DNA from: Candidatus Bathyarchaeota archaeon
GTDB lineage: Archaea; Thermoproteota; Bathyarchaeia; Bathyarchaeales; Bathycorpusculaceae
Reading direction: 5' to 3'
DNA length: 64,000 bases
NCBI GenBank assembly: GCA_963811105.1
Contig: CAWEPZ010000011.1
Span: 704,001-768,000 of the forward strand
Below, in pieces: positions 1 to 64,000 of the stretch; the stretch's first letter is position 1, and each line of letters begins with the position of its first letter. A model generated the notes under the pieces. That model was not told the DNA's origin. It saw only the letters and a list, made by a program, of their open reading frames with translations, and did no database searches. A program made the translations under genes and the position numbers.

Positions 1-69
1 GCTGATTTTGTTTCCATGTGAAAGCATGCCTTTTGCAGTGAGGGCTCTCTGCTTTGCTTTTGCCGCCAT
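1..69 (-). CDS. rpl14: 50S ribosomal protein uL14, N-terminus only (runs off window edge)
   Basis: ATG at 69 gives MAAKAKQRALTAKGMLSHGNKIS directly after the uS17 stop. uL14 is the conserved next gene in this operon; the call is mainly positional. Confidence 0.75.
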   Translation of the reverse strand, partial: MAAKAKQRALTAKGMLSHGNKIS

Positions 70-70
70 T

Positions 71-391
71 CTACTTTTCCTCTCCCAGTTTTTCTACAAC
101 AACGAAAGAAACTGTCTTACTTATGGGTCTGCACTCTGCGATTCGAACGCGGTCTCCCTCTTTAACATCAATGCAGGGCGTATTGTGAGAAGCAATGTGA
201 CCATGTCTTCGTTCATATCTTTGAAATTTTGAGGAAAACTGCAAGAATTCTCTGTCAACTATGACAGTCTTATCCATTTTCGCGGTTTGAACTGTACCGT
301 CAAGTACACGACCTCTAATTGCTAGGATTCCATGGAATGGGCAGTTTCTGTCTTCGCATGTTTTTTTAGGTTGCTTAAAAGTCATTGACAT
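71..391 (-). CDS. rps17: 30S ribosomal protein uS17
   Basis: CEDRNCPFHG...KMDKTVIV...YERR...GDRVRIAECRPISKTVSFVV. Start taken at ATG 391, overlapping the rnp1 stop (TAATG). Confidence 0.97.
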   Translation of the reverse strand: MSMTFKQPKKTCEDRNCPFHGILAIRGRVLDGTVQTAKMDKTVIVDREFLQFSSKFQRYERRHGHIASHNTPCIDVKEGDRVRIAECRPISKTVSFVVVEKLGEEK

Positions 392-672
392 TACCATAAC
401 CTCTTAATGCTTTTCTTAAGTCGGTCTTCTGATCTTCCGACCAAAAGTTTGCCGTCAATATCTACAGTGGTCCCGTCATCAAATGTAAAGTTGAAGACGG
501 AAAATTCCTTAATTATACTCTTAGTGTGACCTTCATTTAGAAGTGTGAAGGTGTTTCTTGTTTCACCTATAACTTTGCCAGCTAAACCTATATAGTCTTC
601 ATGGAGACTTTTGGTAATTTTAGCGTTTCTTCCAATAAACTCATCACGGATAATTTCTGGAGTTACTTTCAT
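391..672 (-). CDS. rnp1: Ribonuclease P protein component 1 (Rpp29/Pop4)
   Basis: EFIG...GKVIGETRNT...DGKLLVGRSEDRLKK motif; conserved position between uL29 and uS17. Confidence 0.93.
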   Translation of the reverse strand: MKVTPEIIRDEFIGRNAKITKSLHEDYIGLAGKVIGETRNTFTLLNEGHTKSIIKEFSVFNFTFDDGTTVDIDGKLLVGRSEDRLKKSIKRLW

Positions 673-977
673 TTGGAAGCGGTCTCCTCACTTTCTTTCT
701 TAGCAGCGGGCTTCTTAGCTGGTGCTTTTTCTTTCTTCTTTGGTTTCTCTTCTGACTCTTGTGATGGCTGTCTTATGCCCAATTTCTTTTCATTTTCTAC
801 TGTTAATATTTGAGCGATTGTTTTGCGCAGTTCCCGTCCTCTTGTAGGGTTTTCAACAGCTCCCCCAGCATTAATCATTGTTTTTATACGAGACAATTCA
901 ACGCGTAAATCAGCAAGTTTTTTTGCACGATCATCTGAGGACATTGCTTGGATATCTTTGATACGCATTATAGCCAT
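669..977 (-). CDS. rpl29: 50S ribosomal protein uL29 with Lys/Glu/Ala-rich tail
   Basis: MAIMRIKDIQAMS...GGAVENPTRGRELRKTIAQILT; operon position. Confidence 0.95.
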   Translation of the reverse strand: MAIMRIKDIQAMSSDDRAKKLADLRVELSRIKTMINAGGAVENPTRGRELRKTIAQILTVENEKKLGIRQPSQESEEKPKKKEKAPAKKPAAKKESEETASK

Positions 978-1724
978 CTATTGTTTTGCCTCCCCTTCTT
1001 TAGGCTGTTCGTCTGGCACCTCTGTCGCTTGCACATCGGGCTTTGGTCCTGCCGCTTCTTCTGCTTGAGGTGGCGCTTGGGTGACAGTTTTGGCTTCTGT
1101 TGGGATTGTTAATTTCTCTTCCAGTGGAGCAGCTGGGGAGATCTTGATTCTATCTGGGAAATATGCATCCGGCGGCATGATTTTTACTCTTACGCCGATA
1201 ATGCCCGGTTTTAATTGGACATGAGCTTCAGCTTTCTTCATAGCGACAAGTGCTGGTTCTCCACATCTAGGGAAGTAGCCAGCTTTGAACTTTTCAAAAC
1301 GTGCTCGTTCAGTAGTGAGTTTCCCACTAATAACTATTTCAGCGCCAAGTGCGCCTGCTTCCATAACTTGGTTTAGCGCCCAAAAACCTGCACGTCTGAA
1401 GTGAACACCTCGTTGAAGCGCTGAGGCAACTCGGGAGGCTACAACGTAAGCGTTGAATTCTGGGACTTCAATTTCTGAAACTGAAATTTGAGGATTAGAA
1501 ACTTTAAAATTTTGTTCTAACGCTGATGCAAGCTCTTTTATTGTTTCTCCGCCTCTGCCAATGACTAAGCCAGGACGCATCGCGTAAATAACAACATGAG
1601 TTCCAAGCGGGGTTTTTGAGATGTTTACTCCGCCGTACCCAGCTCGGTCAAGTTTCTTTTGTAAAAACTCATCAATTTCTGTTCTTTTAATAGATTCAGT
1701 TATAAAACGTTTAACTATACTCAT
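978..1724 (-). CDS. rps3: 30S ribosomal protein uS3
   Basis: KH domain RPGLVIGRGG, GAEIVISGKL, GIIGVRVKIMPP. Confidence 0.98.
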   Translation of the reverse strand: MSIVKRFITESIKRTEIDEFLQKKLDRAGYGGVNISKTPLGTHVVIYAMRPGLVIGRGGETIKELASALEQNFKVSNPQISVSEIEVPEFNAYVVASRVASALQRGVHFRRAGFWALNQVMEAGALGAEIVISGKLTTERARFEKFKAGYFPRCGEPALVAMKKAEAHVQLKPGIIGVRVKIMPPDAYFPDRIKISPAAPLEEKLTIPTEAKTVTQAPPQAEEAAGPKPDVQATEVPDEQPKEGEAKQ

Positions 1725-2210
1725 TTATTGCTCTCCTTGGGTCGGTTTCTCATCGAGAACTATTTCAACATGTGTTGTTGTGTCAAATTTAGGTGAGGCT
1801 CTTCCATGTGCTCTTGGAGCAAAACGCTTAAGCTTAATACCTTGATAAGCGGCTGCGTGGACAATACGCAAACGGTCAACATCTAAACCTTTATTTTCAG
1901 CGTTAGACTGCGCTGAACGCAAAACGTCAAGGATTTCTTCGGATGCCTTAACTGGGTATCGTCCACAAAAAGAATTTACAAGTCCATGACGATGAGGAAG
2001 TTTCTTGTTATATCTATTGTAAGGAATAGCCTTCTTTTTGGCCATAACATCTCGCAAATACTCTTTTGCTTCGTTTAGCATCCTGCCTTTGATAGCTTTG
2101 CATATTTCTCTTGCAGCTTTGTGGGATACTTTGAGTTCTCTTCCGCTTGCTTTCGCTGTTTTTTCTGGATTAAGCATTTCTTCAATTATCGAGTATCCCC
2201 ATTTTGGCAT
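1725..2210 (-). CDS. rpl22: 50S ribosomal protein uL22
   Basis: MPKWGYS...VSHKAAREICKAIKG...GRYPVKAS...PRAHGRASP...HVEIVL; ATG at 2210 preferred. Confidence 0.97.
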   Translation of the reverse strand: MPKWGYSIIEEMLNPEKTAKASGRELKVSHKAAREICKAIKGRMLNEAKEYLRDVMAKKKAIPYNRYNKKLPHRHGLVNSFCGRYPVKASEEILDVLRSAQSNAENKGLDVDRLRIVHAAAYQGIKLKRFAPRAHGRASPKFDTTTHVEIVLDEKPTQGEQ

Positions 2211-2721
2211 TTTTATATCTCCAGTGCGCAATCAAACACGTAAAAGCAATTTATATGGCTTTCCGTATCACAACTAAGATTTTGCTAAACTTGCTAGTTA
2301 AGGTTCCTGCGAAGGAACAATTCGAACGCGTGAGGTGTATAGTTTTTGGATTACGTTTAGGCTTTTATAGTTTTTCCAAAGAAATCCGACTAAGGCAAAA
2401 TTTTTGTGAAATTCCATGGACTTAATTACTCTGGAGGGACAAGCAAAATCTATATAGCTTCAGCATCAACCTCCAATATTGTCGCTGACTAAATCTGATT
2501 TTTCGGGGTCTTTGCCTGACAAATAGGGCTCATCTTAGCTAGCGGGGAAACAAATTCAGGTAATATCAACTTAGCGTCAATCCATGCAAATATCATCCGG
2601 TTTGAGATTAACTTGGTTTTTGTCGCTGATAGCATCCAAAGCTAAACATACGTTTGGTGCGATTTGTTTATTTTTCACTTCTTAAGTATGCTTAACATAG
2701 TTAATCAAGGAATAGAATTCC

Positions 2722-3789
2722 ATGTCAAACAAAAACGAGAAAATTACGATGCTTCATGGTGCAGGCGGCACTGTAATGCACAACTTGGTTAAGAACTACA
2801 TAGTAAAATATTTCGGTGGTATAGGAAACGCCGCTGAAGTGCCCTTGGAAGCCATGGATGACGCAGCAGTCATTGGTGATCTAGTTTTCAAGAGCGACTC
2901 GCATGCGGTTAAGCCGATCTTTTTCCCAGGCGGCGACATCGGACGCTTATCCATTTCAGGCACAGTAAACGATATTGCAGCTATGGGTGCGATGCCTTAT
3001 GCGTTAGCTTGCGGATTTATTTTGGAAGAAGGCTTGCTCATCTCTGATTTGGAGAGGATTTTGAAAAGCATGCGCGAAACCTGCGTTGAAGCAGGCGTTG
3101 GCATAGTAACAGGAGACACAAAAGTCGTTGAGAAGGGAAGTCTAGGTGGATTGGTCATGAATGTTTCAGGCATAGGCAAAAGAACAGAAGCCTTAGAGCA
3201 TGATCTTGCAGTGGCACGCAAATACAGAACAGTGGCTGCCCGCTGGACATTAGATTCCAACCTTGCCCTAGGAGACAAAATCATCTTGACAGGCACAATA
3301 GGCGACCACGGCTTAGCAGTACTTTCCGCTCAGCAGGGCTTGACGTTTGGGAGCGAAATAAAATCTGATGTAAGACCATTAAATCTCATGACACAACGAT
3401 TGTTTGCACAAATAGGGGGAGTTATTTCATTAAAAGATCCTACTCGTGGCGGCTTAGCGGATGCACTTAACGAGTGGACAGAAAAATCCAAAGTTGGAAT
3501 ATTAATCCAGGAGGAAAAAGTGCCGATTAGGCAAGATGTCCAGACTGCCTGTGACATGCTGGGAATAGACCCTTTGGAAGTTGGTAATGAGGGAAAATAT
3601 ATTATTGGAGTCGTTGCTGAGAAGGCTCAGGACGTTTTAGAATTTCTAAAACAAACTCAAGAAGGTAAAAATGCGCAAATAATCGGAGAAGTTACCACAG
3701 AGTTCAAAGGAGTTGCCATGCAGACGTTGGTTGGCGGCAAAAGAATAATTGCGAGGCCAATAGGCGACCCAGTTCCACGAATCTGCTGA
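2722..3789 (+). CDS. hypE: Hydrogenase maturation carbamoyl dehydratase HypE
   Basis: ITMLHGAGG, FFPGGDIG, TGDTKVVE, DPTRGGLA and the diagnostic C-terminal PRIC. Confidence 0.97.
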   Translation: MSNKNEKITMLHGAGGTVMHNLVKNYIVKYFGGIGNAAEVPLEAMDDAAVIGDLVFKSDSHAVKPIFFPGGDIGRLSISGTVNDIAAMGAMPYALACGFILEEGLLISDLERILKSMRETCVEAGVGIVTGDTKVVEKGSLGGLVMNVSGIGKRTEALEHDLAVARKYRTVAARWTLDSNLALGDKIILTGTIGDHGLAVLSAQQGLTFGSEIKSDVRPLNLMTQRLFAQIGGVISLKDPTRGGLADALNEWTEKSKVGILIQEEKVPIRQDVQTACDMLGIDPLEVGNEGKYIIGVVAEKAQDVLEFLKQTQEGKNAQIIGEVTTEFKGVAMQTLVGGKRIIARPIGDPVPRIC

Positions 3790-3941
3790 CGAGCATGGGA
3801 AATCCATCGCTTATTGGCAAATCTTATAAGAACAGATTCATGAGATAGGTTTCAATTTGAACCGTGTGGTGACTCAAGGCGTTTTGTAATTTAGACTATC
3901 TTCGGCGAAGATTTACGTTTGATAAATGGCAGCTTCTATTT

Positions 3942-5477
3942 TTGCTACTCATAGTCATTTGCGGTTCAGTGCTGCTTTTTAATTTAGCGTATATGAACAT
4001 TCTTTGGGATGAAACTCCCCATCTCCTCGGCGGATTATTCTTATCTCAAGGAAGATTAAGTGACTATCTGGCCTTAACCCGCTATCCACCCTTGTTAGAT
4101 GTAATTATGGCTGGATTCTTCAAAGTCTTCGGCGCAAGTGTATTCGCAGGGAGACTTGTTTCAGTTACTTTTGGGCTTCTTACCTTAGTCGTTGTGTTTA
4201 AACTCGCCTCTCGCGCCTATGGGAGAAGAGTCGCATTTGTTTCTTGTCTAATTATGGCTACAATGTCTGGGTTTCTTTGGCTTTCCCGTGTGACGCTTTT
4301 GGAGATGGCGCTTGAGTTTTTCTTTGTCACTGCAATAATGCTGTTTGTGGATTGGTGGTACACGGGCAAGGATAGGACCATACTTCTCAGCGGCGTTGCA
4401 TTAGGTTTAGTATTTTTAACTAAATATCAAGGTTTAGTAGCTGGTTTAGTCATTCTCGCCAGCCTGCCATTCATGCTCTATCGTAGTGAAAATAAGCCAA
4501 AGACTTCTCGGTTTTGGCTTCTAATTGCGGCTACAGTCTTCATTATTGTTCCAGTTATTGCCTTCACGTATTTTTCAGGATCATTGGGTCAATGGCTACA
4601 CTTTCTTTGGGGTAGCGATGCCTCAACAAATGTGTATAGTTCACGGTTTCCGCAGCCAATTTTCTATTTAATTGAAATAACTCAGCCCTTGGACTTTGTT
4701 CACCCAATTTCAATTCTAGTCCTTATTCTTGGTTTGCTTGGACTTGCCTTTTTTTCCTGGCGCAGAAAAACAATGGATAAGTTGTTTCTGGTTTGGTTCG
4801 TTTTAATTTACGTTTTTTTCACATTGATTGGGACAAAAAGTTGGCGGTACATTATGCCTTTGGCGCCTGTAATTGCCATTTCAGCGGCGAGCTTTGTCAT
4901 GTTTCTTTATGGAAAACTAGAGATTTCATGGAAATCTGTTCGCTTAAGCATGGATAAGAAGCTGATTGCTAAAATCTGTGCTGGATTACTCATAAGCTTT
5001 ACTGCTGTTGCCCTTGTTTCCAGTACGGTAGATGCGTATAACTGGATTGCCAAAGATGCATTTTACACATTTCCGCTGCCTCAAGCGATCCATTTCGTAG
5101 CAGCTGGATTAATGGACAATGAGTCAGTTATGGTTGTTTGCGCCAATAATGTTCTAAGTTTAGATATTGCCACCTTTTACCTGCAAGCGTATGAATCAAA
5201 AACTAATGCGGCATATCAGTACCCGATGCTGCCTGTTGATGCATCCACAACAAACTTCAACATCACCGAATTCGTCAATCTTTGCCTACAAAGAGGCGTG
5301 AAATTCCTTCTTTTCTATGAGAACAGGGATATACCTTATTTCAATTCGACACAGACTGTGCAAACGGTTAAGGATATGATTACAGAAAGCGGCATGTTTA
5401 ACGCACCGACGACCTTTGGAGCTGAGCCGCGAAGATTGTGGGTGTTTGAAGTAAATGCAACTGTTTTGCAAACGTAG
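3942..5477 (+). CDS. Multi-pass GT-C glycosyltransferase (PMT/ArnT-like)
   Basis: WDE motif, YPPL, many TM helices, KSWRYIMPLAP. The start codon is uncertain. Confidence 0.8.
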   Translation: MLLIVICGSVLLFNLAYMNILWDETPHLLGGLFLSQGRLSDYLALTRYPPLLDVIMAGFFKVFGASVFAGRLVSVTFGLLTLVVVFKLASRAYGRRVAFVSCLIMATMSGFLWLSRVTLLEMALEFFFVTAIMLFVDWWYTGKDRTILLSGVALGLVFLTKYQGLVAGLVILASLPFMLYRSENKPKTSRFWLLIAATVFIIVPVIAFTYFSGSLGQWLHFLWGSDASTNVYSSRFPQPIFYLIEITQPLDFVHPISILVLILGLLGLAFFSWRRKTMDKLFLVWFVLIYVFFTLIGTKSWRYIMPLAPVIAISAASFVMFLYGKLEISWKSVRLSMDKKLIAKICAGLLISFTAVALVSSTVDAYNWIAKDAFYTFPLPQAIHFVAAGLMDNESVMVVCANNVLSLDIATFYLQAYESKTNAAYQYPMLPVDASTTNFNITEFVNLCLQRGVKFLLFYENRDIPYFNSTQTVQTVKDMITESGMFNAPTTFGAEPRRLWVFEVNATVLQT

Positions 5478-5485
5478 GCAAATTT

Positions 5486-6574
5486 TTACGCTTCCACAGT
5501 TACGTTTTTTGCCCAAACCCTGCAAGTGCCTTCACTGCTAACCATGCATGCACCAACAGGTTTTTCAGGAGTACAAGCTTTCAAAAACATTGGGCATTCA
5601 TTAGGCTTGATTTTTCCGATAATTACAAGGTGGCATTCACAACCAAGCAGGATGTCTTTGCCCTGCTCAACATGAACACCGAACTTCAATCTAGCGTCAT
5701 AATCTGCAAGCGACTCACGCAACTGCAACGCTGAGTCTGGAAGCCTGCCGATACCACGCCAGTTACCGCTTGTAATGCTAAAAGCTTTATTCATCATGTC
5801 CAGCGCACGAGGGTTGCCTTCAGGCTTAACTACACGAGGATACTCATTCTCTAATAGAGCAGTGCCTTCGCTTTGCTGCTTCACGATCATATAAATAGAC
5901 ATCAACACATCAATGGGTTCAAACCCAGCCACAACGGTTGGCATCCTATAAACTCGCGGAAACAACTCATAAGGCTTCAAGCCGATTATCGCGCTTACAT
6001 GCCCAGGCGCTATGAAACCGTCAATCTGCAAGTCACCAACGCCGAGCAAAAGCTCCATTGCTGGAGGAATCAAACGGTGAGAAACAAGAAAACTGAGGTT
6101 TCCAGGTGGGTTCGCAAGTGCTTCAACCGCTGTTGAGGGGGCGGTGGTTTCGAAACCGACAGCGAAAAATGCAAACTGCTTGTCGGGTTCGTGTTTAGCC
6201 ATTTCAACCGCGTCAGATGTCGCGTAAACGATTCTGACGTCAGCGCCAGCTGCCTTAGCTTCTAGAAGCGACATTTGGCTGCCTGGCACACGTAACACAT
6301 CGCCGAAACACGTTACCACTATGCCTTTTTGTGCTAACTGAACCGCTTCATCAATTTCAGCTGCAGGTACAATGCATACGGGGCATCCTGGACCAGCTAT
6401 AACTTCAACGTTCTCAGGTAAAAGGCTACGCAATCCAAAATGCGTTATTGTCCACTCGTGCGTTCCGCAAACATGGCAGATTTTAGTTTTTCCAGCTTTA
6501 GGCGCCAAGTTTTTGATTTTTGAGGCGATGGTGTGTGCTAATTGTGGGTTTCGGAATTTTAGGTTTTCAGCCAA
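5486..6574 (-). CDS. hypD: Hydrogenase maturation protein HypD
   Basis: CGTHE, GPGCPVC, GFETTAP, PGHVS, GACMVSSEGTC. Confidence 0.98.
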   Translation of the reverse strand: MAENLKFRNPQLAHTIASKIKNLAPKAGKTKICHVCGTHEWTITHFGLRSLLPENVEVIAGPGCPVCIVPAAEIDEAVQLAQKGIVVTCFGDVLRVPGSQMSLLEAKAAGADVRIVYATSDAVEMAKHEPDKQFAFFAVGFETTAPSTAVEALANPPGNLSFLVSHRLIPPAMELLLGVGDLQIDGFIAPGHVSAIIGLKPYELFPRVYRMPTVVAGFEPIDVLMSIYMIVKQQSEGTALLENEYPRVVKPEGNPRALDMMNKAFSITSGNWRGIGRLPDSALQLRESLADYDARLKFGVHVEQGKDILLGCECHLVIIGKIKPNECPMFLKACTPEKPVGACMVSSEGTCRVWAKNVTVEA

Positions 6575-6595
6575 GCCAATTACCTTAATCGTTGT

Positions 6596-6820
6596 TTATT
6601 CTTGGCCTGCTGCAAGAATCTCGTTCCATAAGCTTATGGTTTCTTCTGCTTCTTTTTCTTCAATAATTTGGATCGCGTAACCGGCGTGAACAAGAACGTA
6701 TTCTCCGACTTTTGCTTCAACAAGCGAAACGTTAACTTCCCGAAGGACGCCTTGGCCAAAATCCACATTGGCTTTTTCGCCGTTAATCTTCATTATTTTG
6801 GCGGGAATTGCTAAACACAT
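6596..6820 (-). CDS. hypC: Hydrogenase assembly chaperone HypC
   Basis: MCLAIPA N-terminus, VGEYVLVHAGYAI. Confidence 0.98.
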   Translation of the reverse strand: MCLAIPAKIMKINGEKANVDFGQGVLREVNVSLVEAKVGEYVLVHAGYAIQIIEEKEAEETISLWNEILAAGQE

Positions 6821-6870
6821 ACTTTATCAGTTATTAAGGACGCATTAAACGGCGATAAAAAGAAATTGGT

Positions 6871-9153
6871 CTAAAACCGTGAAAAACCACCTACAACTGC
6901 CTGACCAAAAGAAATTCCTCCATCACCCGCGGGAACAGCCTCATGAACCAAAAACCTCAATCCAGCAGACTCAACCGCCTTAAGCATGACATCTGCAAGA
7001 ATTCGGTTGCATGCGGCACCTCCTGAAAAACCAACAGATTTCACGCCAAGCGACAAAGCTTTTTCAACTGCCAGAGCAGCTAAGCCTTTTGCTAAGTAAG
7101 CATGAGCAGAATAAGCTAAATCGGCGTTAGATAATTTTTGTTCGTTTTCAAAAATTAACTTTAACATAAATGTGGTATCCAAAGTATCTCCGTGGAAAAC
7201 TGGTTTAAGATTCAAAATATCCTTGCCACCCAAAGCGGCTGATTCGAGTTTCATAGCTGGTTCACCCTCGTAGCTACGCTCGTAACACACGCCTAAAACA
7301 GCTGCTACCGCATCTAAAACTCTGCCGCAACTCGTCGTTTCAACTAAGCCGATACCTTTCTTTAATTGGGCAAGGATTAGGTTGGCTTCAGTTACTCCAA
7401 AAGGTAAATGCTTACTATTTTGTAATAACCAAGGCTCAACCTTTAAGCCAGCTTTTGTAAGTATTCCAGCGGCAACTCGCAAAGGATACCGAGTAGCCAC
7501 ATCACCCCCAAGTAGAGGCTGAGGCTCCAAATGACCAAGACGCTTGAAGTCGGCTGATTCACGAGTACAAAACAGGATTTCGCCGCCCCAGGCTTCTCCA
7601 TCCTTTCCATAACCATAGCCATCGCAGACAACAGTGACAGATTCTTCCAAGTCGTGTTCAGCCATCAAAGCGGCTGCATGCGCATGGTGATGTTGCACCT
7701 GAATGAACAGTAAACCGTCTTCTTCAGCCATTTCTTTAGCCAAAGCGGTTGTGATGAACTTCGGATGTAAGTCACATACCACGGTTTCAGCATGGCAGTT
7801 AGTCAAGCTATAGAGGTGGTTTGTGGCTTCTTGCAGAAACGATCGGGTTTCCACATTTTCCACATCGCCGATGTGTTGACTTATAAAGGCTTTATCATCC
7901 ATAAGTACACAGGCTGTATTGTTGAGTTCGCCCCCTAAACCAACGACGCACCGTTTTGATCTAGCCTTTAGCCTAATTGGGGCTGGAGCGTAGCCTCTAC
8001 TTCTCCTAAGAAATACTTGACGATTTTCGTGGACGCGCATAACTGAGTCGTCGCATCGGTGGGCGATTTTGCGGTTATGAAACAAAAAATAATCCACTGT
8101 GCCGCCTAATGTTTTGAGGGCTTCGTCGTTATCTTTCACTATTGGCTGATTGGGGGGATTGGCACTAGTCATCACAAGTGCTAAGTCATCAACTTGGTCA
8201 AAAAGCATGTAATGCAAACCAGTATAAGGCAACATAACGCCGACATTATGCAGGTTCGGCGCAATTAGAGGTGAAAGATTGTAGCTTTGGTTTTTGTTGA
8301 CTAAGACTATTGGGCGTGCAGGTGAAGATAGCAGTTGCTGTTCCTTCGAATCTACTTCGGCGAAGCTTTTGATGGCGTCTATGCTTTTTGCCATTATGGC
8401 AAAAGGTTTTTCGCGTCGATGCTTCGTTTTTCGAAGCGCCAACAGAGGCTTTTCTCGCATTGTTGAGGCTGCAATATGGAAACCGCCGTATCCTTTTATT
8501 GCAAGCAAGTTACCTTCTGAGAGCAGCTTTCCCGCTTCACGCACAGGGTCGGCAGTTGGCATTGCCTCGCCAGTTCGAGATGTTAAGTATGCTTTTGGTC
8601 CGCACGGCGGGCAAGCTATGGTTTGTGCATGAAAACGCCTGTTTGCCGGGTTACTATATTCCTTTTGGCAGAAACCGCAGAGTGGAAACTCTCGCATAGT
8701 GGTATTTTCGCGGTCGTAGGGCAAGCGTTCGATGATTGTGAAGCGGGGCCCGCAGTTGGTACAGGTGATGAAGAAATATTCGTAACGTGGGTCCTTTGGG
8801 TCCCGAAGCTCTGCCAGGCATTCGTTGCAGATGGATATGTCGGGAGGTATTATTGAGCCCGACTGCTCCGCTTCATTTGAACTTTTGCAGATAGTGAATC
8901 TATCAAATTGGCTATCGCCTGTAAGCTCAACTGATTTAACAGCGTCAATCTGGGCAAGGGGAGGCTTTTTCTTGATCAGGTCATTCATGAAATTTCTTAC
9001 GCTTTGCGCTTTTCCTTCTAGAAGAATTTCCACTCCTGCATCACCCCTATTGCGAACATAACCTGCCAGCCTGTTCTTTACTGCGATACGGTAAATGAAT
9101 GGTCGAAAACCAACACCTTGAACGATGCCTGTAACGTTTATTTTAACGCGCAA
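6871..9153 (-). CDS. hypF: Carbamoyltransferase HypF
   Basis: Acylphosphatase domain GIVQGVGFRPF, zinc fingers CTNCGPR and CPPCGP, QHHHAH, GDGGISFGQ. Confidence 0.98.
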   Translation of the reverse strand: MRVKINVTGIVQGVGFRPFIYRIAVKNRLAGYVRNRGDAGVEILLEGKAQSVRNFMNDLIKKKPPLAQIDAVKSVELTGDSQFDRFTICKSSNEAEQSGSIIPPDISICNECLAELRDPKDPRYEYFFITCTNCGPRFTIIERLPYDRENTTMREFPLCGFCQKEYSNPANRRFHAQTIACPPCGPKAYLTSRTGEAMPTADPVREAGKLLSEGNLLAIKGYGGFHIAASTMREKPLLALRKTKHRREKPFAIMAKSIDAIKSFAEVDSKEQQLLSSPARPIVLVNKNQSYNLSPLIAPNLHNVGVMLPYTGLHYMLFDQVDDLALVMTSANPPNQPIVKDNDEALKTLGGTVDYFLFHNRKIAHRCDDSVMRVHENRQVFLRRSRGYAPAPIRLKARSKRCVVGLGGELNNTACVLMDDKAFISQHIGDVENVETRSFLQEATNHLYSLTNCHAETVVCDLHPKFITTALAKEMAEEDGLLFIQVQHHHAHAAALMAEHDLEESVTVVCDGYGYGKDGEAWGGEILFCTRESADFKRLGHLEPQPLLGGDVATRYPLRVAAGILTKAGLKVEPWLLQNSKHLPFGVTEANLILAQLKKGIGLVETTSCGRVLDAVAAVLGVCYERSYEGEPAMKLESAALGGKDILNLKPVFHGDTLDTTFMLKLIFENEQKLSNADLAYSAHAYLAKGLAALAVEKALSLGVKSVGFSGGAACNRILADVMLKAVESAGLRFLVHEAVPAGDGGISFGQAVVGGFSRF

Positions 9154-9240
9154 AGATAGGACCTTGATAATTCAAGAACGAGAGTTTTCTCTTATATATT
9201 TCGAAACAGGCGTAAATCGCTAGCATATTTAGGATGACTC

Positions 9241-10854
9241 CTACTTAAGCAACCGCCTTAAAACTTTGCCTGCTGAACTAATGGGCAACTCTTTTCTGAT
9301 CTCGACCTCGCGAATTGCTTTGTAAGGTGCCACTTTGTTGTTAACGAAAGACATTATTTCTTCCACTGATGTAGCCGCGCCTTCTTTCAGAACTAAGAAA
9401 GCTTTCGGAACCTCAATTGCAGTAGGGTCTGATTTGCCAACAACTGCACATAGCTTCACAGCTGGATGCTCATATAGAATGTCTTCCAGTTCACGTGGGT
9501 AGACGCTGTAATCTTTGTATTTTATTAGGTCTTTTTTGCGGTCAGTAATGTAGAAATATCCATCCTTGTCCATGTATGCGATGTCGCCTGTGAGAAGCCA
9601 CAAATTACGCAGTACCGATGCGGTTTCGTCAGTCTTATGCCAATACCCCTTCATGACTTGGGGTCCCTTCACAGCCAACTCGCCCGTTTCACCTTGCTTA
9701 AGCGATTTTTCGCCTGTTTCCAAATCAACTATCTTTGCATCGGTGTCTGGCAGCGGCAAACCGATTGAACCTACCTTCACCGTTCGCATCGTTCTATCAA
9801 CAGGGCTACAGTGAGTCACTGGCGACGCCTCAGTTAACCCATAGCCTTCAGCCAACAATCCGCCCGTGATCTGCATGAAGTGGTTTTGGATTTGAGGCGG
9901 CAACGATGAAGCCCCAGAAATGCAGACGCTAATTGATGTTAAGTCGTATTTGCTAAGTTCTGAGCTAGCTAACAGAGCCTGATACATAGTTGGGACACCG
10001 CAGAAAACTGTTACTTTATGGCGTTGGATGGCGCTTAAAGCTTTGGCGGGTTCGAATTTTGGCAGTAGAACCATTTTGGCCGCTAAACTGATGGGCACAG
10101 TCATGCTGGTTGTCATGCCGTAAATGTGAAACAGCGGCAGTGCAGTTAGGAAGGTTTCTTTCGCCACGGTGCCTTTTATCCAGAAGGCGAAAGCCAAAGC
10201 GTTTGAAACCAAGTTGCTATGAGTTAACATGGCACCTTTTGCCGTTCCAGTCGTGCCGCCTGTGTATTGCAAGACGGCCAAATCTTCATGGGGATTAATT
10301 CTGATTTTAATGGGAGTTTCAGATGCTTTTTTAATTAGTTACCTCAAGCGCCAAACATTTGGTTTGCTTGGGATAGCAGTAACAGTTGTTTCATCTAAGC
10401 TTGTAACTATAACGTTTTTGAGTTTGGTTTTAACCCAAACATTATCAACTATTGGATAAAGTGAGTCCAATGCCACAATGGTCTCAGATTCTGAGTCACA
10501 TAGTTGGTATTCAACTTCACGCTCTCGATAAAGCGGACTTATCGCTGTTACAACCGCGGCTGCCTTTAGAGTTCCAAAATAGGCGATTATATACTGGGGA
10601 ATGTTAGGCAAAAAGAGAGCGACTCTGTCACCCTTCTTAACTCCTAATTTAACAAGGGCGTTTGCGAATCGATCTGAGAGCAATTCTAATTGGTGATAAC
10701 TAAGTTCATTTTCGCAATATGTGAGGGCAATCTTCTCGGGAAAGTTTTTGGCGCTTTTCTCAAGCAGTTTTTGGAGAGGAACCTGCGGGTACTCTATGTG
10801 TTTTGGCACTTCGGAGGGCCATTGCTTGAACCATGGCTTATCGTTTATCGTCAA
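9241..10854 (-). pseudogene. Long-chain fatty-acid--CoA ligase interrupted by one in-frame TAA (10339-10341)
   Basis: ORFs 10339-10854 and 9241-10281 share a frame: NVWRLR*LIKKASETPIKIRINPHEDLAVLQYTGGTTG. AMP-binding motifs YTGGTTG, EGYGLTE, TGDI and SSAGKVLR are intact. Confidence 0.85.
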
Positions 10855-10952
10855 GTCATTCTCTGATTAACCATTAGGGAGATGAATAAGTAAAAACGTT
10901 TAGTCCAATAATCGTGTGGTTTCATTCCACAAAAGAGCAAAGGAAGAATTGG

Positions 10953-11061
10953 TGGTGCCGGGAACGGGATTCGAGCCCGTGACTTCTGGTTGTAGGACGC
11001 TTGCCCCTTACAAACTCCAGATTATGAGTCTGGCGCCCTAGCCAGGCTAGGCTACCCCGGC
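10953..11061 (-). tRNA. tRNA-Met(CAT), elongator type, with a 31-nt intron at non-canonical position 45/46 (10984-11014); CCA encoded
   Basis: Acceptor GCCGGGG/TCCCGGC, anticodon arm CCAGA-CTCATAA-TCTGG, T arm ACGGG-CTCGAAT-CCCGT. Removing 10984-11014 restores the variable loop AGGTC. Confidence 0.92.
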
Positions 11062-11198
11062 AATTTGCCATTGATTTTTCTAGCCGTGTCTTTTTAGTCT
11101 GTTTTCCTTCATTTAAACTTTTAAATCTTTTTTTGCCGTATCTAACTGTCCAGGGGAGACTTCAGAGCTCACGTTTGAACCAATTATTTGTTTTTGGG

Positions 11199-12713
11199 TT
11201 ATTGAATTTTGAGGAGCCATCTTTTCTTCCAATAGAAAACTGCAATCAGCAATGCAATAACCAATATTGCTACTACAAGAACGATGGTTGTGGTGGTTGT
11301 AGTTTGAGAGTTGATTAGAGGCGGTGTGGGTGTTGGAAACGATGGAGTTGGGGTTTCAACAGGAGTGGGAGTTGCAGTAGGAGTAGGAGTAACAACAGGG
11401 GTTGATGTTGGACTTGTAGTTGGAAATACTGTTGGAGTCGAGGTTAGTGTGGTTAAGGAAGTAGCTGTTGGAGTTGGGGTAGGAGAATTGCCAGAGGTCG
11501 GATCGGCTATCGTTGCAATTCGGTAGATATAACACCCAACTGGAAACGTGAAAGTCTTCACTACTTGCCCTGCAGGATTCACTTCAATTAAAAATGCCCC
11601 CGTGTTATTGAAGTTCCAGGGTTGATTTTGGGGCATTTGATGGGTCGGGTCTCCAAAGTCGCCTATGTAGTCCCCGTTTGGAAGAAGCATAGCACCACCT
11701 GCGTAGGAATTCCAATATTGTGTTGGGGCTTCCCAACTCCAATTCACATATGCAGTCATGCTTGTTTGGTTCAATGTCAACTCAATCATTCTGCTGTGAC
11801 AATCGTTGGGATTGGTAATATTATTGTAGTCGTTGTCAAACATTGTGAAGACATCGGGTGCTACTTGTTTAGTATTATGACTATGATACCATAGACTGGA
11901 GACTTGGCTGCCGTTATCACCAAGAAGAGTGAAATTTCCAAATTGGCCGCATGCCCAAATTATGTCTCCTGAGATTTGATTTATCTTGTAGAACGTATTG
12001 GTGCACCTCAGGTTCAGGTATATTATGTTGTTGTTGTAGTCCCAATCAAGGGAGTTAGAATGCGAGAAATCAATCAAGGTTTGACCGTTAAAAACGGTTG
12101 TTTCGTTGAATGAGGAAGCTTCACTGAGCGGTATATGGTCATAGATATCCCAACTCCAAAGGATATTTCCGTTTGGATCTAACTGTAAAATTTTGTCTAT
12201 AAGAAATGAGTTATTCCCAACGACTCTCACGTAGCTCTGCAAGGTTAGAAAAGTATTGTCGGTTGGATTGTATTGAATATCATGATGACTTATAACGTTG
12301 GGAAAATCTATGGTAGTGCCAGTGGATAAGTTCCAGATATGCGTAGCATATGTTGGGGCGCTGTTTGCTCCACCAGTTTGAGGCTCACCTTGAAACACCA
12401 AGGTATTTGGCGCAATTTCGTAAGCGACTCCATACGCCGTGGAAGACGAACGCAGGTCTAGCAAGTTACCATCAGTATCCATAATCACCATATAATTTCC
12501 TGCTCCTGCAGTACCGGCGATGCCACTGCTTATTTCTAGATCAAAAGCCAAGTCGCCAGCCCATGCGTTTCCATATGTGTTGATTGAACAGGGTACAGTA
12601 AAGTTGATTGCTTGAGAATCAGCGATTGGAGAAAAAATAAGTGTTATTAAACAAAAAGCCGCTGCTGATGATGCAAGAATTATTCTCGTGTTCTTAGAAA
12701 AAATAGGCACCAT
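11199..12713 (-). CDS. Surface-anchored aryl-sulfate sulfotransferase (ASST)-like beta-propeller protein
   Basis: Signal peptide, SHHD, DFSHSNSLD, HSHN...MFDN motifs, Pro/Thr linker, C-terminal TM plus basic tail. Confidence 0.75.
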   Translation of the reverse strand: MVPIFSKNTRIILASSAAAFCLITLIFSPIADSQAINFTVPCSINTYGNAWAGDLAFDLEISSGIAGTAGAGNYMVIMDTDGNLLDLRSSSTAYGVAYEIAPNTLVFQGEPQTGGANSAPTYATHIWNLSTGTTIDFPNVISHHDIQYNPTDNTFLTLQSYVRVVGNNSFLIDKILQLDPNGNILWSWDIYDHIPLSEASSFNETTVFNGQTLIDFSHSNSLDWDYNNNIIYLNLRCTNTFYKINQISGDIIWACGQFGNFTLLGDNGSQVSSLWYHSHNTKQVAPDVFTMFDNDYNNITNPNDCHSRMIELTLNQTSMTAYVNWSWEAPTQYWNSYAGGAMLLPNGDYIGDFGDPTHQMPQNQPWNFNNTGAFLIEVNPAGQVVKTFTFPVGCYIYRIATIADPTSGNSPTPTPTATSLTTLTSTPTVFPTTSPTSTPVVTPTPTATPTPVETPTPSFPTPTPPLINSQTTTTTTIVLVVAILVIALLIAVFYWKKRWLLKIQ

Positions 12714-12888
12714 ATTCCTCTTTGTTTTTCTTACGATGGCTTAATTCCTTTTTTAACGTTTGCCCAAAACAAGACATGACTTTTGAGTCTGAATTAACTT
12801 ATAAGTATTTTTGTTTGAGATCTTGTCTTTACTGGGCCAAAGTTTTATCTGTAGTTTTCAGTTTTCCCAAGGTCTTAGGGCAGGGTTA

Positions 12889-14568
12889 TCATTCACCTTT
12901 TCTGAACTTAACTTTGAGTTTTGAGTACGAATAAACACTTATTCCGATTATAATTAAGATAGCGAACCCTGCTGCATAAATTTCTATGTTGGGGAGAGCA
13001 GCTTGCTTAGGTTCTAAGGTAGGGACTATTTTTTCTGTAGGTAAAGGAGTAGGGGAGAGCGTTGGTTTTGGTGAAGGCAAAGGAGTAGGTGAGATGGTAG
13101 GTTTTAGTGTCGGTAAAGGAGACCGAGATGAAGAAGGCGCAGGCGAATCGGATGTGATAACTTGCGTTCCAACGGAGAAGGTTAAGCTGTTAGTTGAGGG
13201 GCCTCCGCCATCTGCTGGAGTAGTTCCGGGTGCACCATTGTTGGCACCATGCTCATCGAACGCGAGGACTTTTACGGTGTGTAAACCTGAATTCAAACCA
13301 GCAAGGCTGATGTTGTATGAGGCTGAAGCCGTGATTGGTTCAGTATAATTCCAGGTCAAAGAGCAATCTCTCCTCAAATTGTTGTCGACAACAAGTAAGA
13401 CCGACACCAAGTTATCATCTGATGCACTAAAAGTCACCGTTTTTTGATCAGGCCCTGTATCAGCAATGCTAATCGACGGCGTAAGCAAATTGGAAGTATC
13501 ATCCAGAACGGCTTGGCGATGTTGAGCTTCGATGTCAGGAAGACCAAGCTGTAGAGGATAACCGTCTAACGCTGGACTGAAGCTTTGGTTCCATAATCCG
13601 AGGCCATAATAAACTGTGGGGGCAACGTCGACTTCGTCTCCATTACGGTTTACATTATTATCGTTAGTTGCTAAGAAAATGTATGGAGCATTTCGGTGAC
13701 TGAAGCCACCTTCATCGAAACCGTGGTCAGCTGTGATGTAGATTAAAGTGTTCTGAGATAGTCCAAGGGTACCCAATTTGCCAAGAATTTGGCCTAACCA
13801 ATAATCGCAAGTTTGAATTGCGTTTGAGTACTCTTCCGAGTTTTCGCCAAACATGTGGCCGATGTGGTCAGGATCGCTGAAATGGAAGAACCCAAAGAAG
13901 TGGTTGTTGGAGTTGTTTTGGATGAACTGAAGCGTCAGAGGACCCACAACATCTGCATTTCTGTCTTCGTTCAGATCCCCAACGCTAACAAAGTCAAGTT
14001 GAGAAGGAAGGTTGGCGTATAACGCTTCGTTAGAGTATGTTGAAAAGGGGGTTCCAATTGCTGCAGAGCCGGTTCCATCTTCGATTTCCATTTGGTTAAG
14101 CTTTCCCGCGATGAACGCTGTTGCTATTTGATTTGACCCGTAAAAATTCTCGAGCCTTTCAGGAATCGTATACCCTCTAGGTATTGCATTAAACCATATT
14201 GCATTTTCGAAAACGCCAGTTTTCCACCATTTATAGCCTGTTAAGATTTGAGTCCACCCAGCTTTTGTATCAGTAAAATGATCCGATACAGTCACGTTAA
14301 CCATCTTACCTGTTTGAATGAACGCGCTCAAGTTAGGCATCTTCCCCACATTCAACAATTCATACAGATGATTTCTTTGAACCCCATCCCAACCCAGTAA
14401 AATTACATTTGTATTGTTGCCTGTGTAACCTGAGTTGCCGAGAACCAAGTTTGTATTCGATCCCGCAGCTTCAGTTTTTGCAGCCTGTCCGTTAATCCCC
14501 ACCCAAACGGTACATACAAGCAACGTTAACAAAAGTATACTAACATGTCTTGTTCTCAATAAAGACAA
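12889..14568 (-). CDS. Surface-anchored alkaline phosphatase superfamily protein (phosphodiesterase-like)
   Basis: LLGWDG, DPDHIGH and ITADHG metal-binding motifs; P/T linker; C-terminal TM. Confidence 0.82.
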   Translation of the reverse strand: MSLLRTRHVSILLLTLLVCTVWVGINGQAAKTEAAGSNTNLVLGNSGYTGNNTNVILLGWDGVQRNHLYELLNVGKMPNLSAFIQTGKMVNVTVSDHFTDTKAGWTQILTGYKWWKTGVFENAIWFNAIPRGYTIPERLENFYGSNQIATAFIAGKLNQMEIEDGTGSAAIGTPFSTYSNEALYANLPSQLDFVSVGDLNEDRNADVVGPLTLQFIQNNSNNHFFGFFHFSDPDHIGHMFGENSEEYSNAIQTCDYWLGQILGKLGTLGLSQNTLIYITADHGFDEGGFSHRNAPYIFLATNDNNVNRNGDEVDVAPTVYYGLGLWNQSFSPALDGYPLQLGLPDIEAQHRQAVLDDTSNLLTPSISIADTGPDQKTVTFSASDDNLVSVLLVVDNNLRRDCSLTWNYTEPITASASYNISLAGLNSGLHTVKVLAFDEHGANNGAPGTTPADGGGPSTNSLTFSVGTQVITSDSPAPSSSRSPLPTLKPTISPTPLPSPKPTLSPTPLPTEKIVPTLEPKQAALPNIEIYAAGFAILIIIGISVYSYSKLKVKFRKGE

Positions 14569-14801
14569 CTTTCCCCATTATACGACCTCTTCTCAAGATA
14601 CTTATGGCTTTTGCAAAAACCACGTTTTTAATGTAAATCTTTGCACTGAGCAGAACAAAATGTACTTTTTATTAGTTTTTCTGAATCTTAATAGGATTTT
14701 TCAGAAAGAGTTCTGAACTGCCTATCGATAACGTAAAAGTTATTGTTTTTTAACAATAAGCTTATTGGATTGAAAAAAACTCAACATAGAGCGGTGAGTT
14801 T

Positions 14802-15392
14802 ATGTCTTCGGATGAGAATTCCCCTGATTGGTTCAGAAAAAGGCGAAGTAAAGACCCTTTTTTCGGCGATATAGATAATGTGTTCCGTGAAATGGAAAAA
14901 ATGATGGATGAAGAACTTAAAAATTTTACTGAAAAGGTGCCGAAAGAGTATGTTAAAGAGCGTAAACTTCCCGATGGGAGCACGGTCAAAGAGCTTGGTC
15001 CCTTCGTTTACGGTTACAGTATGAAGATTGGTTCTGACGGAAAACCGGAAATTCAAGAGTTTGGAAACATCAAAAAAGGCCTCAAAGGGACGCCGCAGGT
15101 AAAAGAAGAACGCGAACCGCTCGTTGACATCGTAGAAACAGAGGGCGACGTTCACGTAGTTGTTGAGCTTCCTGGTGTAGAAAAAAGTGACATTAAACTT
15201 CACGGCACAGATGATTCTTTGACTATTTCTGTTGATACCCCCCATTACAAATACTACAAGGAAGTTGAGTTGCCAGTAAAAGTTAAGGTTAGAGAAGCTA
15301 ATTCAACCTACAAAAACGGCGTCTTAGAAGTAGTACTCCCCAAAGATGAGCCACAAAATAGGGCTAAAGGGTTACCGATCGACATAGGCTAA
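14802..15392 (+). CDS. hsp20: Archaeal small heat-shock protein Hsp20
   Basis: GPFVYGYSMKIG...EFGN, EPLVDI, ELPGVEK, YKNGVLEV alpha-crystallin motifs. Confidence 0.93.
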   Translation: MSSDENSPDWFRKRRSKDPFFGDIDNVFREMEKMMDEELKNFTEKVPKEYVKERKLPDGSTVKELGPFVYGYSMKIGSDGKPEIQEFGNIKKGLKGTPQVKEEREPLVDIVETEGDVHVVVELPGVEKSDIKLHGTDDSLTISVDTPHYKYYKEVELPVKVKVREANSTYKNGVLEVVLPKDEPQNRAKGLPIDIG

Positions 15393-15438
15393 AAGCTAAA
15401 TTCCAATTCACCCTACTGTTTTAGCAGCGAGTAAAGAA

Positions 15439-15849
15439 ATGAGCGATAATTCAGAAATAGATGCCCTAAACGCTATTTGTCGCGAAGCTAAGACAGAAGG
15501 CAAACTGTCAGGTAGCAACCTAACCGATCTATACGAGCTTTTCGGGTCCAGATTCTCAAAGGCGCTCGACGCCCTAAAAGAGGGCAGAGTAAAAAAATAC
15601 ATTTTCGGGCCAAGCGGTAGAATCGTTTGGATAGTTGTCGGAAGAGAGCGCGATTACCTAATCATGCCTGAAGCAGAATTCTGCACATGTGATGATTTCT
15701 ACTTCAGAGTTTTAGATAAAAAAGTCCACATGTGCTACCATCTGTTAACTCAGAAAATCTCGCAGAACCTAAGCTGGTTTGAAACTATAGAGGAAAATGA
15801 CGAATGCTACGACATGCTAATGAATGAATGGAAAAAAGCTACTCCTTAA
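15439..15849 (+). CDS. SWIM zinc-finger protein
   Basis: FCTCDDF...CYH (CxC...CxH). Confidence 0.8.
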   Translation: MSDNSEIDALNAICREAKTEGKLSGSNLTDLYELFGSRFSKALDALKEGRVKKYIFGPSGRIVWIVVGRERDYLIMPEAEFCTCDDFYFRVLDKKVHMCYHLLTQKISQNLSWFETIEENDECYDMLMNEWKKATP

Positions 15850-15895
15850 ATATGAAGATGCTACAGAATATTTGTAAAATACAAGGAGAATCTCG

Positions 15896-16021
15896 ATGGA
15901 TTTAGGCGCATACTTCCAAACGTTACAATACGTCCTCATGGGCGCAGTGTTTATTTCCCTACTCCTAATCTTCCTTTACGCATATTATGGTAAAGATGAA
16001 GAAGAAGAATTAAGCCAGTAA
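15896..16021 (+). CDS. 41-aa single-pass membrane protein (not in ORF track)
   Basis: AAGGAG upstream of ATG; MDLGAYFQTLQYVLMGAVFISLLLIFLYAYYGKDEEEELSQ*. Confidence 0.6.
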   Translation: MDLGAYFQTLQYVLMGAVFISLLLIFLYAYYGKDEEEELSQ

Positions 16022-16034
16022 ACCCTCATCCCAC

Positions 16035-16334
16035 CTAATTTCTTTCCCTTCCATATCGCCTATTCATAACCCAAAAAAACACTAGGCTCAAAAAAGCAAG
16101 AATTATACCAATCAAAATAAGCAAAATGGAATTAGGCCCTGAACCAAAAACAATTGGAAAAGGACCTATAAAAATAACCACACCCACACTTCCTGAACCA
16201 CCCAAGGACAGAGACGCAAACACAATAACCGCGATACCAACAAAAACCAATGCCACTCCCAAAAGAAGTAACCCAAAAAATCTGTCAGATATTGTGAAGC
16301 CTTCTTCGCCATTTTCAATAAGAACATTAAGCAT
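16035..16334 (-). CDS. DUF131-like membrane protein
   Basis: GVVIFIGPFPIVFGS motif flanked by TM helices. Confidence 0.8.
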   Translation of the reverse strand: MLNVLIENGEEGFTISDRFFGLLLLGVALVFVGIAVIVFASLSLGGSGSVGVVIFIGPFPIVFGSGPNSILLILIGIILAFLSLVFFWVMNRRYGRERN

Positions 16335-16340
16335 ATGGGT

Positions 16341-16601
16341 TTACCTCAACAACCAGTAATAGACTATTATAGTAATGATAAGAGCTATGGTTAGTGCTAA
16401 TGCAAGAGCCAATACCATCTTGACTGATTTTTTATCTGTTCCAAAGATAATTGGGATAGGACCAATCATAATTATCCCTGCACCTTTTACTTTGGCTTTT
16501 TCATTGCCTTGTGTCGAGGCTAAAATAATCGCCAGGATAATGAAAATAATCCCTACGATAACCAACGCTAATCCCAGAATGTATAGGACTGCAGTATCCA
16601 C
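16341..16601 (-). CDS. DUF131 (TIGR00304-like) membrane protein
   Basis: GAGIIMIGPIPIIFGTDK motif; tandem paralog of the previous gene. Confidence 0.85.
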   Translation of the reverse strand: MDTAVLYILGLALVIVGIIFIILAIILASTQGNEKAKVKGAGIIMIGPIPIIFGTDKKSVKMVLALALALTIALIITIIVYYWLLR

Positions 16602-16705
16602 GTCTTCTTCCTCCAGCTCCCCTCTAAGAATAAGACAACAATTTTAATAAACATAGCAAATTTTGAACAAAATGCAAAAAAATAAAAAGCGCGGAATATC
16701 TTATC

Positions 16706-17872
16706 GTGTCAACTCAGATGACCACCCAAGAGATAATAGAAAAAATTCTTACAAAAAACCCAGAAACAAGCCGAGAGCAAATTCAAGAGAAACTACAAGC
16801 TGAAAAAACTCGAACAGGTGGTCTGCTCAGTGATGAAACGCTTCTAAGGTTAATCGCTGCCAGATATGGCGTCGAAGTGCAGCAAAACACAATTAACAAT
16901 AATGGAACCCTCTCCACAAGCCGTTTGTTCGCTGGTTTGTACGACGTGACGGTTGCTGGTCGAGTAATTGCGGTTTTCCCAGTAAAAACTTTTGAAGGAG
17001 AAAAACCCGGCAAGTTCGCTAGTCTTATAATTGCTGACAAAGATGGTGTACTGCGAGTGATGTTATGGAATGATAAGGCTGATTTGATTGAGAGGGGCGA
17101 ATTGAAGGTTGGACAGGCGGTTCGGCTTTTACATGGTTACACGCGGCAAGATTTGTACGGTAAAGTTGAATTACATCTTGGCGGAAAAAGCCAAATTGAA
17201 GTGGAGGCTCAAGAAAAAGCCTATGATTATCCGCCTATAGAAAAATTCGCCACAAAAATAATCTCCCTTAATAAAACATCTGGAAACGTACATCTTTCCG
17301 GTACTGTAAAAACGGTTTTAGGTTTAACCAAATTCACTCGAAACGAGCAAAACGATGGGGCAGTCATGAGATTTACTCTGACGGATGATTCGGGAGAAGT
17401 GACGGTCGTTGCTTGGAACGAAAAAGCGTTAGAACTAGAAAAAACACTTAGGGCGAACACATGTTTGCAATTAGGTAATGTTAAAGTGAAAGAAACCACA
17501 AACGGTAGCATAGAAGTCCACGTTGACTTCACCAGCTTCGTTAACGTTCAAACAGCTGCAATGCAGTTTACTAAAATAGCCAACTTAATTGAGAACCAAA
17601 GCGTCAACGTCCAAGGAATAGTTTCAGCAGTTCTTGAAAGCAAAGAAGTAACAACAGCGAAAGGCGAAACAATTAAGCTGATGGTTTTTGATCTCAAAGA
17701 CGATACAGCCACAGTAAAAGTTTCAGCTTGGCGGGAACATGCAGAAACCTTGAGTGGATTAAAGGTGGGTGATAAGTTGCTTTTAGAGAATGTATTTGTG
17801 AAAAAGGGGTTTGGAGATAAAATAGAGTTGTCCACGAGGAGCGCAACGGTTGCTTCGGTTTTGCCAACTTAA
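16706..17872 (+). CDS. rpa: Replication protein A-like ssDNA-binding protein (three OB folds)
   Basis: N-terminal GGLLSDE helical domain; three repeats of the DxxGxxxxxxW OB pattern (third has A for G). Confidence 0.85.
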   Translation: MSTQMTTQEIIEKILTKNPETSREQIQEKLQAEKTRTGGLLSDETLLRLIAARYGVEVQQNTINNNGTLSTSRLFAGLYDVTVAGRVIAVFPVKTFEGEKPGKFASLIIADKDGVLRVMLWNDKADLIERGELKVGQAVRLLHGYTRQDLYGKVELHLGGKSQIEVEAQEKAYDYPPIEKFATKIISLNKTSGNVHLSGTVKTVLGLTKFTRNEQNDGAVMRFTLTDDSGEVTVVAWNEKALELEKTLRANTCLQLGNVKVKETTNGSIEVHVDFTSFVNVQTAAMQFTKIANLIENQSVNVQGIVSAVLESKEVTTAKGETIKLMVFDLKDDTATVKVSAWREHAETLSGLKVGDKLLLENVFVKKGFGDKIELSTRSATVASVLPT

Positions 17873-18345
17873 ATTTTCTCTTTTGGACTAGCGCAGTATT
17901 TTTCGCAGTATGAGTCGGAAGTTGGGAAAACGGCCTTTACCCGCTCAAGACGCTTTTGAGAGTTAATTTTCTGTTCAAGCGCGACAAGGTTTTTTGGTTT
18001 GCTGAACTGTTCAATTTTGCCGTTTTCTCGTGTGCGCTTGATTTTTATGCAGTCATCAACCATGCAGCTAAGCACGCAGGCTCCGCAATAAACGCATAAG
18101 TCTTCGGTTATTCCTACTTCACCTGTTTTCCAGTACAAAGCATTAGTTGGGCAAGCTTTAACGCACAATTTGCATTGCACACCAACACATGTGTACTTGT
18201 TAACGCTTATACTTCCTTCTCTGAAGAGTTCTTTTACCCCTGTTGGCTCCAAAAGTTCTTGCCTACGCTTCTTTTTTGCCTCCTCTGAGCTATCTTCTGA
18301 TAATAAGCTAAATATGTCAACCGAAGAAGCACTCTTTGCAGGCAT
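17869..18345 (-). CDS. 4Fe-4S dicluster domain protein
   Basis: CVGVQCKLCVKACP and CVYCGACVLSC. Confidence 0.85.
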   Translation of the reverse strand: MPAKSASSVDIFSLLSEDSSEEAKKKRRQELLEPTGVKELFREGSISVNKYTCVGVQCKLCVKACPTNALYWKTGEVGITEDLCVYCGACVLSCMVDDCIKIKRTRENGKIEQFSKPKNLVALEQKINSQKRLERVKAVFPTSDSYCEKYCASPKEKI

Positions 18346-18539
18346 CTAACGTAACCACAGTTAACTGTTCTACTCAGAAATACCTTCCATGAATTATAAT
18401 ACTTATCTTATGATTTTGACGATATTGCCATCAAAATCGAATTAATTTATTATCACATGATATTTGAATGCTAAAACCTAATTACAGCCACTTAACACTT
18501 GAGTTTTTGATTGTGACCTAATCGGCTGGAGAAGTTGAC

Positions 18540-19499
18540 GTGGGCAAACTCAAATTCGGCGTATTTCTTCCATTCTACATGCTACAATCCAAAGGCATAA
18601 AACCGACCGAACGTTTCAACACTATTCGAGATATTGTTTTGGAAAGTGAAAAGTTAGGATACCACTCCGTTTGGTTAGATGACCACTTAATGTATAACGA
18701 TTGGCCTATTCTTGAGTCCTGGACAACGCTATCAGCACTCTCCTCCTTAACCAGCAAGGTGCGGTTGGGAACAATGGTTGCCTGCAGCACACACAGGAAT
18801 CCTGCTCTGCTTGCAAAGATGGCTGCCACTCTGGATGTTATTTCGGGCGGCAGGTTAGAGTTAGGAATTGGAGCAGGAGTCCAAGAAAATGAGCATACGG
18901 CTTATGGATTTGGTTTTCCTAAGCATAAAGTCCGTGTTGCGATTTTGGGTGAGGCTTTGGATGTAATAAAACATCTTTGGATGGAAAAGAAGGCAAACTA
19001 CCAAGGTAAACACTACATATTGAAAGGTGCAGCTTGTGAGCCTAAACCTTTGCAGAAACCGCATCCGCCAATAACCGTGGGTGGAAGCAGTGAGTTGTTG
19101 ATGCAGAAAGTAACTGCGCCTTGTGCTGACAGGTTTGATTGGGGTCTATTGCCAATTGAAGTGTATAAGCGTAGACTTGAAGTCTTAGAGAATCAATGTG
19201 AAGCGATTGGTAGGGATTTTAGTGAGATTGAACGGTCATGCTGGCCAAGCGGCCAAATTCTAATAACGGAGAATAAGCGAGAGCTGGATGAAAAGATAAC
19301 TCAGCTAAAGCCCGCAAATCTTAGCTTGGAAAGTTTCAGGAAGACTACTTTGGCGGGTACAGCAGAAGAATGCTTGGACCAGATGGAGGTTTACAGGGAT
19401 TTGGGTGTTACCTTTTTCATGCTTTATTTTGCTGATTTCCCAAAATTAGATAGTATAAGGTTATTTGCACGAGAAATTGTTAAAAGAGGAGTCGGTTAG
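18540..19499 (+). CDS. LLM-class (luciferase-like) flavin/F420-dependent oxidoreductase
   Basis: SVWLDDH, RNPALLAKMAATLDVISGGRLELGIGAG, PKPLQKPHPPITVGG. Confidence 0.9.
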   Translation: MGKLKFGVFLPFYMLQSKGIKPTERFNTIRDIVLESEKLGYHSVWLDDHLMYNDWPILESWTTLSALSSLTSKVRLGTMVACSTHRNPALLAKMAATLDVISGGRLELGIGAGVQENEHTAYGFGFPKHKVRVAILGEALDVIKHLWMEKKANYQGKHYILKGAACEPKPLQKPHPPITVGGSSELLMQKVTAPCADRFDWGLLPIEVYKRRLEVLENQCEAIGRDFSEIERSCWPSGQILITENKRELDEKITQLKPANLSLESFRKTTLAGTAEECLDQMEVYRDLGVTFFMLYFADFPKLDSIRLFAREIVKRGVG

Positions 19500-19846
19500 A
19501 GGTCGCCTCTAGCTATATGCTCTAATTCATGAACAATAATCTCATCCAATTCATGATAAGAGTTCTTCCTGATCAAAATAATGTATTCGGCATCTTCGTT
19601 TTTTTCCGCGTTGAATACACATGCGTCCGTGCCCGTTGTTGAAAGTACTCTACCCCACTCATATAGCTCTCGAAGGTCATCTTCTGGACATCGTCTATGG
19701 TCAATTATTTTGTTAAAGTCTTCATCGCTTAGCTTTAGTACTTTAATCTTAGGCAATGGCTTGTTAGAAAGATTTTTCCATGCTTTAGCAAGCTTTTTTT
19801 CATGTATATGCTTAGCATTCATTTTCAAGCCTTCAGCTATAACCAT
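19496..19846 (-). CDS. Hypothetical protein with C-terminal HExxH (possible zincin-like)
   Basis: IIVHELEHI near the C-terminus; may start at 19822. Confidence 0.55.
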   Translation of the reverse strand: MVIAEGLKMNAKHIHEKKLAKAWKNLSNKPLPKIKVLKLSDEDFNKIIDHRRCPEDDLRELYEWGRVLSTTGTDACVFNAEKNEDAEYIILIRKNSYHELDEIIVHELEHIARGDL

Positions 19847-20013
19847 TTAAACGCTTCCGATCTATTTTTTGGTTCTCTCTAAAAAACCAGTAAAACTGAT
19901 TCCAACAAGAGTTATAAAAAATAAGAGTTTTTGACGTAAAAGAGTTTGCAGTAGTTATGCCACAACCACAACCTTAGCAAAGTTAACATTCTGCCAGAGT
20001 CTCCAACGAATTA

Positions 20014-20607
20014 TTATTTTTCTTGTTTAAGCCAGTTTGCCAAAAAGACTTGGTTGGTGTTTCCAGTCTTTTCAAGAGAAACGATGCCTCTATCAGCTAA
20101 GCGGGCAATGATTCTGTGGGTTTTTAGTCGGCTTAAGCCGGTTTCATTTCTTATGTATTTTTGGAGATATTTTCCGTTATGGGCATTGAGTACGTTGATT
20201 ATTTTGCGTTCTTCCTCGGTTAAGGTTTTCGAAACGGCGTTGTAGGGTGAGGTTTCGCTTGACGCTTGGGGGCTTAGGATTTTGAATGTTGGTTGGGGTT
20301 GTACTGCAATGATTCTTATTTGTGGGTACAGAAGGTAGTAAGCTAAACCAACGATTCCAAAGATTGTCAGACCAATCATGACAACGAATGAGACTTCAAA
20401 ATAAGATATCAATGGGTTGGTAGTAGTCTGTGTCGTTTGAGTTTGCCCCATCATGCTACCCGTACCGCCTGTTCCTCCCAACATCTGGCTCATCCATCCA
20501 TACGGGTTTTGAGCGGAAGATAAGGTGGCGAAGCCTATTGCAGTTAGAGTTATTAAAGCTGCTATTGAAACGATTAGTATGGCTAAAAAGAGATTAACTC
20601 TTCGCAT
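20014..20607 (-). CDS. Membrane-bound winged-helix protein
   Basis: Two TM segments, then LTEEERKII...GKYLQKYIRNETGLSRLKTHRIIARL...GNTN wHTH. Confidence 0.78.
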   Translation of the reverse strand: MRRVNLFLAILIVSIAALITLTAIGFATLSSAQNPYGWMSQMLGGTGGTGSMMGQTQTTQTTTNPLISYFEVSFVVMIGLTIFGIVGLAYYLLYPQIRIIAVQPQPTFKILSPQASSETSPYNAVSKTLTEEERKIINVLNAHNGKYLQKYIRNETGLSRLKTHRIIARLADRGIVSLEKTGNTNQVFLANWLKQEK

Positions 20608-20773
20608 TTTATATCTAAATTAGACGCATATTCGTAGAATTTAAGGATTTTTGGCTATTAAACAATTTCTCCATGGAAAACACCCATGAAGCGTTTCATT
20701 GAAATGTTTCAGTTTCGTTTCAGCGAACTATCATACCATCCTAAGACATATAGCAATGTTGAGGTGAAAAAGA

Positions 20774-21028
20774 ATGGAAAAAACAAAAGCAATCGTGCTA
20801 ATAATTGCTGCCTCAGTCCTGCTCGTCGCATTTGCAGGCATAGCATATTCGCAGATTGTCAGCGCTCAAACAGCGGGAACAGGCAATGTATCGACCCAAA
20901 CACGACAGAGCACAACTAAGGGCAACAGCTACCAAAATCCACAACAAGGATACTCCCCCTATGGGCCCCAATACGAAGATCCGTATGGTTACAGATTAGG
21001 CATGGGCATGTGTCGACACTTCTATTAA
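20774..21028 (+). CDS. Small secreted/membrane protein with GMGMC C-terminus
   Basis: GAGGTGA RBS, N-terminal hydrophobic helix, Gly/Tyr/Met-rich tail; divergent from the wHTH gene. Confidence 0.6.
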   Translation: MEKTKAIVLIIAASVLLVAFAGIAYSQIVSAQTAGTGNVSTQTRQSTTKGNSYQNPQQGYSPYGPQYEDPYGYRLGMGMCRHFY

Positions 21029-21168
21029 ATAGCGGATATGCCCTAACCCGTTTCTTTATCTTTATGTTTTCGTAAATCAAGGCTTGTTTGAAAAAAGCTT
21101 CTCAAGGAAAGCTTTCTGCTAATTGAATTCTCTAGCATACGGCTGCCCTTTTAGCCTGCACGTCAAGT

Positions 21169-22818
21169 TTATTCAGATGCCGTTGGCGTGTACCTGCTTA
21201 AGTAGCCCTTAGAGATTTTTGGTTTCCGAGGCTTCCATGCAGCTAAGCGTTCTTCAAGCTCCTTGTCTGACAGCTCAACTTTTAGAATCCTGTTAGGTAT
21301 ATCTATAGTTATTTCGTCGCCATTTCTTAGAGTTGCTATGGGTCCTCCGTCGAAGGCTTCTGGGGCGACGTGTCCAATGCATGGTCCACGGGTGGCTCCT
21401 GAAAATCTTCCGTCGGTTATAAGTGCTACGCTTTCGCTTAAGCCCATGCCTGCTATGGTGGCTGTGGGTATGAGCATTTCAGGCATTCCCGGTCCGCCTT
21501 TTGGTCCTTCATAACGAATAACGACCACATCGCCTGCGACAACTTCATTTCGTTTCATGGCTGATTGCGCTTCACGCTCTGAATCGTAAACCTTTGCGGG
21601 ACCTTTATGCTTAAGCATCTTCGGCGAAACCGCAGCCATCTTTACTACTGCTCCTTTTGGAGCCAAGTTGCCTTTGAGTATGGCAACCCCACCTTCTTTG
21701 TGAACTGGGTTATCGAGAGGTCGAATCACTTCAGCATTTATTACTTTAGCTTGAGCAACGTTTTCGCCAACAGTTTTAGTTGTAACTGTCAAAGCGTCGT
21801 AATGTATGAATGGTCGAAGCTCGTTTATCAGTGCGGGTAAGCCGCCTGCGTTGCCCAGGTCTGACATGTCAAAAGCGCCGCTTGGAACCATGCTGCATAA
21901 ATGCGGCACTTTACGTCCTATTTTATCGTAGGTTGCGAGGTTAAGTTTGGCTCCTGCCTCGTTAGCAATAGCAGAAAGATGCAAAACCGAGTTTGTTGAA
22001 CCTCCAAGAGCCATATCTACTGCCGCAGCGTTTTCAAAAGCGTTCTGAGTCATAATTTGCGATGGCTTGATATCTTTCTTAACAAGCTCAACAATTTTTG
22101 CGCCTGTTTCTTTAGCAATTCTCTGTTTTAAAGCTCCATTTGCCAAAGCGGTTGCGCAGTAGGGAAGCGACATGCCTAACGCTTCTGTTAAGCACGCCAT
22201 AGTATTTGCTGTGAACATGCCGTTGCATGAACCGCAACCTGGACATGCTACGTTCTCCAGTTTTGTTGATTCTGCCTCTGTCATTTTGCCAGCGAAGACT
22301 TTGCCGACTGCTTCAAAAACGTTGTTGACACCGACTTTTTGTCCGTCCAATATACCTGACTCCATGGGTCCACCAGTGACTGATATTGCTGGGACGTTTA
22401 GTCTTGCAGCTGCCATTAGCATACCTGGGGTGACTTTGTCACAGTTTGATATGAGCACCATACCATCCAGACGGTGGGCTTGCATCATTATTTCTACTGA
22501 GTCAGCGATTAATTCGCGGCTCGGAAGTGAATACCGCATACCTTCGTGACCCATGGCTATGCCGTCACATACCGCTATTGTATTGAATTCGAATGGTGTT
22601 CCGCCAGCTTCAAGAATGCCTTCTTTTACGGCTTCACCTAAAGCTCTAAGATGAACATGACCTGGAACTATAGACGTGTAACTGTTAGCTATTCCAATAA
22701 ATGGTTTAGCCATATCTTGATCTGTTAAACCTAAACTTTTCAGCAGAGCTCTATGTGGGGCCCGCTCGATTCCCTTCTTTATCTCGTCACTTCTCATCCC
22801 AATTTTACCTCTGTGCAT
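21169..22818 (-). CDS. ilvD: Dihydroxy-acid dehydratase
   Basis: [55 protein letters not shown]. Confidence 0.98.
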
Positions 22819-23260
22819 TTTAAGTCACCGATAATTTTATATTTAAAGATATTTCTAAAGCAAAGATTTTTGTTTTTAATATTTGATGCTTCAGCAAATA
22901 CCATGTTTTTCACCTTCTTTTTTTAATCTCTAACTGACTTTTTTAGGTCGCTTTTTAAGGGCTAAAATATCAAAGGTGGTAGAGGCATTCTGAGAAGGGT
23001 TCACTCTTTATGTTTCTTTTTAGAATGTCCGTCAACAGAAAGTCGTCTCATGATTTTCTTTTTTTCCATTTGAGTATACACCGTTCCAAGTGACCTTAAA
23101 GTATTCACTTATTTTTTGGCTACCGTAATTTTCTTTTTGAATTGCTTTGCATTCTTCTTTTCCAAATATCTCTATCTCTTTTTTATAGTGTATATTTTTT
23201 GACTTTGCTTAAAAGCTTTAAACCAGCTCTCATGCCTAATTTTCTTGCTCTTGATTCTTC

Positions 23261-23701
23261 TTACGTAGTGTAAGATACGCATGTTAAATTAGTTTGATGA
23301 GGCGTTACGTTATAAGCAGAAACCAACATTACAAGAATGAAAGTATTTCCCGTTCTTTCAATGCTAATGCTTTCGTATAAGCCATTGTTTAAAGCAACAG
23401 ATGGCATAAAAGTACTAAGGTAACCTAAAAATGTCGTTTCAGAGACCGCAGTTAGGTTACTGTAAGTAGCTTTAAACTGAGCAAAAGCTGTGGAACTATC
23501 ATTTCGATAGAAATTAGGAACTGCAACGTCTGGTGGTGCTTGATAATTTTTGATAAGATCTTTTATGTGTAGTTCTAATGAGTCTGCTTTTGCCTTTGCA
23601 TCTGTGCTGTTATTCATGATAAATGACTGAAATAACAATGCAGCTATGATTATAGTCAAAGCTATGATTACACCTATTATGGTTAATATTTTCTTATTCA
23701 T
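23261..23701 (-). CDS. Hypothetical protein with N-terminal TM anchor, in an AT-rich segment
   Basis: MNKKILTIIGVIIALTIIIAALL start at 23701, preceded by GGTGA. Confidence 0.55.
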   Translation of the reverse strand: MNKKILTIIGVIIALTIIIAALLFQSFIMNNSTDAKAKADSLELHIKDLIKNYQAPPDVAVPNFYRNDSSTAFAQFKATYSNLTAVSETTFLGYLSTFMPSVALNNGLYESISIERTGNTFILVMLVSAYNVTPHQTNLTCVSYTT

Positions 23702-24961
23702 TTGTTTCACCAAATAATAGGTAGTTAAGTTATTATTGCTTATTAATTCCGTTTCTTTATAATACTTGCCATTTGTTTCGACTTTGCTAAAAGATTTTAG
23801 AACCAGCTTTGGATGCATCGTAAAGAAAGATAGTTGGAGACTATCCAAAAATCCGTGTTTTTTGTTCAACAATTTTCTTTGTTTCATAGATAATTCTCAA
23901 GGCATACACTTTGTTAAAAACGACCAGAATTAGAAACATGATAAATGTAAAATTATAGGTATTATAGGTTCCAAAATTATTTTGTAAAGTTATTGAAAAT
24001 AAACCCCAATTCCCTTTCAAACCATAATCGCTAAAAAGATGCCAATTTGTTTGGTCTATTTGGGCATAAGTAATAATTCCGAAAATATTAAAAACAATTA
24101 AAAGAAGCCATTTTTATAAAGCATCTTAAGCGTTTCGTTGACCAAGTAAATCTAAACTATTGTTATCATAATGATTTAAGATTTTTTATAGTCACATAAT
24201 TTGCTTAATCCAATTCTTAGACCTAATTACACTACAATTTGAAAACAAAGTAAGGAATTGTCCATTTTCCATTATGTTTTTAGTTCCTCTATAACCACAT
24301 TTAGGGCATTTATCTATAATTTGAGACCTCAAAGAGAAAGTCGTAACCTATTTACCTGAATCTTCAAGTCGTCAATTTGTCTTAGTATTTCTTGAATCTT
24401 AGAAAGTAAAAAGTGGAATTCAGCGTTTTCCACAGCTAGACCTTTAAACCGCTGTAAAATAATCGAAACCGTTAGCAGTCTGTTCGACTTTTCCGAACCC
24501 ATAAGACCATTTAGCTAGAATTTCTTTACATGTTGACGCTGAAATTTTATAAGGTTCGCCTTTAGTGACTGTGACGCATGAATCCGATTCTAGACTCACG
24601 CTCATAGCTACTCCCAATTTCGTTAAGTCAGAAACGTAATACTTTTTGTCAACGAATTTCAAAACAATGTTTGGGGCTTACGTTAGAATTTATTTCGACA
24701 TGCACATCTTGACCATAGAAGCTTTTTCTTTACGAAAGAATCTTCGGAAACAATTTCACGGACAAATACTATATGAAAATTGCTTCTCTTGAAATGCCTT
24801 CAAGCATTGTTGGCTCATATGTTTTAAGAATTATATCTCCGAACGGGTTAGTTTCAGCCCAAACTACAGGACTATTTGGGGTTTCTTGATAGATATTTAA
24901 TGCTCTAGCAAAAATCTCTAAACTAATAATTTCTTCTGGAAAAGAAACTTTATATTTAAGG

Positions 24962-26515
24962 TTGACGCCTTGGAAACAGAGTGACTTTAAATGGGGTATT
25001 GTTTTATCCAACAGCTTCCCTAAACACGTAAAATTTTTAGATACCACTTTGCGAGATGGCGAACAAACACCCGGAGTATCTCTTGTCCCTGAAAGCAAAT
25101 TGCGAATAGCCCAGAGGCTAGATGAGCTTGGTGTTGATTATATTGAGGCTGGTTTCGCGGCTGTTTCTGAAGGAGAAATGGAAGCCGTAAAGCTTATTGC
25201 TAAACAGGGTCTGAAAGCTCAGATTTCCTGTGCAGCCAGAGGAACAAAAAATGATATTGAAGCAGTGATAAAGAGCGGTGCTTCTACCATAAGCATGATT
25301 ATCCCAACATCTGATTTGCACATAGAATGTAAACTACACAAAACCCGAGAACAAATACTTCAAACTACGGATGACTGCGTGAGATATGCTAAGGACCACG
25401 GGTTGGTTGTAGAGTTTTTAGCTGAAGATGCAACACGGTCAAAATTTGATTACATGACTAAAGTTTTCCAAGCAGCCGTTGAAGCTGGCGCTGACCGGGT
25501 TATTGTATGTGACACTGTGGGAATTTTGACTCCTGAGCGGTCAGCAAAGCTCTTCTCAAAGCTTAAAAACGAAATAAAGGTTCCATTGGGTGTTCATTGC
25601 CACAATGATTTTGGTTTGGCAGTTGCTAACTCAGTTGCTGCTTTAGGCGCTGGTGCAGAAGAAGTTCATGCAACCATTAACGGTCTTGGGGAACGCGCTG
25701 GGAACGCTTCACTAGAAGAAATTATTGTTACTTTAAAATCACTGTACAAGTTAGATATTAACATAAAAACTGAGCTACTGTACGGCACATCCCAATTGGT
25801 TTCCAGATTAACCGGTGTGCATGTTCAACCTAACAAGGCTATCGTTGGCGAAAACGCTTTCACCCACGAATCAGGAATACATACTCAAGGCATGCTAACT
25901 AACCCATCCACCTATGAAGCAATTGCTCCTGAATTGGTTGGTTCTAGACGACGCATATCAGCGGGTAAACATTCAGGTTCCCATGCTATACGTGCGGATT
26001 TGCAAAGTATGGGCCTTCAGCCATCCGACGAGCAATTTAGGGATATTTTCCAACGTATAAAACAGCTTGGTGACAAAGGCAAAGCAGTCATGGATGCCGA
26101 TGTGCTTGCAATAGCTGAGAACATTATGGGTTTAAGCAGAGCTAAACCAATACGACTTGAAGAAATGACATTTGTCGGCGGCGACAAAGTAACTGCAACT
26201 GCATCCGTCCGCTTATCGTTAAACGGTAAAGAAGTTTGGGGTGCCGCAGTTGGAGTTGGACCCGTAGACGCAGCAATAAACGCAGTTAAGAACGCCATTG
26301 CTGAGGTTGAACCAATCATTTTAGAGCAATATATGGTTAAAGCGATCACCGGCGGAACCGACGCGATGGTTGAAGTTGTCGTACGCATGCGCAAAGGAAA
26401 CAGAACAGTCACAGCCATGGGAGTACGCGAAGACATCGTTAAAGCTAGCATGGAAGCAGTCCTGAGCGCCATGAACGTACTAACGACTGATTATAACAGT
26501 AATTCCAACCAGTAA
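24962..26515 (+). CDS. cimA: LeuA/CimA-family synthase, probably (R)-citramalate synthase
   Basis: DTTLRDGEQTPG, HCHNDFGLA, GLGERAGN, HESGIH and C-terminal regulatory GVGPVDA. IPTSDLH is more CimA-like than LeuA-like, but leuA is not excluded. Confidence 0.8.
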   Translation: MTPWKQSDFKWGIVLSNSFPKHVKFLDTTLRDGEQTPGVSLVPESKLRIAQRLDELGVDYIEAGFAAVSEGEMEAVKLIAKQGLKAQISCAARGTKNDIEAVIKSGASTISMIIPTSDLHIECKLHKTREQILQTTDDCVRYAKDHGLVVEFLAEDATRSKFDYMTKVFQAAVEAGADRVIVCDTVGILTPERSAKLFSKLKNEIKVPLGVHCHNDFGLAVANSVAALGAGAEEVHATINGLGERAGNASLEEIIVTLKSLYKLDINIKTELLYGTSQLVSRLTGVHVQPNKAIVGENAFTHESGIHTQGMLTNPSTYEAIAPELVGSRRRISAGKHSGSHAIRADLQSMGLQPSDEQFRDIFQRIKQLGDKGKAVMDADVLAIAENIMGLSRAKPIRLEEMTFVGGDKVTATASVRLSLNGKEVWGAAVGVGPVDAAINAVKNAIAEVEPIILEQYMVKAITGGTDAMVEVVVRMRKGNRTVTAMGVREDIVKASMEAVLSAMNVLTTDYNSNSNQ

Positions 26516-26567
26516 ATAACCTGACACTAGCTTAAAGATAATTAGAACTGACTCTAATGACTGCTAT

Positions 26568-27365
26568 TTATGCGCTTATTTTTGGTGGTGGTCGTACCCG
26601 CTTTCTGCCAAGCTTAACTCGCAACGCGACTCGATACAGTTTCCGAAGAGACTTCACTAGTTGCTCCAAGGTGGGCGCAGTTGAGAAAATGAGCGGTATC
26701 TGCTCGTACTCAGCTATGCGGATGGCTTCGTCGTCCGGCTTGGTTTTGTGAAAAACTATAATCCGCGGTTTTAGACTGCTTACTCGAACAATCATCATAG
26801 GCAAAGAACCAGTTTCCACGTTTGTGAAAATTAATGCACGCTCCGTGGATGCGCCAAATAGCTGCGCGTACTCTAACCCAGAATATGCTTCCACAGCTTT
26901 TCGACTATCAATAACTGTGTATCCGTTAACTTCTTTAATGTACTTATCTTTGCAGGCTACTATTTCACCGCAGATAGCCTTGCATAAGTACTCAACCCGA
27001 ACCGGAATTGGAAACTCGCGCAAATCCACAATAGCCATGCTAGGTGAGCTCGTTAGTTTTGCGAATTCCCTTATAAAGCGGCTTCCTTTCGTTTCATCGA
27101 TGTGCAAAAGCGAGAGCACAAATCTTCGAATGAATTTAGCACCAGGACTTTCACGTCGCCCACTTTCATAGTCACTAATAACCCCTGAAGACGACAAACC
27201 CATCGTCTCAGAAAGTGTCATTTGGGAAACAGCAAAAAGCTCTCGCCATTTGCGCATCGTAGCGCCTGGTTTACCTGAAAGAATTATTTCTCCAGCAATT
27301 CTTCTGGCCAATACTTCTCTGAGGCTAGGCGATACTGACACGAAAGTAAACTCTCCAGCTTGCAC
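26568..27365 (-). CDS. Conserved archaeal XRE-type HTH transcriptional regulator
   Basis: RIAGEI...MRKWRELF...VISDYESGRRESPG; C-terminal GASTERALIFT. Confidence 0.85.
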   Translation of the reverse strand: MQAGEFTFVSVSPSLREVLARRIAGEIILSGKPGATMRKWRELFAVSQMTLSETMGLSSSGVISDYESGRRESPGAKFIRRFVLSLLHIDETKGSRFIREFAKLTSSPSMAIVDLREFPIPVRVEYLCKAICGEIVACKDKYIKEVNGYTVIDSRKAVEAYSGLEYAQLFGASTERALIFTNVETGSLPMMIVRVSSLKPRIIVFHKTKPDDEAIRIAEYEQIPLIFSTAPTLEQLVKSLRKLYRVALRVKLGRKRVRPPPKISA

Positions 27366-27597
27366 TGTTCCTTAATGTTGGGGATATAAAACTATAACGC
27401 TTTCTTGAATTAAATAGGCAATTAACGATTCTTTGGAGCGCAGTTTCATGATAAAGTTTACTGCTGATATGTATGCATTATTTTTCATCTTTGCTTTAGT
27501 GTCAAATTCTATTTAGGTAACTATGAATTGAGTTTATAAGGAAGTTTCACGTAGATATGCAGAACTACCGCACAACTATAAAAAGGAGTGAAAATAT

Positions 27598-27885
27598 ATG
27601 ACAGAAAAATCTAATGATGTAGTATTCGTTGGAAACAAACCACCTATGAGCTATGTTCTCGCTCTCATCACAGCATTCTCTTCAGGGCAAAAAGAAATAA
27701 CCCTAAAAGCAAGAGGACAAGCAATAACCACAGCCGTTGACGTTGCAGAAATAACAAGAAGTCGTTTCATAAAAGACACAAAGGTTAGCAAAATCGCAAT
27801 CGGAACCGCAGAGATGCCACCACGAGAAGGCGAAAATAGGTCCCGGATGGTTTCAACAATCGAGATTAGTCTCGCAAAAGAATAA
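27598..27885 (+). CDS. albA: DNA/RNA-binding protein Alba
   Basis: VFVGNKPPMSYV, LKARGQAITTAVDVAE, VSTIEI. Confidence 0.96.
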   Translation: MTEKSNDVVFVGNKPPMSYVLALITAFSSGQKEITLKARGQAITTAVDVAEITRSRFIKDTKVSKIAIGTAEMPPREGENRSRMVSTIEISLAKE

Positions 27886-27940
27886 TCTACGATAACCACC
27901 ACTAAACTGGGAGTTTTTTAACCTCTCAAACCTTTTTACA

Positions 27941-28804
27941 TTAAAGTTTTGTTTTGCGTCTGTCTTTTAAGTAAGCATCAACTTTTTCAACTATTTCCAT
28001 AAAAGCCTTAGCAGCAGATGAGTCCTTGTCGGCAATAACAAAAGGCTGTCCCTTATCAGAATCTGCACCTACTTTGGGGTCAATTGGGATGCTGCCTAGA
28101 AATGGAACTCTAACTTCTTGTGCCATCTTTTTGCCGCCGCCTGACTGGAAAATCTCAGTTTTTTGTCCACAATGGGGACAGACAAAACCGCTCATGTTCT
28201 CCACTACGCCGATTATCGGCATATTTAGTCGCTCAGCAAAAGTAATGGCTTTCCTAACAACGATGCTTGACAGTACTGTTGGCATAGTCACTATTACCAC
28301 ACCGTCTAAATCAGGCAAAAGTTGAGCAATACTTAATGGTTCATCACCTGTCCCAGGCGGCAAATCGATAAAGAGAAAATCAAGTTCCCCCCAAACAATA
28401 TCGACTAGGAACTGGCGAATAGCCCTCATTTTTAATGGTCCACGCCAAATTGTTGGAGCCTCCTCCGGCAAAAAGAAATCAATAGACATAACTTTCAAAC
28501 CTAAGGGACCGTCAACAGGTAAAGCACCTGAAGGACCGGTCTTAACCTGACTCCCTTCCAAGCCTAGAAGCCTTGGAACACTAGGACCATGAATATCCGC
28601 GTCTAAAACACCAACCTTAAAGCCTTTTTGCGCAAAAGCCGAGGCAAGGTTAACAGTTGCAGTACTCTTGCCTACTCCACCTTTACCACTTATAATGGCG
28701 ATTTTGTATTTGATTTTTCCCATTCTATCTTTTAGATTCTGCTGCTCCCCTGATTGTTGTTGTCTATAAGCTTCAAGCTGAGCCAAATTTCTCTCTAAAG
28801 CCAT
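27941..28804 (-). CDS. mrp: Mrp/NBP35 Fe-S cluster carrier ATPase
   Basis: SGKGGVGKS, WRGP, DLPPGTGD, ENMSGFVCPHC. Confidence 0.95.
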   Translation of the reverse strand: MALERNLAQLEAYRQQQSGEQQNLKDRMGKIKYKIAIISGKGGVGKSTATVNLASAFAQKGFKVGVLDADIHGPSVPRLLGLEGSQVKTGPSGALPVDGPLGLKVMSIDFFLPEEAPTIWRGPLKMRAIRQFLVDIVWGELDFLFIDLPPGTGDEPLSIAQLLPDLDGVVIVTMPTVLSSIVVRKAITFAERLNMPIIGVVENMSGFVCPHCGQKTEIFQSGGGKKMAQEVRVPFLGSIPIDPKVGADSDKGQPFVIADKDSSAAKAFMEIVEKVDAYLKDRRKTKL

Positions 28805-28883
28805 AAAAAAAACCTCGCAAACGCTGATATGTTTGATTCTTAAGTAAACTAAAATAGTTTCTGGTCTCTCATTTTACTCTTAG

Positions 28884-29366
28884 CTAAAGCTTATAGCCTA
28901 TTTTTCGTATGAAGTCTCGTCTTTCCTTTATGTCTGCCTCATTTTCTATGCCTTTGCTTTTTGAACCGTCAACAACACCTACGATGCCTCTTCCTTGAGA
29001 TGTTTCGGCAATAATTACTTCCAGCGGGTTAGCTGTAGCCGCAAGAACTGTACACACTTCTGGCACTCTTTTGATTTTGTCTAAGACATTCAGCGGATAA
29101 GCATTTTTAATCAAAATTACAAAGCTATGGCCGCAACCGATTTCGAAAGCTTTCTCCGCAGCCATGCGCCGAAGTTCCTCGTCATTTCCTTCATGTCTGA
29201 CAAGACAGGGTCCTGAGCTCTCACAGAAGCCGACGCCGAATTTGATTGTAGGAACGGAATTCACTAGTGCTTCATAGAGGTCTTCTGCGGTTTTAATAAA
29301 ATGGGCCATGCCAAGGATGGTGTTACAGTCTTTAGGCGGATCAATTTTAACCGTTTTTAGATCCAA
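28884..29366 (-). CDS. Adenosine-specific kinase family (DUF355) protein
   Basis: [23 protein letters not shown]...[15 protein letters not shown]. Confidence 0.88.
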
Positions 29367-29587
29367 ACGTTAAACCTCTTTGTTAGAACACTTAACTTCG
29401 CTTGAAGATATAACTTTATTAAAAGAACTTGCCGATTTTCTCGCAAATTTTAGCTAAAGTAAGCAGCTATTTGGTGTTTTGTGCTTGTTTTTGTAAAGAT
29501 AAATCTTACATCCATCTTTGCATTGGATAGATGCGTCGTGCAAAAACGGTTTTTGCACAATAAAACAGATAGAAGAGTTGAAAAGTA

Positions 29588-29731
29588 GTGTCGGGAAAAG
29601 AAATGTTCAAGGCAACTTGCGCTGAATGCAACAAAGAATGTGAAGTTCCGTTCAAACCTGACCCAAATAGGCCTGTTTACTGCCGAGAATGCTTTGCTAA
29701 AAAACGTCCAGCAAGGCCAAGACGATATTAA
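29588..29731 (+). CDS. CxxC-x17-CxxC zinc-ribbon small protein (not in ORF track)
   Basis: GTG start; MSGKEMFKATCAECNKECEVPFKPDPNRPVYCRECFAKKRPARPRRY*. Confidence 0.88.
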   Translation: MSGKEMFKATCAECNKECEVPFKPDPNRPVYCRECFAKKRPARPRRY

Positions 29732-29870
29732 GCTTAACCGCTTTTCTCATTTAGAATCTCTAATTTATTATTTATTTTTTTATGCTTATATATCGATTGT
29801 CATTTTCAAGCATTTTCTATTCGAACAAAAGCTAAATATGATTGAGTGGTTAATCAATGGGAAAAGGTAA

Positions 29871-29944
29871 GGGCTGGTAGTTCAGCTGGCATGAACGCTT
29901 GACTTGCACTCAAGAGGTCGGGGGTTCAAATCCCCCCCAGTCCA
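29871..29944 (+). tRNA. tRNA-Ala(TGC), no intron, CCA not encoded
   Basis: Acceptor GGGCTGG/CCAGTCC with G3:U70, anticodon loop CT-TGC-AC, T arm GGGGG-TTCAAAT-CCCCC. Confidence 0.96.
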
Positions 29945-30001
29945 CTTCAACATTGAAAACTCAACACCTCGGTACTCTTAAAGAAAAATTTGTAGCAGTT
30001 C

Positions 30002-30185
30002 TCATTTACGTTTTTTGAAGATTTTGTTTCCATTTAAGTCGCAGACGTATTCAAAGCCTGCTTCTATGAGTTTGCAAGCTTCTTCTTCAGAGTGGGCTAC
30101 TGCGGCTAAGAAGTCATCGTCTTTGATGCTGATAAGCTGTGTATATAGCATGGTGCATTTAGCGATTTGTGGCAATAGGACTTTA
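30002..30185 (-). pseudogene. Tyrosine integrase C-terminal relic 1
   Basis: With frameshifts: LL(G)HKSL..TMLYTQLISIKDDDFLAAVAHSEEEACKLIEAGFEYVCDLNGNKIFKKRK*. It includes the box II H...T..Y pattern of tyrosine recombinases. Confidence 0.75.
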
Positions 30186-33100
30186 GAAAAGGTTTAGACG
30201 AATCAAGAGTTTTTTATAATAGATTCGATTTTCTCATTTTTCTTAGTCTTGATTTAATTGCGCTTCTTTGTCTTTGATGTTTCTTTGCTATTTCATTTAC
30301 GGTTAAATTTTCATTGTATTCAGCAAGCAGTTGTTTGTCTTCAGCTTCAGACCAACTCTCATATGCTCGTGCATATTTCAATCTGATTCTTTCAACATCG
30401 TATGCCTTATTATTTACTCCAGAAAGCAACCCACCTTTTGGTTTTTCTATAAAATTAGACGACCATAGATCTCGATTGTCCGACTCTGTTACTCGAAAGA
30501 AAGATGCTGAACCATTTTTCTCTGAAACGTTCACTATGTATTTCTCTTTAGCGGAAAGCATAGCTAACTTACGCCTGTCCTTTAAACTCGTCATCAAATG
30601 CATTTTTTGCTTTTTCCTTCTTATTTGAAATGCGGCAATTATTTGGCTTCCCTCTTTCCAAACAACGCTTATGAATCTATTTGAACCATCATTTAGAAGG
30701 TTGGGGACTTCATACTCAGTGTAAGAGTTAAAACCTATGTCTTTTCCCATTTTCCAGATTTTTAGTGCAGCCTTTTTTCTAACATCTGTACCCGGTTCAA
30801 CGTGCCAGAATGCTCGAGAAATCATTGATTCATTTGATATATCTGATCTTTGAAGCCCGATGAATTCCTCTTCAATCAATGTTGATTGGTCTTTTTGCTG
30901 GATATTTGCGCTGGGTATTGCTGAAGCGGTGGAGGAGTTGTTTTCTCGAAAAGCCTGAAGTTCAGGTTTGTTTTTTGAATATTCTTTAACTATTTTGTCT
31001 ATTCCAAAGTTTCTAATTAATTGAGAGACTGTTCGTTTTGTTCTAAACGCCATCATACTTTCTGAAGAATCAAATTGAGCAAGAATATTGAGACTGCCAT
31101 AATAAACCACAGAATTATCAACTAAGGCAATCTTGAAGTGGAATCTATCAAAGGCTTCATCGAATCCGAAATCCTTAGAAGCAAAAATGACATGTATACC
31201 CATTTTAGACAAATCATCAATAACTTCATTGTGCTCTTTTTTCCTAGTAATAACATAAATTGGAATATTTTTTCGGATCACCCGCTGAAAATCCTCTTGC
31301 AGTGTTTCAACCCGCTTTCTTGAAATAAATGGACTAAAAATTACCACTCTAGACATTGCCTTGTTCATATCATCTAAGAAAGCAGAGTAAAAGTCGGTTT
31401 GGTCATATATCGTAAATGAAGCATCTTTAACGAAATTATTTTTGTTGAAAGAGGTGCTCATTTCAAAAGGGCAGTATCCGGTTATGTTTGAATCTACGAT
31501 TTCTCCGCTTTGCTGTATTTTTTCAAGTACTTGTGGAACAGCGTCATTAGCCCCAAAATTCTTAGTAATGTAGTCACTATTGCCAACCAAAATGAACTTT
31601 CCAATAGCTCTTGATATTGCAACGTTGATTAGTCTTCCAGGCTCCGATTTTTTGAAAGGGCCCCCGGGTAAGCTTTCCAGGGTTCAAAGGCTTTCCCTCA
31701 ACAAGATCGAATATTATACAGTCTCTTTCGTTTCCTTGAAAACGGTGAACCGTAGAAGCAACAATTAAACTGGGAATCCGCATCCTTATCATCAAGTATT
31801 TTATTTATTAAGTCTGGCTTGAGCTTTGTAAGGTGTAACAATACCAACACTAATTCGAATGCCTTGTTTTGCTCCTTCTTCTCCGCATTTCAGGGCTAAA
31901 CTGGTTGAAACAACCGCTGAATATGGACTCATTCGGGAGTAGGAATTTTTCGGTCTAGATATGAATGGATCGGTGGTTGTTGTATCACAAAATATGAGTG
32001 ATTTGCCCTCAAAGGGAGACTAGTGCAGCAATTTTCTCCTTTATAGGCACAACAGAGTCTGGTGTTACGAGTTTACCATCATAAACAACTTCACTAACCA
32101 AGTTACAAATACAAGGATGCATTCTAAATTGTTCTCTTAGCATTACAAGTCGATTATCTCCGATTTCTAAATTTACTCGTTCCACTATGCCTGCCTGATC
32201 GAAAATATCTCTTCTTAACCATTTTTGAGCTAATGGAGTTCTAGCTTCTGCTATAGGTGATAATTGCCTAAAATCCCCAGAGATTATGTAATGGTTTGAG
32301 CATAGACCAGATAAGAAGAATACATTTGGCAAAAGAGCCATGCTTGCCTCGTCAATTATTAGTGTATCAAATTTTATCTGAGAAATATTAGAGTCTACAC
32401 AAGCTCTAGCTATCGTCGTTCCAATAACAAGTGCATCCTTAATTATGCTATTTCTGCTTTTTTCATCGGTTGTGTTTAACGAGGTTAGTGTGCTCTCTTT
32501 TTCTTTCCTTTCAACTTCCAAATCAGATATTTTTTGTTCTATTTTTGCTAGATTAAAAGCGGTCTGACTTTTAGGGTCCTCAAATAAAGGTTCACGCAAG
32601 TTGCTTTGCCGCATGTCCTTTTTAAGAGTCAATTCTTCAATCTTATTTTGGAAACTCAAAATTTCTAAGTTATTAATTTGATTTTGATTTTCAATTGTTT
32701 TAACTTGATTTTCTAAATGGTCAGTGTTTATGCCTGAAAAAAATCTTCTCAGTATGCTGGCATTCTTGGCTTTTTCTAATAACTGCTTATTGGTACAGAG
32801 CCATGCCCTATTGCTTTCTAAGGTTCTTTTTGAATTTTCTATTCTCTTCCGAAGAGTATTAATCTCTTGTTGAATTAAATCGCATTCTTGCTTCAAGCTT
32901 TCTTGTTTTTGTATTTTTTCTATCAGCACTTTCTCTTGAAGGTCATATTCCTTAATTGTTTTCAACAGTGCTTCTAGATCATTTTCAAGCACTTGAATTG
33001 GGCCTTCCTTTTTGAAAATCTTGCGCCTTTCTGGCACGATATAAGCCAATTTCTCATGCTCAAAGGTCGGGATACCTAACCGAATTATTTTTCCGTCTTC

Positions 33101-33609
33101 AATAAAGGAAACATTTTCTGGGCTATCTAAAAATTTTCTTAGAATTTCATCTAATGCCGCATTAGTATTTGTAGCCAGCAATACTTTTTTTCCAGCTTTG
33201 ATAAGCAGGTTAAGAATTAATGTTAATGTTCTAGTTTTCCCTGTGCCAGGAGGACCCCAAATAAATGTGACCTCTTGACTAAGGGATTTAAGTATGGCAA
33301 TTTGTTGTTCATGATTTGGGTTGAAATTATAATTCTCTTGATTCGGTGTAATTATGAGCGGAAAAGAGCTGGGCTCAGTAAAGCCAAAGAGTTTCAAGCT
33401 TCCATCTAGTATGAAACTATACTCTCCGGACTTTACTCGTTCTAGCTTGCTATGTAGTCTTTCAAGTAAGAAAAAAGAAGTATCTTGCAAAGTTGCTTCT
33501 GCAATATAATCACCCTTGTCTTCTTCTAAGACTATATTGATAACGTGTTCTTTTTTGTCCGCAGAATCAAGTCGACCAAAAATTTCTTCGCCATCAATGT
33601 TTAAGTTAA

Positions 33610-34892
33610 CTGACTGTTTGCGTTTTCATGTTAGTTTGTGTTTATGAGTCTTAGTAGGCTTCGTGTCGATTGATTTGCATTCCGCAACTTATGTATGAAA
33701 AGGTGCATAGTTTTTCTGCGTATCCACTCAACTATTGACTCAAAGGAAAACAAACTCTTCAAAATAGAATACCTAAGAAGTCTACGCCTCAAAACGTCAA
33801 GGAGAGTATAAGCCAGAGTGACTAGGTGCGCGTGTATAAGCGCCGCTTCGCTCGCCCTAAACCTATACTCCCCAAAACCTAAGGCTTTAGCCCCCTTATA
33901 GAAGTCTTCTATCCGATGCCTCTCTAAAGCATGACCCAAAATCACTTCAACACTGCAACCCACCAAATCGGTGCAGAGAAAATGAACATCCCCAGTGCCT
34001 GCCTTAACATTCATCACAATTGAAGAATAGCCCATCTTAGGCAAGAATACATCAGCCTTAACGGCAGAATAAACCTCGCCGTTAACTACAACATCAAAGA
34101 AACCGCCCTCTGAACGCATTTTATCGAAGAGCTCATCTATTCGGTATCTCTTTTCCTTGTAAAACACGATTCTATTGCTCTTAATTTCGCCTATCCAGCT
34201 ATATCCATCTGCTTTGCACTTGGAAGCCATCTCTTGGCAGGTGAACCAGGAATCCCACAGCCAAATTGTCTTCTTCGCCAGTGGAGTGTGCTCATCTATG
34301 ATGTCGCATGCTAACTGCAGCCTCGTCTTAAACTCAATTCCTTTCTCGCTGCATTTCTTTTGGTTGCCATACAGTTTCAAGCCGTCAGGAACTGCCACAT
34401 TGTTGTTTACGTAGAGTGATGTGACGTAGTCGTGACTCAGTACTGTTCCCATGGTTGAGGAGTGATTGTAGCAGACCATCTCTGTGTTTTGACTGTACTT
34501 GCGGCATACTGTGTCGTCGATGATCTTGTACTCAAATGAGTTGTCTATGTTTGCTTCGCTCAAAAGGATGTTCTTGGCTTGGTTGGCTACGGCTTTGATG
34601 TTCCATTTTGGGTTGGTTATGAATCGGTTTAGGCTGCTTTGGTCTTTTCTGTCGATGAAGAGTTCATTGACGCTCTTAACGTCGTGTTCTCCGTTTCCAG
34701 CTACCATCAGGCCTAGCTCGCTTCGGCAGAAATTCTCGTACTGTGGTTTGCTGAAGAATTTCTTGAATTTTGAGAAAAGGTTCTTAATCCTGCGGGGTAC
34801 GCCCGCTATAAAGCCAAACATGAACTACAATATGTAATCCGCTCAAGAAATAAGCGTTGGACACAAAACAAGCCAAAAACGCAAACACTCAG
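33610..34892 (-). mobile_element. IS701-family insertion sequence, 1283 bp
   Basis: 17-bp terminal inverted repeats CTGA(C/G)TGTTTGCGTTTT (1 mismatch); TTAA target duplication at 33606-33609 and 34893-34896. Confidence 0.9.
33631..34821 (-). CDS. IS701-family DDE transposase
   Basis: QSSLNRF, IIDDT, WDSWF, RHRIEDFYKGAK..LGF motifs; intact ORF inside the inverted repeats. Confidence 0.9.
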   Translation of the reverse strand: MFGFIAGVPRRIKNLFSKFKKFFSKPQYENFCRSELGLMVAGNGEHDVKSVNELFIDRKDQSSLNRFITNPKWNIKAVANQAKNILLSEANIDNSFEYKIIDDTVCRKYSQNTEMVCYNHSSTMGTVLSHDYVTSLYVNNNVAVPDGLKLYGNQKKCSEKGIEFKTRLQLACDIIDEHTPLAKKTIWLWDSWFTCQEMASKCKADGYSWIGEIKSNRIVFYKEKRYRIDELFDKMRSEGGFFDVVVNGEVYSAVKADVFLPKMGYSSIVMNVKAGTGDVHFLCTDLVGCSVEVILGHALERHRIEDFYKGAKALGFGEYRFRASEAALIHAHLVTLAYTLLDVLRRRLLRYSILKSLFSFESIVEWIRRKTMHLFIHKLRNANQSTRSLLRLINTN

Positions 34893-35220
34893 TTAACTTC
34901 AGTATTTTGTTTGCGGTTACACCAATCATCGGCATCATCCGATAAAAAACGATAAACATGCAAACTATTGCCAGCGTAGATTCGGCGTCCTTCAAACATT
35001 TCTGTTTTTTTACTAAAGGGGTGTCTCTTTACTTCTGCTATCTCGTCTTGTAAAGCTGCCTGTAGCTCGGTTATCAAAGCGTTCTTGTCAGTGGAACCAG
35101 CTGTAGCACTCCAGCCAATATTAGAGGCTCTATGTTGCTGAGAGGTCAAGCATTTGACTCCAACTATAGATTATTCTTTGACAATAAAATGCTTTACGAA
35201 CTTTAGATTCACTCAATTAA

Positions 35221-35280
35221 AAAAAAGAGAAGGCGCGGGTGATATCTCCACTTTAGAGGGGGTTCAACTCCAACCTCCTA
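35221..35280 (+). repeat. Island repeat copy 1
   Basis: aaaaaagagaaggcgc-GGGTGATATCTCCAC-tttagagGGGG-TTCAACT-CCaacctc. Confidence 0.75.
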
Positions 35281-35792
35281 CATTTTTATAAGTGAAAAGT
35301 GTGCGCTTCAAGTCAGGTGAATATAGATTAGATGGTGACTGCTGAAAATCTGTCCCTGTTCAAAAACCAAGTGTGTTCGACATGGGAAATGTGAAGAATG
35401 CACACAATATCACTCAGAAAAAGGCAAACTACCCTTCTGCAAAAGAACAAAAACTTCTTTGCTTGGGTTTCTGAAGAAAACGCAAGCTTAGAATTTGAAC
35501 AGATTTCTTTGATTGGATTTTTAAGAAGAATTTAAACCAAAATCTAAACGAATACCTTGTTAAACCGTCTCGTATGAATCGCACGGTAGCTTTCTTAATG
35601 CTTATGTTTAATACAACGGAGGTGTACGAAATGTCTCAAGCCAGTTAGCGCTTTGCATTAGTTTGCAGAAAGCTGACAGAAAAGAGCAAGGTGCTAACAA
35701 GATATTTTTTATTAAGGCTTAATGAAGCGCGCTGGGTGAGCCGACATCTATTTAACTCTATAACAAACAAGTAATCGAATTGGTGAAAAGAA

Positions 35793-36071
35793 GTGAGCAA
35801 GGTTGAGAACGGGTTAAAAGAAAAGATTGAGGAAATAATCAGGCAGAAGGCAGAATCATCTGTAACAGATGAGCTTTCAGACTCAGAACACGGGTATGTA
35901 GATGCTCTGATATGGCTTAAAGAAGGCTCAATCGAGCTAACTAATGAAGGCATTGGAAAAGAAATTGTGGAGCGAACCTATGCGGACAAAGACTCGAGCA
36001 AAGAATACTGCGATGGCTACGACTCTGCACTTAAACAGGTATTAAAAATGATAGTTGAATTGAAAAAATAG
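35793..36071 (+). CDS. Hypothetical acidic protein
   Basis: 92-aa ORF with GGTGA upstream; internal GY-x-D/S-AL duplication (GYVDAL, GYDSAL). Confidence 0.55.
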   Translation: MSKVENGLKEKIEEIIRQKAESSVTDELSDSEHGYVDALIWLKEGSIELTNEGIGKEIVERTYADKDSSKEYCDGYDSALKQVLKMIVELKK

Positions 36072-36213
36072 TATATTCTAAGCGAATCACATTGAAATTT
36101 ACTAACTAAATCGCATTAATGCCCTTATTTAAAAACTGGAGCGTCAAACTGTTTAAACAAAAAAAGGGAAACGCACGCTTTGGGTGTTAAACGTTTTTTT
36201 GCTTATCGATTCC

Positions 36214-36290
36214 AAAAAAAGAGGGTTTGAGGGTGATTTCTCCACCTGACTGGGGTTCAAGTCCCAACTATCGGATTCAAGTTCCGATTA
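36214..36290 (+). repeat. Island repeat copy 2 (two T-loop hairpins in tandem)
   Basis: aaaaaaagagggtttga-GGGTGATTTCTCCAC-ctgactGGGG-TTCAAGT-CCC, then atcgga-TTCAAGT-tccgat. Confidence 0.75.
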
Positions 36291-36313
36291 CACAGAAATT
36301 TCTTTGAGCTTCC

Positions 36314-37066
36314 TCATTGACCAACAGTTTTGACTTTGCGGAAGTTAACGAGAACTAACGCTAACGCTGAAAGTCCTGCCCCTGCACCGCCGAAAACAGC
36401 CATAATAAGACTAGTGTTTTCTGTTTGATTTGGAGGAATGTAAGTAACATCTGGATTAACTGTCGGAGCAGCCCCTTCGGTAATGTTTGCATTGATGCTC
36501 ATGGCGCCCCGAGTATCGGGTTGTATGCCCCATCCGTTATTAAATGGATTGCTGAAACTCCCATAGTCATTGTTGTTGTGGATTCGAACACCAGTGCCGC
36601 TTGTTACACTGACCGTTAAGTAATCATCTGAGCAAACGGCTAATGCATATTGACGGCCAATAGTTACAGGAACAGGAGAAGGCAAGTGGAAAGTTACCCA
36701 ATTCATTGACGTTGAAACGTAAGTTTTAGTTGAGGTCCCAAGCAAAGCGCCAGGGTTTCCTGCTGAATCAGTGGCGTAGATTGCGGTCATAACGTTTCCT
36801 GGCGTATTAACCCGAGCGGCCATTGCTGTTATAGAAACCACAGTTCCAGATTCTTGAGCCGTAAAAACGGATGCAGATTTGTAATTAGCATCATTAACAT
36901 CGGTGAAATCGCCAGGTGTTGAAATGCCTAAGTGTGTATTGCCAACGCTTAAAAGGGAAACTTGCCCTAAAGAACCGCTTACACCTATCAAAAACACTAC
37001 TGCACAAACCATGTATATTACGGTGAACACCAAGTTAGTGACGTTCTTTTTATTTTTTGAATCCAA
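36314..37066 (-). CDS. Hypothetical surface protein (N- and C-terminal TM, beta-rich middle)
   Basis: Hydrophobic termini; ...AIYATDSAGNPGALLGTS... beta-sandwich-like core. Confidence 0.65.
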   Translation of the reverse strand: MDSKNKKNVTNLVFTVIYMVCAVVFLIGVSGSLGQVSLLSVGNTHLGISTPGDFTDVNDANYKSASVFTAQESGTVVSITAMAARVNTPGNVMTAIYATDSAGNPGALLGTSTKTYVSTSMNWVTFHLPSPVPVTIGRQYALAVCSDDYLTVSVTSGTGVRIHNNNDYGSFSNPFNNGWGIQPDTRGAMSINANITEGAAPTVNPDVTYIPPNQTENTSLIMAVFGGAGAGLSALALVLVNFRKVKTVGQ

Positions 37067-37184
37067 TATTAATACTCTTCAATTAGAAAAAAGAGGACGG
37101 TATTTAAACTTAAGCGGAAGATTCTCGTGCCCTCATGACCCGGCGAAGAAGAACAGGACGACAACAGCGAAGGTGCGACAGTTG

Positions 37185-37310
37185 AAAAAGCCTTGGGCGC
37201 CTTCAAATTAGGTAACGTATTCAAAGCCTGCTTCGACTAAGCTGCAGATTTCCTTTTCTGTCTTGGCGACTTTGACATGTATTTTGTTTCGACTTGGAAT
37301 AATGCTTCTT
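37185..37310 (-). pseudogene. Tyrosine integrase C-terminal relic 2
   Basis: EALFQVETKYM/KVAKTEKEICSLVEAGFEYVT*FEGA; shares acgtattcaaagcctgcttc with relic 1. Confidence 0.65.
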
Positions 37311-37470
37311 TGCCTCAACGCATAATGGCAAACTTGCTGAACTTGACACGCTTTGTTAAGTTGAGTTTTCAAAAACAGCTAAAGTTGACAATTAACGTTA
37401 TTGAGTTTTTCAAAAAACTATATAATAATTCGTGCGATAAGAGGAATCAGCAAGAGACAGCGAGCGTTAT

Positions 37471-37704
37471 TTGGAGATAGAGAGAATGCAAACTGAAGAA
37501 TTAGCGTGTATAGCAAAGAAAGTAAGAAACACTTTGCCTAACGTGGAATCGTTTCCAATTGCGACAATCTATACCACAATCAAAGAGCAAGAGAAAACGA
37601 ACATGAATTTACCAGACTTTAAAGAATTAATTTATCATCTTACTGGCTGGGACATATCATTCCAAGTTATACGCAGACAACTTGAAATAAACCAGATAGT
37701 ATAG
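37471..37704 (+). CDS. Hypothetical protein
   Basis: 77-aa ORF; no recognisable motif. Confidence 0.4.
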   Translation: MEIERMQTEELACIAKKVRNTLPNVESFPIATIYTTIKEQEKTNMNLPDFKELIYHLTGWDISFQVIRRQLEINQIV

Positions 37705-37790
37705 TGAGAGCCTGCGTTAGGTTGGGTGTTAGTCGATTTCCTTGTCGTCCAAAATTGTCGAAGTAATACAAAGGATTAGTTCAGATTAAA

Positions 37791-37857
37791 GAAAAAAGAA
37801 GAGGAATCACGGGTGCTATCTCCACTCTGGAAGGAGTTCAATTCCCATTCCAACTCC
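37791..37857 (+). repeat. Island repeat copy 3
   Basis: gaaaaaagaagaggaatcac-GGGTGCTATCTCCAC-tctggaaGGAG-TTCAATT-CCCattcca. Confidence 0.72.
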
Positions 37858-37899
37858 AATGCTTCTTAATCCCTCACCAACCGCTGTTTAGCTTCAACG

Positions 37900-38700
37900 T
37901 TATGATAAAGCTGTTTTGAAGAAATCAGCCAAGTCAACAGTCTCAATTTCCGAACCACAATGCTCACAGGTTTTTAATGATTTCAAAGATGTCTTATCGT
38001 TAATCTTTAATGTTCCATTACAGTGTGGACAACGATACACCGCAACTATTCCACCATCCTTAATCTGTTTAAGCAACTCATTAAGGTTAAAGGAAACCTC
38101 TGTTCGTTTTACTATCATCTGTTTATCTTTTTCTCTAAGCGATTTGGCTTTTTCATACATTTTCAGTTGTTTCTCGTAGATTTTAGCAGCATCCAGAGGT
38201 CTGCCACATTTTTCAAGATTAAAAGCAAGAGCAGAATACCCACGCTTAACGAAATCCCCAATATCATGCCCACATTCGGAATCAAGCAAACCATTGTCAC
38301 CCAAATCTACGAGTATAGCACGATAATCCTTTGTATCGTTTGCAATAGCCCAACTAATCAAGTTTTTTGCCTCTTGACTAATCTTACTATCTAATGCATT
38401 GAGAACTGCAGAATAAAACAGGCTTCGAAGATTCTCACCAAACTCTTCGATGTCAGTTCCAATATCCTCTAATGGATAATCCATGACTATTTGCCAAAAT
38501 CTTTCGCTGCAAAACTCAGAACAGAAACTTAGCAATAGATATTCAGCCTCTTTTTCTTCAGTTTCCATTGTGCTCTTGACTGAAAGCCAACCGATCCACT
38601 CAGGCAAACACTTTTTGCACGTAACTTTGCCACACCAATCACATTTTTCAGATGGAGTAGAGAGCAAGTAAGATGCTCCACAATTTGGACATTTACCCAT
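37900..38700 (-). CDS. Multi zinc-ribbon hypothetical protein
   Basis: CPNC, CDWC/CKKC, CSEFC, and C-terminal CPHC...CEHC; start taken at MGKC (38700). Confidence 0.7.
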   Translation of the reverse strand: MGKCPNCGASYLLSTPSEKCDWCGKVTCKKCLPEWIGWLSVKSTMETEEKEAEYLLLSFCSEFCSERFWQIVMDYPLEDIGTDIEEFGENLRSLFYSAVLNALDSKISQEAKNLISWAIANDTKDYRAILVDLGDNGLLDSECGHDIGDFVKRGYSALAFNLEKCGRPLDAAKIYEKQLKMYEKAKSLREKDKQMIVKRTEVSFNLNELLKQIKDGGIVAVYRCPHCNGTLKINDKTSLKSLKTCEHCGSEIETVDLADFFKTALS

Positions 38701-38890
38701 TATAGCACCAGCAGGCAATAAGAAATAACATTGTAGTTCACAATTTATAAAACCTCTCGGTATGCATTTCTCCAAAAAAACTAATTCAGATATCCGATAT
38801 TTCGGAGAAGTTTATTACAGCTCAAGTAGATGCTAAAATTGCTTTAAAGAATTTTGCAGACTCTAGAAAAAGAAAGAGAGAATGTTTTTG

Positions 38891-41395
38891 CTATTGCTTC
38901 TTGCGTAATGTAATCATCAATAGAGCGCCCACAACGGCAACTGCGATTATTACAGCTATGACCCCAGCTACAATTGTCATTGTGTAATCAGGTATTTCTT
39001 GCAAAGGTGCCGTTGTTGAAGTTGCTGTTGGTGTCGATGCTACTGATATTGCGGTTGTTGCTGAAGAGCTACTGTAGGAATCATCGCCAGCGAAGGAAGC
39101 TATAATCTTGTAGTCTCCTTCAATTGGTGGAGTCCATGACTTGCTAAATGTTCCGTAGTAACCATCAGTTGTAACAGTTCCTATGTTTTCATAGTTGCCG
39201 TTTGAATCAAGTGCTGTCAGTGTTACTGGAACGCCAGTTATTGTTAGGTTGTGGTCAAGTCCGTCAATTGGGTGCTGGAAGTGCAGGTACTCCATTTGTA
39301 CTGTCATTGAGTCTCTTGAGACGCAAGGTGTGTCTGTTTGAGCGGGAGACTGATCCAATACTGTTCCCTGAATCATCGTAGCTCCTTGTGAAACGATTGC
39401 GGGATTTGCAGTTACTGTAGTAGCGCTAAGACCCTTGCCGGCTACATACAAATAACCGGTGTATACACTGTCGAAGGTAAGGTAGCCGTCTGCGATTGCT
39501 CCAGAGTTGCCTCGACTGGTTATGTTCCATATTTGTTGCCCTGTTGTTGCGTTTACAGCATACATCGTCCATCCTCTTGCGAGAGGTGATGTGGGCGAAT
39601 GTTCACCGTTTGAAATAAATAGCTTACCATCTGCAATCTGCGGGTTGGCTCCAAAGAAAGCCATCGATGGGTACCACGGTGACTCGAATGGTCTGCAAGG
39701 TGCTTCAAAATGCCAAGCTATTTTGCCTGTGTCCCAGTCAATCGCGTACAGGCCTGCGTAGGTGAAGTCATAAAGTAGACCGTAAGCAGAAGCTGTTGTA
39801 TAAGCTCCGAACACTCCCCAGGGCCAAGATGCTGCCTCACTCTTCCAAAGCTGTTTTCCTGACAATGAATCCCAGCAATACCAAAATCCGTTATCAAATC
39901 GAACAGCAAATTTTCCATGGTCAGCGCATGCAGTGCTTCCACTAAAGATTGGATAGCCAACGCCTGATGAGATGTTCCATAGCAGATTTCCTGTCGTTAA
40001 ACTTGCCGCTTGTATGTAGACGTCAGTTGAAATTCCTGTGGCATTAGGCGATATGGAAATTGTAGTAACTGAGACGCCTGCTTCAAAATCGCAAGTGCCT
40101 AAGCTGCTGAATGGAAATGTTATGTTACTTACTATTCTAGATTTTAGGTCGGTAGCAGTTCCGGCAGTTGTCCAGTTGACTAGGTAATATTTGGTGTTTG
40201 CTCCAGTACCTATCGTCTGAACGCTTAAGGCGAGTTCGTTAGAGTAGTAAGTCGCGGAAGTCAATGGGGAAGTAGACATATTTAACGCGATAGCTCCTGT
40301 GAATGGATCGATCTTTATTAGCCTACCATTGCTGATTACTATGAGCTGCGGGGGGGTTACGCCTGCTGAAGATTGTGTGGCTCCTGGAATGACAGGGGTT
40401 CTAAAGCTTGTGTCGATTCCTGTTGGTGCAGGTACATTTGTTAAGTCCCAATATATCTCGCCGGTGCGCAAGTCGTAGCATTCTAGAACGCTCGTAGCGA
40501 CGCTTTGTTCAGTACCGTTAACTGTTTGCATCATTGGTTTTGTGATTGCTTGATAAGCCCGTCCTTGGAAGATTACGCTTGGTGTTCCCGCATACCCGCC
40601 TTCTCCGCTTCCAATGATCATCGATCCGAATTGCCCTCCGATAATTCCCGCTAAAGAACCTTGCCGTTTCCAAAGAATATGTGCAGTGTTTGGTGCTTGG
40701 ACGTATGGGGTGAATTTGTAGTTGCTTGCATATGTGTTGGTGTCCGCTGGCCAGTCAGGTCCTCCTCCTTGTCCCGAGAAGGGGTAGTTTCCTCCAATGA
40801 CATACCATTCTCTGTTTTCAGGAGTTATTGGTCTTGTCCAGTAACCTGTTGGGAGTGCTGACCATGGCCATGACATTACAGGTTGTTGCTGCACTGTTAA
40901 TTCTACGTCTTCAGAAGTGGAAGGCTTGTAGTAAGCTGAGCCCAGATACGTACTACCGGCTACTGGAGTATCATATACTAATCCTTGAAGGTAGTATCCA
41001 GCTGGGAAGTAGTTTCCAGCGAAGAAGAACTTTATTTTCCATGTCCCGACTTGATCTACGATATAATTAAACCACGCTGTCGTGTCACCTTGATAAGAGT
41101 TCATTGGTCCAACTGTGTCTACGGTTCCATCTGGTTTTGTTAGTGTGACTGTGAAGCCTGATTGAGCTCTTGTTACGTGAACTGCGGGTTGAAGCCAGAT
41201 GTTGATGAGCGCTGTTTGGCCGACACCTATGGGATTAGGACTGACGCTTAGATAAGCAATTGTGTCTACTGACGCACTAGGAGTAACACCGGCTGGTAAT
41301 GGTCCGCCTGTTACAGTTTGTTTTGGGCTTCCTTCAGCAACCTGCCCCATAACAGGGTGGATTGTTGGTGCAAGAGTAGTTATCACTAGGATCAA
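38891..41395 (-). CDS. Surface-anchored PQQ-like beta-propeller repeat protein
   Basis: YLSVSPNPIGVGQ, LPTGYWTRPI, repeated TGxxxW blades, C-terminal PDYTMTIV-TM-RKK. The start codon is unclear. Confidence 0.82.
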   Translation of the reverse strand: MILVITTLAPTIHPVMGQVAEGSPKQTVTGGPLPAGVTPSASVDTIAYLSVSPNPIGVGQTALINIWLQPAVHVTRAQSGFTVTLTKPDGTVDTVGPMNSYQGDTTAWFNYIVDQVGTWKIKFFFAGNYFPAGYYLQGLVYDTPVAGSTYLGSAYYKPSTSEDVELTVQQQPVMSWPWSALPTGYWTRPITPENREWYVIGGNYPFSGQGGGPDWPADTNTYASNYKFTPYVQAPNTAHILWKRQGSLAGIIGGQFGSMIIGSGEGGYAGTPSVIFQGRAYQAITKPMMQTVNGTEQSVATSVLECYDLRTGEIYWDLTNVPAPTGIDTSFRTPVIPGATQSSAGVTPPQLIVISNGRLIKIDPFTGAIALNMSTSPLTSATYYSNELALSVQTIGTGANTKYYLVNWTTAGTATDLKSRIVSNITFPFSSLGTCDFEAGVSVTTISISPNATGISTDVYIQAASLTTGNLLWNISSGVGYPIFSGSTACADHGKFAVRFDNGFWYCWDSLSGKQLWKSEAASWPWGVFGAYTTASAYGLLYDFTYAGLYAIDWDTGKIAWHFEAPCRPFESPWYPSMAFFGANPQIADGKLFISNGEHSPTSPLARGWTMYAVNATTGQQIWNITSRGNSGAIADGYLTFDSVYTGYLYVAGKGLSATTVTANPAIVSQGATMIQGTVLDQSPAQTDTPCVSRDSMTVQMEYLHFQHPIDGLDHNLTITGVPVTLTALDSNGNYENIGTVTTDGYYGTFSKSWTPPIEGDYKIIASFAGDDSYSSSSATTAISVASTPTATSTTAPLQEIPDYTMTIVAGVIAVIIAVAVVGALLMITLRKKQ

Positions 41396-41701
41396 AGCAA
41401 TTGCTAAAGTTACATATCGTTTGATTTTTTGCGTTTTGGTATTTCTCCTTTTTGTTGTGAAAATCTTACCGAAGAAAGCACTTCGCTTTTTACGATAAGC
41501 ATTTTGCTAAACAAGCCTATAACATCTATCAACTTATAAGACTAAGTGGAAAGTGACCGCTGACGACAAAGCGGTTAGTGATGGAGGTTTAAATTGGAAT
41601 TATTCGATAAACTAAGAGAATGCCGAGGCTTGCGTCAACAAACCTTGAATGTGCATTAGCTCCAAACCATTTTCAACATTTTAGAAACACCCTGAGCTTG
41701 A

Positions 41702-42409
41702 TCATGTGATTTTAAAGTAAACACGTTTGTTGTTTTTCCCTTTATTTTCAGCTCTTACCAATTCTATTTTACCCACTTCTTGAAGACTGCGCACATGAGT
41801 ACCTCCATCAGCTTGCCTATCCACACCGACTATTTCCACAACGCGAAGTAACGGAATATCAGGTGGCAAAGCTTCCGCCATCTTAATTATACCCGGGATT
41901 TTCATCGCTTCCACTTTCGGCAACTCGTACCATTTTACAGGAATATCCTTGCTGAGGAGCTCATTCGCCTTAGTGACATATTGGTCTAAGATTTGCTTGT
42001 CGAAGTTTTCAAAGTTAAAATCAAAACGGATACAGTCTTCATCAAGCTGATTGCCAGTGACAAGAGCACCAGTTCCGACGCATAAAAGTGAGGCAAACAA
42101 ATGAGCAGCTGTATGACTCCGCATAAGTTTGTACCTTCGTTCCCAGTCTAGGACGCAGCGAACTCTGTCCCCATTTTTAAGACCTGCTCGATCTACCTCG
42201 TGAGAAATCTCTCCCGAAAACTTTCCCACAAAAACCACATCATAACTTTCATTATCCTTAACAATTTTGCCAGTATCCCAAGGTTGACCTCCTCCTTTGG
42301 GGTAAAAAATGGTTTGATCAAGGACTACGTATTTTTGGTCCTTAACAGAAACTACAACGGCGTCGCACTCTTTGAGATAACTGTCGTTTAAAAACAACAT
42401 TTTTGTCAA
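41702..42409 (-). CDS. alaXM: Alanyl-tRNA editing protein AlaX-M
   Basis: LDQTIFYPKGGGQPWDTG, MRSHTAAH, QADGGTHV, KGKNNKRVYF; start at TTG 42409 or ATG 42400. Confidence 0.9.
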   Translation of the reverse strand: MTKMLFLNDSYLKECDAVVVSVKDQKYVVLDQTIFYPKGGGQPWDTGKIVKDNESYDVVFVGKFSGEISHEVDRAGLKNGDRVRCVLDWERRYKLMRSHTAAHLFASLLCVGTGALVTGNQLDEDCIRFDFNFENFDKQILDQYVTKANELLSKDIPVKWYELPKVEAMKIPGIIKMAEALPPDIPLLRVVEIVGVDRQADGGTHVRSLQEVGKIELVRAENKGKNNKRVYFKIT

Positions 42410-42680
42410 CAAGAAGGCTGCCTCATTAATACAATCATATATTCTATTTATGATCAAAAGTCTATATTTGTTTATTTTACCTAAAAAAACTATTGTCGAA
42501 CAGCACCCGCTAAAGACTTGCATAACGAAATTACTAGTATTTTCCTGGTTCGAAAGATTCATATCCTGAATTATCATGGCGAAAAAGATTATCTGGACTT
42601 ATTTTTTCCGTGTATAAAAGGAAAAAGTTACAAGATATCTTGGGAAAATCTATTCTAAGGTGAAATATCAAAGATTATGA

Positions 42681-42740
42681 AGGAAAAAGAAGAAGTTGCG
42701 GGTTACATCTCCACTTCGACATGGGTTCAATTCCAGTCTA
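42681..42740 (+). repeat. Island repeat copy 4
   Basis: aggaaaaagaagaagttgc-GGGTTACATCTCCAC-ttcgacatGGG-TTCAATT-CCagtc. Confidence 0.72.
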
Positions 42741-42919
42741 CACTAAAATTGTAAAGGAGTGCGTTCTTTATACCTATTATTGGCCGTGAACCTATCATGC
42801 CAGCCGGTGATAGAAGGAAGTCTTATAGGGTAAGATAACCTTTATTTTTTGACGGCCCTTTCTTGATTTAGCGATAAAAAAGCCGATTCTAAAGATAACT
42901 CCAAGGCGTTGCAGTAAAT

Positions 42920-44704
42920 ATGATAGAAATTAGTCAAAATGAGCATCTCGATGCGTTGTTGGTGTATGTTAGAGTGGTTTCTTTGCCGTGGATATTTCCT
43001 CGCCAATCACAATTGGGTCTTTATTATCTCGCACAACAAGCAAGTGAGAAAGGTTTCAAGGTTCTTGTAGATAATTTATCTTCGAACGACCATATTGGTC
43101 AGAGGATAAACCGACTTCTAAATGAACATAGCTGTCGTCTTGTCGGGTTTTACGTAGATCAAGATAACATGTGGACATTAAGGAGGGTCTTGCCTCCGCT
43201 AAAAAGGTCAATACCTGACTTAAGCATTATACTCGGTGGACCTCAAGTCACCGCTGATGCTGAATCTGTCCTGAGTTTTATTCCTGAAGCAACCTGTGGT
43301 GTAATAGGTGAAGGAGAGGCTACTTTTGTTGAGCTGCTCGCTCTTCCTTCACTCTGCCTAGAGAACCTAGAAAAATGCAAAGGCCTTGCATTAAACGATA
43401 ATGGGACAATCCGTAGGACGCCTCCAAGGGAGCCTATTGATCCGTTAGACTGCCTTTCTATCCCTGAACGCAAGAAACTTAGTACAGACCCAAACAACGA
43501 ACTTCCCACGATGATTACAGGAAGAGGCTGCATTGGACAGTGCGCTTTTTGTTATGAGAGCAAGCACGGAAAACGCCTTCGTTTTCACTCAGTTCAGCGA
43601 AGCCTAAAAGAGTTTGATTATCTGGTCCAAGAGTTTGAAAAAAGCTATATCACAATATTGGATGATTCTTTCGTAACCAATGTAAGCAGGTTAAGAGAAT
43701 TCTGCATGCAACTCATAAGCAAATACGAAGGAAAAGTGAAATGGTTCTGCGAGTCGCGTGTTGATATTTTAGATAAGAACCCAGACCTGCTTCCGCTTAT
43801 GATTGAAGCAGGACTTATCCGTCTTCAAGTGGGCGGTGAGTCGGGAAATCAGCATATTCTCGACTTATATGGAAAAGGGACAACGCTGCAACAGATGATA
43901 TCAGTAGTTGAGTCAGCAAAAAAGAACGGACTTTTATCGCTTTATGCAAATTTCATCATAGGAGGCGCAAAGGAAACACGTGCTACATACCAAGATACAT
44001 TGAATTTTGCCCTTAAACTACTGGACCTTGCACCTGGGTGCATGGAGATTGGGAGCTCTTTCTACACTCCATACCCTGGAACACGCATGTACAAAGATCC
44101 CGAAGCTTTTGGAATCGAAGTTATTGATAAAAATGTTGTAACAGGCGCAGGAGATCAACACGTTTTTGTTAGGACTAAGGAACTTTCCAGATTCGATATT
44201 CTGGATATAAATGTTGATTTTAAAAGTAAAATTGAACGGAAAATGATTGAGCTATCTAAACAGCTTCCTAAAGAAGTGATTTACAAACATTTCCAAGCAT
44301 TTGATAAATGGGCTCTTATTACAGATTGGTATAAGATTTTTAGGAACGAAAACGCCAACGTTTATTCTTATTTTAAGTCAATCTCTGTTGGATCTTGCAA
44401 GAGATTTGAAGAGATTGCAAGAAAGGAGTTATCAGAAGCTTATCCTTGTCGAACTACAGAACTTGTAACCTCAAAGGATGAAAGGTACATAGTTCGTATT
44501 TTTGACGGTTCACTATGTATATTAGATCCACTTGAAAGTACGATTCTTGAACTGTCCGCTGGTAAACTCAGTTTTGACGAAATAATAACAATTATTGGCG
44601 ATCGTGTTCCTGAGATTTCATTAAATAAGATACGGGAAGCTTGTATTGTTCGATATGAAAAATTCGAAAGGGAGTGTCTCGTTGTTTGGAGGATCGGAGA
44701 TTAA
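42920..44704 (+). CDS. Cobalamin-binding (class B) radical SAM enzyme with C-terminal PqqD/RRE-like domain
   Basis: ILGGPQVT...GEGE B12 domain, GRGCIGQCAFC, GESGNQ, TPYPGT; the tail LDPLESTILELSAGKLSFDEII resembles a PqqD-type wHTH. Confidence 0.85.
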   Translation: MIEISQNEHLDALLVYVRVVSLPWIFPRQSQLGLYYLAQQASEKGFKVLVDNLSSNDHIGQRINRLLNEHSCRLVGFYVDQDNMWTLRRVLPPLKRSIPDLSIILGGPQVTADAESVLSFIPEATCGVIGEGEATFVELLALPSLCLENLEKCKGLALNDNGTIRRTPPREPIDPLDCLSIPERKKLSTDPNNELPTMITGRGCIGQCAFCYESKHGKRLRFHSVQRSLKEFDYLVQEFEKSYITILDDSFVTNVSRLREFCMQLISKYEGKVKWFCESRVDILDKNPDLLPLMIEAGLIRLQVGGESGNQHILDLYGKGTTLQQMISVVESAKKNGLLSLYANFIIGGAKETRATYQDTLNFALKLLDLAPGCMEIGSSFYTPYPGTRMYKDPEAFGIEVIDKNVVTGAGDQHVFVRTKELSRFDILDINVDFKSKIERKMIELSKQLPKEVIYKHFQAFDKWALITDWYKIFRNENANVYSYFKSISVGSCKRFEEIARKELSEAYPCRTTELVTSKDERYIVRIFDGSLCILDPLESTILELSAGKLSFDEIITIIGDRVPEISLNKIREACIVRYEKFERECLVVWRIGD

Positions 44705-44885
44705 ATTCCTTCCGTATGGATGAAATGGAAGTGTTGCCAGGAAATTCATTCACATTTTCTGAAAATTGATTTCTGAAAATATTTAAGTATTTGCGATAGT
44801 AGATGTATTAGTAGGATTTACTTCTTAACTCAAAAGTCTTGTTATCCAATAGGAACATAAAAAAAATTATCAACGCAGAAAAGAG

Positions 44886-45278
44886 GTGAGTTTAATGGAT
44901 AAGAAAAATAACGGTGAGAAGATCAAGAAGCAAAAACTCCGCGTAGAGTTTGAAATGAGTCCTGAAGATGTAAAGAGACTACTCTCCTATGGCAAAAAGA
45001 AGTCGATGAAAATTAGCGATGAAGAACTAAGTAGACTCGGTAAAGAAGGCGCAATCAAAGCATCAGATTACCTCGACAACACGCAGGCTAGTTTTGCTTC
45101 TCGCGCAGCATCGGGTTGGATAAGTGAGATAAGCGATAAAGTAAGTGATGAATTATCGGAAGCTAGCGATCAAATTCATAATCCAGAAGTACAGGAAGCA
45201 GCAGCTTTCACTGTAGAAGTTGCCCTTGTAGCTGCAAAGAGGACTAAAGAATCTACCGAACAACGTCCCAAAGAATAA
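44886..45278 (+). CDS. Hypothetical 130-aa protein, candidate RiPP precursor
   Basis: GAGGTGA RBS (start may be ATG 44895); ISDEELSRLG leader-like motif; Ser/Asp/Glu/Ala-rich C-half. Confidence 0.6.
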   Translation: MSLMDKKNNGEKIKKQKLRVEFEMSPEDVKRLLSYGKKKSMKISDEELSRLGKEGAIKASDYLDNTQASFASRAASGWISEISDKVSDELSEASDQIHNPEVQEAAAFTVEVALVAAKRTKESTEQRPKE

Positions 45279-45364
45279 TGCGATAGTATAAGCTGAAATC
45301 TTTCAAGAGCCTATACTCTCCTCCACTATTCTTTACCCATAACTTAATGGAGATACATTTTATC

Positions 45365-45415
45365 GAGGAAAAAATCATGGGTAAGCTGTCCATTTGCCTT
45401 TAGGTTCAAATCTTG
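45365..45415 (+). repeat. Island repeat copy 5 (degenerate)
   Basis: gaggaaaaaatcat-GGGTAAGCTGTCCAT-ttgcctttAGG-TTCAAAT-CTT; same spacing, weaker match. Confidence 0.45.
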
Positions 45416-45786
45416 TCTGCATAACGCTGAACCAAAAAGAACCTCTTGATACAATAATATGTGTTCTATTCTCAGAAATTAGGTTAGTAAAGAGTATTGG
45501 ACACGCATTAAGTTTGGAGAGTGTGTACTTACTCTTACAGGAAGATGCCACCTACAGCATAACTTAAATTACTAATCAATTCAAAGCTCCAATTATAGAT
45601 GAATAATTTCTTTTTATCCGCTTTTTTAAGCATCCTGGACATTCCATTTTTTGCTTCACCAGCCTCCAATTGATAATGGGAATCTTACACCTTTTGATTT
45701 GATGTAGTTTGTTACCACGCTCTTTTGAGTCATCCAAAAACCCAGTCTATCAAAAAATCGGTGATTTAGACAACTCTTCAAATTAC

Positions 45787-45855
45787 AAAAAGAGGGAAAT
45801 GCGGGTGTCACCTCCAACAGGGCATGGGTTCAAATCCCATAGTCCACTTCAACAT
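45787..45855 (+). repeat. Island repeat copy 6 / att-like junction with the tRNA-Ala 3' end
   Basis: aaaaagagggaaatgc-GGGTGTCACCTCCAA-cagggcatGGG-TTCAAAT-CCCat-AGTCCACTTCAACAT; the last 15 nt are identical to 29939-29953. Confidence 0.8.
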
Positions 45856-45901
45856 CACCAACAACAAACACGGACTGTTACAAATATTTTGTAAATGTTC
45901 A

Positions 45902-45985
45902 TCATTTTCGTTTCCTGAAGATTTTGTTTTGGCCAAAGTCGCAAACGTACTCGAAACCTGCTTCGATTAACTTGCAGGCTTCTCC
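45902..45985 (-). pseudogene. Tyrosine integrase C-terminal relic 3
   Basis: EACKLIEAGFEYVCDFGQNKIFRKRK*, nearly identical to the end of relic 1. Confidence 0.75.
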
Positions 45986-46312
45986 CTTTGCATTTCTCCC
46001 GCACCACCCTTTTCTCGCTCCAACGAAACCGAGAACTCAAGATGCCAAAAACTGCCTTATTGCCTTGACCAAATATGTTTTGGCTGTTTTGTTCGAAGCA
46101 AAATATTTCGGCATGCCCAAATGCTCAGCGAAATTTATTTTCGGAGACCCTATTAACACAAAATTTTGGTTTTCATGGAACAACTCGCGGAAGACGAAAG
46201 CTTTTCAACTGATACGATATCAACCGTTATTCTAAATGATTATTGTTGATTCATAACCCTTTTCTACGTCTTCCAAGCAAATTTACTTGCGCGCTTAAGG
46301 CGGTTACTATTC

Positions 46313-48532
46313 GTGAAAATACGTTTGAAAACACTGCTCATACTTTTCTTAACAACGATCATCTTAATGTCGGTTGTTTACGCGGTTTCTCGAAAGATAA
46401 TGTTAGACGGCATCGCAGTATCTGAGAGCGAAGAGGCTGAATCTAACGTTCAAAGATTCATCACGAATTTGAACATAGAACTGCAAAGAATCAATTCAAC
46501 TAACTATGACTGGTCGCAGTGGGATGAAACATATCAATTCATTGAAAACAACAATACAGCTTACATAAATTCGAATCTGATGGACCAGACTTTCGTTAAT
46601 CTTAATGTAAACATGATGCTATTTGTCGATCAATCTGGTCAATTGGTGTTTGGCAAGGCATTCGACCTTGAAAATCAAACGGACATTAACCTGCAGAATG
46701 CCGAGGTAAGTCAGGTCTTGAACAATGATTTCCTCTTTACAAACGACCCTAGCCAAAGCGAAGGAGGTCTCATTCTTTTCGGAGGAACGCCGATGCTTGT
46801 AATCTCGCAGCCTATTTTAACAAGTGCAGCTGCGGGACCAGTTCGAGGAACTCTCATCATGGGAACTTTTCTCGATAAATCAGAGTCTGACTCCCTCGCA
46901 CAAGCAGTAGGACTACCTATTGAAACATTTACCATAGGCGCTTCTCCGATACCAAAGGATTTTCAGATAGCAAGCAAGAATCTATCACCCAAAGAACCAG
47001 TCTTTGCTCAAGTCACAAACCAAACTAATATAACAGGCTACGTTTTGCTCCAAGATGTAAGCGGCAATCCGATTTTGATAACAAAAGTCGACAGTTACAG
47101 AACCGCCTACATGCAGGCCCAAACTAGCCTCAATTACCTTCTTGGCTCATTTACTTTTTTAGGTATTGTCATTTTTGCGGTTACTTCTATTTTGTTGGAT
47201 AAAATTGTGCTCTCAAGGCTGAGACGGCTTACTAATGATGTAGTCAAAATAAAACCAAATAGTGATCAGCAAGAATACGTTTTAGTTAAAGGAAACGATG
47301 AATTGTCGAACTTGGGCTCTAGAATTAATGGCATGCTTACTAAAATAAGAGAATCTCGTGAAGAGCTTAAGAAACATGCAGAAAACCTTGAAATGAAAGT
47401 CAATGAACGAACAATAGACTTGAAAGTGAGTCAAGAGAAAATCAAAAGCATATTCCGTGCCTCTCCAGACACCATTATAGCAACCGACCTCCAAGGAAAC
47501 ATAATTGAATACAACCGGCAAATGAACAAATTTACTGGTTACACACGAGAGGACCTGATCGGAAAATCAGCGTTCTCCTTTATGTCTAGCGCCGATTCTA
47601 AGAAAGTTGCGAATCTATTGGAAGACATCGTAGAAAATGAATCAATTGCCAACTTTGAGTGCCACCTCGCAAAGAAAGATGGGTCCACATACCCAGTTGA
47701 ACTAACGATAAGCGCCTTACGAGACGTTCAGAATATGCCATACGGTTTTGTTGCGATAATTCGAGATTTAACTGAAAAGAAAGAATTAGAAAAGAAGCTG
47801 TTCCAATCTGAAAGATTAGCGGCCATCGGAGAGTTGGCAGGGATGGTAGGTCATGACCTGCGTAATCCTTTAGCAGCTATCAAAAATGCTGCCTACTTCT
47901 TGAAAAAGAAAGGCGCTTCAATCAAAGAGGAGCAAGCTAAAGAAATGCTTGAGGCAATTGAGAAGGGAATTGACCATTCAGACAAAATTATCAAGGACCT
48001 CTTGGACTACGCAAGAAATATGCATTTGGAACTGCAAGTGAACTCAGTGCATAATGTTCTGACAGATGCACTGGCAATGGTTAGAATTCCAGAAAATGTG
48101 AATGTCATAAATACGGTTTCAGAAGAGCCCACCTTCACAATCGATAAAAACAAGATAGAACGCGTTTTCATTAACCTTGTCAATAACGCCGTAGATGCAA
48201 TGCCAAACGGAGGCACAATCACAATAAACTGCAAACAGTCCAACGACATTGTAGATATTACTTTCGCTGACACTGGGACAGGTATTCCAGAAGAAATTTT
48301 GCCAAAGATCTTCTCCCCGCTATTCACTACAAAGGCGCAGGGGATGGGCTTCGGCTTAGCCATATGCAAACGCATCATCGAGGCGCATGGAGGAACAATA
48401 GCGGTTGAAACTGAGAAAAGCAAAGGCACAAGATTCAAGATTACTTTGCCGACTAAAACTGAACAAACAACAGAAGACAAAGAACATTGGGTAACCATTC
48501 CCGAATATTTGTTGTCGACAACAAAAGCATAA
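46313..48532 (+). CDS. Membrane sensor histidine kinase (CHASE4-HAMP-PAS-HisKA-HATPase)
   Basis: DWSQWDETYQF (CHASE4), GNDELSNL (HAMP), PAS, GHDLRNPL, NAVDAM, DTGTGI, GMGFGL. Confidence 0.92.
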   Translation: MKIRLKTLLILFLTTIILMSVVYAVSRKIMLDGIAVSESEEAESNVQRFITNLNIELQRINSTNYDWSQWDETYQFIENNNTAYINSNLMDQTFVNLNVNMMLFVDQSGQLVFGKAFDLENQTDINLQNAEVSQVLNNDFLFTNDPSQSEGGLILFGGTPMLVISQPILTSAAAGPVRGTLIMGTFLDKSESDSLAQAVGLPIETFTIGASPIPKDFQIASKNLSPKEPVFAQVTNQTNITGYVLLQDVSGNPILITKVDSYRTAYMQAQTSLNYLLGSFTFLGIVIFAVTSILLDKIVLSRLRRLTNDVVKIKPNSDQQEYVLVKGNDELSNLGSRINGMLTKIRESREELKKHAENLEMKVNERTIDLKVSQEKIKSIFRASPDTIIATDLQGNIIEYNRQMNKFTGYTREDLIGKSAFSFMSSADSKKVANLLEDIVENESIANFECHLAKKDGSTYPVELTISALRDVQNMPYGFVAIIRDLTEKKELEKKLFQSERLAAIGELAGMVGHDLRNPLAAIKNAAYFLKKKGASIKEEQAKEMLEAIEKGIDHSDKIIKDLLDYARNMHLELQVNSVHNVLTDALAMVRIPENVNVINTVSEEPTFTIDKNKIERVFINLVNNAVDAMPNGGTITINCKQSNDIVDITFADTGTGIPEEILPKIFSPLFTTKAQGMGFGLAICKRIIEAHGGTIAVETEKSKGTRFKITLPTKTEQTTEDKEHWVTIPEYLLSTTKA

Positions 48533-48564
48533 AAAACACTATAAAATCAATCGTTATCCCTTGA
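48487..48564 (+). pseudogene. Truncated response-regulator receiver N-terminus
   Basis: Out-of-frame overlap with the kinase end: MGNHSRIFVVDNKSIKNTIKSIVIP*, resembling the receiver beta1-alpha1 pattern (ILVVDD..IR..L). Confidence 0.5.
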
Positions 48565-48904
48565 TCTGATATTACGGGATGAAATAGGCAGGTAAGCACG
48601 CTGCTTTGTCCATCTATTGAGTCATACAATTTTTCAGGAGACATCCAAAATACTTTACCGTCCATTATATTCATGAGAGAGCAAGGGGTATGACAATTCT
48701 AACACGTTAAACACTAGCTTTTGGAAGTTATTCGCGATTCTTGTCTTGAATACTATTTTGGTTTCAGTGAACTAAATGACCGACAAAAGATTTGGCATTG
48801 TCGGGACTACAAATATAAAATAGATAATGATAGACAAACGAACGAAAAGAAAGAACTGGAAAGTAGCATAAACAATTAATAGCAATTTCACGCTTTCACG
48901 AATT

Positions 48905-49324
48905 ATGAAAGTCGCAGTTTTTTACCTCTCAAGAACTGGAAACACAAAGCGTTTTGCAGAAGCAATAGCTGAATCACTAAAAACTCCGCTTTTTGATATA
49001 ACACTAATTGATCCTGAATCACAAGCAGACTATGATTTGCTAATCATCGGCACGCCAGTAAATGGTTTTAGAGCATGCCCCGAAGTGTCATCATTCGTTC
49101 AAAAACTGCCAGAAGGAGTAAATAAAAAAGCGATTCTTTTTTGCACCTACGCAATAGCAAAAGGAAACACCCTCAAAAACCTTGAACAAGAGCTTTCAAA
49201 AAAAGGATACATGACTCTTTTAGCAGTGTCTAAGAGAGGAGTAAAACCGAACAAAAACGACTTCGAGGATGCCTTAAGCGAAGTAGCCACCTGCATTAAA
49301 CAGGTCCAGCAAACTCAACAATAA
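48905..49324 (+). CDS. Flavodoxin family protein
   Basis: YLSRTGNTKRFAEAIA FMN-binding loop; DLLIIGTPV. Confidence 0.88.
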   Translation: MKVAVFYLSRTGNTKRFAEAIAESLKTPLFDITLIDPESQADYDLLIIGTPVNGFRACPEVSSFVQKLPEGVNKKAILFCTYAIAKGNTLKNLEQELSKKGYMTLLAVSKRGVKPNKNDFEDALSEVATCIKQVQQTQQ

Positions 49325-49565
49325 TTTAATATTTACGACATCGCAAGCAAATACCTGTCAAAGCAATCAATACGAACAAAGAAAACTCGACAATTACTTG
49401 TGGATGACTAATTTGAATTTGCAGGGTTTGCAGGTTCTACAAAGTGTAAATAAGGAACCCTAAAGGAACAAGACTAAGCAACATGAATGTTGTGCCAATG
49501 GTTCGCTTAGTTTCTGGTTTCATTTCAATCCATTAAGAGCACAGATAATTGTTGACTTGTGGCTT

Positions 49566-49740
49566 TCAGTTTTGCCCAGTTGCCGGGTGTTTCTGTTTCA
49601 CGATGTCTGAGATTCTTAATTCTGGATGATGGCATCGGTTCTTTCGAAAGGTTATTTTTCCCGCTTGTACAGCTTCTTTTGGACACCATTGAAGACAAGC
49701 AAAGCAAAGTTTGGTTGAGTTCTTGCCATGATTGCTGCGC
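49566..49740 (-). pseudogene. C-terminal fragment of an EFR1-type ferredoxin
   Basis: CFACLQWCPKEAVQAGKIT...RCHHPELRISD with no intact upstream portion. Confidence 0.55.
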
Positions 49741-49881
49741 ATATAAGAATTTTTAAGTGTCAAAGAAAAAGGCAAAGCCAAAAACATTTCTAGAATATTA
49801 CACAATTCTTTTTTCATTTCAATATGTAGTCTAAAGAGTATAACTATAATAGTTTGCAGGACAGTTTTCGAAAGGATAACA

Positions 49882-50982
49882 ATGACCAAAACTTCCCAAC
49901 CAGACGAGCAATTAAATCTCAACATTAACAAAATAGTTAACGATGCCTTAGGCGTCTTCTTCAAAGATGCTGTAAAGATTGCCCTGACAAGCCCATCTCA
50001 GTCGGTTTTCTTTTTGCGCACGCTTGGTTGGCAAAACAAAGCAGCTAAAATGAGGCGGAAGCTAGAAAGTACAGGGCTTCATGTTCCACCAGTCCTTGTG
50101 ATTAGTGTCACGAGCAAGTGCAACTTGCATTGTGAAGGATGCTACCATCAAGCGTTGAGGGCAAAAACTGACGCTGAAATGAGCGATGAGCGGCTTGAGC
50201 GACTGGTGGATGAGGCGAAGGAATTGGGCATTTCATTTATTGTGCTGGCAGGAGGTGAGCCACTAATGCGACCGAACATTCTTGACATCTCTCAGAGAAC
50301 TCCTGAAATAATGTTTTTAATGTTTACAAACGGTTTGTTGTTAAGTGACGAGGTTCTCAAGCGGATTTCAGATAATAAGAACATTGTTCCTTTGTTGAGT
50401 TTGGAAGGTTATCAGGTTGATACTGATGGCAGGCGTGGGACAGGGGTATATAATCAGCTCCTAAAGTCGATGAGTAAACTGAAGAATAGAGGTTTGTTCT
50501 GGGGAGCATCGCTGACCATGACAAGAACTAACTTTAATGAAGTCACCGATGATGCATTCATTAAACAACTCGTTGACAATGGATGCAAGCTTTTCATGTT
50601 AGTCGAATACACTCCTGTGATCGCAGGAACGGAAGATTGGGTTCTTAGTGAAGAGCAAAAATCAAAAGTTATTGCCATCCGTAATAACTTCCGAAAGAAA
50701 TACCCTGCCATGTTTATTGCTTTGCCGTGGGATGAAGATGAAATCGGCGGATGCCTTTCAGCAGGTCGCGGTTTCATACACATCAGTGCGGAGGGAAATG
50801 TTGAACCGTGCCCCTTCATCGCTTATTCTGATACCAATCTAAAAAATCTCTCACTCAGAGAAGCATTACAATCCAAAATGCTAAAAATTATTCGAGAAAA
50901 TCATGCAGAACTCAAAGAAATTCAGGGTTGTGCTCTTTGGGAAAAACGCGAATGGGTAAAATCTCTCTCGAAGACAGCCTAA
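49882..50982 (+). CDS. Radical SAM protein with SPASM/twitch domain
   Basis: CNLHCEGC, GGEP, FTNG, GCLSAGRGFIHISAEGNVEPCPF. Confidence 0.9.
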   Translation: MTKTSQPDEQLNLNINKIVNDALGVFFKDAVKIALTSPSQSVFFLRTLGWQNKAAKMRRKLESTGLHVPPVLVISVTSKCNLHCEGCYHQALRAKTDAEMSDERLERLVDEAKELGISFIVLAGGEPLMRPNILDISQRTPEIMFLMFTNGLLLSDEVLKRISDNKNIVPLLSLEGYQVDTDGRRGTGVYNQLLKSMSKLKNRGLFWGASLTMTRTNFNEVTDDAFIKQLVDNGCKLFMLVEYTPVIAGTEDWVLSEEQKSKVIAIRNNFRKKYPAMFIALPWDEDEIGGCLSAGRGFIHISAEGNVEPCPFIAYSDTNLKNLSLREALQSKMLKIIRENHAELKEIQGCALWEKREWVKSLSKTA

Positions 50983-51802
50983 TGAAGATGAGAAAAAAGC
51001 AGAGCTTTCTCGTCAATAGAACAACTGGTAGGTTCGGCTTCTAAACAAAAGGCCCGCCCAAATCCTCAGTCTCGGCATAGCGATCGCTGGATTTGATCGC
51101 CGAACATCGGAAAGCGAATGCCGTTTCTCCAGACCCTCTTACTTTTACATTGGAGGAAGAGGGCTGCGGCTGATGCCGATGGAGCCTTCTGTGGGCTCTG
51201 ACTTACAAAAATGAGGACTGGAATCAGTGCCATATGTGGAGCTAGGAGACTTTGTCTATGACGGAAACCTGAGGATCCATTGACATCATATTAAATTCCT
51301 GCTGATACTCCACCTACAACTAAAACTACCACAACAATTACGGCGAACAAAGTTCCTTTTACAATCCATATTTTTCGACATTAATTTTCCTCAAAATCTC
51401 ATTAACATAACTTTGATTAAAAACAATCAGACGGAAATACACCCATCTGAAAATCAACCTCGAAATATTTTTAGAACGATTTGTTCCATAATTGGACTTA
51501 TTGAGTTAAGAATAGATAACATAGATAGGAAGTAACTGAAAAAACACTGCAAAGCCCAATTAGTCCCAACCACATTTTTACTGTATTCATTTCTTCCGGC
51601 TCCATACAATTTAACACTTAATTCTTCAGGAAATATAAGGCATGTTTCAGCTCTGGAATATACCAAGAATTGAAAGCAACGGTAAGCAATATTACAACTG
51701 AAAGAATATACGCCTTAAGGCTCGGTCGGACGCTTGACAAAGCCTTTTTGGATTACAAAAATAATTATAAGACAAAACCATACTTGAAGGTCCATTTATC
51801 GT

Positions 51803-54112
51803 TTAGCACTTTTTTGGGGGAGGTAACCGTATTTTGAAAGTTGTTCCTTTGCCTTCTTGACTTTCAAAGGTTACTGTGCCGCCTAACGCTTCAGTCATGC
51901 GCTTAATAACGGCTAAGCCAAACCCTTGACCTTTAGCTTTAGTCGTAAACATTGGAGTAAACAATTTGCTTCTCACCTTTTCAGGTATGCCCACGCCTGT
52001 GTCCTTAACGGCTAATATGAAATCGTTTGTTTCTTTAAAGGCATGAATCGTTAGTTTGCCACCCTGTGGCATCGCTTGAACAGCATTAGTAATTAGATTA
52101 TACATAATTCGATTTATGAAAGAAGAATCAGCCGCAACTTTAATAGCGTCATTTTCCACTTTAACGCTTACTTTGACGTTATCAGGCAATCCGTTTTTTG
52201 AAAGTAAATTATTAATTATTAGTTTTACGTCGGTTTCCTCCGCATGAGGTTTAAGAGGTCGGGCAAAATCTTGAAGATCTGCAACAATCTTGTTGATGTA
52301 CTCAGCGTTCTTTTCAATCTCTTGCAGGCTGACTAAAGCGTTCTTTTTCTCTTCGTTGTCCGGAATCGACGCCAATTCTGTTTTGGCTAGGTACACATCA
52401 CTAGTAATAGCTTGCAAAGGATTGCGAATATCATGACCTACCATGCCTGCTGTGGCACCGATAGCTGCTAGCCTCTCAGAATCTTTTAGTTTCTTTGCTG
52501 CTTCCTGAGCTTGTTCTTCAGCCTTCTTAAGTTCGGTAATATCTCTTGCCGCTGCGAAAACGCCTTGCATCTCGCCTGCTTCATTTGTGTAAATGGTGGC
52601 ATTGTATAATACATCGGTTATTTTTCCAGATTTATGTCTAATCGCCAATGGATAATCTCGCACAAACCCTTCAGTGAAAACTTGTTTATACCCCTTTTCG
52701 GCTTTTTCTGGTTCAGTAAAGTAATCTGAGAAATCGCTACCGATCAATTCTTCTTTAGAACAGCCAGTGGCAAGTTCTGTGGCTTGATTGACATCAGTAA
52801 TTTTACCCTCAACACTGATTGTTACAAGAGGATCTAAACTTGCTTCTAAAAGGCTACGTGAATAAAAAGAGACATCGCGCACTTGTTTCTCAGCATGCTT
52901 CCGTTCAGTAATATCGATGCCCATCTCGAGAATGAGCTTTGATCCATCCGCTTCAACGAATGGAAAGTCGTAAATATCATAATCGCGTCCATCTGGGCCA
53001 GTCCATTCCCAGCGATGCGGACCATTGATTTTCAGGACCTTGTAAGTCTCACATTTCTCACAGGGTGATTTACGACTAAACAGAAAGTCGTAACATCTCC
53101 TTCCGTGAGATTCTCCGAAACGCTCACGGAAAACCTTGTTGGCAAATGGCACACAGTAATCATTGTCAAGAAGAATTACGTAGGCCGGAAGGGTTTCAAG
53201 GACATTATAGAGACGTTGGCGTTCAATTGAAACTTCCTCCGTTCGCTTGCGTACCCTCTCCTCTAATTCCTCATTAAGTCTACTCAAGGATGCTTCAGCT
53301 TTCCTGCGTTCACTTATGTCGGTAAGAATTACACCTACTTGATTTTCAGCTACTTTCCAAACATAGACATCGTAGAACTTTTGAAGCCCTGCGCCATAAC
53401 TCTCAAAATGAGAAGCTTTCCCAGTTTTGGCTACGATATCAAACTTTTCGGGAAATTCATCATTAATGTTTCCAAACAGTTCTTTTCTGCTCTTGCCCAT
53501 TAATTGTTCTTTAGTTTTTCCTATTAACCTCTCTGTAGCAGGGTTAACTTCGCGATAAATTGCATCAATTGGTTTGCCGTTTTCATCGTGAATTAGCTCC
53601 ATAATAAAATAACTGAAATCCACAGCTGCAAACATGCCAGTTATAGAACTAAAAAGCTGACGGTATCGTCGCTCGCTATTCCTTAATGTGTCTTCAGCTT
53701 TTTTGCGCTCGGTAATATTCTCGAATAAAGCAACAAAATGACATTTTTCTGGACAATAAGCGACAACCTTGAACCACTTACCTAAAGGCTCTGCCTGGTT
53801 CTCAAACTGAATCGGCTCCCCCGTTAAAGCAACTTTGCCATAAATGCCTATCCAATCAGCAGGGTCTTTCTCGATGCCTGGTAGAATCTCGGTTACTCTT
53901 TTGCCTATTATTCGCTCCCGTTTGAGTCCCGTCATTTTTTCAAAAGCATGATTAACCTCGAGAAAAACGTAGTCAACAGGCTTGCCCGCTTTGTCAATAA
54001 TAATTTTGTGATAAGCAAAACCGTCCAGCATCCTATCAAAAAACATGTCAAACTGTTTCCTGTCAGTGCCCATTGCTTTTCCCCAAGCTTTTGCTAAGAC
54101 GTCGCCAGACAA
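51803..54112 (-). CDS. Cytoplasmic multi-PAS histidine kinase
   Basis: Four PAS-like repeats ending in (D/N)I(T/S)E; GHDIRNPL, NAVQAM, DTGVGI, GQGFGL. Confidence 0.92.
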   Translation of the reverse strand: MSGDVLAKAWGKAMGTDRKQFDMFFDRMLDGFAYHKIIIDKAGKPVDYVFLEVNHAFEKMTGLKRERIIGKRVTEILPGIEKDPADWIGIYGKVALTGEPIQFENQAEPLGKWFKVVAYCPEKCHFVALFENITERKKAEDTLRNSERRYRQLFSSITGMFAAVDFSYFIMELIHDENGKPIDAIYREVNPATERLIGKTKEQLMGKSRKELFGNINDEFPEKFDIVAKTGKASHFESYGAGLQKFYDVYVWKVAENQVGVILTDISERRKAEASLSRLNEELEERVRKRTEEVSIERQRLYNVLETLPAYVILLDNDYCVPFANKVFRERFGESHGRRCYDFLFSRKSPCEKCETYKVLKINGPHRWEWTGPDGRDYDIYDFPFVEADGSKLILEMGIDITERKHAEKQVRDVSFYSRSLLEASLDPLVTISVEGKITDVNQATELATGCSKEELIGSDFSDYFTEPEKAEKGYKQVFTEGFVRDYPLAIRHKSGKITDVLYNATIYTNEAGEMQGVFAAARDITELKKAEEQAQEAAKKLKDSERLAAIGATAGMVGHDIRNPLQAITSDVYLAKTELASIPDNEEKKNALVSLQEIEKNAEYINKIVADLQDFARPLKPHAEETDVKLIINNLLSKNGLPDNVKVSVKVENDAIKVAADSSFINRIMYNLITNAVQAMPQGGKLTIHAFKETNDFILAVKDTGVGIPEKVRSKLFTPMFTTKAKGQGFGLAVIKRMTEALGGTVTFESQEGKGTTFKIRLPPPKKC

Positions 54113-54200
54113 TTCTTAATCACTTGATAAGGTTTTAAAATGACTTAGTCCAAGTTGTATAAATAGCTTCATCATCTAGTTTAAGATAGTGAAATTGAGT

Positions 54201-54500
54201 TTATTGCGAGTTGGTTTCTTCTGGAGCACTTCGCAAGACAATCAAATAATACAGATTTCCTGCACTCCACCCCAACCGCCCTGTCCACGCTACTATATCG
54301 CTGAATCGAAGCATCCACATCACCCCAAATGCGCCGATTCCCCAAAGTAACAGTTCAAAGCAGTACCAATACAGAAGTACTTGATTTAGACTGCAAATAG
54401 AGCCTCATAAAAAGAAAACTACCGACAAGAAAAACAATTATTACAACTGTATAAATCGTTTGGCTTATCAAAGTACTACCCTGAGCATCTATGAAAAGCG
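54201..54500 (-). pseudogene. Frameshifted membrane-protein fragment upstream of the kinase
   Basis: Two frames give TM-like text, IYTVVIIVFLVGSFLFMRLY and LYWYCFELLLWGIGAFG...AWTGRLG; no intact start. Confidence 0.35.
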
Positions 54501-55137
54501 ACGGAGCCCTAGAGCTAAGATTTCGTCACGTTTCCAAACGATGAACTTAAGAAAATAACGGGCAGCTACTCTATTTATAATTCATATTTTCGATTCATAA
54601 GCCTTATTTCTGTTGAATGACCGGAGACTATTGAAGCGATTTGAGCATCAATGAAAAGATCTTAGGTTCTCTTGCCGTTATGTTTCTGAGTTTAGGTTGT
54701 GTACCCGCTTATTTCGATTTTATGTTTTATGCAACAGTACTATGGATAGCCGGTTTTGCCATAATGAACGCGCATGTTTTTCGTTTTATCGCACAAAAAG
54801 TTCTATATTAGCTTATTCAATCAGAGGCTTTTCATGAATCGGGCCCACTATAGTTAAGTCAAATCAAAATATCTTATTTTTATTTTATACGTTCTATGAT
54901 AAACTATTTCCTGGTAAGATTTTCTGTATGTGGAGTAATTTTTTGGAAGGCCTTGAAGAAGTCAAGTGAGATGGTTAGAGTTTGCGGAAGTGTATGAAGA
55001 TGGCGAACCATCCAGCATTCCCTCTGAACTTACCCATCAAGCAAAACATTTACTTTTCTTAAACCTTACCCATCCAAGATACATAAGAAACCGCGAAATT
55101 CCCAATTGCCCTGAAACAGCGTAACGTTGCATGTGCA

Positions 55138-55602
55138 TCAGAACTTTTTAAGTGCATACTCAGGTTTCGGCTTTTCCAATTCTCGGCTTAGAAAATCAGG
55201 ATGCGCCAAATATCCGAGCCATATTTTGTAAACGCAAGACAGGCAATATCGCTTTCCTAAATTTACGCCCTGATCGATCAATCGCTGATAAAAATTGCCA
55301 AATTTGCCGTCGGAAGAAAATAGACGCCCAAACAATTCACGTTCAGAGCCAGAGTCTTCCTCTATGTACGGTGTAAGCTGTTCGCATTTTGCGCATATAA
55401 AGTCCATGTTGGGCAATTCGTCGCAAACTGTTAAGCAGTGAACACAAACGCCCTTAACTGTGTAGCTTGAATCGATGATTTGTTTTTGTTCAAGAACCAA
55501 GACTTCAAATTCCATATCATAGCGCAGCTTGCTGATTTCGCACCAGGGACAGTTTATGTATGCGACATATGTATCAACGATTCTACCGCTTGCCATTTGC
55601 AT
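55138..55602 (-). CDS. Cys-rich hypothetical protein (four CxxC)
   Basis: CPWC, CVHC, CAKC, CLSC. Confidence 0.6.
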   Translation of the reverse strand: MQMASGRIVDTYVAYINCPWCEISKLRYDMEFEVLVLEQKQIIDSSYTVKGVCVHCLTVCDELPNMDFICAKCEQLTPYIEEDSGSERELFGRLFSSDGKFGNFYQRLIDQGVNLGKRYCLSCVYKIWLGYLAHPDFLSRELEKPKPEYALKKF

Positions 55603-55929
55603 GCTCTGTTTTTTTGTTTTGATTTGCTTTTATGATTATCGGAATGAAGGTCATTTCACAAATTTGATACCATAGGAGGAGTCAAATCTAGATGGCTCCA
55701 ATCATGAAACTAAGTTGACCTTTGTTGAAAAACTGTGATTCGGAAGACGTAGGCAATATTATGTGAAAAAAAGGTGCCAAAAATGAAATTTGTGTTTGAT
55801 GTCTCCACTTTGATTAGAGCCAAATTCATTTGAGTCAGTAATAATTAGACTGTTTTTAGCTTTTATTGCAATTTATATTTTTTACAACCAAAAGAAAAAG
55901 GTGTGTTAATAGTTTATCAAAAGTTTTTC

Positions 55930-56259
55930 CTATACGGTCATCGGCATTATTTCGAGGACTTCAATGCTTGCTTTTGGCATCATTAAGTGCGGATGATCAG
56001 CAACCATTGCCTTTGCTTTATTCATGTCAGCTGCTTGAATAATAGAATAACCTGTCACTTGAGTTTGACCCTTAGCTGTTCCTTTCTTGTCTATGCAAGT
56101 TCCCTTTCCTAACGGTGCTCCCTGATCAACGATTGCCTTCCCGCATTTTTTATACCAAGCCATCCATGGTTCCATTCCTTTCTTCATCTCTTCAGGACTC
56201 ACGTTCATTTGCTCTTCTGCAGCTACCGGCGCCATGTACAAAACCATAAATTTCTTCAA
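55930..56259 (-). CDS. YciI-like protein
   Basis: MKKFMVLY...WMAW...GAPLG...VTGYSIIQA...HPHL...IEVLEI; GAGGTGA RBS. Confidence 0.75.
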   Translation of the reverse strand: MKKFMVLYMAPVAAEEQMNVSPEEMKKGMEPWMAWYKKCGKAIVDQGAPLGKGTCIDKKGTAKGQTQVTGYSIIQAADMNKAKAMVADHPHLMMPKASIEVLEIMPMTV

Positions 56260-56480
56260 TCAAAATCACCTCTTATAACTTGTTAGCGATTGAAAAAAAC
56301 AATCATTTAGTTATGATAACTACATTCTTATCTTTTTCGGAAATAAAGAATGCCCTTTCAACTTTGGCAAGAACAAAAACCGAATTCCGTACTATTATTA
56401 AATCAAAGAGTAGAATTGCATATTAAATTTATCTAACGATCGTATATCTTATTGGATTGTCAGTTGAAAAGTTCTAATTG

Positions 56481-57299
56481 CTACTTCTGTAACGGAGCCT
56501 TTCTCCTTTTGATTGCGACCGCAAGAACGATAGCCGCGACAGCTGCAATTACAGCCACTGTTCCTATGGTGTTAAGGATTTGTTGTGTCGGATTCTTTGC
56601 AAGTAAAGCTGCTGATGTATATGGAGAAGTTGAATTTACTCTCGGAGATAGCGGAGGTGTTTCAGTCGGCGATGAGGAAGCTAAAGGAATTGTTAGTGCT
56701 GGTATTGAAGGAGACGGCGAGATTGGATTAGAAGGAAAATTAGTTTGTGAAAAGGATCCATCGTCAGAGTAGCCTTGGCTTTCCCATTTTCCTTTGAAGT
56801 CATAATTAACAATCTCTATTCCTACAACTTGTGACACCCACTTGTAACCCCAATGTCCAGGAACCACTAGACGTAGCACTTCACTAAGAGGTGCTCCATC
56901 TTTTGCATAGGCTATAATTATGTTATCGTTTTTTGCTTGATCTATTGTCAAATCTGATTGGTAGCCATCTGATGCAGAAAATGCAACCTTGAGTGCTCCG
57001 GGTATTACCCCTGCTTGACTTAGAAGCGTCCAAAGTTTGACTCCTTGCCAGTTACCTTGTGTAACCACAGTTGTTGGAAAATCTACGCAATATATCGCGG
57101 CCAGAACTGTCGTTTGAGGGAGGGCTTCTAAATCAGTTAGAGTTAAATTTAAAGGATGATCGACAAGTCCATTTACGTTTAGTTGCCAGTTGGAGTCGCT
57201 TGATTGGGCGTGAGCGGTAAATAAAGTATAGTTGAAGGAGGCAAAAGTTAAGCTCATGATTAGTAAAATGATTGATACAAAAAGAAATAGGTACTTCAA
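56481..57299 (-). CDS. Surface-anchored molybdopterin-dependent oxidoreductase (sulfite oxidase/MsrP fold)
   Basis: WQLNVNGLV, Mo-ligand Cys in IYCV, WQGVKL, LRLVVPGHWGYKWV, GKWESQGY; P/T linker and C-terminal TM. Confidence 0.85.
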   Translation of the reverse strand: MKYLFLFVSIILLIMSLTFASFNYTLFTAHAQSSDSNWQLNVNGLVDHPLNLTLTDLEALPQTTVLAAIYCVDFPTTVVTQGNWQGVKLWTLLSQAGVIPGALKVAFSASDGYQSDLTIDQAKNDNIIIAYAKDGAPLSEVLRLVVPGHWGYKWVSQVVGIEIVNYDFKGKWESQGYSDDGSFSQTNFPSNPISPSPSIPALTIPLASSSPTETPPLSPRVNSTSPYTSAALLAKNPTQQILNTIGTVAVIAAVAAIVLAVAIKRRKAPLQK

Positions 57300-57548
57300 T
57301 TTCTGTCGACCCTCCTTCTCTTCACAACAATAAAATATGACACGTGTCATATTTAAGGTTATCAGCTAAAAACTTCAAAAACAAACGCGCCACTAATAAC
57401 AAGATATTAACAACAAATCAGAACAAGTTAACCACAGTTCTCAGTATCAACAAGTTATTGAAGGTTGATGGGTTATAGCCTCTTATTGCTTGCGCAAAAA
57501 CGACATTAAAAAAGAAAAGGGAGGATTATTTTTGGCTTTGTTTGTTTT

Positions 57549-60101
57549 CTATTTCCTCTTTATCAGCAATACTGCTACTGAGATTGCGATAACTAGTGCT
57601 ATTATTATGGCAATTGCTGCGGCAACGATTGTCATTGTATAGTCTGGAATTGCTGCTGCTGGTTGTGGTGTAGTTGTTGCGATTGCTGGGTCTACTGAGA
57701 CTGCTGTTGATGCTGCTGAAATGCCATAAGAGTCATCTCCTGCGAAGGTAGCCATGATTGTGTATGTGCCTTGAACGTTTGGTTTCCATTCAATGCTGAA
57801 TGTGCCGTAGTATGGGTTTGTTGTTACTGTGCCGATGGGTGCGACGTTGCCGTTTGGATCTATTGCTGTTAGGGTTACTGGAACGCCGGTCATTGAGACG
57901 TTGTGATATATTCCGTCAATTGGCAGTTGAATGTGTAGGTATTCCATTTCTGTTGTCATTGATCCTCTTGAGACGCATGGTGTACCTGCTTGCGCTGGGG
58001 AAAGATCTGTAACCGTTCCTTCTATTAGTACTGAGGCTCCGTCGGTGACGACTTTGGGTGATGCAGTTACTGTTGTGTCGCTTTTGCCTTTGCCGAATAC
58101 ATACATGTATCCATCTTGGCCGCCTGCGGTGGTGTATCCGTCAGCCATTGCACCTGGGCTCATTGGTGTAGTTATGTTCCATATGCCGACACCTGTGGTT
58201 GCGTTGAAGCAGTGGAATTTCCAGCTTCTTTCTACTGGTAGGGCTGGTGTGTGTTCTGTGTTGTAGGTGTAGACCATTCCATCAACAATGCTGACACCTG
58301 TATTGAAGGGGTTCACGTTTATTGTGTTGTTGTCTGTAGTGTATGGAGTTTCAAATGCAGGGCATGGGTCTTTGTATACCCAAGATATTTTGCCGTCGTC
58401 CCAATTGAAAGCGTAGACACCATCGTATTCATTGAGGATTAGGTTACCGCCGTAGGATGCTGAACTGTAGGCGCCCCAGATTCCCCAAGGATAGCCTCCA
58501 GTAGAGTAGGTTTGCTGGCTCTTCCAGACTCTTTGACCAGTTCCAAGGTCCCAAGCTGCTGCGTAGCCGTCTAACATTAGGCATGCGATTTTTCCATGGT
58601 CAACGATTGTTTGAGATGTTGTATATGGGCACAAAGTGTCAGTCGTGTTGCAGGTCATCTTTCCTGTGTACACGTTATAGCCTACAATGCGAACACCGTA
58701 TGGCGCTCCTTGATATGACAACGTGGTTAAAGAACCAAAGTAGCCTGAATCCCAATCAATGCTAGCGCCAATGCTGCTAAAGGTAACTGACCTGTTCTCA
58801 ACTATTCTTGAAGTAAAGTTGGTAGATGTTCCCCTTGTTGTCCAATTGATTAGCCTGTTGCCTATCGCTGTATTGTTTGTCTGCATGCTTATGACGAATT
58901 CTCCAATTTTAGTGCCTGTCATCCCAGTGACATTGGTGTTAATGGCTCCAGTCAATGGGTTAATTTTCAGCAAGGTTGTTCCTATTGATAGAAGTTCTAC
59001 TGCAGTGCCTACTTCTCCTGTGCCACCTGGTACTTCACCGGTTTCTCCGCCTAAGCCGCCACCCCAAATGTAGTTAATTGATGTGGGGGTTACGCCACCT
59101 TGCGAAGTTGGTATAGCATAATATTGTTCGCCCGTGCGTAAGTCATAGCATACTGCACAGCTTGTTGGTACACCGTTAACGGGAATTGTGCGAGTTTGGT
59201 AGCATCTTCCAGCGTAGATAAAACCTGGAGCGCTGCCTGAAGTTGTTAACGGATCAGTGCCTGCTTGTGGTCCTATCATACCTGAGATGGCATCGAGCCG
59301 TTTCCATAGAATGTGAGGAGTGTTTGATGCTTTTGCGAAAGCGTTGTATTTAGTGCCGCCCTGGGTACGAGAAGTGCCAGCTGGCCAGTCGGGGTATCCT
59401 GTGCCATCGCCGCTCCATGGGTAGCCTGCTAGCAAAACTGCCCACTCTCTGTTTACAACGTGTACAGGTCTTGTCCAGTAGTCGGTTGGAAGAGCTGAAT
59501 CAGGCCAAGAAGGCACCATGTCATTTTGAACTGTTATTGTAGTTACATATGGGGTTGAGGAAGGCTTGTAGTATCTTGATGAAGTCATGTTAGTATATGT
59601 GCCTGAACCGGCAAAAGCGCCTGGGTTTGTGTAGTAGACTCCTGCTGGGAAGTATCCCCCTGGAAAGCTGAAGCTAAGCTTGTATACGCCGACTTGTGAG
59701 GGTTTGAATTCAAACCATGATGTATCATCGCCGTTGTAGGAGTTTAAAGTAACAGTTTGTGTTGTTCCATCTGGAGCAACAATTGTCACTTTATATCCGG
59801 TCATATAGTTAGCAACCATGACACCAGGAGTAATCCAAACGTTAACTAGCAATGATTGGCCAACGCCTATTGGATTAGGTCGGGCGCTAAGATAGGCATA
59901 AGTATCAACTTGGTAATCTGGCGTGACACCGGAAGGTAAGGCTATTGAAGCTCCGCTAGTGCCTGGTGGTGCGCCTCCTGTTGTTAGTATGTCGTCAGCT
60001 TTTGCTGTTGGCATTCCAATGAATGCAATTGTAGATACCATCAGAAACGAAATTATGATAGCTATCGCTTTAGATTTATTTAACGTCAAATGTGTTTTCA
60101 T
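57549..60101 (-). CDS. Surface-anchored PQQ-like beta-propeller repeat protein (paralog of 38891-41395)
   Basis: YLSARPNPIGVGQ, LPTDYWTRP, CYDLRTGE, GVPVTLTAID, PDYTMTIV-TM-KRK; AAGGAG RBS. Confidence 0.85.
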   Translation of the reverse strand: MKTHLTLNKSKAIAIIISFLMVSTIAFIGMPTAKADDILTTGGAPPGTSGASIALPSGVTPDYQVDTYAYLSARPNPIGVGQSLLVNVWITPGVMVANYMTGYKVTIVAPDGTTQTVTLNSYNGDDTSWFEFKPSQVGVYKLSFSFPGGYFPAGVYYTNPGAFAGSGTYTNMTSSRYYKPSSTPYVTTITVQNDMVPSWPDSALPTDYWTRPVHVVNREWAVLLAGYPWSGDGTGYPDWPAGTSRTQGGTKYNAFAKASNTPHILWKRLDAISGMIGPQAGTDPLTTSGSAPGFIYAGRCYQTRTIPVNGVPTSCAVCYDLRTGEQYYAIPTSQGGVTPTSINYIWGGGLGGETGEVPGGTGEVGTAVELLSIGTTLLKINPLTGAINTNVTGMTGTKIGEFVISMQTNNTAIGNRLINWTTRGTSTNFTSRIVENRSVTFSSIGASIDWDSGYFGSLTTLSYQGAPYGVRIVGYNVYTGKMTCNTTDTLCPYTTSQTIVDHGKIACLMLDGYAAAWDLGTGQRVWKSQQTYSTGGYPWGIWGAYSSASYGGNLILNEYDGVYAFNWDDGKISWVYKDPCPAFETPYTTDNNTINVNPFNTGVSIVDGMVYTYNTEHTPALPVERSWKFHCFNATTGVGIWNITTPMSPGAMADGYTTAGGQDGYMYVFGKGKSDTTVTASPKVVTDGASVLIEGTVTDLSPAQAGTPCVSRGSMTTEMEYLHIQLPIDGIYHNVSMTGVPVTLTAIDPNGNVAPIGTVTTNPYYGTFSIEWKPNVQGTYTIMATFAGDDSYGISAASTAVSVDPAIATTTPQPAAAIPDYTMTIVAAAIAIIIALVIAISVAVLLIKRK

Positions 60102-60515
60102 TCTCCTTGAATTTCTTGCAAAGCTAGGGCTAACTTTGCGAACTCCCTATTTGTTTCTATAGCTTAATATGTTTTGCGAAAGAAAGAGCTGCTCAATTCC
60201 TTCAAACTTTTTTTTGTGTTTAAGGACGATTAAAAAAAATGCTAAATCACATAAAACGCTTATGATAAGTCATGGTGATCGCTAGTCAAATGGTTCTTCA
60301 TTCATTACTATTAATTACATTTTGTTTTCATCAATTGAAGAATAATCAAAGTTTACGTTGTCGAGGTTGCTAAATCAGCATACATAGTCCATCGATAACA
60401 AAACAAAAATCCCGTCAGATTCACTTCGCTTTGTCGGAAAGGCCAAATTGTGTAAGATTTAAATGACTTCTCCTTATTACTTGCTTTCAACTAAATTTCC
60501 CTTGAGACCTCTTGC

Positions 60516-61217
60516 ATGTCGTTGATACCTGAAATCTCTAATCCGTACTTAGGAGCCTTTGCTGGAGGATTATTATATGGATTAGTTGTCTGTACTGCCT
60601 CATGCCTACCTTACATCGCAAGCTATATTGCAGGTATTGGCGCCGGCTTCCGCAAAGGCATCGCCGTCACTGTAATTTTTAGTTCTGGTCGAATTGCAGC
60701 TTACGCCTTAATCGGCGGGATAGTAGGTTTATTTAGCGGTTTGTTTCGATTATTTGTGTCTGAAACTGCGATTTCTCCTTTTCAAGTTTACTCTTCTTTC
60801 GCTTTCGGTTTTGTTACTATCATAATTGGCATTAGTGTCTTGTTCAAACTCAAGTCTCCAAAATGCGAATGTACCCCTCAAAACAGCAAAAGCTTGATGG
60901 CAACCGGAAAAAAAGGCAGGTTTGGATTTGATTTTGGAGCTTTCTCGCTTGGTTTGAGCCGAGGATTAATCCTGTGCCCGCCACTGATAGCATTGTTGGT
61001 TTATTCGTTGCCTTTCGCCAGTCCGCTTGGCAGTGTAGGTTTAGCGGTCTTGTTTGGTTTAGGAACCGCTCTCTCGCCAATACTTTTTTTGGGCGGAGTT
61101 ACTGGCTGGTTACTTAATAAGGCACCTTTATTCAGAAAGTGGGTTTCAATTTCAGGCGCCGCAATACTAATACTGCTTGGAATCGTCACGATAATAAACT
61201 CATTAATCCAACTATAA
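60516..61217 (+). CDS. DsbD_2/CcdA-like (TauE/SafE-annotated) membrane protein
   Basis: CTASCLP, GRIAAY, CPPL...FGLGT; multiple TM helices. Confidence 0.75.
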   Translation: MSLIPEISNPYLGAFAGGLLYGLVVCTASCLPYIASYIAGIGAGFRKGIAVTVIFSSGRIAAYALIGGIVGLFSGLFRLFVSETAISPFQVYSSFAFGFVTIIIGISVLFKLKSPKCECTPQNSKSLMATGKKGRFGFDFGAFSLGLSRGLILCPPLIALLVYSLPFASPLGSVGLAVLFGLGTALSPILFLGGVTGWLLNKAPLFRKWVSISGAAILILLGIVTIINSLIQL

Positions 61218-61374
61218 CTGCACAAACAGCCTGGTAGCAACTGCCGATGGAAAGATGAAAAATGGAAAGCGGAAAAAAAGAAAAATGTACATCCCTGAAG
61301 TCTCAGTAATAGAAATCAAAGACCAGAGAAGCTCCACAGTAGATGTACCTCAAAAAACATAGTACAAAGGAGAT

Positions 61375-61670
61375 ATGCGTTTGATTGTGCACTATGTTTA
61401 CACCGATGGATCAGGCGAATACTATCCTACCGTAGACACGGATAAGTGCAGTGGCTGCGGCAAATGAGTTAAGCAGTTTTCCCAATCAGCAGTTCAGCTG
61501 AAACAGCATTCATTGATATTGAAGGCAAAACCAAAGCATCAGTAAAAGAAGAGCATAGGAAAAAAATAAGATTACATGTACATCCTGCAACCCCGAAAGC
61601 AAGAGTTTTCCATCTGTATAAGCTTGTGATACAAAGCGATAAATTGCAATTGGAGACACAGTTATCTTAA
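61375..61670 (+). pseudogene. Decayed 4Fe-4S ferredoxin
   Basis: MRLIVHYVYTDGSGEYYPTVDTDKCSGCGK*VKQFSQ..., then frameshifted VKEEHRKKI...CTSC; AAGGAG RBS. Confidence 0.6.
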
Positions 61671-62905
61671 GCTGCATCTTGCTGGTTTTGTTTATTTTCT
61701 AACCAATTTCTAGATTTCATCATAGTTTTTCCTGCAAACTTTATCGACAATGCATCCTCATAAGGGCAAATTTCTACACACCTTGCACATAGAATACACC
61801 GGGATTCCGTTACGTCGCCACCTTTTTTATCAAAAACGTCGGTGGCTTGGGTGGGGCAAACACGTTTGCATACGCCACATTTTGTGCATTTATGTTCGTT
61901 CTTGATTAAGCGGGTCAAGGCGATTTGTTTGAAGGGTGTGAAAGTGCTGAATAGACCTGTCAATGCGCCCAGTGGGCAGATTCTGCACCAGAACCGCCTG
62001 TATGCCAACGCTAAGATGGTAACTGCGATGAGGACTGCAATATTTATAGATGTCAGATAAAAGCCCGAAATCCAGAAAGGACCGTAGACTATTTGCGAGA
62101 TGTATGAATAATGTATTGAGCCAATCGCGGCTTCTATTGCTATGCAGAGTGGCCTCATGGGGCAAACAAGGCAAAATGGTTCGTTTATGTTGCTTACGAT
62201 GCCCGCTTCCGCTCCTTGAGGGCCACCGGCTATGGTTCCAGGGATAAGTTCAGCGCCAAAAATTGCGTAGGAAGCAAAAAGTACGCTTAAAATTAAAAAT
62301 GTAGCAATAATGATGTAGCGTGATTGCCCAAGTGCTGTGTTTGTTTTTTCGGAGAAAGTTAGGTGTCGTCTCCTTACCACTTTGCGAATTCTTGTTAGAA
62401 CATCCTGGTACAAACCGAAGGGACAGAGCCAACCACAGAAAAACCGCCCTAAAATGATGGACGCTACGATTACTAGGCCTAGGACTATACCTATTTTTTC
62501 TAGTCCTGAGGTAGAGTAGAGGACTTCGTAGCCTCTTGGGTAATTCCAAAGGGGAAAAATGTAGGCTTGGAGCTGCCAGATTGGGCAGGTAACGGTTCGT
62601 CCGTTAGGATAGTAGCAGGCTAGAACAGGAAAGGAGATGCCGTCTGGAAACTGGTTGCCAAGTAGGTTAGCACCGACTAGGTGGTCTCGTGGTGAAGGTC
62701 CTAAGGGCAAAAATGCGGGTAGGTTGAAGGGACCAATTATTATCCCCATGAATATGGCGACGACTGCTGCTATTTGAATGAAAAGGCGTAAAGAACTAAC
62801 TTTTCTTGTTCGGTCTTTAGATAGTCTATAGATAAGAAGAATACCTATGGCTAATAGTATGACGTAAACAGGCAGCACTATGTTTATTGGAGTTTCCGTC
62901 ACCAT
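61667..62905 (-). CDS. NapH/MauN-type membrane 4Fe-4S protein
   Basis: GRFFCGWLCPFG, RFWCRICPLG, CTKCGVCKRVCP, CILCARCVEICP. Confidence 0.88.
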   Translation of the reverse strand: MVTETPINIVLPVYVILLAIGILLIYRLSKDRTRKVSSLRLFIQIAAVVAIFMGIIIGPFNLPAFLPLGPSPRDHLVGANLLGNQFPDGISFPVLACYYPNGRTVTCPIWQLQAYIFPLWNYPRGYEVLYSTSGLEKIGIVLGLVIVASIILGRFFCGWLCPFGLYQDVLTRIRKVVRRRHLTFSEKTNTALGQSRYIIIATFLILSVLFASYAIFGAELIPGTIAGGPQGAEAGIVSNINEPFCLVCPMRPLCIAIEAAIGSIHYSYISQIVYGPFWISGFYLTSINIAVLIAVTILALAYRRFWCRICPLGALTGLFSTFTPFKQIALTRLIKNEHKCTKCGVCKRVCPTQATDVFDKKGGDVTESRCILCARCVEICPYEDALSIKFAGKTMMKSRNWLENKQNQQDAA

Positions 62906-62907
62906 TG

Positions 62908-63630
62908 CTAAGCCGCACCTCCGTTTTTAGGAATATGTATGAGCTCGCTCAATTTATTCCGCCATACAATAACGGTTGCGATCATGACTGTTAGAACAAC
63001 TGCAATTGCTACCGAAATGGCCACTGAATGCTGTAGGTAAAAGGGCAAATTTGTGTCCAAAGCCCCGCTAAAAAAATAATGTGTAATGGTCAAATTGCCG
63101 GTCAATTTATACACCGTTATGGTGCCATCGTTTCCCATATTCCAGTCGTGCCCTTGAGCCGGGAACAGGGTGGAGTTTGTTTGGCGTTTCGTTACGGACC
63201 AATCCCCGCCATTCCAAATTCCTTCTTCTGAAAGCCCAAGGTTCACCATCAGCTTACCTTCCCCCTCAATTCTGTAGCTTAATGTTTCACTTGGAAGTGT
63301 TCCATTTCGAGTTCGGTATGAAGTAACTGTCACGTTAGAGTTTTCTGCTGAGATTTTTAGTGTTGCAAGCGGCACTGATCCGTTAAGCCGCAAATCCGTA
63401 AAAACCCAAACACTATTTTGCAAAGTTGCAGTGTCGTATGAGCCGTTTCCGCCAAAACTGATTGTGCAATTATTCGCTGGAATGCTAAATCTATCCGGAC
63501 CGGTGAAATTTACGCGTTCTTGTGCCTGAGCGCTTGGAAAAATAAGTGAAGCAAGAAAGACGGCGGCTATTAGGGAAATTACAATAGAAAACTTGCTACG
63601 ACTGCTTCCTATCCCCCAACTCGGTGCCAT
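62908..63630 (-). CDS. Hypothetical surface protein
   Basis: Signal peptide, beta-rich core, C-terminal TM; co-oriented and abutting the NapH-like gene. Confidence 0.65.
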   Translation of the reverse strand: MAPSWGIGSSRSKFSIVISLIAAVFLASLIFPSAQAQERVNFTGPDRFSIPANNCTISFGGNGSYDTATLQNSVWVFTDLRLNGSVPLATLKISAENSNVTVTSYRTRNGTLPSETLSYRIEGEGKLMVNLGLSEEGIWNGGDWSVTKRQTNSTLFPAQGHDWNMGNDGTITVYKLTGNLTITHYFFSGALDTNLPFYLQHSVAISVAIAVVLTVMIATVIVWRNKLSELIHIPKNGGAA

Positions 63631-63729
63631 GATAATTTGTTGCTAACGTTTGGTTATAAGGCTTTTCAGCGTTACCCAACTAGTTATTTACAAATGAGTT
63701 AAAATCTAGAGCATAAAAATGAGAAAACA

Positions 63730-63978
63730 ATGAAAGCAGTGAATATTGACGAGTTAAAATCACTCCCGAAAGATGTAGTCGCTATATCAGCCAAACACCT
63801 TTCTGCCGGCGATATCGATTTTCTTGTTCAAACCTTAACTGAAAAAGATGACTCAACCAGATATAACGCATTTTTACTTTTGCAAGCCAATTCAGCAGAG
63901 TTTCCTTTTGTCTATAGATATTGGAAGGAACTGGTATTAAAAAATGGGAAAGTGCAAACTCTTGTCAACGAAGTTTAG
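63730..63978 (+). CDS. Hypothetical helical-repeat-like protein, probably truncated or frameshifted
   Basis: LVQTLTEKDDSTRYNAFLLL HEAT-like segment; an alternative frame continues ESANSCQRSL. Confidence 0.4.
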   Translation: MKAVNIDELKSLPKDVVAISAKHLSAGDIDFLVQTLTEKDDSTRYNAFLLLQANSAEFPFVYRYWKELVLKNGKVQTLVNEV

Positions 63979-64000
63979 ATTTTATGTATATTCCCCAAAA

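Follow-up and report, generated by a model that had tools for sequence, protein, structure and literature searches.

Bathyarchaeia are abundant, mostly uncultured archaea of sediments and soils in which, to our knowledge, the gain of accessory genes has been little described. A 64,000-nt stretch of a Candidatus Bathyarchaeota archaeon genome (contig CAWEPZ010000011.1, positions 704,001 to 768,000, forward strand; here called the window) raises the question of how such genes are gathered, as a tRNA-Ala gene is followed by gene blocks that are separated by a recurrent element of about 55 bp. An earlier note interpreted this element as the attP-like junction of small integrative units, which insert serially at one tRNA and thereby build an integron-like array. 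We hold with moderate confidence that it constitutes the attP/attR junction of a clade of Bathyarchaeia tyrosine integrases acting in the T-arm of tRNA genes, and that the integrase-less units between the junctions would be mobilised in trans.

The repeat, termed family D2, occurs in five copies at 35219, 36213, 37793, 42682 and 45785, all on one strand and with 62-79% identity to the reference over 53 nt, whereas the additional weak copy proposed near 45365 (45362..45415, + strand), possibly a decayed site of correct spacing, reaches 6.4 bits and does not rise above chance. Each copy comprises an A-tract, (C)GGGTGAYATCTCCAC, 7-8 nt and then GGGTTCAANTCC, which bears out the layout originally described with its spacer of about 7 nt. 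By its sequence, this succession of A-tract, palindrome, 7-8-nt spacer and T-arm is that of an attP/attR-type junction, because intact tyrosine-integrase elements at tRNA-Ala in relatives feature a variant of the site at their far end. Moreover, the last copy carries 15 nt (45841-45855) identical to the tRNA-Ala 3' end and flank (29939-29953), and positions 1-29870 of the window yielded no profile match at E<=1; in both respects the first observations were accurate.

The island begins with tRNA-Ala(TGC) (29871..29945, +; ARAGORN, Rfam), whose T-arm represents the primary target and the attL side. It is followed by the right (P') arm of a tRNA-Ala-type element (29946..30004, +), best matched by the arms of intact Ala-type elements with 0/200 shuffles as good, and by the C-terminal stub of a tRNA-Ala-type tyrosine integrase (30005..30169, -) with 86% identity over 50 aa to the intact integrases of loci L273 and L301. 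The first cargo (30214..35149, -) is a broken UPF1/DNA2-like helicase and PLD gene in several frames (Pfam AAA_11, AAA_12, PLDc_2; PADLOC match to MkoA, 2e-31). Within the helicase gene lies an IS-type element (33601..34892, -) with a DDE_5 transposase (ORF 33631-34821), of which an 81% copy is present at G000:C2:474478. Site 1 (35219..35290, +) possesses a tRNA-Leu-type right arm (0/200 shuffles as good), and unit 1 (35236..36173, +), which encodes a 92-aa ORF (35793-36071), terminates in an A-tract half site at 36159-36173. Site 2 (36213..36269, +) is succeeded by a unit with a DUF4082-like surface protein (36253..37191, -; ORF 36314-37066, match below cut-off), an 84% copy of which begins at a site in a tRNA-Leu array of G012. 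A separate unit of no assigned strand (37187..37810), whose left site is lost, contains a tRNA-Leu-type integrase stub (37187-37339, -) and a 77-aa ORF (37471-37704, +), and related units lie behind a site or tRNA in L379 and L381. The block between copies 2 and 3 is thus two units with the site at their joint lost; the earlier list of blocks has to be amended on this point, and also for the three C-terminal integrase stubs and the IS-type transposase, which it overlooked. Atlas searches gave no identity for the 92-aa and 77-aa ORFs.

Site 3 (37793..37849, +) precedes a cargo encoding a Zn-ribbon protein, a PQQ-type beta-propeller surface protein and an AlaX-like editing protein (37900..42577, -), while site 4 (42682..42738, +) precedes a B12-binding radical SAM enzyme and a 130-aa ORF (42920..45278, +). 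The latter cargo has a match in 1 of 119 relatives (G103) with no site around that homologue, which argues against our reading. Site 5 (45785..45855, +) is a full attP-like junction with a tRNA-Ala-type arm, adjoined by another C-terminal stub of a tRNA-Ala-type integrase (45903..45994, -), and positions 45815-45983 share 83% identity with the tRNA end and integrase end of L273 and L301. Probable further cargo comprises two PAS histidine kinases, flavodoxin, radical SAM and others (46313..55602, no assigned strand), for which relatives' tRNA-Ala loci offer short matches only. The island probably runs to about 55.8 kb, because a weak site without T-loop (55776..55832, +; 13.8 bits, genome-wide E 0.14) directly precedes the first gene common to relatives, a YciI-like gene (55930..56259, -). 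In L287, a candidate empty site, this gene follows the tRNA immediately, 138 nt from the tRNA start, and the intergenic stretch fails to align, leaving the far boundary not pinned. Altogether, sites flank both ends of most window blocks, with two joints lacking a full site, and the window contains integrase stubs only, intact genes being present at this tRNA in relatives.

Such intact genes reveal the parents of the junctions, and the attP-like character ascribed to the element from the start is borne out by them. Of 40 loci from relatives (among them L292, taken on the wrong side of the tRNA, as well as L277 and L289, which end within 1 kb), 4 have an intact integrase immediately following tRNA-Ala, and one more is cut by a contig end. 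Elsewhere, a called tRNA lies at the integrase 3' end in 31 of 40 intact-integrase loci and an intron-bearing tRNA in 6 more, while in L341 the intact integrase adjoins a junction instead of a tRNA. The parent elements, whose integrases feature an N-terminal zinc ribbon and score over the Pfam PF00589 cut-off, are inserted head-on behind tRNA-Ala, -Leu, -Cys, -Pro, -Arg and -Ser, with the palindrome and then the tRNA 3' repeat at the far end. This direct repeat occupies the far boundary in L297, L298, L301 and L351 as well as window site 5; L297, a 14.7-kb element with integrase and primase, ends in a perfect palindrome, 8 nt and the tRNA repeat. In a quick tree, the integrases group by target tRNA. 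The tRNA-adjacent integrases, L297 with its far end and this grouping all speak for our reading, as does the finding that 0 of 29 integrase matches in 245 site-bearing loci are full length, the stubs measuring about 100 to 900 nt. On the other side, this genome yielded a single close intact integrase, which shares 40% identity with the Ala-type enzyme and is not accompanied by a tRNA. A split integrase of the SSV type was ruled out, since the att site is not inside the gene and the parent integrases are whole, ending before the tRNA repeat.

Scanning the genome and the class, as had been proposed, showed that the repeat is by no means confined to this locus. The profile recovered 38 sites at >=15 bits in this genome and 0 in the reversed genome, matches occur in 53 of 141 Bathyarchaeia genomes, and the 55-bp profile marks cargo blocks across 12 families. 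A strict pattern matched 1 viral contig, and viral carriers were dropped as candidates. In relatives' tRNA-Ala loci (window included), sites downstream on the strand of the tRNA number 43 vs 2, which upholds the tie to tRNA-Ala locally; genome-wide, however, 26 of 38 copies lie >30 kb from any same-strand tRNA. Serial insertion at one tRNA is not supported, as only site 5 is Ala-type, site 1 is Leu-type, and the majority of this genome's arrays lack a tRNA within 30 kb.

Several units recur in other contexts. Unit 1 has matches in 32 of 120 genus genomes and a 94.7% copy at G000:C11:974546-975471 in a tRNA-free array of this genome; in relatives it is bounded by sites, and its neighbours vary. 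At 15 other loci its right-end site is detected in 9 by profile and in 11 by eye. The right-end sites and the variable neighbours support our reading, as do the reverse order of units 1 and 2 within a tRNA-Leu array of G012 and a 669-bp unit duplicated site to site within one array (98.7%), whereas the 4 of 15 unit 1 relatives without a right-end site weigh against it. Cargo homology breaks at the sites, in agreement with the gene-content breaks foreseen by the earlier note. Some of the breakpoints at the palindrome edge map to a stretch of 4-7 nt, which is short for recombination to occur unaided; this disfavours our reading, as does the lack of any excised circle in the assembled contigs of related strains. 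None of the sequencing runs contained half of the searched words. Among contigs of 4 runs, one joint in run X5 skips window 37803-45801 (short side 38 nt, 85% likeness), which may mean that blocks 3-4, lying between sites 3 and 5, were lost, and may also stem from another strain or repeat; no circular joint is present among the 15 of 24 joints listed.

The arms link the junctions to tRNA genes as well. Right arms match a tRNA 3' arm in 135 of 349 sites (control 9.7), and the palindrome half-site recurs in 21 of 42 right arms, compared with 2.0 in random windows and 1.8 in shuffles, both in favour of the T-arm junction. By contrast, half the right arms are without a strict half-site, spacer-to-arm symmetry is weak (z about 3 at the best offsets), and sites 2-4 have no significant match to any typed arm, all of which count against it. 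By eye, site 3 resembles tRNA-Cys.

Taken as the junction of tRNA-targeting integrases, the repeat would operate as follows. The T-loop would serve as overlap, and the palindrome would be a pair of accessory (arm-type) sites, because the same half-site recurs across the core. Elements would shed integrase and replication genes while keeping both arms, yielding units of about 1 kb, which could be moved by integrases encoded at other places in the cell or by incoming elements. Since all T-arms have GGGTTCAAATCC in common, any earlier junction might be used as a target, and such reuse would give rise to mixed-tRNA and tRNA-free arrays. In addition, the host's own recombination between short conserved blocks in adjacent sites may delete or exchange neighbouring units, which would turn the sites into mosaics. 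The A-tract may act as a terminator in the circular form. The best reading of the units is therefore that of trans-mobilised, CIME-like entities that would reuse earlier junctions. Only tentatively would we go further and propose that one integrase clade with an arm motif shared across tRNA targets cuts at both T-loop and palindrome edge, and thereby maintains a genome-wide, integron-free cassette network, in which one-gene units are excised, copied and reordered among dozens of sites including tRNA-free arrays.

A competing possibility, to which we assign a minor but real chance, is that the palindrome serves as the core site, bound by the integrase or by a partner and cut at its edge, the 7-8-nt spacer being a homology-free overlap, such that units move singly like integron cassettes. 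In only 2 of 14 groups does the spacer go with the upstream block, where about 90% would be expected if both were inherited together, and in 4 of 12 with the downstream block; this unexpected result implies exchange also left of the T-loop. A cut immediately behind the palindrome is compatible with both ends of a copied unit in L052 and with the left end in L193/L208, although the shared spacer of L052 is common in its array and renders its left end ambiguous. Three sites contain a symmetric 11-6-11 core made of the palindrome half, 66 of 489 sites lack the T-loop with several having other right arms in common, and the median site-to-site distance is 1.2 kb (n=189). On the other hand, swapping also affects the first spacer, from A-tract to palindrome, in 9 of 14 groups, which one palindrome-edge cut leaves unexplained; a single cut just left of the palindrome was dropped, as the A-tract-less sites are recurring arm variants. 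The half-site occurs singly in right arms, too, like an accessory site. None of 352 spacers equals a tRNA's own 8-mer, as predicted by a T-loop crossover; this speaks against a spacer overlap and rules out uptake of the target overlap in the style of Tn916. Finally, the candidate for a dedicated stand-alone recombinase (G000:C2:523877) was rejected, being present in 8 of 120 genomes only and overlapping a tRNA-Leu.

It is improbable that the arrays are plain scars of serial insertion at tRNA-Ala that decayed in place, with units no longer self-moving. Integrase stubs, the broken helicase gene and degenerate sites would suit such a history, as would the island model of Prochlorococcus in the part of the source available (bioRxiv 10.1101/2020.12.28.424599). 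Yet a Leu-type arm and a Leu-type stub reside within the Ala array, unit 1 recurs in a tRNA-free array as described above, and in a set of 449 sites, which the seed pattern biases, core motif positions show 92-99% conservation. A regulatory box or small RNA, be it a transcription-factor palindrome, a terminator or a tRNA-like processing signal, is very unlikely: palindrome and A-tract resemble an operator and a minus-strand terminator and T-arm-like hairpins can form, but cargo homology breaks at the sites, which are also found where intact elements end, the neighbouring genes are oriented in both directions, and Rfam scores above threshold only for the tRNA. Least credible are integron attC sites of a CALIN array, for despite short cargo between same-strand repeats and the lack of an adjacent integrase there is no stable hairpin (z -0.66 to 1.17, both strands of 5 copies), R'' / R' boxes occur in 3 of 442 sites (control 3), and four integrases score 40-74 bits against the TIGR02249 cut-off of 265, a fifth protein giving no match. 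A structure-conserved attC-like hairpin was likewise rejected, given weak covariation and folds no better than shuffles.

Archaeal integrons and CALINs also hold short cargo between repeated recombination sites, often with no linked integrase, and the accessible text of the paper describing them contains neither "Bathy" nor "tRNA" (bioRxiv 10.1101/2022.02.06.479319). Here, attC fold, R boxes and IntI are absent and the site is tRNA-derived; as far as sequence can tell, the arrays are no integron, and of the integron-like character first proposed only the layout stands. Closer are the ssrA islands of Dehalococcoides, for which the portion of the report at hand describes tandem units, T-loop repeats between them, a conserved motif of 15 bp directly upstream of every repeat, and about half the islands lacking an integration module and proposed to be cis-mobilizable (PMC3146451). 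The present arrays share tandem units, T-loop repeats, upstream motif and the frequently missing integration module. Those islands, however, involve a serine recombinase, one target gene (ssrA) and no duplicate islands per strain (same partial source), whereas here a tyrosine-integrase clade uses at least 6 tRNA targets with one shared arm motif, duplicate units occur within a genome, and numerous arrays lack a nearby tRNA. CIMEs of Streptococcus ICE/IME islands, which grow by site-specific accretion, in the sections seen, lost integration and transfer genes, kept att sites, stack at the tRNA 3' end and are said to move together with an active element next to them (PMC5704250). The window's cargo units are similarly devoid of integration or transfer genes and stack at a tRNA 3' end, most of them with sites at both ends; unlike CIMEs, they adjoin no active element in the window, seem to move individually between arrays that differ in specificity, and have mosaic sites.

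Prochlorococcus tycheposon islands resemble the locus in being tRNA-seeded and in containing partial tRNAs, fragments of integrases and outwardly displaced cargo, but belong to another domain of life, and the consulted part of their description mentions no arm motif across targets (bioRxiv 10.1101/2020.12.28.424599). Thaumarchaeal integrated elements (CIE class; PMC6563490) and archaeal tyrosine integrases (PMC8371274) share, in the excerpts available, integration by tyrosine integrases at tRNA genes and in tandem, short att repeats, primase modules and some elements without integrase. The term "arm-type" is absent from the accessible text of the archaeal integrase review (PMC8371274), whereas here a half-site that recurs to the left and right of the core would point to a lambda-like attP. 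No published account of such arrays was found; closed journals and supplements lay outside the search, and absence from print is not established.

Taken together, the repeat suggests a docking site of tRNA-targeting mobile elements, which may now join integrase-less blocks into a gene-swapping network beyond one tRNA. For Bathyarchaeia, the 55-bp profile ties cargo blocks to named parent integrases and hence provides a defined enzyme-and-site pair. If the arm-site reading is true, these archaea would possess an integrase with a lambda-like attP, and if the second crossover is enzymatic, they would harbour a cassette system that arose from tRNA-targeting integrases and not from IntI and attC.

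A 53-nt repeat family was recovered by the repeat finder in the window, with five same-strand copies (sites 1 to 5, at 35219, 36213, 37793, 42682 and 45785), all of them downstream of a tRNA-Ala(TGC) gene at 29871-29945, as the earlier note had claimed. The weak sixth copy that it proposed near 45365 scored 6.4 bits by profile and is not established; a further weak site at 55776-55832 scored 13.8 bits. Sites are composed of an A-tract, a first spacer of about six variable bases, the palindrome (C)GGGTGAYATCTCCAC, a second spacer of 7-8 variable bases and the T-loop GGGTTCAAATCC. In all sites, 18.5-19.5 nt separate the palindrome axis from the T-loop downstream of it, the same distance as from the anticodon centre to the T-loop in short-arm tRNAs (18-19 nt). 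An iterated profile with a threshold of 15 bits detected 38 sites in the genome (G000, 3.49 Mb) and 0 in its reversed sequence; 25 of the 38 lie less than 6 kb from another site on their own strand, and 0/38 from one on the opposite strand. Among the matches listed from a strict-pattern scan, 68 of 78 titled records bear the name Bathyarchaeia, which points to a host of this class. The strict pattern also matched one viral contig. At E 0.01, a sequence model has matches in 111/120 genomes of the genus, the weak ones possibly being tRNA T-arms; at E 1e-4 it has matches in 53/141 genomes of the class, across 12 families. The strict pattern matched 0/16 genomes outside the genus. The repeat is a real, class-wide att-junction family.

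The claimed tie to tRNAs holds at tRNA-Ala, where the window and 40 relatives' loci together contain 43 downstream sites on the tRNA strand versus 2 on the opposite strand, at least one downstream site being present in 20 of the 40. Genome-wide, however, the tie is partial: a same-strand tRNA precedes 9/38 sites by at most 10 kb (2.2 on average and at most 7 at random) and 12/38 by at most 30 kb (5.7 on average and at most 13 at random), in a control that ignores clustering of sites. A five-site array (C11:974-978 kb) and a four-site array (C2:424-429 kb) of G000 yielded no tRNA anchor in further tRNA searches; anchors of some smaller groups may be hidden by contig ends. The right arm matches a tRNA 3' arm in 135/349 sites (control 9.7), the types being Leu, Ala, Arg, Pro, Ser and others, with Arg-type tRNAs mis-called as Gly by ARAGORN. 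Among the five copies of the window, an Ala-type arm is carried by site 5 and a Leu-type arm by site 1; sites 2-4 have no assignable type. Rfam additionally reports a 106-nt tRNA, missed by ARAGORN and probably intron-bearing, at 10956-11061 on the minus strand (C11:714956-715061).

A length of about 26 kb is probable for the island, since the first downstream gene in common with relatives is YciI-like and located at 55930; in relative locus L287 this gene lies as close as 138 nt to the tRNA start. A broken, Mokosh MkoA-like helicase-PLD gene (30214-35149, minus strand; PADLOC 2e-31), split by an IS-type element, is possibly former defence cargo. A radical SAM enzyme of the B12-binding kind and the 130-aa ORF downstream of it (42920-45278, plus strand), rare in the genus (2/120 genomes), possibly form a peptide-modifying pair. 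PQQ-type beta-propeller surface proteins (38891-41395 and 57549-60101) have dozens of paralogues genome-wide. An AlaX-like tRNA-Ala editing gene (41702-42577, minus strand) sits within this tRNA-Ala island, which may be chance.

Sequence comparison indicates that the units move. Unit 1 (35236-36173), encoding a 92-aa protein (35793-36071, plus strand) whose Atlas clusters are archaeal and nameless, has a 94.7% copy in a tRNA-free array of the same genome and matches, partial in some cases, in 32/120 genomes. Its neighbours differ among the 15 other loci read, where its right end carries a site in 9 by profile and 11 by eye, and none in 4. In genome G012, the surface-protein unit to the right of site 2 and unit 1 stand in reverse order behind tRNA-Leu. 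Many genomes of the genus contain relatives, 76-88% identical, of the unit with an unknown 77-aa ORF (37471-37704, plus strand); in two loci the unit directly follows an integrase stub. Three families among 163 site-to-site units are shared over their full length, and for one of them the copy, 98.7% identical, lies in the same array. Against movement counts a radical SAM homologue in genome G103, which has no site.

Parent elements with a tyrosine integrase occur in relatives. A whole integrase lies directly behind tRNA-Ala in four of them. The element L297, 14.7 kb long, encodes an integrase, a primase and HTH proteins, and its far end shows a perfect palindrome, then 8 nt, then the tRNA 3' repeat. 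The far ends of L298 and L301 are alike, but with degenerate or split palindromes. At 40 further intact-integrase loci, a called tRNA adjoins the integrase 3' end in 31; the remainder comprise six intron-bearing tRNAs, one contig end, one truncated arm and L341, which has a junction instead of a tRNA. Integrases cluster by target tRNA in a quick tree, and the window retains C-terminal stubs of tRNA-Ala type (30005-30169 and 45903-45994) and tRNA-Leu type (37187-37339), all on the minus strand. None of the 29 integrase matches in 245 site-bearing loci is full length. At C2:523877-524791, the N-terminal frame of a recombinase overlaps an intron-bearing tRNA-Leu, as in SSV-type split integrases; at C14:6000-6220, short tandem repeats follow an intact integrase without adjoining tRNA; and a 297-bp unit between two sites in L273 (~1700-2000; +16430 to +16727 when counted from the tRNA in its orientation) contains only an integrase-like zinc-ribbon ORF.

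Two observations fit a crossover in the T-loop: the repeats start at the GGG before it, and 0/352 spacers equal a tRNA's own 8-mer. The palindrome half-site recurs singly in 21/42 right arms at family-fixed positions (about 2 in controls), and palindrome and right-arm half-sites would be accessory sites flanking the core on both sides, as in lambda attP (PMC8371274); that the zinc-ribbon domain binds them is a guess.

An exchange confined to the T-loop would carry the second spacer along with the upstream block. This is seen in 2/14 independent groups, with flanks 92% identical and about 90% expected; the spacer goes with the downstream block in 4/12 groups, and the first spacer goes with the upstream block in 5/14. 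These counts come from a site set biased by the strict pattern that seeded most external loci. Breakpoints are accordingly spread over all three conserved blocks of the site, a spread that host recombination deleting between neighbouring sites could account for without new enzyme activity; the data are compatible both with this and with an enzymatic route. An enzymatic second crossover at the palindrome edge, which we consider unlikely, draws support from L052 and L193/L208, from the 66/489 sites devoid of a T-loop and from three symmetric 11-6-11 sites. The latter (L071:6352, L089:1256, L091:15504) have dif-like geometry and unrelated flanks. T-loop-less sites, which may mark other targets of the integrase clade, show several recurring non-tRNA right arms after the palindrome (e.g. 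G000:C1:110479, C13:193491, L065:9408, L160:3112), and A at palindrome position 3 is favoured among them in G000 (7/17 vs 1/25 without T-loop, p 0.004).

The integron-like array proposed in the earlier note finds support in its layout only: repeat and integrases fail integron tests, the integrases scoring under the IntI and XerA cut-offs. As far as the accessible parts of the sources go, the closest systems, alike in their way of working, include Dehalococcoides ssrA islands (PMC3146451), CIME accretion (PMC5704250) and tycheposon islands (bioRxiv 10.1101/2020.12.28.424599). The parts seen of two papers on Bathyarchaeia viruses (PMC10848311, PMC11705971) mention integrases and no such sites, and searches of the main texts of open journals returned no paper on them. 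The arrays are a variant of known tRNA-island accretion, set apart by an arm motif common to several targets, by arrays of mixed tRNA type or without a tRNA, and by the mosaic make-up of their sites.
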